Shown here: positions 1 to 64,000 of the stretch, piece by piece
How the letters are laid out: each line of letters starts with the position of its first letter
Numbering within the stretch: the first letter of the stretch is position 1
NCBI GenBank assembly: GCA_000934665.2
Contig: KZ537960.1
Coordinates: 124,001 to 188,000 of the forward strand
DNA length: 64,000 bases
Source of the DNA: Catajapyx aquilonaris
Taxonomy: Eukaryota
Direction of reading: 5' to 3'
Position numbers and translations under genes: made by a program
Notes under the pieces: model-generated
The model's database searches: none
Told to the model about the DNA's origin: nothing
What the model saw: only the letters and a program-made list of their open reading frames with translations

Positions 1-1593
1 AGAGTTGGCGCCGGTTCCAATCATGTTATTTTGGGACCTATCTTGAAACCAGACATCTATCTCAAGTGCGTTTTATGGGGCTCTGCAGTCTCAGTCTTTT
101 TTATCTTTCCTCTCACAGCTAGCCGAAGAATAATGACCAACAAGTTTTCCTCGTTGTTTAGCTCGGTACTCAACACCAAGGGAACAATGCCACAATACGG
201 TCATTATGATTTCAAAAGCATGGATGCCAAGCTTCTGATGCAACTGTCCCCAAATATCTTAAAATATACCCAGACGCCATTGATTTTTGAGGAATTCGTG
301 AAACTTGCCTTTGGAGGAATCGCGGTTTTTCAACCCACAGTGAAAGACATTGTTCTTTAGATCCCTCGAGGAATTTGACAAGATGGAATTCCAGGAGGTC
401 GTTGCCTCTTACTCCCCCGTCCCGTGGGTAGCTATAGGGAGATGCTGGCCAAAAGGGTAATGATATGATCTATCGAGTCATAGACATTTTTGATAGACCC
501 TATTTTTCCTCCTGGTGTTGTCATTGTCTGGAGTCTTATCTCATTAACGGTTGGTAAACTTCTTGTATACGACCAGACATGATGTCATACATGCAGACGG
601 ACGATGAAATCACAGGATTGAACTTGTCATACTGATCCGGCACCATTGTTACTGGCACAAGAATATTCCGATAAAACCATGGCCATTTCCAGTCTGAAAG
701 TGAAACGGAAGTAGGTTTCGAGTGACCAAGTCGTAAAGGTCAGGTCGGCGGTTCCCATCGAGTCACGGCCACAAAGGTGACAAAGGTCATCTCACGTCCA
801 CTTTTCCTACTACCAGACGGTGTCGTCTTTCAGTATTGCGCTTCGGTGTCCCCAATCGGACCTGCACCTCTTCAGATCAAGAACCTGCCAAAGGTCACCT
901 TGTACAGCTGTCCTCGTCTCATTTCAAAGTCCAGTACGGTATTGGCCTGTATAATAATATTGGTCTTCCGGAATATACCTTGTGCCAACTTGACCCCGCA
1001 GAAAGGAGGTCAGCGAAAGGCGATTTCGCCCCCTTCTAATTCCTTTTCTTATACTCAAGTGCTACCACCAAGACTGGGCTGTGTTGGCGGAAGTGTGACC
1101 TTTTCAAACACATGCACGTGGGTGGGATTAGCGTACGCCATGCATAGAAGACACGGTTTTTCCTAGTAATAGAATTAGCAAGTGGGCCATCTATCATATG
1201 TGAGGAGCACACACTTGTCATATTTGTACAAGACTAATGATCTCAGGGGTCAAATATTCTCATTATGCATATCTGGATGTCCTCTTTTAGCATCATCTAT
1301 TTTTTTTAATGGTCATCTTGTCTAATATGAAAGTCAAAGACCGATTTTTTTTTTACCAGCCTAGATATGCATGGTATGTCGCTGCACATGCACATCGGTG
1401 TCCTTCAAAGTGCATAATTGACAAGGTAGTTCAACCTACATTTTGATGCAATCTGGATGGCTTCCTTGTACCGTTACAGGGAACGTCAAGGATTTCAACT
1501 CTTGCATGGTGTGGTATCAAGTCACGCCTTATGTCCTTCCATTCAGACCCATAATGCCCACCTTTCATTCATCAAATTTCCGTGATTACTTAC

Positions 1594-4503
1594 CTCCACC
1601 ATTTTTGTAGCAAAGGTACGGGAACCTCCAGACATTCCCCAGACCAACAGAGACGCTGATGCAGGAGAAGAGGAAATCCAGCTTATTGCCCCATCCGCCT
1701 CTTTCTTCTTCGGCGGCCTCTGGGTCCTCCTCAGCAGTCTTGGTGACCACCGGCCCCGGGGTGGGCACCAACCCATTAGGTGCCGGCTGGGGGGCTTGAG
1801 ACCCATTGGTCGCTTTCCGCTGCTTGGCCTCAGTTGCCTTGGCACTGGGTGAGGCTGATGGTGCCTTGGTCGGTGAAGAAGCTGCGGTGCTCTTGGCCGA
1901 GAACTCGATGAATGCGTCGTCTGGATCCACAGCCTCTTGCTGACGATGCTCCTCGTCCCAGTAGTACACCTTGGAGGACATGGCCCTTGAGCTGTCTCCC
2001 TTACCTTGCTTAGTGGTCGCCACGTCTGCCGTCTGAGTTGCCTTTTTTCTGCAACAACAAAACAACAACAATCCCATTAGCACGTGTGCTGACTCATTCC
2101 ATGATTGTACAGGAGGACCCAAACTCTCTCAGGGGAACCTTGTCCTTCATTCATTCTTCGGGGAGACAACCTTCGCCCAACCAATGGAGGCTGGGAAGAA
2201 GCACAGACGTGGTCCGTGAAGGAAGACGAAGAAGAAAAAATATTCATTCAAAGAATGGTCCCATTCATACCTCCCTTTTAGAGGGCACAAACTATGTGGA
2301 CATCAAACATCCGGGAGTTTTGAAATTTTTATCGTGTTTTCTTTTTGCTGTGCTTGGTAAAGACAACGGGATTCTTTGATGGTGAACACCAGTCGTCGTC
2401 GCCAAACTTGACCTGACTTTACCCCAAGGCAGATTCGAAGCAAGTCCATTGACAGGCTGACGTCACGGTTTGGCTTGTACTAGTTTGCATTTTTTGAATC
2501 ATCCGGATGGTATTTGATCAATTATTCAGAACATTGGAATGCTGCATTTAATTAGCACTCAGAGTACGTCTTACATTAATGTTTATTGTTTATAATAAGA
2601 CTTATGCTGGGTCAAAAAAAAATGAAGGCGCCAAGCTGACGAACATCGTCCTATGCAATTCCCGGTCCATATTGACTCTCCCAAAGGAGTTTTATTGCAT
2701 TCTTATCTTCCGGTACGCACATTACTTTCATAGAATCACATTAGGCAAGGAAGTTGTGCACGTGTGAAATAAAGGCGTCAGACGGCCGGAAATAGTCGTC
2801 TCTATAGGCTTTTTAACGTTCCTTACAAAGTGCATCTAACTGAAAACTCATCATTTATGGTAGGTTTTTTGGCTCAGGGGTATGCACTTAACTGCATTTC
2901 CTTCCCTTTGTGCTTAGAGGCCAAGAAGTCAAGGTGACAAAAAAGTGCAACGCGATTCAGCTGAAATCATTGACCACCCATGTAATTAATTTGAAGGTGA
3001 TAATGCATTGCCATACCATTGCACAAGGACTTGCTTGGCTTGTTGTATTGCAAGTGGCAGGAATTTAGGCTGTAGATGACCTTATTGTTTTCTGATTTCT
3101 TCATAAGTGTGTACCAGGCTTAGTGGTAATAAAAATTGTGAAATTTTAGTTTTTCTGCCCAATTTTCTAACTAAAATTACGATTAGTTAAGCCTCTAATC
3201 ACGAAAAGTATTTGATCAGTTGTGTAACGTATAATCAGCCAGGGCCATATTTAATCCTTTATGTACTTAATGATAATCACCTAGGCCATCTTGATACATT
3301 TTGTCTTTCAAAAAAAACAACCCCGCGGTATATCCTCCTCAATATTCACTAACACTTACGCATCCCAATGTTTGTCAACAAATTGTTGACAAACAATATA
3401 CCGCTATCACGATTCATTCATTCAACCGATAGATCCTATAGTGGATACTTAGTGATTCTCAGACATCAGACAGATGGGGATTTGGGCCAAGGGAAGAAAA
3501 AAAATATGGACAGGAAATGCCGTGAAAAGATGCTGGAAACCTGATCCTCCTTCACCCTCACCCCCCCTACCATCCCTACCCTCTTGGCATGGGCACCTCC
3601 CGAAAAGGCGGGGCTGTAGGACCTAAACAAAACACGTTTCGTCTATACCGCGTAAAAATGTTTAAAAAAATGACAACTTACCATACACAAGTCCTCTATC
3701 GATGTACTCACTTTCACACCAGTGATCAAAAATCGCGTTTAAAAAAAAAAACTCAAATGACAAAAAAAAAATTTGAGCTAATTTCAAGTATTTGTACGAT
3801 TAAGTGTTGGTTTTTGAGTTTTTTTGAGCGAATTTACGGAATGTTATGCGGAGTTTAAAAAAAGCACATGTGCCATGGACTGAAGTTTCCCGCGGAATGA
3901 GTTTGCCTATGCCTGAACAGCCTCTTTATAAAGGGGGTGCGATGTTGTCACATTTGTTTCCCGCTCTTAGCTTGAATGAGTTTTTTTTAGTTGGTCTGTA
4001 GGAATTTTTTTGTTCCTTTAGAAAGGAGCGGCATTTTTTTTTTTTTTCGAAACATTTTTTTGGGTGGTTAAGGGTGGCCCATGTTACGGTCCGGTTCGAG
4101 CTAACGTCATAGAAAGGGGATATATATATTTTTTTGTATAGGTGCGTTTGGGGGCCACTGATTGGCTGGGTGGTCAATTAGATTATCTGATAGAAGAGTA
4201 ACGCTAGTAATTATTATTCTTGTTACGACATTGTGAATATGTTTCATATGAGTTGTGTTTTTGCCTTTTTTTATCTGATGAAGTGAGAATTTCAGATTGT
4301 AAGGTGTGTGATTACCACATCCGCTGATAAGTGTGGAAACATAGGTGGCGCCCATCAAATTAATTGCTAATCAGCTAACAGTTGGCCCGTACTCAAAATT
4401 TTGATAATGGCATCACTGGCATTGTCGGCGTCGTAAACTAATATTGTACACTGTAGATAGTGTGGAACCTATTACAGTATATTGCCGTTATTAACTGGCA
4501 CGC

Positions 4504-4571
<68 letters not shown>

Positions 4572-7504
4572 GCTGCTGATAAAAGTGGCATGTAACTACG
4601 TATAAGAGATCTAACCTGATGAAACCAAGTTCTAGGATTGCAATCCACCGGAATAAACGTGACTCTAGTAATTGCCAATCAATTATCAAAGCCCCCATCA
4701 AGGAGCCTTTGACGTATATCCCCATGCAACCAAAGACTAATCTTATAATCTGCGCATTTCCTCATAGTCTGGAATCGAAGTGACAATAGCAATTGGGTAT
4801 ACAGTCTATGCAACTGATGCTTTCCATATACCATAGGCTTCAGACATCTCACGTGCACTCTATTGTTTTGGCGAATAACTTTATTCAAGAGTGTGTATAG
4901 AAGCATGTCACACACACACACAAAAACTTGTCTCGCCAAATGTATGACGCAGTGCATTGATTCTGCATAGGTACAGTACCCATGTCCACAAACATTATCA
5001 CCCAATCAATCAACCCCGACATGAATGAATGTGTGAAAGTTTTAAGGAGCCCAGCCTGCCACCCATTGCTCTAAAGGCGGGAAAAACCTTGTAAACAAAG
5101 GGCAGTGACATTGAAACGTGTTGTCCTTGCGACCACCAGCCCTGAGGATACCCTCACCAAACGCCTGGCAGTGTGACAACCCCCTGCCCGACACGTTAGT
5201 TTGGGTCACATACATGGAAGGGGCTAGTCTTGTAATGGGGGTCACCGAATGAATGTTTCAGCCTTGGAAGGCCCCTGCAAAGGCCGTATGTTGACCTTGG
5301 CTGGGGTTGGGCATTTTTGTTTGGGGGGGAATGGAAAAACGAAGATGGGTTGGGCACCTAAGGAATGCCTACAGACTGCCCCTGCCACTTATTTGGCCAA
5401 GTTTGGGGTGTGGCAAGTCAACTATGCTGCTCCCTACCACCTCCCCCTTATCCACCTTTTCCTCGACCTGGCCTCCTGGGGGCACTTTCTTCATGCCCCG
5501 AATGCCAATGACCCAAAACTTGATTTTACAACTACGCATCGGATTTTAGTCGACTAATATAGTATATAAAAAAATGAAACCTGTCATCCTATTATAAAGT
5601 TACCCTGCCAGTATGTATCAGGAGGCTAATTATTTTAGGGTGTTTATCTACTCAGATTTTTTGAAAGTTTAGAAAGCAAGTCTAGACGTAATTTATAATG
5701 GAGATGAGCTGGTTAGTAGTAGGCGTACCGTTACGTGTCTTGTAGGTTACGTCTAATTTTTTTCAGGTGCAAAAAAAATGACTGATTTTTTATGCGCAGA
5801 ATAAAGCAGATCTGATTGACATTTTGTTCCAAGGGCGGATATATTATTCTTCTGCTGATGCATTCTAAGTCATGGCGTCGCGATGCTTACACGAATCTGG
5901 GTTGTTGCTGAATAATAAACATTGGTGTAATAAACTACTCTGGAAATTATGTCATGGGTCTGGTTCGAAGAATTCAAGTTCAATAACTATTGGAGCGTGC
6001 TTTGATTTGTGATTAGTAGAGCTCACGCCATATATTTATGCAACGTAATTAACAAAAATTATGTTGGTCGACATTTCGTCGTTAAAAAAAATGCATATGG
6101 CAGAGTTGTATAATTTCAAGTTTCATTATATGGTACAACGGACAAGTAGGTTTTTGTCGTGCTTTTTCCTCATTGCGTGATGTCAAGTGATTCTTAGAAT
6201 TCGGAATGACAAGTTTTGGAGAATTAAAACCGGCGTACGTAGGATGTCTTTGGATGCTGGCCAATTGATGCAATCCAGGATGAAATTTCCTAATTCGTAT
6301 ATGGCATTGGTTTCATAACCTAGCCTAAAGGTGTATGATTCTACCATTGCACCTGTTCACACATTGTCTGAGTGTTTGACTAATTATGTAATGCGATCAC
6401 TAGATTATAGCTGAAAAAGTCCACCAGTGATTGACACATGAACGGATATGAGCATTATCCCGTACTACAATGGCGTAACTCCATTTTTTTCAAATGTACA
6501 ATATTTGTGTATACTGGTTGCATTATTGAAGCCACGATGTCTTTAAACTCTACGTGACCTGCGACCGCCTGCGACATGACGACATCTCTCAAGTGTCGTC
6601 ATAAGTAGCTCACGTGACTTCACCCGATAGCTTTTGCCCCCCAGAAGAGTTTTGGCAGTGACCTTTCCACTTACCCTTTTAACTCTTGACCTATAATAAA
6701 TGGAGGGGGGGGGNAGTCGCAATTCGATTACAGAATCTGCGTACATACTCGTGACGTCACAAGCCGACACTCCCCCCTCTTTCCCTACCTCCTAACCACG
6801 CCCCCGGGTAGTTAAATATTATGGTATGGGCCTACCTGTGGTATCCTTCCGATATACCTGTAAAGCACCAAGACTAATACTAACACCAATAAACAACAAC
6901 GTCATCAATGTGCAATAAGTGACATTGCCCGACATTGCCGAAGAGTACTTGGTACTGAGGAAAAAAACATAACAATCGACTTTGTTTTGCGTACATGTGC
7001 ATAATTGCGATTGTTAGTGTGACAGATTAATAAGCGTGTATTGGTGTCAATAGACGTCAATGACACTTACGTGCGGTCACTGCGCCATCTGCCTTGTGTT
7101 TACATGATGGCAAACCCCACTTCCGGAAATATTGTTGCTAATGCACTTGGACACATGCGGGGGCACACACTACATACATTTGGTACTACAACACCATTGC
7201 CGTACCCGAATAACGACATACCTAAAAATCGGTTTGGCTGCAACCGTCCGTAGCGCAAGTTAGGCGCCAACTGCGTCGCCGTCAATGCCGTCGAGTCTAC
7301 GAGACATCGACGCCGCCGACGCACCCCCCACCCCCACACCCCATTCTTTAAGAGCAGAATAATCAACATCCGAGTCAAAACAGCATCCCGAAGAGTATGT
7401 CCGATAAATGTTACTTACAGGTCGGGTTGTAATGTGGGTTGTGGGCATCCCAGGGGCTGGACATCGTTGGGTGGTACCGGTACTGTCGGTGGTGTATTGC
7501 TCAT
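1594..7504 (-). CDS. SLC6 (neurotransmitter:sodium symporter) family transporter, 5' part only; the gene continues beyond the window start
   Basis: Exon 2048-1594 encodes [38 protein letters not shown], the SLC6 TM1 signature, and ends at a GTAAGT donor. A candidate first exon 7504-7419 ([28 protein letters not shown], phase-2 GTAAGT donor) joins in frame to the acceptor at 2048. An alternative start is the ATG at 1981. Substrate not assignable. Confidence 0.88.
4504..4570. repeat. (TTA)n microsatellite, about 22 units
   Basis: Uninterrupted trinucleotide run; it produces the spurious poly-Ile ORF 4472..4678. Confidence 0.97.
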
Positions 7505-10313
7505 GGGGATCTGGTTTGATCTCGGTGGTAAGGACGCTGGTCGATGCCTACGTCCTACTATACTCCGAATCGATTTTGTGAGGGACCAAAGACCCCCATC
7601 AAAATCCCCCCCTCGTCGCCTGCACCCACGCCACCCCTTCTACATTCGCCCACAGATGCCACACTACCCACGTGGGTTTGTTTATTGCGCAGATTCATAC
7701 CTTTTGACTATATAATAATTAGATGCATCTAGGAGATTTTGGATATGAATGGATCTGGTGGAACTGGTTTCATGTGCGACGATTGTGGCGGAAGTTGTGA
7801 CGCAATAAAAGATTTGTGTGAATATGTGGAAAATCCGGTGACTCTCTTATAATCACTGGGTGATTGCAGTTGGTTATTGATTTATAAAATGTGTGGCTAA
7901 TGCTGGTTAAGTTGCGGGATATCCGGCTGGATTGCAAAAGGTGTCTTACCGGTTGATTGATTTACGGGAGATATGACGGTCTTGGTGACGCTGAGACTCG
8001 CGGTAGTGGCGTCACGTCGTAAAAGACAAGACGCAGATTACTGAATGGGATATGAGTAATGGTATTATTGTGACACCCACATGCTAGACAGATAAAAAGA
8101 CTCCAAATCCTCGCTTTTTCAAGGTGCATCCTCCCTCAACCCGATGGACCATGTATGGATAATCCTACTTGGATGTTGGATCACAATACCAGCATTCTTG
8201 GAAAACTTTAGTCATATTTTTTTGTCGTTTTTGCGTTAACAATATCATTAAAATTTTAAGGTAAATGCGCACCTAATGAGCCAAAGAGCCGGATCGAAAT
8301 TAGTTTTATTGGGCCATATAGCTACGGTCCCAATAATTCTAGATTTCCTCCTCTTCTTATAAGAGGAGGAGGAAAAGAAGAGGAGGAGGAAATCTGAGAA
8401 ATAAGTCAGAGACGGCTATCCTCTGCAGATGATAGTATTGCATGTTTCCTGATGGAACACTCCCTTGCAAGGGGAAATGGCAGTCAAAGTCAGATATCTG
8501 TAGAGAGATAACTGAAAAACGGTTATCCTCAAATTTTCAACAGGCTCTAGGTCAATGAGTAAAAGAACCCTGATTTTGTTGAATTCCGCCAATCATGACA
8601 GGTATAAGTTCTCGATAATGGCATAATGAAAATAACAATTCTTAACTTTAAAAAGTGGCATTTTCTGGGAATGAGGTTCGTTATGCCCTTGACTCTACAT
8701 TTAGTGTTTAATGATCTTATCATATTGCATAAGATCGAGACAGGTTGATGCCAGGAATTATTGACATTGTAAATTGGCAAAATTGCGACCAAGCTTTTAA
8801 TCATTGTGTCTATACATATTGTACTGTTCACCTGCAGATAATCTGGCTAGAACTTATATCATTTTTAGTGCATATCTGGTGATGAGACACTTCTTGCGTA
8901 ATTTCGTATACCGTGACACACACTGTCGATCAGTCTTTCTGAACAATTCATGTCACTGCTGTCATTATTGTTATTGTTGATGTTGCTATTGCTATTCTTG
9001 TTATCTGTACGAGTAAGTTATATTTGGATGTTATGATTGACAACAGCAACTGCAATTAATTTTTATAGGCCTATTGTAGTCGTGAGAGGCCCGACGAAAA
9101 TTGGGAGTCCATTAAAATTTTCAAGGCCTACTCGCTACAATGATTATAATATAGTCAAAAAACTTGCCAAATTCATCTCACACATTTTGCACCAATAGTA
9201 TAACTATCCAAGGCGCCAATTCTTACGTCCACTATAATTTTATTTCGTAAGAGTGTACACGTTAGTAGGCTACTAGGCTACTTCTTATCCGATTGATTAA
9301 GTCTTAAACTAACATTACACCTAGAAGATGCTGATATAAGACCTGATCAATCCAGAAGTATCCTGGTCGCACAGAAATCATTTAGGTTTAGATAAACTGT
9401 ATAAATACATTTGAAGTACATTGATACAGGCCTATCAAAAATAATTATTATCAATGTACGCTCAAGGTCATATTAATTTAGAATAAATGGTTGAAAAATT
9501 ATCTCATCGTCACATTTACATTTGGAGCCATCGATAGTTCACCTAGTGAGCCATGAGATGGCAGTGTCCCCCTGCACCGACGTCTCCATCTGCTGGCTGC
9601 GCTTGGCTCCATTCGACCCTCTGGTTGGTATGGTCGACGTCTGTGTCGGTAGCAGACGGCTGTCGTCTGAACCTGACCCAGTGCCAAAGAGAAGGAGGCT
9701 GCAGTGATACGTGCCAAATAATCAGCTGTTGCATGACAACCGCTCTCTGCACCTGCTAAGTGTGTGAGGAACACTTGTTGCCGTACACTGTTACCAATAC
9801 ATATTTATTGCTATCTAGGGTGGTGGTGGATTAAGCTGTCAGTTGTATATGTTGAGGGATGACATACGCATAATAATTGCCTATGTACATCTCATGAATG
9901 CGTTACAAATCTGAATGATAATTGAATATTTCAACACCATCCTGCGGTGCAATGACAGTGATTTTTGCCGTTACCACCTTATTGCCTCATTTTGTAGGGT
10001 CAAGTGGGATTCTTTAACGTTTCTTGATCAGTCCTTGACATGGGTGTGATTAATGGCTTGACACTGCTTGATAATGGGGAGAAAAAAAGGATTGGATATA
10101 CGTTTTTCTCCCCCACTTTTGCCTTGAACTCACTTTCTGTGCAGATGTACAAGTCAAAATCACGCAGGTCGTAATCATCTTAGTTACGTCATTCGCTTTC
10201 AGAGGTTGCCGCCAATTAAAGCTTCATTTGTAGGCTCCCATATTTTTGTTGGGTGTAATTGCTGTGTGGTTAGCTTCCCAGCTCATCTCATCCTTATTAC
10301 AGAAGTGGACAAG

Positions 10314-11911
10314 ATGTCAACGGCTGAGGAGGTGCGATTCATCTGGCGCTCGGCTGATGCAGTCTGTTTTGATGTTGACTCGACTGTTTGCCAGGATGAG
10401 GGAATGGATGAGCTGGCCAAATTTTGTGGAAAGGGGAAAGAAGTCACTCAATTGTAAGTTACAATGTTACATGCACCTTAGTAATAAATTTCTACTTATG
10501 ACATTATATTATTTTCTCAAGTAGAAAAGTGAATGGATAATAATTAACAGAGTGGACGTAAATAGCACAGTAACTTGCTTCATGATGTTATGGACACCGT
10601 TGTAACGTTGACTCTACTGAACAATTATAATTTTAAATTTTATCATGTCTTGATGTCCCACAATTGGAACAGTGCAGATGGAGATATGTCTTAAAACACT
10701 TTATTTCAGGACCAATGAGGCTATGAGTGGTGGTCTTGATTTTCGAGAATCACTTGGCAGACGCCTGGATATCATCCGGCCCCGTCTAGAACAAGTCCGT
10801 GATTTTGTCAAGGGCAAGCCTCCCAAGCTCACACCACATATCAAGTAAAACTCTTTTCATTATTGGCAATTAGGTACATTGGGATTGCCAAATTTTAGCT
10901 TGATCCTCCCTCTCAATTTAAGCCAATCTAGAGCCCATTTACAAATCCAATGTAGCCCTAGCATTAGGTTAGGTTTATATTATTTTAACAAGCATGTGAT
11001 TCTGGTACCTGCTGGGAATTGGGTACCCATTTGTTAATTACCTGGGTCCTTTCTCTAGTCTTAATTAGGAAGTTAAATTTGCAAATGACAAAAGATATAC
11101 CAACCCAAATGTTTCTTGCATAACAGGGAACTAGTGATAGAACTTCATCGACGGAGTGTCCCTGTATATCTGATATCTGGTGGCTTCCGAGGCATAATTG
11201 GACCTGTGGCACTGATGCTCAATATTCCTCTGGAGAATATATTTGCCAACAGGCTGAAGTTCTTCTTTGGAGGTGAGTTAATACCTGTGGCATGCTTCTG
11301 TTGTTCATCGTTCATGATAAAGGGAGTTGCACCTTTGCTAATTTTATCCACAATTGTGCTATAGGGGATGGGGAAGCTAGGATATGGAAAGGTCATTTCG
11401 GAGTTTTACAAAGTTTGACTTTGTATGTTTAATAAATTGACTGGTATTATCGTAAGTGTTGGTACAATACAGTAAACTTTGGTCATAATAAGTGGCTTCA
11501 GTACCATCTATCGAACCTTGTATCACTTATTGGTGTGGGGAAATGTGATAATTTATAGTCTGAGCCATATTCTGCTACTTTGTAAGCTACAGAGCTTGTG
11601 TGCTTTAGGTGGCCTAAAGCAGTCCACTCTAACTGTGCAACATTGCAGGTGATTATGCTGGATTTGATGAGGAAGAGCCCACATCACGCAGTAATGGCAA
11701 GGCTGAAGTGATCAAAGTTCTGAAGCGCAAGTTTGGCTATGGCAATGTTGTCATGATTGGTGATGGCATGACTGATCTAGAGGCCTGCCCCCCTGGTGAT
11801 GCTTTCATTGGATTTGGAGGCAATGTTATGCGTAAGGAAGTGCAGGCCAAGGCACACTGGTATGTCACTGATTTCCGTGAGCTGATTGACTCTCTACATG
11901 GACCAGAATGA
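10314..11911 (+). CDS. PSPH: Phosphoserine phosphatase (HAD superfamily)
   Basis: Exons about 10314-10453, 10710-10844, 11127-11272 and 11649-11911 splice in frame. Motifs: CFDVDSTV (HAD motif I), LISGGF (motif II), GKAEVI (motif III Lys), MIGDGMTDLEACPP (motif IV). Confidence 0.95.
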
Positions 11912-11985
11912 AACTGATCACAAGCAACAGAAAACAAAGTATTTTCTCTGGCATTACATAACTGTTTTATTTGGAGCCCCTGCCT

Positions 11986-14513
11986 TTAAAAAATCATGCT
12001 GTAATCTCCCCACTCCTCAGCTTGGTCCTCTACTGGTCTGTAAGAAATGTCTAGGTCAAGGTTGCAGTCCTGCACCCGCTGCATGATGAGATCAATTTCT
12101 ATATCCTCAATTCCTGGATGTGACAGGAAAGCCAGTTCTCTTAATAGTGGACACTTCTCCAAGAAGTGCCACAGGTTGTTACGCGAGAGGAGAAGGCCGC
12201 TGTTAAATTTTGCTGATGTCAGATTGACCATGGGATTACTCCAACTGAGCTTCTCAAGTGTCCTTCCAATGAACAGGTCCTCTGAGGTAATGTTCTTCAG
12301 TCGCAGTTTTGATATGTTGGGGGCTCTCTTGAGCACCATTGGCAGAACTATGTAGGGGTCCCAGTCATAGCCCACTATCGAGAGATTCGTCAAGAAGGGC
12401 CAAGATACATCAGAGACATATCCCTCATGACGGATGGCTTCTGAACTATTTGGTGGAAAAAAAGGCTTTAGAACATGGTCCTGAAAGTATTCTCGGCAAT
12501 CCAACAGTATATGACTGTTTGTATGCTTGCAGTCCATGGCCCATTTGTATTCAAGTTCTGCAATTTATTGAATAGGCTTTCATTTTGCTATGAATGTGTT
12601 CTCAAATATGTGTAGACACAGCAGTACTATTTGACTTCAAATCAACTATTACTCCATTACTGCAGTATATCAATAACAGGAAACCTACAGTATGTGATTT
12701 GTTCTCACCCAAGGTGCTCCAATTCGAGTGACACAATGCCCGGACAGAAGGAGGCTATTAGTGTGATGGCAACAGAGTCGATGGGTTCACTGGGGCTAAA
12801 GAACAGAGCCCTAATGGTGGGTCCCATACGTTGCAAAGCCCGCAAGGTGGGTCCTGCCACTGGTATGTTCCTCAGTACTAGCTCTGGAAATGGAGGGTTG
12901 AGGTCGGCCAGTCTCTCCAAGGCGTTCAAGGTGATGCCTGAGTCCCCATCTGCAGATTGGACTAGCTCCAGACGTTGGATGTAAGGGCACGTCAGTATGA
13001 TGTTCTCAATGTTCATTGGTTGCGGATCACAGTCCCACATTTGCGTTAATTTGAACAAGTGTCCTGACTGCCAGGGGAAGAGAGCGAGGAATAAGTATAT
13101 GATCATAGCTGTTTCCTGTGCTACTCATTACAGAGGAAACTCCATATGGCTGGACAGTTACTTCTAGCATATAAGTGAAAGAAACAAACCAGCCTGTCCC
13201 AATTACGAGTGATGAGGCCCCCAAGTGCTGTGTATGGAAAGTAGACCAGGTTTGGTAGTCCAAGGAGGTAATGTAAAGGAACCCTCTCATCATCTAGCAC
13301 ATGGCAGCTGGTTGATTGCTCGCAGGACTTGACAATGATCTTCTTCAGCTTCTGGCACTTGGTAAGTTTGATCAAGCCCTTGGAGGTCAGCACTGTTGAA
13401 CATTGACACAACTTTCCAACAACACAAGTCTCTGGGATGGCGGACACCATTGTGAGTTCCTCCAGCAGCTTGCAGTTCTTGGCCACTACCCGTATCACAG
13501 GGTCACATGCTGCGTAGGTGAGGTCAAGAGCAGTCAAACCTGACAAGATGGTGAACTGCATGGACCAAAAGGGATCATAGATGGGCAGCTGGCACTCCTC
13601 TGGGCTGTTCAGGTCCACAGTGAACTTGGTCAGGTTTGGATGCATCAGGATTGCCAACTTGATACGCACATCCCTTACCAAGGTCATGTCCAGGTCCTCA
13701 TCGCAGAAGCGGCGGGCATCGCAGAGATCATCGACCACCTTGTCTGGAGTTGGACACAACAAATGCAGCATGTCTGAAGGCTGTGGCACATACACAAACC
13801 AGAATTTCACATTCTAGTCAAAGTGTGCCAGTATTACATAGCCAGTAATCCATTTCCCAACCTGGGAGTCAATTGGGAACACTTGTGACGTTAGGTAGTG
13901 GTGCCCCCTCGTGCAACCCCTATTCAATCTAAGTCATTGTTACAGGATACTACAAAGCATTTTCCTTGAAATGCAACATAAAACTTGCATGAAATGAGTA
14001 CATGACAATAGGACAAATAGGTAGATATAGGGAAACAATCCTAGCATTTTAATTTGACATAACCTCAAAAATATCTCTTATGGTTATATGACTTGTTATC
14101 CATATTTTCCTCTGAATTCACATGAGAAAGAAGGGGAGTGGGGCAACCTGCCTTATGTGCTCCTGCGTGGCTAGTACTTGGAAGGTACACTCAGGAAAAG
14201 GATTAGTAACCTGATGCAGGAGAGGTCACAAAATTTTCACTAATAAAGACGCGAGCTCAATTCTGAAAGACAGTACTACCAAGCTTTTGAGAGGTTCTTT
14301 CAAAATTAAACCTCTATTACTGCCAGTAAATTACAACTTACTTGTTGCATCCCTCAGCAGCAGCTCACTGACGTAGGCTGTGTTGATCTGGCACTTGACA
14401 TTGTTGTATGAGCCATAAGCTACCTGCAAATTGTGGCTGGATATGTCCACAACGGTTATAATTGTTTCTAGGCACATCTGGTATAGCCTCGGAGGTGATT
14501 TGTATGGTGGCAT
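11986..14513 (-). CDS. Uncharacterised leucine-rich-repeat (RNI-like) protein with an N-terminal BC-box-like motif
   Basis: Exon 14513-14342 (MPPYKSPPRLYQMCLETII) splices phase 1 to 13773. ORFs 13121..13810, 12705..13106 and 11986..12537 carry LRR-like units (LSGLTALDL, CKLLEELTM, CQKLKKIIV, APNISKLRL, CPLLRELAF). The junction near 12.6-12.7 kb is not resolved. Confidence 0.72.
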
Positions 14514-14934
14514 GGTTTGCCAGTCGATAGGCCAGGGGCTTCCAAATAATTAATTTTTCTTGGTCCTAGATTTTGGTTTTAGATGTCTCTTTCTTACCCA
14601 TGTGTGCAGTTGTCACATTGAAGTGCTACTTGAAACTCGGATGATTTTCAATCCAGCCCGAGGCTCCACAGGTCCATGGGTCAGGATTTAAGGGTGCAGA
14701 GAATCATGGTGGATATTTTTCTCACTTCTCCCTTTTTTTTAATTAGCAGTCACACGGTAATACTACAGGAGCCACCCCCTCACATATTGTGTCAAGTAAG
14801 GGTGAGGGGGAGGGGGTAAACACAGTGTGACTTAACTCTCTTCCAGAAAAGAAGATCGACAGAAAATTTTCAGGTCGCAAGGCTGAATTGAGCTGTTTAC
14901 CTAAACTTTACGTTGCTAAGTAGCTGTTGATACT

Positions 14935-16719
14935 TCAAATGTCTGGAAAACAATAAAAAGAGGAAATTAGAAAATATACAGCTGCAAAACAGTCTGGGGG
15001 GGATCCCAATTCCAAGCCAGCTAATATAACAACTTGTAAATGTGACTAATCTTCCAATCGCAGCTATCAACTCATTGCTACATATTTTAACAATTCTCAT
15101 GGAAGCAGCACAAGACAAAACCAGGCTATGATTAAATTACGATGGCATTATTACTTCATCCTACAGTAGAACTCAAAGCTGTTATAACAGATTCCATCTC
15201 GTAACTACCTTCTCCTTTTTCAATCTTGAAGAGATCTTATTTAGAAAACAACATTTTGAACCTTATGAGAGTAAATGCATTTATCATATCTGATATTATC
15301 TCCACAACATGTACAAACATCCTTACATGGCAATTACGAGGAAAAACTTATACGTACTATTTGCCCTCTTGCACTCCCTGATGGCCTCGTTGAATCCCTC
15401 GCACAGGCTGAGGTCACCCTGGTTCTGGGCGCAGCTCAAGAACTGCTGGATCTCCCAGGCACAGGGACCACCTGCCTGTTGGCCCTGAGCTGTCTGGGAT
15501 GCTGGTGCAGCTGCTGCAGGTTCAGCTACCTCAGAGGAACCTCCACCAAAACCACCAGTCAGTGCATGACCAATGGTGTGGCCCTGGTGAATCAAACATG
15601 ATTGGTTCAATCTACAGTATCAGTCAGACCAGCCCCCTGGTTCTGCCAGCCTAGCCCTGTGTTGACAGTAGTTTAATATAAAAGTTTCTGCCAGATGGGA
15701 AATTTGGCGCTGGCACGCCCCCACAAAAATCTACTGGGGGGGGTCATTCGGGTTGGCCGCCTTCTGAACCAACCCAAACCGTAATTTCCTCGGAGGGTGT
15801 TCGCACACGAGGATTCGGATGGCTGGCAGCGGTCGATTCCTGTGGGGGCGCGTAAGCGCCAAATTCTTCGTCTTGCGGAGACTTTTATATCAAAGTACCG
15901 TATCGTATGAGTGACAGGGAGCTGAGTTGGACTTGTCGACATATCACCGTGAGTAACAAAAACTTCGGCATCATTATGTCCTGCATGTTAGTGCATAAGG
16001 CTACGTACCACAGCCGAGCCAATGGCAACTCCTCCAGCAGTGGCAGCCATCTGGCCCATGAGGCCAGGCCCCTGGGGCTGCTGCATCATGGGAGCTGGAG
16101 GGTGGGCTGGAGGAGCATGGGCAGGGGGTGAAGGTCGTGGAGCTACCCTTGCAGGAACACTCCTGTAATAGTAAAAATTATTAAAAACCTAAAGAAAGTA
16201 ACGGTAATCATTATCCGATGTGGCTTATCCACATTTACTGCCATCAACAGTTCATAAGGTACACCTCCACTTATCTCAAAACAAAATGTATCTCAAGTTG
16301 ACGCCAAGCAGATTTGCTGTGACTTTGTCTTTGGACATTTTGATGCACCTTACGCCAAATAGTTACCTCTACATTAAATTGGTGCAATATGCATACAGGC
16401 TACAGTCAACAAGCACGGTGTTCAGTTACATAACAAGTTGCAATATATCTATGCTTTCATTTGCATAATTGTAATTCATTACTGCTTGTACCCTACTTAA
16501 TCCCAAGCAATACCTTGGCCAACAAATGAAATTAAATACATCACCATGCCAAATGCTCATTGCACAACAATTCATTCCTCATTGCATCAGTCACTTGCCC
16601 AACAAAGTTTTGGTACGAGGCAAATCACAAATGCACCGAACACTGCCAAAAGGGTCCAGTACCCATCTGGGTACCATACCATACCTGACGGGGCTGGCTG
16701 CTCGTCCTCTACGCGGCAT
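14935..16719 (-). CDS. CHCHD2: CHCHD2/CHCHD10-family mitochondrial twin CX9C protein
   Basis: Exons 16719-16685 ([12 protein letters not shown]), 16162-16009 ([19 protein letters not shown]), 15583-15358 ([10 protein letters not shown]...[11 protein letters not shown]...[11 protein letters not shown]) and a probable terminal exon 14942-14935 (N-I-stop). Confidence 0.93.
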
Positions 16720-16859
16720 ATTTGGCTATCCTCTTCCGAAGACGACAGTACAAAACTTCTGCAAATGGAAACAAGACGTAGTAAGCTACTAGCTCGGATT
16801 GCAACACACCGAACACAATTTCCGACCGCACACGAATGTCCTGCGGTATGAGAAACACG

Positions 16860-17523
16860 AAATAAGTACTCACGATTTGGTATCCGGACGGGTTCTACAG
16901 ATTCTAGAAAAGTCCCGTGGGCCTATGGCCAATAGGCTGGGAAGGATGGGGTGACGTAGGGTGACGTCGACGGTCGCGTGCGCCCAATGACGGTGTGAAA
17001 ATAGCGCACGTTCTAAGTTGGCAGGGTGGCCAACAGGAGGCGGTGGCGGTGTTTACAGATTTTGAGGACAGATGGCGGGATATCACGCAGCTTGTCATTA
17101 ACAAGGAAAATAACATTCATTGCAATTAATTAATGGTAACTGTAATTAAGAAATGAATTGCAGGTCCGGTATTTCTTCGGGTGTTGTTGAGGCAATGAAT
17201 GGCACGAATGACTTCCGGGGGCAGCTGACGTCACTTTCACCTGACAGGTGCTTAGGGCGTGCCGAAGACGATAAGCATTTGGCATATCGTTGTCTACCGG
17301 CTGGTCTTCGCAGTTGCAACGGGTGCTGCGTGGTTGGGAACCGGTGAGTGGCAGTGGTGCACGTGCAAGGGACGAGTGGGCAGAGGAGGAGCGCATCTGG
17401 ATTAATCAAGGTCAGCAATGTTGTGCCAGAAAAGGGCGCCCTTTTAAATGGTGATGCAGACGTGCGATGACTCCCCGCTCATTGTGTATGCTCTAGGATC
17501 AGGTGTAAGGACGAGCTTGGAAG
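16860..17523. promoter_or_regulatory. CpG-rich bidirectional promoter between CHCHD2 and rhomboid
   Basis: Divergent ATGs are about 800 bp apart in a CpG-rich stretch. CCAAT boxes near 16929 and 16984, ETS-like ACTTCCGG at 17211 and CRE TGACGTCA at 17226. Confidence 0.6.
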
Positions 17524-20500
17524 ATGCCGCAGTACCAGGAGACACAGCAGCATGAGCAACAGCAGCAAGTCAGCATCAACATGGAGGAGCTGGCTAGGGT
17601 CAGTCCATATGATTTGACCTTGCTAGTCTTTTTATCATTGGCATGTGTGCTGATGTGTGCTGATGTGTGCTGATGTGTGACTTGGTTGAGACTGGACATT
17701 GACGCCATTTTTAATGGCCAGCCTTCTGAAGTGAGTCACTACATATGATGAATTACAACTTGTGTCCCATGCGACAATAACAGTGTTGTGCTGTTATTAA
17801 GTTCATAAATGTCAAAAGTAGCTGTGTGGGCTAAATGGACATTAAAACAAAATGCTCAAATTGTAGGGGATGACACATCGTCTGGGGTTCAGATTATTTC
17901 ATGTATGTGTTTAGCAACTACCGTCTGGTTTACCTCCATGCTGATGTCGTCTGCACCAAGCTGTCCCACATCGCCATATCACCATGACAAAATGATGAGA
18001 TATGTAGGAATATATGGGGTTGCAAGAAGTGTTGAGAAGTTAACTAAGTTAGTTTGTAAGTGGTGTGAGGATCACATTTCTCAAATTGTTTTTTATGATT
18101 CCAGGAGTGGCGGCCCATCTTTAACAGAGTGAGTATCAGTCTGAATAAATAATTAAGCCTAAAGGAAGACCATATACATGCTTAATCATATTTTGGGCAA
18201 AAGACATGTCATTTTTATTTGTAGAAGATTAATTTAATATTAACAGATCTAAGGTGATTTTTATTACGTCATATTGGACAGATCCTAAAGAGCATATGTG
18301 CCAACGGCAATATTGATAAAAGTTTGTAATGAAAAGCTTGACACGAGTGATTGGCATGCAAGCTGGGGAGTAATACTAATCTGACTAATGAAGTGCCTAT
18401 TGAATAATGCAATCTGTATTTTTAAAGAAGTAGCATTTGTTGTTCATGTGAATAATAGATAATGCATGTTTCTATTCCTTGTTAAAGGTCATGGTACTGT
18501 TGGTGAACCATAGGGGATTAATTAATTAATGACCATGAGATTTCCTTCATATACATTCTGTGCATGATCCTGGTTAATTGAAATCATAGCCTCCATAAGT
18601 AAGTGATCTATTAGGCAATAATTTGCTATTGCCAGGAGAAAGAATAGTAAAAGTCTTGAGAACTTGAAATCAGGGCATGCAGAGGTAAGATAGGCACATT
18701 GTCATCCACTAAACAATTACCAAGTTCCTCTAGGCTAGGGCCTAGGCAGTTGTTATTTCACTTAAAGGTGAAAGCAGTTACTATAACATTTAGTACTTAT
18801 ATTTTCAACAGTTTGACAGAGACAGAGATGGTGTGATTCCACTGGATGAATTCCGAGATATGCTGCATTATGCTGACTACGAAAAACAACTGCCAATTGA
18901 AGTTGTTGATGAAATACTGGAGTGGGCAGATGCAGATCACAATGGGAAGATCGACTTTAATGAGTTCCTCCACATGGTACACCTGCTTCACAATGCTCAT
19001 TATAGTTTGATAGCATGGAATTTTTTAAAATTCAATTTGAAATACTTTACAGGTCAAAGCACATGAGTTTTCTGCTCGTCGTCCAATGTTCAATAAATTC
19101 TTGGCCTTTGCTGCTTATGTTGCTGTTCCACGTAGTCAGAGAAGGCGCACAATACGTCGATATATTCAAGAATACAGTTGCAAACCTCCTCCACTTTTCA
19201 TCATAGGAATCAGCATTGTTGAAGTAGGTACAGCCTTGATTTAGAATCTGAGTCTGTGAGAAAGGCATATACCTTTCAAAAATGTGTTTTACCAGCTTGC
19301 AGTATTCATCTACTATGCTGCAACTATTGACCCAGGCAAGGGCTGGGACATTTCTGGTCCAGTTCCGGTTAATTCTCCTCTTATCTACAATCCATATAGA
19401 AGATATGAAGCATGGCGGTTCCTCACGTATATGCTCATACATGCTGGGTGAGTTCAAGTACTTTCTATGGGAAGGTGAATTTAATATAACATGATAGCAG
19501 TACTTTATCAGTAGCGTGAAAAGTGTGATTGGAAGCCAGTGAGTCGTAGAGGAATAAGGGCTCATCATGCTGCCCTTCATTCAATTGAGGATGTCATTGG
19601 AACCTTCACTTCATTCACCTACTTTTTGCAGTGTTGTCAAATTGGGATGTTCATTACAAAAGACGATACATGATCACTTCTTGGGGTGTCAAATGGTTGC
19701 AGCCTGCTGAGCAACATCTTCAGGCAACCAAAATAAAAAAAATAAATTATTCTAATGATGACCCCCCCCCCCCAAAGAAAATGGCCTTGACGTGATATAG
19801 CCATGTGAAGCAGAACTGAACTCATCGAATGACCGTATAATAATTTATTTGTAAAAATTCAGTGAATAATGTGAAGTGCATGTGGTTGTAATCCTGGAAT
19901 TTAGCTACAAACCAGAACACAGCAATAAGTGACCAGGTATTTTGCAAAATAGTCCATGTATGATGTGTTTCATAAAATATTTTCTAATCTGCGCACTTTG
20001 CATGTGGCCTGACATTTTCCATCTGGTTATGCTGCTCTTTAGGGTCTACCACATAATATTCAACCTCCTGGTACAGCTGTCACTGGGAATCCCACTTGAG
20101 ATGGTGCACCACTGGTGGCGCATCATGATAGTGTACTTCTGTGGTGTCATCGCTGGCTCACTGGGTACTTCCGTAGCTGATCCGGGAGTGTTCCTGGCTG
20201 GAGCTTCGGCTGGGGCTTATGCTTTGATAACTGCTCACTTGGCCAATGTTATCTTGGTCAGTTCTGACAAATGTTATTTTTGCATGTATGATTTGTGGTT
20301 TTAGTTGATATAAGGCTTCATATCACTAATGCTATTCTCTTGGGACTGGTTGCACATCAACCAAGGGTGTTGATGTTATCAATTATTGTTGGTAGCAATT
20401 AATTAGTAAGTGACAACATCCATTAACAGTGGTGGGCGATATTTGAAGTGGTGTAACTAAAAAATAATAAAATTAATACCGGCTTTTTAAAAACCACAAC

Positions 20501-21527
20501 CATATGGTTGGACATAAAATTGGTGTGCAAGTTTTGAAAGCTCTCTAAATATACTGACGTGTGAAAGTATAAATGTGTAATGGTCAAGATGTATTAGTTT
20601 CTCTCATGGGAATGTTTATGAAGCTGCTTTCTTTTGCCATAATATTTTTCTCATGATAGCATTCTTGGATGAGGCACCTGACATGGTAATTTGGAGCAGG
20701 ATTAATAATTTAAGATTTGCATGTGTGTATCAGATGTGTAATTTGTAATAGTAGGCTTATTTATTTCCCCTTATCTGTTGCTATTCTTGGTAATTACCAA
20801 GTAGTGAATTCTAGACACTATACGAGACCCTGATCTTGGTTCGTGATATCCGGAGTGAATGTAAAGTTGCAGACAAAAAGTAGGCACATAGTTGCTAATA
20901 TAGACACCAAAAGTAATCTGAAAACCCCCTTAGAGCCAGTTGCGCCAAATATCACAGCAGAGCGCACACGTGATGATTTGAAGCAAATGTTGTACATAAT
21001 ATTCTTGCATTTTGTTAAACATGTGATTTTAAATGTAGTACCGTAGAGTTTCTCAGCCACCTGGCATTTTGTGCCTCAGTTTAGTGACTGCACATGACGT
21101 ACGTTAACAACCATATGAATCAATTTTTCAGAACTGGAATGAGATGGATTTTGCCCCCTTTCGACTTGCTGCTATCTTGATCATCACTGGGTCTGACTTG
21201 ACTGTTGCCATTTATTCACGTTATGTAAAGAGAGACGAGGACAACAAGGTAAAGCTATTGACACGGTGAAGGTTCAGCTGTTTGATGCAAATTTAATGGC
21301 TGTTTGAACATTTACAGACTGGATATGCTGCTCACTTAGGAGGAGCTGTTGCAGGACTCCTCATTGGAATTAATGTCCTGCGTAACTTGAAGACATACAA
21401 GTTTGAGACGATCATTTGGTGGACAAGTCTGGCCATATTTTGCCTCTTGGCACTTGCATGCATCATTTGGAATGCTGCCTTCCCCAACTATTTTCCCTCT
21501 TCACATTATGGTGCCCCTACATATTGA
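17524..21527 (+). CDS. Rhomboid intramembrane serine protease with N-terminal EF-hands (rhomboid-4/RHBDL-type)
   Basis: Eight exons, about 17524-17598, 18105-18128, 18812-18976, 19053-19223, 19296-19447, 20043-20256, 21132-21248 and 21318-21527. EF-hand loops DRDRDGVIPLDE and DADHNGKIDFNE, WR motif (EAWRFLTYMLIHAG), catalytic Ser in GASAG and His in YAAHLGG. Confidence 0.92.
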
Positions 21528-23200
21528 GGTCAGAACATTGGCACTTAATCTTATCTGATGTTAATATTGACATGATAAGGTGTATTAAGTCATCATTCAA
21601 GGAGTAATCAAGAAGACATTTTTTGTAAGTCAATAATCTGGAGCCAGATGACCTTCATATTGTACATTTTACTTCCTATATTTGCTAAGCTATTAATAAT
21701 ACCTTTGCCTTCATGATAACAAAAAAAAAAACCAAAAGCTGAACAGGCAATGCCGTCCAAGTTAACGTTAATTGAAGCATAGGCTACCAATAATATTTCA
21801 CTGTAGAAAGACACCCTGGAGTGACTTTATCCATTCCTGAATGACATGTGCCTGCTTTCAATGTGGCAGCTGCAACTTTCGCAAGCAATAATTCTGATAA
21901 GCAAGCTCTGGGGCCTCTGGGGCCATTCATAAAACAAACCTTATTGTCATTACTTTGAGTGGGGGAATTAGCTCTCATTCTCACCCACATGAATCATACT
22001 GAGGAAATTCCTGTACCATCAAGAGGTAGTGTTAATGCTTGATGCCCCAGCTCTCACAAAAATGTATGCTTCCCATTCACTCCCAAAATACTGACAGTTG
22101 TGAATATTTAGCTTTGACAAATAACTGGGGTGTAATGATGTCTGTGAGGAATGTTCAGTTTTATAAAAGTTGCTGAGTGTTCACCTCTTTGAGTGTGAAC
22201 CTTGACATCCCTGTGTGATATGTTTACGGATGGTCATGCAAACGTGAGTGTAACTTAGATAAACTGGGTGTCCCAAAAGCCTGCTAGCATCTCTACAAAT
22301 GTAAACATTGCATTCTGCTCATTTATTATCTGGCTGGCATATAGGGGTGAATATCCTATCGAAAGAGGTGAATATTCACTCCAATAGTGTCCAAACGGCA
22401 AACCCAATCGTGCTACTCAGATGTGTGGCCAGTTGGTCATTGAGCAGTCTGACTTCTGTACCTGTAAGGATGTGATCTGACTTTTTGAACACCATATATT
22501 GTTAGAAAAGAGTACTTCTGTGCTCTCTAAAGATTATTGTTTAGTGGATATGTTTATTGCAAGCTTGTATGTTGTTAACAAATTAACTTTGTGGTTGTAA
22601 ATTGACTTAATTTTGTACCAGTATTGAACAAAGCTGCTATTTTTGTGTCGCAGCTATTGTTGCAGCTCCCCCCCCCCCCCCCNCCCCCCCCCCCAAAAAA
22701 AAAAGCATTTAAGACGCACAGTATTTATATGGCTTAGCAGCCAGAGTGTTGCATTGTTGACAACTGGAGGGCCTTGACAGTGACAAGACTGGTTGATTTT
22801 TTATTTCCCAAATGTCTGTACCAATGACAAATAAATTCCACAAGCTGTCTATAATATTCAAATCCTAAAGTGTGTGCAGCAACCTTCTGATTAGTCTGCC
22901 GCTTATTGTTGCCCCCACCGCTTCCTATTGGCCTCTGTCCATTGTTACTGTGACGTATTGTTACCATGACGCCTCCAATTGGCCCCAGTTCTGAGCATGC
23001 ACAATGGGTGGAAGAACGCCACAATCTCTTGCTGGACACATCTTTCCTGTGAACACCTCTCTACCCTTCCACCTCCTCCACCCACGTCACAGTGACCTGA
23101 CAACAGGGGCAGACAGGGGATAGGGGGAGAGGAGGGCGGGAGGAAGGAGTATTGGTCGAATGGAACATAAACAAACTGGATGGAAGAAGGCTCAGGTAAT

Positions 23201-23690
23201 GGGTTTCTCTCCGGAGAGAAGCCAAATCAGTTGATGTGTTTCTCTCCTGAGCGAAACACATCTGCTGAAACGGTTTCTCTCCGGAGAGAAGCACATCCGC
23301 CAATATGGTTTCGCTTCGGAGAGAAACCAGTTCAGCTGATGGGCTTCTCTCCGGAGAGAACCACATCAGCTGAAACGGCTTCTCCCCGGAGAGAAACCCA
23401 TTAGCATAATTGGCATCTCTCCGGTGAGGAGCACGTCAGTCGACAAGGCTCCTCTCCGGAGAGGAGCCAATTCAGTTGATGGGCTTCTCCCCGGAGCGAA
23501 ACCTTGTCTACTGACATGCTCCTCTCCGGAGAGATACCAATTATGTTAATGGGGTTTTCTCCGGGGAGAATCCATATCAATTGATGTGCTTCACTCCGGA
23601 GAGAAACCCATTAACTGATTTGACATCTCTCCGGAGAGAAGCCCATCAACGGATATAGCTCCTCTCCGGAGAGAAACACGTCAGCCGATA
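23201..23690. repeat. Tandem array of 14 x 35-bp palindromic units
   Basis: Each unit has a core close to GGTTTCTCTCCGGAGAGAAACC followed by a linker close to CATCAGCTGAT; the period is a constant 35 bp. Confidence 0.93.
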
Positions 23691-24340
23691 CGGAGTAATT
23701 CTATAGAATGGTTTCTCCCTTTTACCTGATGGTATTGCAATATTGCTTCTCTACACATTTAGAAATGGCCTATCAGTGCTATCACCCCTTGTGATATGCC
23801 AAGATTTCGACAACGCGTATAATGGACTGTTCCGTGGGGCTTAACGTCGGCCTAATGGAATGAATGAAAAATTGTTATTTCCTTCCAGTAGACCTGTCGT
23901 TTCCTCTATACATTCATGTCCCTGCTGGATCAAATCTTAAATTTAAAAAAAAATGATAATAATAATTTAGTTTTAAAGTTGCACTTCATCTGTCGAAAAA
24001 GGTGTAGAGTAGCACAAATCTGAAAACAAAGAATATTATGTAGGCTAGGTCAGGATGTTCTTTAGCAGTGGTTCCAACTCCAGGAACATTTACGAACAAA
24101 GTAAAATAATGCCAGTTTTTAAAACAAGACCTTTTCTGTCACCCCCACAGAGAGAGTTGGTAAGCAGGATTGGGCGCGATATTGAAGACTGAACCCGGGG
24201 ATAGGTCGAGAACGTCAAAAGAAAGTGTCGGGAAGAATGAAACCAGTGTTTTGATCATCTAATACTAACACTGCAGAGTTCCATGGACGTTTATAATAGA
24301 GGGGCGTTATGAGCAGTTAGAAAAATGAGATGTATAATTT

Positions 24341-24603
24341 ACATCCTGGGGTCAACAACATTGCCTGGACTGGAGACGATCAGCAACTAGCACCTTTGGG
24401 CAGGCTTTGGGTGAGATGTCGTCTTCCGTGGTGACTGCTGTTTACATCGCCCGTCGAACACATCAGTCTGAGGCTAGCTGGTTCTTGACTATTGACATCC
24501 TGGGTCAACACCATCGCCTGGAGACGATCGTCAACTAACACCTTTGGGCGAGATGTCATCTTCCACAGTGGTGACTGCTGTTTACATCGCCCGTCGAACA
24601 CAC
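24341..24603. repeat. Imperfect tandem duplication (two copies of about 110-125 bp)
   Basis: ACATCCTGGG...GGAGACGATC...GGTGACTGCTGTTTACATCGCCCGTCGAACACA occurs at about 24341-24461 and 24496-24602. Confidence 0.85.
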
Positions 24604-25304
24604 AATTTCGTGCTGGACATTGTTTTTGCATAATTTTAATATGAATTTTTGTATGTTTACATGTGTACATTGCATGAGTGGTTATGTGTCTGTATGTATA
24701 TTCATATCGTCCTATCCATTATATCCTCTGCGTGGCCTGACCAGTCACCAGAGGTTTCATTAAACTGGTCGTACGAGATGGCCAGGTGGATTGTACCTGG
24801 TCATCACTGGTAATCCTATCTTGGGAATATGCCGTGAGTGTAATGAATGAATTAATTAAAAAGAAAATTATATTATATAATTTAAATACATGTGTGCTAG
24901 TGCATGCAAGTAGAAGCGGTAGAGATTGTGAATTCCTGTTCATACAATAATAATTGTGGTCTTAAAAAATACAAACGGTATTGGTAATTGAGATGGACCA
25001 ATGCATATTTCCCAGCCAATGCAAAGCAAAGGTGGGATTGCAGATGGATCGCAGGGTACGGAATCACGGATATGTGAATGCACAGAGGAATGGGTGGGGG
25101 GTACGCATATGATTGGGGGATGGGCTATAAGTCCAAAGCGATTAAAAATATGGTAGGGACTGCAGGCCACAGGCCTGGAAAAAAGAGAGTGAAGCGAGAG
25201 TTTGTCCAGTCCGCATATAAAACCTCTATGTTTATTCAAAGAAACAATCCACTAGCAGTATAACAAGTGTTATCAAAATTGGCAGCGATCAATAAAACAG
25301 TCTC

Positions 25305-28300
25305 TCAAGGTATCTGGAGGTGTTCGTAGAACCACAGAATTGAGTTGATGAGAGAGTCAACTTCAACAGGCACTTTATAGAGTGGGTGGGTGTCCTCGTA
25401 CAGCAACAGCCTGAAGTTGAAAGACACATCTGTAATTAATGCAATTACCATGCACAGCAGGCCTACCAGGCTTACCTAACAGGCACGTTGTGAGCTTTCA
25501 AGGCATAGTAGTACTGAAGACTCTGGGTGGCTGGAACTCGGAGATCAAGTTTTCCAGTTAGGAGTAGAGTTGGTGCTTTCACCCTATCAACAATGGCTAA
25601 GGGTGACATTTCCCACATCTTTTTGAGGGCATCTGCATTTGCAATGGCCCCTTTTTTGTATGTCATTCCAGTTTCAGCCCAACACCAGTCTGGAATGTCA
25701 CTAATACCAGCCATGGCAGAAATGTTGGTCACTGGATTCCTCGTTGCTACTGCTTTGCAGAAATCCTGGAGTGATGTGATATCATCAATGTCTGGTTTGT
25801 CCAACACACTGCCATGACACATTATCTTTCTGATTAACTTACAGGATACTGAGCACTAAGATGACAGACAAGGAATCCTCCATGAGAACCCCCAAACAGC
25901 ACAACCTTTTCAGCATCCAGTGCTGAAAACTTCTCTAGTGCAACATGAGTAGCATGATACACATCTTTAACGTCAGTGTCGCCGACAAAGCCCAAAAGGG
26001 AGTTTATTCCATCTTCACCTGCACCAGAAGAACCTCTGTAGTTCACAAAGAGTACACCAAAACCTGTAACCCAACAGGAAGATCAGTGTCATGTGGATAG
26101 CACAGGCTGTGTGGTTGACACACCTAATTTGGCAAATATAGCAGCATACATGTTGAATTGGGTGGTGCTAGCTGAATGAGGGCCTCCATGAGGACACACA
26201 ACCAAAGGCACTTTCTGACCCTCCTCCTCTTTTGGACCTATGTACAGAGCTCCATACTCAAGATCACCTGCAAAATAGACATTAATTTTATACCAACCAT
26301 GAAATTATTATAAAATTAAACATCTTACGATATTCAGGGAGTGGATGATCAGCTGATGGCTTGAGCACCATTGATTCCCAGTACATTGGGCCCATTATGT
26401 GGTTCAAATCGGATGCAGGTACCAAAACCATTGCTTCTTCTTTTTCAATTCCAGGCAGCCGACCGAGAAGAAGTCGTGTTGGTGACACTGGACTGCTCTC
26501 CGCCACAGCAACCAGGTCTTCATAAACATCCAGGACAACACAACTTGAGGAAGAATTAATTTTTGACACCTTGCCAGTGACAGTGTCAATTATAAAGGCA
26601 CTAGCATCGTTCATCTGCACAGTGTTGAGCAATAAGCGACGGCTATCTGAAGCCCAGCAACGGACAAGGAGTCCAGCAGAAAATATGCCATAAAACTTCT
26701 TGTCCTCTTCAATATTGATGGAGCGCTTGACAATGTCTATGACCATTTTGGTTTCCTTAGTCTCCCAGTCACATTTCATCAGGCGGTGGCAGGCATGGTG
26801 AGGCCCTCCTGCTTTTCGCTCCAACCAGACCAGTGTCTTACCATCAGGGCTGAACTTGGGTGAGCGAACACTGATTCCTGCCTCAGTCAGCGTTTCTAAG
26901 TGGAAAAGGCATATCAGTCCAGAGGGCTGCTTGTGGACTAGCACTGATACTTTTACCATAATTCCCATTTAGGGTAGCGTAAAATATTTTTCCTTCTCGA
27001 TTGGTGCAGTAAATAATTCCCAACCTCCGTGGATAAGTCTCATATGCAACCCCAACTATTCCATTTCCATCTGGAGTCCAAACGATGAGTCCAGGAGAAA
27101 CTGACTCAGGGATGTGGCTCAGTATGGTCATGGATGCAGAGGCTACTTCCATTACAACCACAACTGGTTCATGTTTCCCGACCATTTGCTCTCCCCAGTC
27201 TTCATAAAAGTCAAATTCTTTACCCTGTCAAAATAATGAGAATAAAAGTTGCAAGACAGTAGAAGAAACTGTAGTTTTTGTTAAGAATAATTGCAGCATT
27301 TGAAAACCTGGTAGCATTTGTAGCTATATGCTCTCAAAAACAATATTTTGTTTCATCATACACTTACCCTTCCTTGTTCACCCACTTCAAGTGAATCAAT
27401 GGTGATTTTCGACACTTTGAAAAAAGGTTCTGCTTTGGGCCTCTTCTTCTCAGCAATGTAAAGCAACTTGGTTTCATCAGGTGACCATGAAATAGATGCA
27501 AAGTCATCTGAAATTAATACAAAGGTACGTTTTAACTAATGCCTTATGCCCACTTATTTCATTTAAATTACCATCAACATAAACACTCCCATGTGCATCC
27601 AGCTCCTTCAGGTCAATCACTTTCACCAGTCCATCATGGTCCCAAAATTCCATGTACTGCAGTTCTTCTCCTGACATGTTCCGAAGCTTTCGAAGAATTG
27701 CTCTCTTTTTGCCAGAGGGAGATGTTGCCGAGTATTTCCTGCAGAGGTGACATCACATCAGAATTACGGTTGGGCCATGTATTGGAAATCTCAGGAATTA
27801 GTTGTTAGCCTCACTCTGACGAGACATCAGTGGCTGGACAGACAAGAGTGGCCTTGAGAGTGGCCTTGTCAGCTGTGTAGACCTGCTGAAATCTGGCAGG
27901 CTCTCCTCTCGGGATGTTCCTCTGAACCCAGGTAGATACCAAGGTCACAACTGAATTGTTTTCAAGCAAGGGGACCATTGTGGCCTCTACCAAGGATGCC
28001 ACAGATGACACTGCACCATACACCTGCACCACCCTGTCCATCTGCGCACAACAGAAGTGTTTGGAAGTGGTGATATTAACGCATGAAAGCATCACGTAGT
28101 GTTTGGGGATGAGAGAGAGGATTCCTCTCAACATCTTGGGCTCAGGTTGAATTGGCCTGCATTTGTAAAATTTAAATAAGGACTGTTCAGTATCGGAGGC
28201 AAAGCTGACTCAGTTAAAAATCATGAATATGTAGATACTAGTAGTGAACCCGTTGCCAAATTTTGGCAACACTCTCTCCCACCATTGTATGTAGTACGAT

Positions 28301-29544
28301 AGGCCACTACCAGTTGGTGCATAGACGCTCCCTCTGCACACTACTGCTGCTCTGGCGCTTTCAGGGGGAAAGTAGTACTACGTGCACATTGGTGATGAGT
28401 CACCGCGCGGACAAAGCCCACCAGGGCAGTCTTGCCCAACTTGGGACACCCTTGGTTGGGACACACTTGGTTGGGACTCCCAACCTGTCTGTTCGCTATA
28501 GAGAGCAAATCTGTTATGTCCTGTCATTATTGAACGGGGAAAGTGATAATAACCATTATAAGACTGTGGTGGTAACTATGGTAACTACGTGCACCTAGGA
28601 GCTAGGACCTAGGTGATGAGTCAACGCGTTTAGGGATGGAGTTACGTTGAGCAAATTCGGAATGAGGAGGAGGATCATTCTTCTAGGATCTAGGTGAATT
28701 ATTATCATCCATGAGAAGGATTGAACCGCCAGGTGAATTATTAGCCATGAGTAAGATTAACCTATTTGGTGAATTATCATCCCTGGGAAGGATTAATCTG
28801 CTAGGTGAATTATTATCCATGAGGAGGATTAATTTGCTAGGTGATTATCCATGAGGAGGAATAAAACACAGGATTAAACCACTAGGTGAATTTTCATCCA
28901 TGAGGAGGATTAATCTGCTACGTGAATTATTCTCCACTAGTAGCGGACCCATTGCCAAATTTCGGCAACAATGCTAGATCCCCCCCCCCCCCCAACTTGG
29001 AAGTAGTACGATAGGCCACTGCCAGTTGGCTTATAGGCTCTCCCTCTGCACACTCCTGCCCCTCTCAGGGAGAAAGTAGTACTGCATGCACGTTGGTATT
29101 GAGTCAGTGTGTGGTCAAAGCCCACCAGGGCGCTACATACTACTTTCCCCGTTCAACAATTGGAGGTCAGAAGTGAAATCTATGGTTACTACTAGCTGCT
29201 ACTAGCTAGGCCATGAGTCAACTTGTTTATAGGGTGGTGTCACACGTCATATGATGGTTACAAATCAGTGCTTACAGGAAATCAGCAGAAAATGGTATGC
29301 ACTCTAAAAGCACTAAATGTTATGCACATGCCAGCAAGATTGACATGGTAAATCCTGCGTATTGTCAGGTGCCACCTGTAACCTATTCATGAGTCAGCAT
29401 CTCTGGGTGCATATCACCAAACACATGACACAGCCACTCCTGACAGTCCATAGACTTTTTTAAACCCCCACTCTTTTGCCCATACTTCAACCCAATTGTT
29501 GGTACGGGTCCGTACGGGTCCGTCCTCACCTGTTGGGAAGTCAT
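25305..29544 (-). CDS. APEH: Acylamino-acid-releasing enzyme (acylpeptide hydrolase, peptidase S9)
   Basis: About 10 exons. A probable 15-nt first exon 29544-29530 (MTSQQ, GTGAGG donor) joins to 28041 (MDRVVQ). Conserved segments EDWGEQMVGK, PRRLGIIYCTNR, PHGGPHS, VNYRGS; catalytic triad GGSHGG, DLRVP, EDTHPL; stop at 25305. Confidence 0.93.
28238..29240 (-). mobile_element. Two tandem non-autonomous Helitron-like fragments in APEH intron 1
   Basis: Homologous blocks 28238-28427 and 28937-29131. On the minus strand each ends in a hairpin (GTTGCCAAA-N-TTTGGCAAC) about 10 nt before a terminal CTAG, the canonical Helitron 3' end. Confidence 0.6.
28670..28936. repeat. Minisatellite, about 7 copies of a 36-bp unit
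   Basis: Consensus close to CTAGGTGAATTATTATCCATGAGGAGGATTAATCTG, lying between the two Helitron-like blocks. Confidence 0.9.
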
Positions 29545-30044
29545 CCCGTACCTGCACCGCTGTGTGCAACAATGCTCCCTACAAAAATAAATGTGTATCT
29601 GCGTCTGCAGCTTGATAAGGCAAGAAATGGAGTGTGGACAGGTCGCCAAAATTCGCCTCCCGCCACTAGTTTAACCCCGCATTAAGCCAACTGCCCCCAC
29701 CCTAGTTACCCAACCACATGACGGGTACCGAACCCCCAACAATGCCGCAACACTAGTTAAATGTCCTGCCGCGACCGAATCCCCGCCTCCTTCCGAGGTG
29801 TCTGGCAAGTCGCCTCCGATTCGTACGCGCCCATGTCCAATCCCTCATCCTCGGCTGGCTGCCAGTGGCCGTCACTGGGTGTGTGTGTTCCGCGGATTCT
29901 CTCTCTCTCTTCCCCTCCCCCGGCAACCAACAGCAGCTGCAGCCTTGCACTCTCTTTGCCCGTCTCTCCCTCCCTCCCTCGCCCTCTCCCGTAGCCTGCT
30001 CGATTTTGCAGGCGGGTAATCGATTCGGGTAATGGCAGATCGAC
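29545..30044. promoter_or_regulatory. CpG-rich bidirectional promoter between APEH and HPS4
   Basis: The predicted divergent ATGs (29544 minus, 30045 plus) are 500 bp apart in a GC/CpG-rich stretch. Confidence 0.6.
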
Positions 30045-33000
30045 ATGGAGACCCGGGGCCAAGAGGGGGCAGGGAGGTGGGTGCCCAACAGAAATCAGTC
30101 GCCTTTGCATAAATAATGCAACCTTGAAGGCCTCTTTGCATTATTAGTGGCCGTCCTCGTCAAGCCCGCCATCCACGTCTGTAAGTGCAGGTCGTGCAGG
30201 TGGTCACTCTTCAGGAGTAGGGGCTGTTCTGATATGTGGAGGTCATGGTTTGGCAGTGGTAATCGGCAGGGTTGAATCATGACCTGCACATGTAGAATAG
30301 AGACAGATCGCTGCGATGTGGGCATTATAAACCGGGTTCTGCGTTGTATTCTTACAAACAGCATGATGTACTAAAGTACTGTATTTATAATTGCAGGAGA
30401 GAACTACGGTGATCCAGACATGCCATTGACATTCCGCAGGACTCGAGTGTCCACTATCAATTAAAATGTCAAGGTGAGTGATGTGAACTTGTTCCTCCAA
30501 TGGCGCAAGACACAGAGCCCAATATTTTGGTTGGTGGCTGGGACCACACTGACAAATCTCTGAACTGACCACATGACCCAGAGCCTCTCGTTATCTAGGT
30601 GCAAATGATAAGGATAGGGCAAATCTCCCATCCCTTCCTTTCCTGTCCTCCTGATTGGGGCTGCATGGACTTAGATCTTACGGCTGTAATATGGGAAGGC
30701 TTAGAAACTTCTTTAGGAAGTCCCCAAGTAGAAACAAGAGTTGCAGTGATGATGAAGAGCCAGTGCTGCATGTTCAGTGAGTGATAACTATGCATGCGTT
30801 CCTTAATCTTGGGAAATGGTTTAAGAGCATTTTGTCACACAGTGGCAGTCAAACTGTGAGTCTCCATGTTGGCAATGTCCCATTATTTTTTGTTTTAGCT
30901 CCGAGCTGGAGATAGTGTTTGTTTATGACACCGAGCACTGCAAGCGTGAAGAAGATGATCCCAGAGAAGCAATCCTGTACTTTCACCCACCTGATGTTGG
31001 GGAAGGGGAGCGCTTGGCAATATGCGGGCAGCTGATGGGTGTCACCCAATTCCTAATCAGCACTTTCAGCTGCCCTAGAGTTATTTCGCTGGAACGTGGG
31101 AAATTTGCAGTGAGAGAATTTGGACGCTATCTTCTGGTGAGTATATTACAAGATGGGTGTCATGCTAGAGAAATGTATTGTGCCTATTGAATTCATAATT
31201 ACCAAGTGAATGGACGGGTGTGTGCATAAGTGAACCATCACGAAAGTTTGTTGTGTGAAAAATAACTGTACCTCTTGTGGTGTGTGAAATTTATTATTTC
31301 CCTTCGAAGGTGATGGGATGTAATGATTCGACAACTGAATGGCTACTGAATCAGCAGATGAGCATCCTCACCTACCTAGTGCAATTTTACCAGAAAGACA
31401 TGGACACAATGTTTACATCTGTTAGCCATGACAGGGACAAGTTTCGGGAGAAGTTGGCCACTCTCTTTGAGATGTATTTACCAATGTCACGTTACCAAGG
31501 GGACACCCTCTCTCTCACATTTGGCATTGTGCCTACCCTGACTCTTCCAAAGGTAGGTCTTATCTCACGCTGGGAAATCCCTTAGAATTGAATGGATCTA
31601 TCTACATTTGAATGAGTCTGATTCCAAATAGATACTTGGGTATGACTGTCCATTGGGACCCATTCAGAATTACCTATGTATCTTAATCACCAAGGTCCTT
31701 TTACTAGCTATGGACCTAACATCTAAGTCAACTCATTGCCATGTTAATGTTGTGCTTTTTTTCTTTGCAGAGTGCCAAAAATGTATTCCTTGAAGCTTCA
31801 CTCATTTTGCAAGCTTGCCAGCAGAAGAAGGGGGCCTTGGGTGGGAGTATCTTGTTTCAAAGCAAGTCAGTAGATCACAGTTTATTGGACAGTTATTGTT
31901 GAATTTGAAATTCTATGTTTCATTTCTTGTCTTGCAGAGTTATCGCCACGCAGCTGAATGCTGAGTTGACTAAGAAGTTGGCCTTCTTCAAACCATATCC
32001 TGCCCCTGTAAGTTTTGCAACATGTATTTTAAAGTGAGGGTTGTTTCACTGGTGTTTTCTTGCACAGTTACCAGCTGAAACTGTGCAAACGTCATTCAGG
32101 ACTCCAGTAGGTGTCCAGCTACTTCAGGTGTACCTAACGGAGCAGGAGATATGCATGCTTCAAAGAAGCTCAGGATGGTACAAAGATGCTGAGGTGTCGA
32201 GGAGTGTCCTCAGGAAAAAGACTGTCAAGCAGCATGAATGGGTGTGTAGAATAGAATGCATCAATTAATTTATTATATCAGTGCTAATGAAGGGAAAAAC
32301 CTGCCTGCTTTTAGGAAAAGCCATCAAGGTTTGGCATAATGCCTGTACGCAATGATGGGAAACCAGTGTTACCTATAACTGAGGATTATGAGGGGGAGAT
32401 GGGTGCTGCCATGGGGTCCTGTGCAGCCGGGGACAGGCCAGTGCCAGAGACCCTATCAGCAGTTGTGCACAAACTGACGGACCTTTTAGACACTGAAAAG
32501 TCCACCAACCAGCCTGCAGTACCCTCCCAGAGTGATGGTTCAGTGAGAGTGCGTGACTTCAACTCAAATACTGTCCTTCATGAGGGACTAGTGTCTGTGT
32601 GTGATGGACTTGACAAGCAGCTCAGCTTTACCAAAATATTTTCACCCAAAGTGACCTCTCCTGGAAAAAATAACCCTGCCAATGCCAAAAATGGGGACAG
32701 CAGGACTAGTGCTGAGAATGACATCATACGATTTGGGACCAATTCATGGGACAAGTACAACTTTATACTTATATTTTTCACTTCTCATAGTACACAGATT
32801 TTTTTCAATGTGCTATATGCCATTGGTCTTCAGTCAGTGATCCAGGGTGTTATTGGATAGCGTTGAGCCAATTCCGCATAAAAAAGAAGGGTTCTGAAAT
32901 TATAATAAGGCTGAAGACCACTGTCACACAGGAATCATGTGCAATTACTATGCTGATGTGGTTGTGTATGATGTTACAGATTTGCCAACAAGAGCTTCAG

Positions 33001-34667
33001 CCTGGATGACCTTCGTGAGAAGACTCTTCTGTCAGCTCAGAATCCATTCCACTTCTACAGTTTTGGGATGCCGTCACTTCTGTCCAGAAAGTGCTGCAAA
33101 GGAAAGGATTCAAAAACATCTCCCAGTGATGAATGGGGGCACCATGCGAGAGGAGTGTGGTTTTACAACAGCATTGCAGACCCATGGAGCCCAATATTCC
33201 GGTCAGATGGAGTTGCTGTGTCAAAGTACCTTTATGAAGAGTTTGTGGAGGAGACTGCTAACCTGTGGAGAGGAATGATCTCACCATGCCCAACCTTGGA
33301 TCACAGTCTGAGTGAGGAACTCCTGGACTCAGTGGCTCAAGAAAATCTTGCAAATGGAAATGATGAGCCTGACAGAGACATACAGCTTCAGAAGCAGGCT
33401 ATGAGCCTCCCATTAAATGGAACAGACTCTCCTAGGACAGTGCTCACAACAGCAGAGAGCCAGGCCAGGAAGGGACTCTTCACTCTGCCACTTGATAAGG
33501 TGATAGACGATCCTCCTTCTTTATCAAAGAGTGACTCCAAGTTAGCAACTTTCAAAGTAACTGCAACGTCATCACCAGAAGAAGAGTCAGATACAAATGC
33601 AGGCTATAGTGGCATCAATGGAAATACGTCAGATCTGATATCGTCAGGGTCAAGCACCAACCTAGATGAATCGCGGCACTCATTTCTGGACAGTTTCAAG
33701 CGTGTTACCAGCAGTGTCCAAAGTCCTATTGCTGCATTGGCAAAGAATCTTGAAGCTAATACTGAAGCTTCAAGTTCAACAGAAGTGTCAGATTGTGGGG
33801 TGGAAAGTGCTGCACAGGTGGAGCCTGTGAAAGCTGTACCTGAGTTGTATGAGTCAAATTCTGGGGAACTGCGTGGTGTTTCTTTGTATGTGCAACAACA
33901 TATGAACATGCTGCTGTTAGTCCTACTGGAAGAAGAGGCAGGAAAGGAGCCAGAAGTTATCCATTCTCTTGTAAGTTTTTATGTTGTGAGAAGACAAGTT
34001 GCAATGGAACATTGTTGGTCTGTAATGTAAGGTAGATTATGTCATACAAGGTAAATGTTGGGAGATCGCAGCAAGCATGGGACAAAAAGTAATCAGGAAT
34101 TGTGCCAAATGTTTTTATACACATCTACAGATTAAGTCTTGAGACTTCTGAAGAATTGTTTAAATTATATTTATGGCCGCTCAATGAATTAAAATAAACA
34201 ATTCCTGTTACAGTGGGAGACTGGCTTGTCAGTCCTTGGTGAGCTGGAAGTGACAATCCTGAGCTGCCAGGACCAGCCCACAGCGCAGGAGCAGGCCGAC
34301 CCATACAGCTACCTCTCCTTTGAGCCCTCTTGGGGCACCCTAACCAAAGGTGGCAAGGAGGAGGATATGAACCTGGACGTTGTGCAGTCCATACACAAGA
34401 GCTTCACAGAGTCCAGAGATCTGACAGAGATGATTGTCAGGTATGTGAGACAAGGAGTTCAGTAAAATTCAAATATTAAACTGGAACAATTTTTGCAGGT
34501 GTGAGGATTCCGTAGTGTTTGGCCACCACTCAGCCGATTCTGAAGTTTTTTATCAGCAGAGTGCTGGGCCAAAAACTGGTCTCCCAATGCCTTCAGACCT
34601 AATGGGGAAGGTTCCACTGAAAGCTCGACGACGTCTAGAGCGGGACCACAACATCATCATTCTGTAG
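30045..34667 (+). CDS. HPS4: BLOC-3 subunit HPS4 (longin-domain Rab32/38 GEF subunit)
   Basis: Exon 30045-30076 splices phase 2 to 30899 (IVFVYDTEHCKREEDDPREAILYFHP...CGQLMGV), matching the HPS4 first longin domain. A long low-complexity middle follows, then C-terminal VFGHH...EVFYQQ...GLPMP...ARRRLERDHNIIIL-stop. Confidence 0.88.
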
Positions 34668-37636
34668 ATTGCAAGCAAGTTACTCAAGAAAAATTATGGA
34701 GTGGTTCAGGACGTGATGGAATAACCTTAGTCAAACCCAAGTCTCTCTGCTTTGTGTTGCAGGTTGTGCCAAATAAGCATGTTGCAAGACTTCAGAGTAT
34801 GCTCATCCCAGTGTTTGTTTAGAAAAGTTGAGACGGCCAGAAGCAAAGCTTGGCATTGTTTGTTAGTAGTTCGATCACAATTTGACGATTGTGAATGACG
34901 AGGCCATTATTTTATAGGCATGCAGGCTGAAACAGATATACAAATTTCATTATATTCGTCCATCGGCTTCAGATCGCACACCAGGTGCTCACTTTATTTT
35001 GTGTCTGTCACTTTTGAGTAACTTATGCTCTCTTGAAATCATTACATTCCAAAATGGTGCCAATTGAAAATAACATAGAAGAGTGAAAATGCCATTTAAA
35101 ATAGTAAGTTTTATCATAAGTACAAGGCTTCATTTTTCCAGAGAAGGGATATCCGTGTTGCTACTGTAAATGTTGTTGGCCTACATGTGATCAGAAGAGT
35201 CTTTCCAAACTAGTAGAAAGTAAATGTGCTACTCTGTGGAGAAGGAAGTAGGATGTCAATTTTCAAATGCTTGCTTGATGGAGAAGTCACACCACTAGAG
35301 AGACATTTTTTTTGCATTTGCCTGGCAGCGAAGTTACCCAAGACATTGGTTGTGTTTTAGTGACAAGGATATTTTTCCAGTTGAGTTTCAGTGATTTATG
35401 TTGGTTGAAGAGGTGGAGTGTATGCTGATGCTGAGTAGGATACCGTAATAGTAATTTATGTGCCGAAGAATATGAAAGATATGCATTTGACTAATCATAG
35501 TTAAGGTTACAAATGATGCTTGTAAATTTTTATATGAGTGCAATCAATTATAGAGAAGTTAACTTGTACATTATGTGATGCATCTTCAGTGTTGTTCTCG
35601 GTGTGAAATTGTGCAATATTTCCAAGCACTGTATTTAAAGTACAGTACTGTAATTATCACAGTCCAAGGATCTTGTGACCAAATGAATTTAGTATTTGTT
35701 TTAAATATTCCAAGTCTGTACCTAAATTGCATTGAAACATTTGATTGTGGGTGTGGTTGTGAAATAACAGCCGAGGAAAGTTCTTGATGCGATGTTTACT
35801 ATTTTGGGACTGCTTCCACTCATCAAGTTATATTTTTTGTACACCCTACATGCAGTGATTATTTTGTTGAAGTATTGTGTATAAATGCTCTGACTTGAAG
35901 GTAACTGCCAAATCATAGTCGTGAAAGTGATTGGGCTACCACAATTGTTGAAATTTTGGTATAGGTGTGGATTCTTGTATAGTCACCTGTTGCTGCTTAT
36001 TCTGTATTCCAAAAAGCTACTGTCATGTGATGTTAATGTACCCGATACCTATCATGCCACTACCAATACCATTTTCTAAATTGGAATTACTTTCAAAGGT
36101 GGCCCTTTCACTATTGGGAAAACAGCTTTGAATTGTAAATATGAAAAGTCAATTAGAATAAAAGAAAATCTGATGGCATGTACATTAATAAAAATGAAAA
36201 ATTCAGTACCTGTTTCAAGTACTGGAATTACTGGAGTTGTAAAATTTTTTAATTGCAGCATGCTGGACATTATTACCTATAATAATTGTATCAGGTTTCC
36301 TTTTACACTAGCTTTCTGTAAATGACACCTTATTTCTATATTCTGTCAGTTCTGTGATTGAACTCCTTTGGTGAATTATGACACCTTCGCAGAGCAGAAT
36401 CAGTTTCTTCCGTGAAACATTTCCATAACACAAGTTTTGTGCAGTATCACTAGATCCAGCTGCCATTTATCACGGAGAAGAAGAAAAAAAATAGTGGGAA
36501 CCTGTTCTCTGTTCATAACAGACTGGATTAGGTACTTATTGACTGAAATTGAATTTTTTATGGCCCTGGCAGAGACGATGATGTATTTATTGCATGTTGA
36601 CACCTGATCAGTGTGAATCACCACGTTGATATTCATTACCACCTGCTGGACTGAAAATGAACTTTGACCATTTTGATAAGTACCATTACCATCAAGCTGA
36701 TTATTATGGAGACAACCTGCAATGACCAGCAATGACTCATGTTACATGCACCTTTGGTGATAAAGTGGAAAATTGCACAAGTTGCACTGTGTTATTGCAG
36801 CCAGATATGGTCATTCTACACATAATATGCTCCAGTATGCTCAAAATGCATTGTGTAACAACAAAAAAGTTGTTATTTTGTGTAATCATAATTATAAAAA
36901 CCGCCAATGCAGTGTACTGGAAATGGCAACAATCACGACACTTTTAAATGCTACCAGGACTCAGCTGTAGGACAGGGAAGTCAAGGGATTCTTTGACCAA
37001 CAGCGCAAGTATGGCAGCGTTTGAAGAAGGCCGCCATGATGACACCTACAATACAAGTCAAATCCTGTCGACGTTCAAGTGTACAAATGCTGCTGGCCTA
37101 TGTTACAGTCACTTCAAAAAGTTGCCCCACAATTTTATTCTCCACACACATTCTCTTTTTTGCCGTATGCATCTGTAGTAACAATATGAGCAGAAGGCAC
37201 TGCATTGACTCTGTCAGTGTTTGATCTGCTGGTGCTTCCCACTGTCGGTGTGAGCGGGCAACATCACCCGCCTGCTGCTGCTGCCCCTTTTCCTCTCCTC
37301 TTTGAGAGTAGCCAACCAGCCAGAGGCAGCCGTCAGTGTTCCGAGTCGATCGTGCGGTGTCGGTTGTGTGCGTGCGTGTGTCGTGCCGGTGGCGCCGCTT
37401 TTGTTCGCCTGTCAAACCAGTGCGGGGACAGTGGTGGCAGGGAAGGGGGGAAAAGGAACACAAAACCAAGGAGGAGGTGGGGCCAGAAGAGGACGAGATG
37501 GGGGTCTGCCCGCCTAGGGGCCTACAAGCTGCTGAGAGAGACTGACAGACTGAGCCAGAGAGAGATAAGGAGGGAAGAGAGGCAGCTGCTGGTTAACATG
37601 TTGGAGACTGATGCCCCCCCGCCGTGCTCCCTGGAC

Positions 37637-40600
37637 ATGAGCGTGTTCAGCGACTTCAGAAAGGCCTGGGGACAGAGGTTCCCTGGGAGCGACCTCCCTG
37701 CAGCCTGGGAGGAGGACGTCAGGGCCAACCTAGCCAAGCACAAGGCCAGGGTGGCCGTCCTCAAGGAGGAGCTGGAAAAGGAAGAGTTCTACGTCGAGTA
37801 CCTGGAGAGGCTGCTGGACGACGTGGAGAAGCACAAGCAGTCAGACACCAACCCTGGGGCCACCACCACCAATGCTGAGGGAGACCACAGCACGAATGGG
37901 GATGCACTTGGAGATGGTGGCGGTGAGAAGGGGTCGCACTCCTATGTCACCGTCATTGAAGTGAATGGGTGCCAGAAGAAGGAGGCAGAGGGGGCGGCGC
38001 AGGGGTCACCTGCAAAGAAGGTGCCACCCAGGCCACCACCCAAGCACTTCAGGAAGGGGCTCTCCTCATTGTCCAGCCCCTCTGAGGAGGAGGCACCAAA
38101 GATTGAGGAGCAGGAGGCTGCTGTCAAGGAAGATTGTGGGTCCAATGGCACCCAGGAGCCTGTCGCTGAGGTAGAGGTGCCCAAGGCAGAAGCTGTTGAG
38201 GTTGCTGCAAAAGATCCATCTGACAACAGGAGTGCAGGTGAGAAGGGCAGGGGCAAGTAGACAAATCTTACCTAATCCACTCAACTAGCAACCCTCAAGA
38301 TGACAACCAGTCTGATTAACTGAACTTGTTGCAAAGAATGGCGGCCTTGAAGGGATGAATTACCAGTACACTCGACAGTTCACATTCTGTGTTACCAAGT
38401 GTCTGTAGGACACACGTGATTCCTCTGAAAAATTTGACAGTCAAGTAGTTCATGCATTTCACGATTATGCACTGTTTTGCATACAATAGAAAGTCAACAG
38501 TACAGTACACGCAGGTTTGACATTATCATGCTACAAATTTCATACCAAAATGCTGTAGTTGCATTTTTCAATATTTAATGCAGATTTATTTATTTTCTGT
38601 AGAATTTTTAAATGAGTGCTGCTTATATTTTTGTTAACACATGATTATTTCCATTGCATGCCAACAGAACCAGAAAAGGAAATTATGCCAGAACCAAGTG
38701 CCCCAACCTTGCCACCACCGCAGCGAAAACCACCAGGAGGAACTGCCAACCCGAACAACGAAGGGGTGCGATCCAAAATCCAGGAGCTGCTGCAAAAGAT
38801 GGAAAAGAGTGATGCTCCACTCCTGGCCTCCCAGGTGCCGGCAATTGGACCGAGGCGAATTTATAATCGGAAGGACCAACATGAGAAAGCTCCTGAGAGT
38901 TCAGAGACTGAAGTGGAGTGTTCAGAGCCCCTCTACGACACTGTGGCAGCAGATCTTGATGCGGGGGATTATGTGTTGCTGGCTGAGACAGCAGGGGGTA
39001 CAGGTGTTGGGGCAGTGTCAGGGGCACCGTCTGCTCCTGAGAAGTGCACAGATACGCTTCAATCTGGAGCTAGTTCAAACGATTTAGATGGTGAAGCCAC
39101 ATTCAAGTCACAGGCTTCTGTGCTGTCGGGACACAGTGGTACCACCAGTTCCACCACGGACACAGAAGGGGCTGCCGGGAGCCCCCTTCCGCCTGAGGGA
39201 GACTCGCCAAAGTGCTCCAACTACGTCAACATTGACTTCTTCCTGAAGTAAGTACAGTACCTATTTCCATGAACCTTGTACACTGCGGTGCATGGATTCT
39301 TGCAAATAAGCGGTTTCCCCACAACGACTATTTTGGTGAACGCCATCAATTCAACACCACGTTACATGGCTGGAGCCATTGACCTCATCCACACACCATG
39401 TGATTATATATGTTTACATATCATTTGCAGCATAATTATGAGGTTGATATTAAATTGATAGAATCGTAGCCAAGTGCATGTTATACCTGTGTGAAAGTTA
39501 ACTTTCATTCTGCTCTGAGCTTGTGAAAATTATTTTCAAAGGCCTCTGACTTCTCGCAGAAAGAATTTGTATTAGTGACATACTGACTCCTTGCATTGAG
39601 GCCAAGAATATGTGACATTGTGACATCAGGGCTTGTATTTTAAGTCGGTGTGTGTAAAGTGGGTTTCTTAATAGTTACCTGAATTCACTTGCGCTATGTG
39701 ACTTTGTAATAGCAGACTTCCGCTATTGCCCTGTGTTGAAAGCAGCCAAGAATGTATCAGATAGGGCCATGCATGCGTGCTAATAAGAGTGACAAGTGGA
39801 TAAGAAAACGCCATTTTGAAGGAGGAATATTCGTGTGTGCGAGAAAGGCGTAGGTGTGAACCGGCCAAGGTTAGACCGGGTGGAGCATAATTTTTATACG
39901 AGCAGTAATGCGTCCTTCAGACTCCGTTCCCAGACAAGTATTGTTTCAGAAAAGTAAAGGAAGACGTACATTACGAAAAATTAAGAGGCGCGAAACTTGG
40001 GTTGCACATCCTCCTTTTGTGCCATGAAAGTGACAGCCACAATATTTTTCGGAGCTTCCTGCCCATTTTTTTGCAAAGCGACAACACCCATGTCACCCTT
40101 CTCAATGTCACTTTTGGGATGGAGTGACAAGGGGATTGGAAGGAACCAATAAAAAAATTTCGGGCTTACTTCCTGTAAAGTCAAAGGGTATTCAACTCTG
40201 GCCGGCAGTCATCTGCATCGGTCTAATATCTGCGACGATTTTTTGGGGGTGACGTAACGTATATTGTTGGGCTGACGTCTAGTGCATTGGAAAGCGAGGT
40301 GTGAAGCCAAGTGAAGTAATTGCGGGGGTGTTTTTATTGACACGGGCCTAAAGACCGGATCCGGCCGTTTTAGGGCGGACCCACAGAAGAATGGGCAGAT
40401 TAACCTCTTCAGAAATGGGGTCGGAAGCCAGGATCGCCTTGGGGAGATGGGGGATTCACACTGACCCCTATTGTTGATTATCTGGTGGGTTTCAAGAGGT
40501 TTTGTGGTGTGTTTCCAACCCACTTTTATGTTTATTTGTTTAGAAAGGATGTGCGAAGTTGGCGATTTTTTTTATTTTCATTTTTTTGAGGCTGTGTAAT

Positions 40601-43019
40601 GATTACCTGGCACAATTTGGAGGGTATGGGTTTCAGCTAACGTGCACTAATTGCTGGTATTACTATTGATCGTTAGTGAGGGTAGCGAGCGAAATTTATA
40701 CACGGAATAGGGAGGGATTATAATAATGCGCGACCATATGAGATTGGGGCACCAGAGTTTGCGTGCCACTGGAACAATAGGTGAGGAGCCGATAATTGGT
40801 GTAATTGCAAAATACCGAAACATGAGACTCCCGATGAAACAGGATGGTTTGTTGAACCTTCCCAAGTTTGAACGCAATAGACAGGTTCCAAGGCTGATCA
40901 CATACTACGTAAATACCACTATTCACATAATGTTGGCTACAGACCGTATTTTTTGGGGAAATATCCGTTCGCTGGCGTAATTGGACCTGTGTGCAAATCG
41001 AATTTGGAAATCTCTCACCCAGTATCTAGGCCGCACTATTGCGTCTGTAAAACACCATTTAGGGACGACAGACACATGTTCCTGAAATTAACCACGGTAA
41101 GAAAACGAGCGATAGGATGGCTCCCCGAAATAGACTTAAGTTTTAGAGCCAAGCAGCCGCATAATTTTCACAGCTCAGTAATTTTCCCCTGGGAGGAAGT
41201 GAAAAATATATATCTCCCTTTCCATTAGTCTTCCTCGAATTTTTTTTATCGCTCAGCAGTCCCGTAAATCTGCCAGCTAAGGATCCTAATCCGGGCGGAA
41301 TGTTTTAAACCGGTCTTATATCCCCTCCCCAACTCCAAGACGGATTTCCTTCCACCAACTTGGCAAATTGTGTGGCAATGCTTTGAGAAGACCGAGATAT
41401 ATCCAATCTGGAGATGGTCGTATCCATCACAATAAGGCGAAAAACCCATGCAACTAAAAAAATAAGTACAAAAAAAAACTGCAAATGGACTTTTCTGGCT
41501 CGTGGATCATCGAGTGGAAGGTCTGCACAAATTGCTCCGGGTCTGCGTTCGTCTCAGATATCGGCTGAAGTCCTGAGGGAGAAAAAAGATGGTGGAAAAG
41601 GGGCGTCTTGAGGAGTCGCCAACCTTTACAAAATGCAGGCAAAGTGCTGAGAAGACTCGTCATTTATCATTTGGAGCGACTACAGCCGGCTCCACACCCG
41701 GTCCGTTCGGATATTAATATGTGAAAATGCCAGCTCAGAAGGGTTGGTGGTATGGGTACTGTGGGGGTCGTCACCCCGGTCACACTCTGCTGGTAGCGGT
41801 CCCCCCCAAAAAAGCAAAACTAGAGTGACGTACATAACTAATGAACCGAATATGTTGTTGTTGTAACGAGAGATGAAAACAGTGGCAATGAGACCACTTG
41901 GGAACAGCTGGGCTGTATCACAAGACATATTATGATGCCCCTCCTGGTATGTGATCATTACACAAGGCATATCACAGGCACCTGCATAATTCATAGCGAT
42001 TGCGCGAGATGTTTGACATGCACCCTGATTGTGAGAAGGAAAGTTCGGTACAGTTGAGTGCGTGCTTTGAGTATTGAAAAGGGGGGGCTGAAGAGCAAAG
42101 ATTCCATAATGATGTTAATGAGGAGGAGGCTTTGATCCGGCGGAAAGTTGCAGCTGGGACTTTCCCCCCTCTAGAAAATGAAAGTCGAGAGGTGAGGTAG
42201 CCCTGATTGATGCTGTTGACTGCATAAAAGGAACGTCATAGTTACACCTGGAGGTACAGTACGTTGATACATATGAAACTGGGATAGGACAGTGATTTAT
42301 GCGACAAAATGACGATTTACGTTGGTGCAACAGCTGTCGAATCCGTGGCCCCGGATAAATTAGATTGGAGCAGGCAGGCAGGCAGCAGCCTCCAGTTTTG
42401 GATTTCGCAGCTCTTCGATCCAACATTGCTGCAGGCGCCTGCTTCCATGGGGAGCTATGCTGGAGAATTATAACGTCGCACGGAGCTCGCCGCCAGCAGC
42501 CGGCCTGTATATACCTGGGGAGTTGAACCTGACAGCGTCAATGACACAAACTAGGACCAGGGAGTTTCTGCCGAGGGCTGCTGGATAACTTGAGGGCAGG
42601 CAGACAGAAAACATGAATAAGCTAGCCTCAACCGAGGCTGCCACTGAATAGACCACAAACAGCGTAGCCTCTTTCTCAGAAACTCCAATGGATTTGGCAG
42701 GGAGTGTCCCGCAATTTGTCAAGTGTCAGGAACAATTGTGGTTCCATAAAGTTGATTACACAAAGGCAGCAACTCAGGACTGGTAATTGCTAATTAAGTG
42801 ACGATCTTGGGATTATAAATGAATAGTGATAAGTTTGCCCCTTAGTAACGAGCCATTATACAGGCCTGAAACTTTGGCCATAAGTCCCAATTATCTCGCA
42901 CGAGAGCGTTTTGCAGTCGTCGGCTCGTGAAATAACCGCCTTGTTTGTGGACGGTAGATAGGGCAGAATTCTACAGTTGGTGACCTTCGCTCCAATTCAC
43001 CCAACTTTTTCCTAAGAAA

Positions 43020-43061
<42 letters not shown>

Positions 43062-46000
43062 AACGAGATAAGAGAGAGGTTCTAACGAAGCTGCGTTTGG
43101 CTGAGAAATATTGGGAGCTTAGTGTTGCTGAAGACATAATACTAGGGAGGGTACGCACCTTTTGTCGTGTGTTTCGTAATGGTGTGTGGGCGAAGAGAAA
43201 GTTGAGGAATCCGGGATGCTTGCTGGGCCTTTTTCTTGGGCGATTGGGTACCCCTGAAGGCACGGCGAGGGAAATCAAGCTGCAGGCCGTGAAAAGAGCG
43301 TGGTTTTAATTGGAACGGAGTCGGAAGGATGGTGATTAACTGGGTCGTTTGCCTTGCCTCCTCGTTAAACCTTAGAGATAAGTTGGGGAGATGGAGATTT
43401 TTGCAGTGGAAGCTCGAATATTTTGCCTGAGTGAGCAAGCCGTTTTGTAATAACAGAATCGAATTCCCCACCTTTTTTTCCTTAGCCAGGAAGCCATGTC
43501 TCTTTTTCCATATCAATTCCCAGATAATTATTACTCATGCAATAAAACGATAAGTGCTATAAACTAGGGGCAACAGGATATCTAAAACACCGTACTGTGT
43601 TTTTCGGGTGTACTCCCACGTTGTTCGTAGCACAATGAAATATCACCTGCGAATAGGGAGGTATCCGGCAACTGGACCCATTACCTCAACTAATTGACGC
43701 AATCATTATTGTTGATGGGAGCCGAATAGTTTGGAGGGCACATGCACGGCAGGGGGGGGGGGGGTTTGGCAGTGAATTTGCGGCGGAAGAGAAGCAAACG
43801 TGTGGCCCCGTCACGTTCTCTCCATTACGCTTAACCCTCCATGAAATCCGTCGTCTGTCAAATCTGGACATGCCTGGGATCAGATATGCATGAGAGTTAG
43901 GAATATATTCTGCATATAATTTTTTTTTGTGACGAAGCGTCCGGGTCGGATATATGATTCAGACACACCTGGATTAAACCACATTATCTGTAGATAATAG
44001 TATAGTCATACCGTAATCTAATCATGACTGGTGAATATGACGGATCCAGTATGTGTGTGAGGAGGTCCTCGTGTGAATGGGAGTTGGTGCTGTTGCAAGA
44101 GGGAATCAAATTATGTTGGCAAGGCTTTATTCGTGGCGATCCCATGGAGCCTTACTAATGTGATCCTTTTGTGCTGTTGCAGGAGGAAGGCGAGGAGGAA
44201 AGGAGCATCAGAATTGGAATCTCAAGGCGAATCTCTGGAATCGGACGACGAGGTGCCTCCGTTGCTGAGGACCATCTCTAGTGATCGTGAGGAGGACGAT
44301 GCCAGGGACTCCAGGGATGAGGTGTTCGACGTGGATTCGGGTGAGTGGGTAGCCCGCAGATTAGCATGTCGGCGGATTGTCATACATTGGCGGCGAGGCT
44401 TGTAACCATATTTGGCCTAGCTCCCGTACCCATTGAGGTCAGGGACACGCATAAATACCTCCGCAAACTTCGTTCCGGTTGGTGTTTGAAGTCGGTGCAT
44501 GACTCCTGTGGGAGTGTATATACACCGAGGCGGTTCCCTGATGATATGAAAGTAAATGTAATGAGCGTGACGCAATGGGCATCGATCGGCCTGCGGGGAA
44601 GATGTATAGAGAGGGCAAGTGGCGCCAGGGGGGGATGATGGATGTACAGTACACAATGTAAGATGGAAAAATGGCCTGTTTCCACAGTGCCTAAGATTTG
44701 ACTGAATTCTTCTCCCCTCCAAGGAGCATCCATCTCTGGACCATTTCCAGACGGTTGATCTTTCCCTCCATTTGGGAGGGGAGCCCTGGCGCCAGGACAG
44801 CGCCAGGCGCCTTCCTTCCTGCCCTTCCACCTCAGATCGAAGATGGGTTAATCCAGCGCACTCCACAGATTCAATTTGGCTGCTGCCGAGGCCCTCCACG
44901 GCACATCTTTTCGGCCAGAATGCAGCTTCTCCTCTAGATAAAATTCGGCCCGATTTCTCTGGAGATCCGGATTAATGGCGGGTTTTTGCAGGGAGAAAGC
45001 GGGGGGAGAAGGAAATTGAGGTGACAAAAGCTGGGTGTATTAGAGAGACAAAAACCGGATGCGGGCCTTGGCAGTGATCATTGCGAACGGTCAGTGCCAC
45101 TTTCCCCTTGCACGACTTGAGTGGTATTAAAAGGTCTTAACCAAGTACCTTCGACGGACCGGGCGGGGTTGTCAAGTTGCGTTGGAGTTTAAATCATAAC
45201 CGGTCCTTATGTGAAGAAAATATACGAGCGGTTTCATGACAGAAAGCAAAAAAACCGCAGCCAGGTTATTTTCGGTGCTGACTACTTTCTACGTCAGTTT
45301 TTTACTGGATTTAACGGCTCTTGTTTGTGTAAGGTGACTTCATGAAAGAGGGCGGTATTCTGGATACTTTCACCGGGCGATTAGATAAGCGCCATCTGTA
45401 GCTTGATGGGCATTGAGATGCTAAGGGACGATTGGGTGACCCCGAGAATGAGCTAAATTGTGGGTTGTTTATGAGAGGGGGTCTACATACAGAAGCACGT
45501 GCGGGGCTAGGCATCGGTAAACAAATGTGTGACACATCCTCTGTGGATTGCCATCCCTTCCTGAAACTGGAGACCTTTCAAGCTTATCGGAGGAAAATCT
45601 GACGTCGGTACTTCCACGTAAGATACTGGTTGTGGCTTATGTAGAAAGTGTAACCTTGCAGGTGCGTGTTAGTGTTGGTTGACAAAGTGTTTTCTAATAC
45701 GGGCAACACATGTGGGGTACAGTTTGAATCAGAATCCTGGAAATCAATGTGGCGTCATAAATTCGGACACAGTGAAGTAACCAAGCAGGCGTTATTCCCC
45801 AGGCACGAAAATGTTCTAGGGAAGACCACGTCCGCATAGTTTACTAGATTCACACATGACGCCCCCTTCCATTATTTTTTTTTTCATTATTAACGGAGAC
45901 ATGGATGCTCGATATCAGCAAGCGGAGTTAACGACCCGGTCACTTGGCATCGGCTTGAAAATAAAACGTTGCTCAGTCAGCGTTCCAGAATTCCTGGCTT

Positions 46001-49000
46001 AGTGTTGGATAGGTAAGAGAGGAGACGAGGCAAGCATAACGGTTCTGCTTGCATCAGCATGGAAGGATGAGAGGAATAAAAGTGTCTCCAAGTTTTTCCT
46101 GTTTGGAGAGGCGCCTAAGTGCTCCACGTGGTCGTTTTTGTGATGGGGGTTGTTGGCGACTTTTTTGACGTAACACTTGCAATAATGCCCTTTTGGAGTA
46201 GGTCATGCTCAAGGACGAGCTAGTCGCACACAAGGTTGCGTTACTTGTCCTGGCACACATTACCCGGACAGTGCACCGGGGTGGATTATGTAGACTGAGG
46301 CAGGGGTCTGGCCAAAATATTTGCATACGGCGAATCCTGGTGGAAATGAGAATATCCTGGCGTTTTGCTTGTAGGCGAATATTTCATTAGGACGGGGTGT
46401 CCGAGGAATTAGACCGAGAGCGAAGGGTGCATGTGTTTTGTAAGTCAATTTCCGATGCCTTCATGTGCTGGGAGATTGGTTTTAAATGTGGAGGAAGTTG
46501 GGGTGGATGACATCATAACATGTTCAGTGTCCGGAAGACTAAACTGTTAGCCGACATGATTAGTAATCGATTTTGTGAAGGCCCGTTTCACTGTTAGTGC
46601 CATCTTAGGGAGTAGCACAACTGTGGGAAACATATGCTGGAACCGTATTAACATAAATAGAAGCAGGAGCGAATATCATTAGTGTAAGCTGCGCGTATGA
46701 AGCTGTAAAAAACGGGCAGTGTTTTTACAACCTGAGCTTACGTGCCATGTAAAATGCGATATGAGTCGGACCACGTAGGGCTTAGGGCCTCATATGTAAT
46801 TCAGAATCCTTAATGAAGCGCGGCTTGTGTGGATGTGCAGCAATTGAACTAGTTTAAATATGTGTAAATGCCAGTGACGTCAGCAAACTTGTGGACAGTC
46901 GCGGTGATAAGATGGGCGTTCTCAGTACAATGTTACAAAGTTGGTTCGTGTAATGCCTTGTAATAGTGTATGTCATTCATAATATTATTATCATGCATTG
47001 TGTGTGCGATAAGGAGGTAAAACGTGCTGGTATTAACAGGGACGGGAATGTGTGCGGTTTTATTTTCTTAGAAAACGGAAGTGCATGTACTGTACAGGTT
47101 AAAAATATAGTGTACCGGTACCTATTTTTCTCATTGCGGTTTGGCGTGCGACCTACACACAATTTACATTGTTAACCTATTTTTTTGAAATAAGGGAATG
47201 ACATCCTTCTTGTTTGCTGTTCATGCAGGGTAATTACGCCCCGTTACACGTATCACCCCAGGTGTGCATCATAAAACACGCCTGCAGACAATGCACGATG
47301 CTCGCTTTCTTATGAGGTTAATATTGCTGAGTGATACAGCATTTATTGCGGATAAATCCTGCGACGTCCCTGACTTCAATTGGGATTATCGCCGCCCCTT
47401 TTGAAGCGTGACAAAGTGACACACTCCGATTGTTTAGGAAATCTAATACAGAATGGGTTTTTGTGGGAGAATCAATCACTGTCACTTTCGTACCCACCTG
47501 CAACCAGCCTGATATCTTCAAGCATGCGAACATAAAATATCAAAAGTCAAGGAATTCCGTGCACTAGGACAGAACCGCAATAAGCCCTCGTTCCACTTTG
47601 GCCAGACAGAAACAATACAGGTGAAATATCAGGGGTATGATCTGTACCCACTAATGTTCAGAGTATGTATGTACATGGCCGGAAGTAGCCAGATGGGCAT
47701 CCTCACCTGCTGGCCCATGGGCAGCTGCATTCCTCTTATGATTTTTTATACCTCTTTTGGGGGAAAAAAAAGCCACCCTATGTAACCCACTCTCATCTGC
47801 ACATTCACTTTCCACCTGTCCCTCTTTGGGAAAAGCCAATTATCCAGCTGTTGGCCGCATCCACGTTCATCTCACCTGAATGGTATTGGGACGTGAGGTA
47901 ATTGTGATGTGACTGTCATGGCCGGTACTCAATCTCAGGGATTTTCTGACCGGATGTGCGGGATTCGATTTTTCCCCCCGTTTTTTTTTTTTTTTTTTTT
48001 GGCATGATTTCTCCCTGCAACGTGGTATCCGTGCCTATTGATTATCTGCACGATCTGGCCTGCCCATTGTGATCGATTCGAACTGTAGGTGCTGAATGGG
48101 ATATAGTGCATATATTAAGGACCACTCCCAACTATGCACGTGAATTACAGCTCCGGTTTTTCATTTGTCTAATTGCCTCATTCGCGTGCGAGATTTTTTT
48201 TTTTTTTTTTAAGCGAGGGAAATGTATACGAATCGATGTTTTTCAGGGGCGTGTGAAATGGTAGGTCTGAAAGCTTGCGAAATTTGCAGAGTCAGCGTTT
48301 AATAATTTGCAGCCGCTTAAGGGCTGACAACTAAACGGTTACGCGAATATTCTCACATGGGTCTGGTTTGGTAAATGGCCACTTCAATTGTGAATGGGTC
48401 ACAACCAGTTCATCGGACACCACGTCGGGGACCCCTTGTAGAATATTATATTATATAACTGTATATTATATTTATTTCAGGGGTGTATAGCAGCTCGGTG
48501 GAGTCGACGTCGGCGATGCCTTCGACACCTCCGACACCCCCGGGCGGTAAGAAGTGGAAGCAAAGCGAGGTAGGTGTTTTTCCTCCATTGAATTCGCCAT
48601 CTTAATTAAGACGGAAGAAGGAGCCGCAAGGGGCTTTATCAGTTGCAGCAGCATCCGGGAAACAGGCCCCCATCTGCCAATACTCGAGAGATCCTTATCT
48701 ATTTTGGGGCTGCAGACCCTTTTTCAGTAAAAAAATATGTACGGAGCAACGGAGGTACCGACCTCAGAGTAAATGTCAGTGTGACAAGATGGGTGAACTT
48801 TAGAGCAGGCGCCATGGTATAGACGGGAAAACTGCGGTTTGGGTAATGAGGCTAGAAGGTTAGGACGGCTGGGATGATTGGCGAGTTAAAGTCGGACAAT
48901 GGAAGTGGGTAGGATGGCAAAGTGACAAGCCGCCCACATATGGTTCGCATGTTTTTGACCGCGATAGTACGTTTTTATTGAGACGGAAAAAAAAAGGATG

Positions 49001-52000
49001 AGCTTCTGGGCGATTCCCATTGCTAATAGCGTGCGAAAAGCCTCCTGCAGAGGTATTCGAGGGCCATTGGGAAGTAGGGTCCCACGCATTTGTCTAAAGG
49101 CCAGAAAATTCCTGTTGGCGGTTCACCTTCCGCGTTGTTAGTGGCTGTCAAGGTGGAAGAAAGAAAACGGTTCCTTCCATGGCCTCAAGTCTTTTCCGGT
49201 CAACAGGCCTTCGTTGGTTCTAATACTGGGGCAAATATTTTGGTTTGCTTGGTTTAGGAGGGGGTCAACAGCTAAATGTACAGTATGTTGCAAACCACCC
49301 CATTTAGAAACTGATAACATGGAGGGGTGTAGTGATAATTAATGAGTAGGATGATGCTTTTATTATGATAATGTGGGTGGGGATTATTCAGAGGCATGGC
49401 ACTAAGGCGCCTAAGGAGAGGACCAGGAGAAGAATTAGTAATGGATGTTTTGTCTTCCACAGGATGAAGTGAAAGATGAAGCGGAGAGGATGACCATGTA
49501 CAAATGTATCATCAGTAGCATCATTGAAAGTGAAAGAATATATGTAGAATGCCTCAGCGTTATGCTTCAGGTAACTATTTGCACTCGTAGTGTTATTGGG
49601 CAAGCAATACATCGCCTTATCAAATTGTAAGTTCAAAAGGGAATGATTTTGAGTAAGGATAGCTGCCACCATCTGATCCATAACTGGAGAATTTCCTGTT
49701 CTTGCCCCACTTCTCATTTGGAACTCAAGATATTTCCTTTGCAATGTAAAGGTGACCACATTTCTTTTCAGTATATGAAAGCCCTGAAGGCCACTCTGAC
49801 CACATCTCAGCCTGTGCTCACTCAGGATGAATTTGGAGCTATTTTCTTCAAGATCCCAGAATTGCACGCGTTGCATCAGAGCTTCCTGGAAGGCCTCCAA
49901 AAAAGGACACAAGATTGGGATGGGAAATTCACCATTGGTGACCACTTCAAGATGATGGTGAGGGCTTGCCTTAAGGAGCTGTTTCATATGTGTGGGCAAA
50001 CTCACATCATGTATGCATTGTCAACAGGCTAACAAAATCAACACATACGGCTCGTTCCTTCAAAATTACGGGCGTGCCATTGACACGGTGAGGCAGTGCA
50101 GTCAGAACAACGCCCAGTTTGCAGACATAACAAGAGACATTCGGCTGAGATCACTGCAAGGTCAACCTATGTCACTGGAGGACCTTCTTCACAAACCAGT
50201 TGCTCGTGTGCAGAAAAATGCCTTGGTCTTGCATGTGAGTTGGATGAATGCACACGACTGACTATAGTAACCTTTCCAACAGCTACATGCTCCTAACTAT
50301 AATCTTTTTCAATGCAGGACTTGATCAAATACACACCTGAGAGTCATCCTGACAACAAAACCTTACAGCAAGCTTTAAAAATGATGCAGTGTTTTCTAAA
50401 TGAGTTCAACATGATTCAAACGGAAACACTCTTTCCTGTTAGTGGCTCTTTTGTACTTGTTTAATATTAGCAAAAAGGGGGAATGATTTATATCATGATT
50501 TGTTTTACAGTCCCATGATAGAGCCCAGAGGCACCTAGTGAAAAACTCATTTATAGTTGAACTCTCTGAGGGACATCGTAAACTTCGACACCTTTTCCTC
50601 TTCAATGATGTGATTGTCTGTGCCAAGTACAAGGTAGGAGTGATAGTGGCTCACAAGTTGTATCTGGTAATACTAAATGGGGTGCTTTTTAAATTCAGGC
50701 CTCAGGGAAGAATGAGAAGTACACCTTTGAGCTCAAATGGTACATTCCATTGGGAGAGATTGTTGTGCAGGAGGAGCCCAATTCAGAACCAAGGGAGTCT
50801 TCTCCTGTCAACCTGGTAGTGCTAAAGTCACAAGCTTCCACTGTGCGGGACCAAATCATGAGGCAAGAAAGTAGAGAAGAAAAGGTAAGTCAAATAATTA
50901 TGTACTGCTTACCTTGTGAAGTTTTTAGGTGGCCATATGCCTGCATTTTCTCCAATTAAAAATTTATGCATGTGATATCTTCTGCCTTACCATATTTGGT
51001 AATATTCTACCAGTGAGACATTAACTCTTACAATTATGTAGCAGTGTACTCATTTTCACTAATGCATAGTACTTTGTAATACTGTACCATTGGCCTATGA
51101 GTACATAATATCACTATCATATCACTCTATAATCACTCCATATCCTGAGACATGAACATGTGATAGTTTTCTTGCACTGGGCAGTCTAGATTTTATATGT
51201 TGCCAAATTTCAGACTTTCCGGATCCATTTCAATCAGGAATAGTTGGAATTCATTTGGATGGCTGCTTCCTATTCTAAATGAACTGAGACAGGTGCAGCC
51301 ACCCGAATATTCTCAACTTGTTTGGGGCCATAGACCTAATTAGGCAGAATATGAATGCACCTTTATATGTATAAAGAGACCTCCTAAGAAGTGTTGTATT
51401 AATGTCAAATGATCTCAGTCACTTGGAATTATTTGCTCTCCCAGTTTTGCAATTGTGAATCTAAGGATTTTTCTTTCTTCTCTGTAACAGAAGCAAAAGC
51501 CAGGAGGGAAAGCAGAGAAGCATAGGAAGAAGCTAGCAGAGCTGGAAGCCCAGCTGGTGCTGGCATCTCCAAACTTGGTATTCCGAGTTGGCCATCGCCA
51601 TGGAAAGATGTTTACATTCTTCTTATCATCTGAGTTTGAGCGTGCGCAGTGGTTTGAAGCCATCCAGGTCCTGCAGGTGGCCCACACTCCCACTGCAACT
51701 GTCCCCACGCTCAACATGTATGAGCTTCAAGCATGGATCACTGCCTGCCGTAAATTTCTCAAGACCAACATGGGCTCATACCTTCTCCTGTCTGGTAGAG
51801 ATGAGTCACTGTTGGTAGGCGACCTGCATGTTCTTATAGAGGGTCTGCAGGGACTCGCACGCCCAGCAGGTGAGATTAACTGTTCACCTTAGCCCTACCC
51901 AATCTTAGTGCAGTCTGACCGTAACTGAAGTCTGTGCTCCAGACTTGTATGTGTGCTTGGAGGTGGACTCGTATGGCCACTACTTCAGAAAGGCCAAGAC

Positions 52001-53481
52001 CAAGATGGTATGCAACAGCACTGAGCCTGTGTGGAACCAGGACTTCATTGTGGAGCTCGAGGGCTCTCAGAACCTCAGGATTCTGCTCTACGAGGAAAAC
52101 CAGTGCCAAGGGACTCTTCTCAGAGGGAAGGCTACCTTGGAGGTATTTAAATTTGGACTGATATTTTTTGGGTGGATCTAGGCTCGGACAGGAGTATCAC
52201 TGTCATGTAGGAGAGTTGCAAAATATTTATGGATGCAAATGTGAACTCAATTCTTCTTCATGCTGCATACCATTACACAGCATTAATGAAACAATAGTAA
52301 CATTTGCTAATCGCAAAACTGAGCGACACATTATCTTTATTTTCAGTTGAGCAGGGTGTGGCTGAATGAATCCACTCTGGATCAGAGGATCCAGTTGCAA
52401 GAATTTGTGTTGTCCCTTTCTCTAAAGTTCATCCCCTCAGAAATGACACTGAGAAGAGTACCTGCTGGAAAGCCATCAGGATTGTTTGGTGCCAAGATTC
52501 ATCATGTTTGCAAGTAAGTGCTGTGTAACATTGTGGTGGGAAAGCGTCACTCCAACATCTTCACTATAATTTCAGGCGAGAGAAGCGTTCTGTCCCATTC
52601 ATAATCACCAGTTGCATCAGAGAGGTTGAAAAGCGGGGGATGAATGAAGTTGGAGTGTACAGAGTATCTGGTTCTGCATCTGATGTGTCACGCTTAAAAA
52701 AGGCTTATGAATCAAGTGAGTATCTGTGCTAGGCACTTGTAGCCATGTTTTCACATCCATTTACTTGGTGTGCAGATTCGTATGAAGCCGAGCAGATGCT
52801 GAAGGATGTGGACATACACTCTGTGACTGGTATCCTCAAGATGTATCTTCGTGAACTGCCAGAGGCCCTCTTCACTGACGACCTGTACCCCCGCTTCTTT
52901 GAAGCCTTCAACCAACATGAGCTGGAACTCAAGAGGAAAGGCCTTCTTCAACTATTTACCATTCTCCCACATGCTAACCAATGCATCATCATTTACTTGC
53001 TGGATCATATGGTCAGGTGAGTTGCACTTGCATTTACAGTGGGAAGTGTTCGATAGCATTTCCTCCTGTGGTATGTAGCTATTGTTCACAAGGTAATAAG
53101 GAGGCCAGGTGCAAAGCAAGCCCATACTGAGCATTTCTATTCGCACATCCTTAACTCTTGTTGTGCAAGGGAACAAAACAAGTGCATGTAACCACACAGA
53201 AACAAGAGGGGTAATGTGCCTGCTTTGTGTACTTCAGAGTGAACCAGCATGAGGGTCACAACAAGATGTCTCTTCACAACTTGGCCACCGTGTTTGGGCC
53301 CACGCTTCTGCGTCCTGGCAGCAAGTCAGACAGCGGCGTAGGTGCTGATCTGCTGGCAGCTGGAACAGTGGACGTTATGGCCCAAGCAGGAATCCTCTAC
53401 TTTTTTATTCAGAGGCGTGCAAGGGGAGAGAATTTCCACACCCCAGGTTTGGTGATGGATGAGTCAGGAGTGTGTAAGTAG
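37637..53481 (+). CDS. BCR: BCR/ABR-family RhoGEF-RhoGAP (oligomerisation, DH, PH, C2 and RhoGAP domains)
   Basis: N-terminal [16 protein letters not shown]...[15 protein letters not shown] resembles the BCR coiled coil (an in-frame ATG also lies at 37598). Exons 37637-38237, 38668-39247, 44183-44340, 48481-48569, then an exon cluster from 49463: DH ([12 protein letters not shown]), PH ([14 protein letters not shown]), C2 ([16 protein letters not shown]), GAP ([26 protein letters not shown]). Confidence 0.92.
43023..43057. repeat. (TC)n microsatellite
   Basis: Dinucleotide run of about 17 units in a BCR intron. Confidence 0.95.
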
Positions 53482-56458
53482 GTCAGTTAAGGGCAGATAC
53501 ATGCTTTTGAAACATCTGCCAAGTCAAGTTGTATAATCCTGAGAAAATGAAGAGATTCAATCAGGTACAGAAATCAGGCTGTAAGGAAATTTTGCAGAGT
53601 GTACATAACTGACAATCAGTATGCTTTCTTCTTTTTCCTACTTAACATTACCAGTGATTAGATTGTCCAGTGTCTGTTAGGGATAGGTTTTTGCGGAGTC
53701 GTGAGGTACCAAATTTAAAATAGGAACGACAGCATCAAGTGCTGCATGCCCAAGTGAATAGTTGTTATGTAAGTGATTTTAAATGTTCTCAGGCTGCAAC
53801 GTGTGGCCACCAAGCAGCTCTCAGTTGACATCAATCCTGCAGCAGGTTGGTTGTCATGCCCAGGTTCAGGATGCTGGGCAAAAAGGCATTAAGGTCAGCT
53901 AAAAAGTTCAGAGTTTGTGACAAAGGTTGTAAACAGCATTTTCCGCATCATTATATATTGATTTACACTGGTCATAGTATGAGCCTCGTTGTTATTCAAA
54001 TTATGAGAACAGGAGGCTATTCACCTCTTCTGTCATTAAAACAAATGAAGCCACAAGCAAGCTATAGAATGTGGCCTTTTTGGCTTCACAGGCCAAAAAA
54101 ATTGTCCTTGCGACAGGAATTCCAGGTTTGGAGACTTCCCAGTGCCTTTTCCCCTCCCCTCAGCACTGCCAACCGCCATGTGCTTCCTCAAAAATGCAGA
54201 TAGATTGCCGGCTATTTTTCATGTTCAGAGGCACGACAAGGCCCTTTCTCTTGTGATTCCTATTTGCAAAGTCTCCTATAAAGCGCATTTTCTTCACCTT
54301 CACTTTACGCTATTTCAAGAAGGCATTTAATATGTGGAAACAGCCATTCCTGTGAAACAGAGTTTAAGGCCTGTTGCTGCTGTCTTGGGTATTTATTTTG
54401 AGAGTCAAAGCGCAAGCAAAGGCGCTGAAGTATACTGTAAACGGAAAAAAATCATTGTGTAGTCCTGTACAAAAGTAATGAGCAAGAAGTAAGTGATTGT
54501 AATCTAATGCTTGTTCTTTAATATATTTTATAATGTCATAAAAATAGGCGAGATGAACTCTTGCAAAATGAAGACAGTGGAAAACGTTAAAATTTGTTAG
54601 GAAGCTAGTCACATGTGCATTGTGTCAGCGTGTTTTTGAGTGTGAGGTTGTATTGTGGTATGTGCCATCATCAAATTAAAGCAAGTGTACCAAAGTATTA
54701 CTGTTGCTCAGTTAGTGGTCTACAGGAAGATCTAATAATATATATGCACCCTTCTATTCAGCTAGAAGTACTCAGTACTATTAGGTTGTCAATTCCATGC
54801 TTTCCTTTGCCTGGCGATGAATGAACAGTTAGCGAAACTGTGATACAACTCGGCAGACACTAGTTACCCCCATTTTGTGATCCTTCAGCATGATGATGTC
54901 TAGCTCCACTTTTACTCGATATCGAATTTATCTGGTAACATGGTAGTCCATGTCATTCTCATATGTCACATAAAGATGGTGTAGAAAAAAAAAAATTGAA
55001 ATGGCAGAGATAATGTGAAGAAAAGTAGATTTTCTTCGTATCGTAATAAAATTTTTATTACCTTGATCTCCCTTGGAGTTTGTAATTTTTCTGACCATTC
55101 ACACAGTTGCACATTCTAAATTGCACTTATGCCCAGTTACACCAACCAATTTAACTGTTAATTAAGAGCTAACTAAAGCTCAGCACCCCCATAAACAGCA
55201 GATTGCATTCCTCCAACATGATGTTCGTAAAGGTTTGTTGAATGCATTTGCAGAAGCATTTACCACTGATCGTTTGCTGTGTGTAGAAACTTGAGGATTG
55301 CTGAAAGAACTAAGATTGGATAGGATTTATTATTTCTGCACATGTCAATCCACTGCAGCATAGACAAACAAGATCCTCGGAGATATGGTTTGGTGCCAGG
55401 TTTACAGGATGATCCATTTCTGATGAAACACCCCTGCGTTAAAGTGTGAAGGGAAGGGGTTCAATTTTGCCACCTTCTGTCCATCAGTTATTCGTCGTCC
55501 TGCCAATGTATCATGGTGTAAATGGTGTAAATGCTATGCAAATCTGATGAAGCTCTTATAATGACCATGTCGCATGTGATACCTGTAAAGGCAAGAGGAG
55601 TCTAATTTGACATATGTGGAATACTTCGGGCAAATATTTCATTGCACCAGTTGTAAACACATTTCCCAGCGTAAAAGTGCACATGGAAGTACATATCGAG
55701 CATTACTTGCCATGTACTGTACATGGCAAGTTTATCACTGGCAAAGACTGCGAGCATCGTAATTAAAAATGGCACTGGTTATCATAGTGTATGCAGTAGA
55801 GCAGCTGGAGATCACTTGATTTGGTACGATGAGCCAGGCTCTCTTTCGATGTGATTTATTTATTCATTATACATCGCATAATTTATTTAAATTTTTTCTC
55901 ATTATTTTCATGGTGTTTGTTGTCCCAGGTCACAGATGGATAAGTGGTCCATGCTGTACATTGCAATAATCTGTACTGTATTAAATCCATGGCACTTTAA
56001 GGTCAGAGCTACATATGTGCCAGCTGATGTGTTTGCAAAGGGCATGAAAGGTGACACTAATGCATTTAATGCACATGCATTTAAATAACTTACTTGAATT
56101 TAAAATTCAAGTGTCCGATTTGAGATGTTACAAAAAAAAAAAACCCGTTCTGCACTACTCTCTGTAACATCAATATCAAACATGACATGCCGTCAAAGCT
56201 TACATTACTTGCTGAAAACTGTTAATGCCTGTATATTGTCATTCATTGCGGCATTTTCCACTGTGTTCTGCACAAAGTGCCAGGATAACAAAAAAATGAA
56301 CATGGAAATTGTATAATAAATGGATGATTCAGTTTTGGAAATAACCGTGAGTTCACGATTTCAATTATATCTGGTACCCCTGTCAGAATAAAAGGTATGC
56401 AACTTCGGCTCTTTTTCAGACATTCTAGTGAAGACACTTTCCAATACCAAAGTTTGTC

Positions 56459-56735
56459 AGGGGCGACACGGTGGCGGAGTGGTTAGCGCTGCAGCCTTCC
56501 ACCTCTAAGGTCCCGAGTTCGATCCCCGGGTCGGACGGAGGATTCTTATGTGGATAGAGTTTCGATGGGTTCTCTCCGTGTTCGCGTGGGTTTTCTCGGG
56601 GTTCTCCCGTTTCCTCCCACTATCAAAATCCATCACATTACAGGCAAATGATTAAAATCGGTTATTCAAAAGATGATCCCCTAAGAGGCCCAAGGAGGCC
56701 TAGCACGGGGTATCCATTATTATTATTATTATTAT
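56459..56735 (+). mobile_element. tRNA-derived SINE with V-domain-like core, (ATT)n tail and 14-bp target-site duplication
   Basis: Pol III A box TGGCGGAGTGG and B box GTTCGATCC; core GTTCTCTCCGTGTTCGCGTGGGTTTTCTCGGGGTTCTCCCGTTTCCTCCCAC; (ATT)7 tail; TACCAAAGTTTGTC at both 56445-56458 and 56736-56749. Confidence 0.9.
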
Positions 56736-57414
56736 TACCAAAGTTTGTCTCATTAGGTCACATCCACCGAGGACAAGATCTGTCGTTGAGACAATAATGT
56801 TGAACATCTCAGCGTGTCAATCAGGTGAGTGTAAAGTAGATCTTCAAAGCTTGGTTTTGAGCCACATGCAAAAACCGCATTTCAAAATCACATTTCGCAC
56901 AACTTTATTAATTTTTTTTTTCCAATTAATTTTTGAAATGGGGGCGATTCATACTCCCGCTCCTTTTGGGCAGGGAGTGACGTCATATTCGAACCCTCCA
57001 ATGGCGAGTCAGAAACGTGTGAGATCACCTGGAACATGGTCGACCTTGGTGTGTCACAATGCTGTGCGGTGTTTAGGAGTTCCGAGTATTACTAGACCGT
57101 GGGTATTCCCCACTTTGGTTATTTCCTTGCACTTGCTGGTAAAAGCCACGAGGGCAGTCTGGACGTAGACCTACTGTGGGTCATCAGATGTCGTGGATCC
57201 ACTAGACGTGGCGCCGGCACCTGCACCTTCCTGCTGCTGATGAAAACATTGCACCATGTTGTGCAACCACTTCTTTCCTATATAATCCCCCTTCATCATC
57301 GACCCTGTGGTGATAGCACGCCAGACGTCACTGATAGGTTGCCAAGCACCTCCAGGACTCACACTGCCCAGTGCTTGCAGGTCTTGACTGAATAATACTG
57401 CAGCAGGTGCAGCC

Positions 57415-60400
57415 ATGTCCAGGCAGCAGCAGCAAGGCACCAACTCCTCCTCAGGGGGGGCAGACATGAGTATTTATCGCATCCCACCTTACCAGTATGT
57501 CCATGTGCTCGACCAGACCACCAATGTCACCAGGGTCGAGACTGGGCCGCAGACATTCATTAGGAGGGAGAATGAAAGGTACCGTACCTTGGCGTTCATC
57601 TGCTGTGAAACTTACAAGTGCAGCCTAATTACTTGCACCTTTCTATTTGTAGGGTTGTGTCTGGGCCCCAGCAGATGATAGTTGTTCCTCCAGGAACCTA
57701 CTGCACCATAGAGAATCCAGTTTTGAGAGGTGCGGAAGGAACGGTGCTTCTTGACAAGTATGGCCAGGCTCGATTGTGCCATGGAGATGAAGAAGTCAGG
57801 CTGGAGCAAGACCCATTTCCACTCTATCCTGGGGAGGTCCTGCATGTCAAAGTGACCAAACTGCAGGTGCTCTTTCCATACCAAGCCCTGAGGCTGTTTG
57901 CGAAGAGGGACTTTGATGATGGAAACGCCAAGAAAGTGGCTGGGGACGAGTGGTTGTTTGAAGGCCCAGGTGAGGGACAGCCCTTATTGGTTCACATGCA
58001 TAGTGTTGCAAAATTGTCTCGAGTAATATTGATATGCAATCATGATTATAACCTAACAAAACACTTGCACAGCCATGCTAAAGTCTGACTTTTTTAGGCA
58101 CCTACATACCTCGCAAGGAGGTGGAAGTACGATGCCTTATAGACGGTGTGGTCATTCACCAGAATGAAGCCTTGAAACTGGAGGCTCAAAGGGACACTGT
58201 TGACAGGGATGGAAACCCAAGAGTGACTGGGGAGCAATGGCTAGTGAAGAAGGTTGGCTCCTACTTGCCTGGTGTGCACGAGGTCATGGTTGAAGTCGTC
58301 AAGGCACATGTACTGACAGAAAAAACTGCCATAATGGTCAAGGCAACCAGCAGCTTTGTGGATCAGCGGAAGATTCCCAGGAAGAATGGAGAAGAGTGGC
58401 TGATCACATTCTCAGACATGGAGACCTACATTCCAGATGTGTATGAGCAGGTGATGGGTGTGGTCAACATCACCACCCTCACTGACAGGCAGTACTGCAT
58501 CATATGCAATCCAGTGGATGAAAATGGGAAGCCACAGCTGGGGAAGAAGAAACTGGTCAAGGGAGAGACTTCGTTCTTCTTGCAGCCACAGGAGACCCTT
58601 GAGACTGGAATCAGGGGCATTTACGTCATGAGTGACAATGAAGGGCTCATTTTGAGTTCTCAGCAAGCCTTCGTAGACACCACTCAGACACCTGTAAGTA
58701 GCTGTAACACAATAGTGATGTGCAATCCCAGGGAACTATTTCGTCACTTTTTTGTCAGTTTTCCTGGAAGAGTTATCAATTAATGATTTTATGAGGTATC
58801 TACATTTTAAAATGCTTTTCAAGTCATAGAAATTTTTCCACTTGTTGCATTGTTGAGTTTATGACTGACCGGCACAAATATCTGGCGATGCCCAATTTTA
58901 CCAAAATATTACTGTGAACAAAAATGCAGCGTAAAATTAGTATCATAGTGAATTAACAATGACGCTGCCACTTTTTTTTTCTGATGCATTGAAAACCCTA
59001 ATGCGAAATTTGGTCTCACCAGGCTATCCAGCGAAAGCCTGGTGACCGGTGGATGATTGTAGGACCAGCAGAGTATGTCCCACCAGTAGAAGTGGAGGTG
59101 ATCACAAAGCAGAAGGCCATCCCACTGCATGAAAATGAGGGAATTTATGTGCGAAATGTCAAGACAGGTCAGGTGAGATCTGTCATTGGCCATACTTACA
59201 TGCTGACCCAGGATGAGGAGCTGTGGAAGAAGCAACTGCCATCCTCTGTGCAAGAGCTACTGATGACTAAGCACGACCCAGTTTCTGACCGAGGAGTGCA
59301 TACAGCTGCATTGTCTCAGCAGACGGCGCCGAAGAAGGGAGGGGAGAAAACCAAGGAGTGGGATAGCACCAGGGTGGTCACATTTCAAGTTCCTCACAAT
59401 GCAGCTGTACAGCTCTACGATTACAAATCTAAGAAGTCCCGGTGAGTTATTTGAATTATGCTTATGTTGGGAAAGAAGGGAAAGGCAGCAACAGCAACAG
59501 GTGTCAATTTCACATGTTTTCTGCTTACATATGCAGCAACACATCTGGCACTCTTGCTCCATTGTAGTTCATGCCTGTTTGCATATCGGGAGTTCAATAT
59601 CTGTCATAAGTACAATGAAGAAGATGATGGTGCAATTTATGTAGTTGCTCAATGGAAATTTGGAGTAAAAGAAGCCGTAGGTGGACCCTATCTTCATTGA
59701 CCAGACAATAAGTTGTTGTAGGTCACACAGTGCACTCTGCAGGTGTGACATTTCATAAAAAGCAGTGGAGCAGAATGTTGATGTTCATCATTTACTTTGA
59801 ACTTGTAGAATTGATACCTTTATTTACCATGAAGTTCTCAAATACTCTAACAGATTATTATTTACTTACAGCGTTGTATTTGGACCTGACCTAGTGATGT
59901 TGGGCCCAGATGAAGAGTTCACTCAGATATCCTTGTCAGGAGGGAAACCAAAACGTCCTAGTGTCATCCGCACCATGGCTTTACTCCTGGGGCCTGACTT
60001 CTGTACCGATGTCATTGTTGTGGAGACTGCCGACCATGCCCGCCTGTCCTTGCAGCTGGCTTACAACTGGCACTTTGATGCGGTTGACAGATCAGAGGCC
60101 TCAGCAGCTAAGCTGTTCAGTGTACCCGATTTTGTTGGGGATGCTTGTAAGGCCATAGCATCAAGAATTCGTGGAGCTGTTGCTGCCGTTCGCTTTGATG
60201 ACTTCCACAAGAGCAGTGCTGAGATCATTCGCACCGCTGTCTTTGGTGTTTCTCCAGATAAGAATGAGCCTCGAAACAAGCTGGTGTTTCCACAGAACAA
60301 TCTGGTGATTACTAGTGTGGACATCCAGAGTGTGGAACCAGTGGATCAGCGGACACGAGATGCTCTCCAGAAGTCCGTCCAGCTGGCCATTGAGATCACC

Positions 60401-61187
60401 ATCAACTCTCAGGAGGCTTCTGCACGTCATGAGGCACAACGGCTAGAGCAGGAAGCTAAGGGGAGACTGGAGACACAGAAGATCAAGGATTCTTCTGCTT
60501 CAGAGCGAGCCAGGAAGGATTTGCTGGAGCTACAGGCAGCCAGCTCTGCTGTGGAGTCTACTGGGCAGGCTAAGGCAGAGGCACAGGGTAGGGCCGAGGC
60601 TGCCAAGATTGAGGGGGAGGCAGCTGTTGTTCAGTCCAAGCTGAAGGCTGAGTCCACCAGGATTGAAGCAGTACGTCCACAGGATCAATTCTCTGTTTTA
60701 TCTAAATGGCCAGATATTCTATGGCTGTTAATTACAAATTTCTCATTCAACTTTGTGCGAGTTGCTTTTGATTGTCACATTCATATCTTGCTAGCAATCG
60801 GAACTGGAGCGCCTGAATTTGGCCCGCCAAGCCGAGATTGAATACCTGAAGGAACAGGCCGAACTAGAAATCAACAAGGCTAGGGAAATGGCCAAGGTGG
60901 AGGTGGATACTTTCAAGCAGATGATGGACGCTGTAGGACAAGACACACTGAAAACATTGGCCACCGCTGGGCTGGACCAACAGGTGTGTACAGGAATTCC
61001 TTACAGATCTGTAGTTCCTCTGACCACTGTCATTTAATGATAAAATTAATTTTTGCAGGTGCGTCTGCTTCAGGCTCTCGGGTTGAAGTCAACTTTGATC
61101 ACAGATGGGCGCACTCCCATCAACTTGCTAACAACTGCCAATGGCCTTTTGGGCAACGCATTGGAAAAGGCCCATGGCGCTTCCTAA
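57415..61187 (+). CDS. MVP: Major vault protein, complete, 870 aa
   Basis: Seven exons 57415-57578, 57653-57969, 58098-58693, 59023-59441, 59872-60670, 60795-60983 and 61059-61187 total 2613 nt, in frame. Vault repeats ([41 protein letters not shown]), shoulder domain ([21 protein letters not shown]), cap helix ([13 protein letters not shown]) and C-terminal [11 protein letters not shown]. Confidence 0.97.
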
Positions 61188-62947
61188 TTCTGTACTTAAA
61201 TTATGCAACTGACAACACTAATGTGTTACATCTTAGATGCCTTAGAAGTATTGATGGGTCTTGAGGAAACGAAAGGCGGACACCTATCTTGCAGTACCAC
61301 AGATGGTTCCCATGTCTCGAATCATTCCAAGTTGAGTTTTACCATGCCACCCTTCTTCTTCCAAACACCAAATACTAATATTTTCTGCAGCCTTGGGTTA
61401 TTAGCGTGATTGGCTTCGTGGTACAAACAACGGATGACAGAAATCAATTGCTGAAATTGATTTAGGACTGGGTACCATCGTTTTGGTGAGAATTCCCAAT
61501 AGCAAGTTCGATTGCTTCCAATTTGCCTGCTCAAGGCTGTGAAGCTCATACGCTGTGTAAAAACTGTCAATTCTTGCCAACCAGTATTACATAATTCATT
61601 AATTTGCAGTACCTGGAAGGCCCTGTCCCGCAGAGGAAATTCTCTCATCCGTAAGTGGGACAATCAGGTGGGATTGAACTTTGCTGATGAAAATTCTCAC
61701 TGTGATGCTGCATAAGGCTTCAGTTATTTTTTACTTTCTTCCACCACACCATCTGGAGTTTTTAACTTTATAATAATTATTACATGCAAGCCAATCGTCA
61801 AAGGAAGTTCCCCTTGTTAGCCTTGCTGAACTCCGTCCTGCGAGGTGATTAGCCAGGATTCACGTCATGTCCCCTTGTATTAAACTAGTTGGGGTCAGAC
61901 TGATGGGATACATCAAGAGAATGAAAATGTAATTATCTGCTTCATTCCCCTTTTCACTGGCTGCCAGATTGCATTACAAGCTCCCACTCTCCTTTTGGCA
62001 AATGATGCAATTGGTAATGGCACCTGAGAGCTTTTACATATGTGTGGGAATTGGATCACTAACTTGAGGTCTATTCGTTTATCAGCCTGTGTAGTGTTAC
62101 GCGACAGTGCTTGTGGCGTCGGTGTAATGTAATAATGGTACTGTAAGCCAATGTGAGGAAGGCTTTGCACTGGCCTTGTACAGTGCATTCAACAATGCTA
62201 CAACTCCAGAGCAAATGAATTGAGTACCTTGAGGCCAAAACACCTCTTCAATGAATCTGTTGCTTGAACTGGTGTTACATCAACTGGTAAACAAATAGAC
62301 CTAGAAGACCTGTATGAATTGCCAGGATGTGTTGATTACATATATGCCGTCTAGCGAAAAAGCTGTATCTGCAATAATGTTGCTTGTTGTGCTAGAACAC
62401 TGAACAACAAAGACTTATCCTCCTGCCAATACACACTGCAGTCTGAAGTAATCTAATAGAGCTGGTCGCATGCAAAGTGGGCCTTACTGTACATTGCAGA
62501 TGGGTAGATAATAGTGTACGTTTTAATTATGCAAAAAATTGTGATGCCACGCACATAGTGCACCAAGTTTTAGATATGCAATGACAACGGGACTTTTACC
62601 TGCCAACTATGGTACTATTGGGCTCAGGTTGTTTCTAATGTATTCTATTTCCCAGTGATATTACTGCTTGTTACATTTGAAATATATAAAACGCTGCTGT
62701 TGACCTTATCCCAAGGACATGATTTATTGACCTGACTTCCCTGATAGTGTAGATTACAAAGGCGGCCATATTGGGAGAAAAATATTTATTCACGCACACA
62801 TCTGCACTCTTATTTAAATAGAACATCCATCACACATCTTTGGTTGAAAATATACAGTTAGGTACAATGCTGGAATGGGAAAATAGGAACCAGTCTCGGT
62901 TGTTAGATGAGCTTTTTTTCAAAGGATATGCAGGGCAGGTGGGGGTT

Positions 62948-63583
62948 TCAGACTCGCTTCTTGCCGTCCAGCACGTAAGTAAAGTCGTCTCCGTAATGGT
63001 ATTGAGCAGACCTGAGCATCCGGATCTGTTTCCAGGCACAAACAAGGAGAACAAAGTTGACTAGGTAGGTCGCAATGCACACGACACACATGCTCTGTAT
63101 TATGAAATACTGAATGTAGCCCAGGTAGAGTGACATTAAGTTGGACGCCACCGTCATGGCAAACCGGAGCCGAGCCACCCAAAGCCACGGCAACGGACCT
63201 GAAAGAAACCACGTTGAGCCTGGGACACACTTACGTAAAACAGACACTCACCGGTTGCAGCAAGGACGCAGTAGAAAATGATTCCGTAGAGGCTGTTGGG
63301 CTGGTAGAGCGACGACTTGTCCCCAACCACCTTGTTGACCACCCCGAACCCCTTGCCGTACCTGCAACACATTGTCCTGTACCTGGCACTAGTCAAATGC
63401 ACCTGCAACTCACTTTGACATGAAGTTAGCACTACAGCTGACACCAGGACTGATGTCGCACATGGGCGTGTATGTGACATCCTTCTCCATGGTGGTCTCC
63501 ACATGCAGGGCGTACACCGACAGCATCAGTCCTAGCACGCAGGTGACCAGGTGGACAGCGGTGGTCCCGCAGCAAGCAGACAT
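62948..63583 (-). CDS. VKORC1: Vitamin K epoxide reductase (VKORC1/VKORC1L1 family)
   Basis: Exons 63583-63414, 63361-63252 and 63198-62948. Motifs LSVYALHVE, loop cysteines CDISPGVSC, YGKGFG, QPNSLYG and active-site CVVCIATY. Confidence 0.93.
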
Positions 63584-63906
63584 CCTGTGGGCCTGAACGT
63601 ATGTGCGAATGTGCAGACAGGTCGATGCTATCCTCCCGGCAGTGCAGCGCGGACTGTTTGAGTGAGCCTTCAACGCCTCCACTGGCAGGCCGCGTGCAAG
63701 GCCATACCAGTCTGGTGTAAACAGCTGACAGGAAAAAGTGCACAGGCACATATCACTGGGCGGTGCTTCGTACCATTATCGTGCAGTTGGAGGCATCTCG
63801 GCTGCTGATAAGGACACAGGGATTAGTGTCTGGAAATAACGAGGGTAGGAGGTGACGTCTCATTTGCATTTAGATTGTGTGTCTAGTTGTATTGTCGTCA
63901 ACAGGC

Positions 63907-64000
63907 ATGGGGGTGTATGCATGGGACATTGTCTTGCCGGTGCTGTCCTTCTATGTGCTGGTGGCGGCACTCACAATCCGGATTCTGGTGCAGGAGTGGA
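63907..64000 (+). CDS. Probable start of a gene with an N-terminal membrane anchor, truncated by the window end
   Basis: After an acceptor-like TCAACAG at 63904, an ATG opens MGVYAWDIVLPVLSFYVLVAALTIRILVQEW, which stays open to the end of the window. Confidence 0.45.
   Translation, partial: MGVYAWDIVLPVLSFYVLVAALTIRILVQEW

Follow-up and report, generated by a model that had tools for sequence, protein, structure and literature searches.

The window, a 64,000-nt stretch of DNA, contains a complete gene for the major vault protein (MVP) on its forward strand. We put a probability of roughly 80% on the reading that the gene is a transcribed orthologue which the host inherited vertically, and that the host is a pancrustacean standing beside the sampled winged insects, most probably a wingless hexapod. 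The gene is real and of a known kind, and MVP has already been published from this region of the tree.

Gene model and transcription

As re-derived here, the gene occupies positions 57415-61187 (+) and has seven exons, which join into an uninterrupted reading frame of 2613 nt, 870 codons followed by a stop. The six introns measure 74, 128, 329, 430, 124, and 75 nt in order, and all six run from GT to AG. Coordinates, protein length, and intron number all match those of the original prediction. An alternative in-frame ATG lies at 57466, from which the protein would be 853 aa long. Counted from the first ATG, the protein aligns to solved MVPs only from residues 17-19 onward; in exon 1, residues 17-54 align to residues 4-41 of the solved protein. 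The individual features are listed in Table 1.

Table 1. Features of the MVP gene, with coordinates in the window and the human MVP residues to which each exon aligns
Feature	Coordinates	Strand	Description
Minimum 5' leader	57027..57414	+	Spliced X5 contig begins at 57027; 5 upstream ATGs in 388 nt
Exon 1	57415..57578	+	Putative start codon, 13-17 aa N-terminal extension, start of R1; next intron phase 2
Exon 2	57653..57969	+	Vault repeats; human MVP 45-148; Vault_2 5e-27, Vault 4.5e-09
Intron 2	57970-58097	+	128 nt, GT..AG; bridged by no contig
Exon 3	58098..58693	+	Vault repeats; human MVP 150-339; Vault 2.5e-30
Exon 4	59023..59441	+	Vault repeats; human MVP 350-477; Vault_4 2.8e-19
Exon 5	59872..60670	+	End of last repeat, shoulder, most of cap helix; human MVP 480-754
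Exon 6	60795..60983	+	End of cap helix; human MVP 757-817, E 9.6e-11
Exon 7	61059..61187	+	Cap-ring C-terminus and stop; human MVP 820-852, E 4.7e-09
3' untranslated region	61188..61900	+	Unbroken X5 contig, extending past 61900 toward the convergent VKOR gene

The seven exons can be aligned one after another along human MVP (11dr_A), together reaching from residue 6 to residue 852, and the Pfam families Vault, Vault_2, Vault_3, Vault_4, and MVP_shoulder are all found above their curated cut-offs in exons 2-5. The vault repeat array (R1-R9) is present, colinear with human residues 6-477 and matched by the Pfam Vault families. So is the shoulder domain (PF11978; E 1e-52, 177.6 bits, profile positions 1-118 of 118), within exon 5, which matches human MVP with an E value of 4.4e-117. 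The cap-helix coiled coil and cap-ring C-terminus are represented as well, by the alignment of exons 5-7. Repeats, shoulder, cap helix, and cap ring follow one another in the same order as in the solved human and rat proteins (PDB 11dr, 9z4w, 4hl8/4v60, 7pkz). Relative to these, the window protein has an N-terminal extension of 13-17 residues if the first ATG is used, and an alignment gap of about nine residues in the linker between shoulder and cap helix. The Pfam families and the exon-by-exon alignment thus agree with the earlier claim that all structural regions are represented, and the protein is a textbook orthologue. Its sequence likeness to the solved shells is enough to establish the fold.

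By analogy with rat and human MVP, copies of the protein would be expected to line up alongside one another, joined by the cap-helix coiled coil, and to meet N-terminus to N-terminus in a hollow vault shell of 78 subunits. Insect cells expressing MVP alone reportedly assemble vault-like particles, according to the title of Stephen et al. (2001), a reference cited in PMC3762200.

Transcript evidence comes from a public run (X5), which is taken to be RNA-derived solely from its intron-less contigs. These lack introns 1, 3, 4, 5, and 6, each cut exactly at the predicted junctions (five of six); for intron 2 there is no bridging contig among them. The junctions flank exons 4 and 6 on both sides, the exon 1-2 junction is also present, and X5 depth is zero in two bins lying wholly within introns 3 and 4. 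A DNA run (X1) matches the window colinearly, unlike X5 across the MVP introns. The two runs belong to separate studies under the same organism label; the window may itself derive from X1, which is therefore not independent of it. Because the X5 contigs skip introns at predicted junctions, a spliced MVP transcript exists, and the gene is transcribed and spliced, as the earlier account had left to be checked. The only poly(A)-like signal in the 3' untranslated region as delimited in Table 1 is ATTAAA, at 61879.

In composition, the gene resembles its surroundings. Its observed/expected CpG ratio is 0.36 (0.36 in exons, 0.33 in introns), compared with 0.25-0.39 in the bodies of the PSPH, F-box, APEH, and HPS4-like genes and a window-wide value of 0.53, so the CpG depletion it was said to share with its neighbours is confirmed. 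It lies between BCR and VKOR, the latter convergent with it. A 6335-nt X1 DNA contig covers 59012-61900 and continues for a further ~3.4 kb across the place of VKOR. The gene is not a retrocopy and is most probably no contaminant, as originally proposed: introns, splicing, composition, and the position among arthropod MVPs described below all agree.

Relationships of the protein and placement of the host

Over its full length the window protein shares 59.6-65.3% identity with 61 near-full-length MVPs, whose sources range from sponges to a lizard (the last at 61.4% over 854 residues), within a comparison of 64 sequences that also held three partial rows. Identity over exon 5 is 74-79% from sponges to amphioxus alike, apart from one trematode match at 57%. 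Best-match identity was dropped as a taxonomic guide because its values are so nearly uniform across phyla, both for exon 5 and at full length (60-65%). In the search with exon 3, query coverage is 100% for the 13 named arthropod matches and 96-99% for almost every named match from another phylum; of the latter, only the bryozoan Bugula also reaches 100%.

Phylogenetic reconstruction was more informative. In a careful tree of 32 rows (LG+C20), the window protein falls in a clade of 15 rows with support of 99/95, in which every named row is an arthropod; besides the window, it holds eight chelicerates and myriapods and six rows without an organism name. A quick tree of 62 rows left this placement unchanged. 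The window protein is therefore found where an arthropod gene is expected, grouping with the MVPs of arthropods and not with bacterial, phage, or SPFH relatives. The chelicerate and myriapod members (Limulus, Centruroides, spiders, Hemiscolopendra, Chamberlinius) share 62.8-64.7% identity with it over ~850 residues, but it lies within neither group, standing instead beside three unnamed proteins (P0154, P0170, and P0172) to which it is sister in the careful tree (98/97). Its terminal branch is long, at 0.76 compared with a median of 0.29 (~2.5x); its three sisters are also long-branched, and their grouping could in part reflect long-branch attraction.

The host was placed with one gene, APEH, for which paralogy is possible; the window sequence was stitched from tblastn segments with a thrips protein as guide. 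In a careful tree of 35 rows, without a named wingless hexapod, mayfly, remipede, branchiopod, or copepod, Pancrustacea including the window are recovered with support of 100/99. Thirteen insect-clade rows (Odonata, Hemiptera, Thysanoptera, Lepidoptera, Hymenoptera, and three unnamed) form a group without the window at 99/95 and with it at 94/88; a barnacle and two malacostracans fall outside the larger group. Nesting within the insects was addressed by AU tests, in which joining the window to the 12 non-odonate rows (p 0.0045) or to the odonate row (p 0.0099) was rejected, the groups having been picked after the tree was seen. From this sister position and the rejection of both nestings, the likeliest host is either a wingless hexapod or a crustacean closely related to one. 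The insect-like host originally proposed is thus upheld to the extent that the window adjoins the winged insects within Pancrustacea.

A SINE-like stretch upstream of MVP (~56.4-56.7 kb) was considered as a taxonomic clue and dropped. It has no second copy within the window apart from a microsatellite, and no tRNA genes were found.

Published record and alternative readings

Slinning et al. (2024; PMC11219742) report MVP in 41 ecdysozoan taxa, among them japygid diplurans, Archaeognatha, and Zygentoma. They assign its loss to the pterygote stem and not to the hexapods as a whole. Significant matches occur in 15 of 4816 pterygote assemblies, and the two full-length pterygote MVPs recovered were traced to a probable trypanosomatid symbiont. 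The full-length MVPs described there from Catajapyx, Occasjapyx, Archaeognatha, Zygentoma, and copepods, all pancrustaceans outside Pterygota, are the same kind of finding as ours, and the host position obtained from APEH fits the wingless hexapods and copepods among them. The original prediction had taken this gene as the mark of a hexapod lineage not previously recognised as retaining vaults, while allowing that a host from a clade with documented MVP would make it less novel. That part does not stand: MVP in diplurans, Archaeognatha, and Zygentoma is already published, which is just such documentation, and the gene is sound but not new.

The partners that the original prediction held to be probable, PARP4, TEP1, and vault RNA, were looked for within the window. 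None of 118 scanned ORFs, chosen by eye from the 198 of at least 75 aa, matched the TROVE, NACHT, WD40, or PARP families. Vault RNA (Rfam RF00006) gave no match in the 64 kb at the gathering score, a model that arthropod vault RNAs may not fit; Rfam as a whole gave no matches at that score, and relaxing the limit to E up to 1 brought five sub-threshold rows without a vault RNA among them. In the salmon louse, PMC11219742 places a TEP1 gene beside Mvp2 on the opposite strand, whereas the window gene adjoins BCR and VKOR.

That work also prompts another reading of the gene. LsMVP is abundant in the extracellular cement of the salmon louse, MVP-like proteins occur in barnacle cement, and the louse genome yielded neither vPARP nor vault RNA. 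The window protein might likewise have given up building cytoplasmic vault ribonucleoproteins for a mainly secreted or structural role, as proposed for the cement of the salmon louse and of barnacles, and its long terminal branch would be in keeping with this. We regard such a change as unlikely: all regions required for the shell are present and align to solved MVP without large gaps, and louse MVP is reported there to sediment as vaults too, so that the two roles are not mutually exclusive. It is highly improbable that the MVP block is foreign to the host chromosome, introduced through contaminant, symbiont, or prey DNA or through misassembly. PMC11219742 does record precedents, since beetle assemblies have yielded trypanosomatid-like MVPs and isopod transcriptomes rotifer-like MVPs, and the contig linkage concerns the 3' half of MVP and the VKOR side, not the join between BCR and MVP (53.5-56.8 kb). 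However, a single X1 DNA contig does connect that 3' half to the VKOR region, exons and introns are CpG-depleted like the neighbouring genes, the arthropod grouping of MVP (99/95) agrees with the APEH placement, and one organism label covers X1 and X5, from two studies.

A winged-insect host, for example from an unsampled early-branching order such as the mayflies, would make this the first credible pterygote MVP. By identity, the proteins nearest to the window APEH are those of pterygotes (46% to thrips over 653 columns), a word-based APEH search gave only insects among its named matches (four of five matches), and the contrast set includes no mayfly or wingless hexapod. Even so, the 13 insect-clade rows exclude the window, both nested placements tried fail their AU tests, and pterygote MVP matches are rare in the survey of Slinning et al. 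as cited above, with the full-length ones probably symbiont-derived; such a host is accordingly very unlikely. There is a similarly slim chance that the host belongs either to an unsampled early order of winged insects or to a hexapod order without a recorded MVP (Collembola, Protura). The reading of a vertically inherited gene in a pancrustacean beside the winged insects is therefore preferred.

Implications for vault loss

Were the host a pterygote after all, this would be the first genuine vault gene of a winged insect, spliced and set among host genes; in that case, or if the host came from a hexapod order in which MVP is unrecorded, the inferred loss event would have to be moved or split. 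On the preferred reading its value is more modest: a clean MVP model, with splice junctions confirmed at five of six introns, from an arthropod adjoining the winged insects. Its presence here agrees with a loss of vaults on the Pterygota stem rather than across the hexapods, as published in PMC11219742. The animal could be the nearest vault-bearing comparator to the insects, for study of what the loss of vaults has cost them.

The MVP gene, its transcripts, and its product

The gene for major vault protein (MVP) is real, intact, spliced, and integrated in its host. Its sequence lies in seven pieces within stop-to-stop + strand frames at 57.4–61.2 kb of the window, and joining these at GT..AG sites gives a coding sequence of 2613 nt (870 codons and a stop), with introns of 74, 128, 329, 430, 124, and 75 nt. 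The coordinates (57415–61187), length, and six introns of the original prediction are thereby reproduced. No second MVP locus was found in the window by tblastn of the spliced protein, only weak internal repeat echoes. A second in-frame ATG at 57466 would give an 853-aa protein beginning where solved MVPs begin; residues 1 to 13–17 of the longer form are without counterpart in these.

Coordinates of MVP exons and neighboring genes in the window (11dr_A, solved human MVP chain)
Feature	Position	Strand	Remarks
MVP exon 1	57415-57578	+	aligns with 11dr_A residues 6-41
MVP exon 2	57653-57969	+	aligns with 11dr_A residues 45-148
MVP exon 3	58098-58693	+	aligns with 11dr_A residues 150-339
MVP exon 4	59023-59441	+	aligns with 11dr_A residues 350-477
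MVP exon 5	59872-60670	+	aligns with 11dr_A residues 480-754
MVP exon 6	60795-60983	+	aligns with 11dr_A residues 757-817
MVP exon 7	61059-61187	+	aligns with 11dr_A residues 820-852
PSPH	10128-11911	+	motif
CHCH-domain gene	15326-15619	-	Pfam; adjoins PSPH
APEH	28050-25314	-	Pfam
BCR	37190-53480		Pfam
VKOR	62951-63775		convergent with MVP

Contigs from public sequencing runs were aligned with positions 56800–61900. Four DNA-type runs from one sample (X1–X4) carry 0.98–0.99 of the words and may be the source of the window; a fifth (X5), from another study with the same organism code, holds 0.63. X1 contigs are colinear with the window over this interval. X5 contigs omit 74, 329, 430, 124, and 75 nt, exactly at predicted MVP junctions, so that five of the six introns are confirmed, and X5 depth is zero in two bins wholly within introns 3 and 4. 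Intron 2 is bridged by no X5 contig on this interval; the human residues matched by exon 2 run up to 148 and those of exon 3 resume at 150, so no residues are lost there. X5 is probably RNA-derived, judging by its intron-less contigs. In one X5 contig the MVP start codon is preceded by 388 nt, giving a 5' leader (57027–57414) with five upstream ATGs. At the other end, MVP and VKOR converge across an interval at 61188–62950. Because another X5 contig continues without a break from exon 7 to ~800 letters beyond 61900, their 3' ends may overlap, unless the assembler has merely joined them.

The seven exons are colinear with 11dr_A, so that no structural region (repeats, shoulder, cap helix, cap ring) is lacking, and the Pfam models Vault, Vault_2, Vault_3, Vault_4, and MVP_shoulder all match above curated cut-offs. 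Full-length identity is 59.6–65.3% to 61 near-full-length MVPs (64 were compared, the other three being partial). By homology to solved shells, MVP copies would bind side by side via their repeats and cap-helix coiled coil, and two half-shells would then meet at their N-termini. Self-assembly without partners is plausible, since vault-like particles reportedly form in insect cells expressing MVP alone (title of Stephen et al. 2001, as cited in PMC3762200). By analogy with the salmon louse, a secreted cement-type role is possible, as an addition or alternative to the vault shell.

Genomic neighborhood

Pfam was run on 118 ORFs picked from the 198 of at least 75 aa in the window, and named an SLC6 transporter, a CHCH protein, an EF-hand rhomboid, APEH, an HPS4/CCZ1-type longin protein, and BCR (oligomerization, RhoGEF, C2, and RhoGAP domains); PSPH is below the Pfam threshold. 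BCR ends ~4 kb upstream of MVP, the convergent VKOR gene is ~1.8 kb downstream, and a single X1 DNA contig extends from the 3' half of MVP into the region of VKOR. The CpG observed/expected ratio of MVP, 0.36 (exons 0.36, introns 0.33), is near the 0.25–0.39 of neighboring genes (PSPH 0.39, F-box 0.32, APEH 0.28, HPS4-like 0.25) and therefore reflects the same gene-body depletion; one intergenic stretch has 0.79 and the window overall 0.53. No TROVE, NACHT, WD40, or PARP domain was found by Pfam among the 118 scanned ORFs, nor any Rfam vault RNA match in the window at gathering score or E up to 1.

BCR, MVP, and VKOR stand in a row. In human, PSPH and CHCHD2 adjoin on 7p11, and MVP and VKORC1 are both on 16p11; the PSPH–CHCH and BCR–MVP–VKOR orders may be old bilaterian microsynteny retained in an arthropod. 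The first large BCR exon (37190–38257, +) has a Pfam Bcr-Abl oligomerization match at frame residues 154–210 (E 1.6e-05), at 25.2 bits just above the cut-off of 23.1; this domain is a coiled coil mostly discussed for vertebrate BCR.

Upstream of MVP, at 56425–56800, are overlapping frames resembling the spurious ORFs of tRNA-derived SINEs in arthropod annotations. ARAGORN found no tRNA genes, and the window holds no second copy beyond a microsatellite also at 4504–4570. Elsewhere, a hairpin at 23264–23370 matches Rfam mir-515 on both strands, though well under the gathering score (43.2 and 34.7 bits vs. 68), with a weaker second copy ~300 nt away at 23575–23655 (-). The mir-515 family is a primate one, and the hairpin is probably a palindromic repeat, not a mir-515 miRNA. 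The assembly is broken by single N bases at 6714 and 22683.

Placement of the host and of its MVP

The host was placed by its APEH gene. A word-based search with a 226-aa APEH exon gave five matches, the four named ones all insects; a full HMMER search gave 348 at E up to 0.001, 20 of which were given organism names via cluster look-ups. A quick tree of 65 rows (the named matches, with those of P0207–P0299 that reach 550 aa, the window sequence being stitched from tblastn segments) grouped the window as sister to an insect clade of 13 rows. In a careful tree of 35 rows, chosen after the quick one, Pancrustacea had branch supports of 100/99. The window plus 13 insect-clade rows (Ischnura, five Hemiptera, a thrips, a butterfly, two wasps, and three without name) had 94/88, with barnacle, mantis shrimp, and woodlouse outside.

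This one-gene tree, whose named rows include no wingless hexapod, mayfly, remipede, branchiopod, or copepod, suggests that the host is a pancrustacean beside winged insects, and we consider a wingless hexapod the best reading (probability about 65%). That it is some other pancrustacean is distinctly less probable, at perhaps one chance in four. It is very unlikely to be a winged insect from an order outside the sample: the 13 insect rows exclude the window at 99/95, and AU tests, on groups both named after the tree was seen, reject joining it to the 12 non-odonate rows (p 0.0045) or to the odonate (p 0.0099).

Best-hit identity of MVP itself was rejected as a clue to taxonomy. Exon 5 is 74–79% identical alike to sponge, coral, mollusc, echinoderm, and myriapod proteins (one trematode match is 57%), and MVP evolves so slowly that its best matches are taxonomically useless. 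In a quick tree (62 rows, after removal of three partial or odd ones from 65), the window MVP falls within a 17-row clade (SH-aLRT 98) in which every named row is an arthropod; the corresponding 15-row clade of a careful tree (LG+C20, 32 chosen rows) has 99/95. There it is sister (98/97) to three metagenome or transcriptome proteins without organism name. Its terminal branch is 0.76 vs. a tree median of 0.29 (~2.5×) and the three sisters are behind a 0.64 stem, which together suggest that MVP has evolved faster in this portion of the arthropod tree.

Vaults in the insects and their relatives

The original prediction had presented the gene as marking, if the host is a hexapod, a lineage that kept a vault system. 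Its view of insect vaults is that of Daly et al. (2013; PMC3762200), who found no MVP in arthropods and considered insects to be apparently without vaults. The ecdysozoan results of Slinning et al. (2024; PMC11219742) overturned that view, with MVP in 41 ecdysozoan taxa, among them the diplurans Catajapyx and Occasjapyx, Archaeognatha, and Zygentoma; credible orthologues are given there as absent from tardigrades, Malacostraca, and the Daphnia and Artemia groups. The same results list significant matches in only 15 of 4816 pterygote assemblies, the two full-length sequences recovered looking trypanosomatid and being set aside as probably symbiotic. A full-text literature search pairing "major vault protein" with Pterygota or springtail returned PMC11219742 only, and a six-term search gave no additional MVP paper in the 15 records listed. 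MVP in an insect relative outside Pterygota is therefore already in print. The original interpretation is partly right on the host and superseded on novelty. The window MVP is a canonical orthologue where retention is already published; a surprise would be possible only if the host were within Pterygota, and the APEH tests speak against this.
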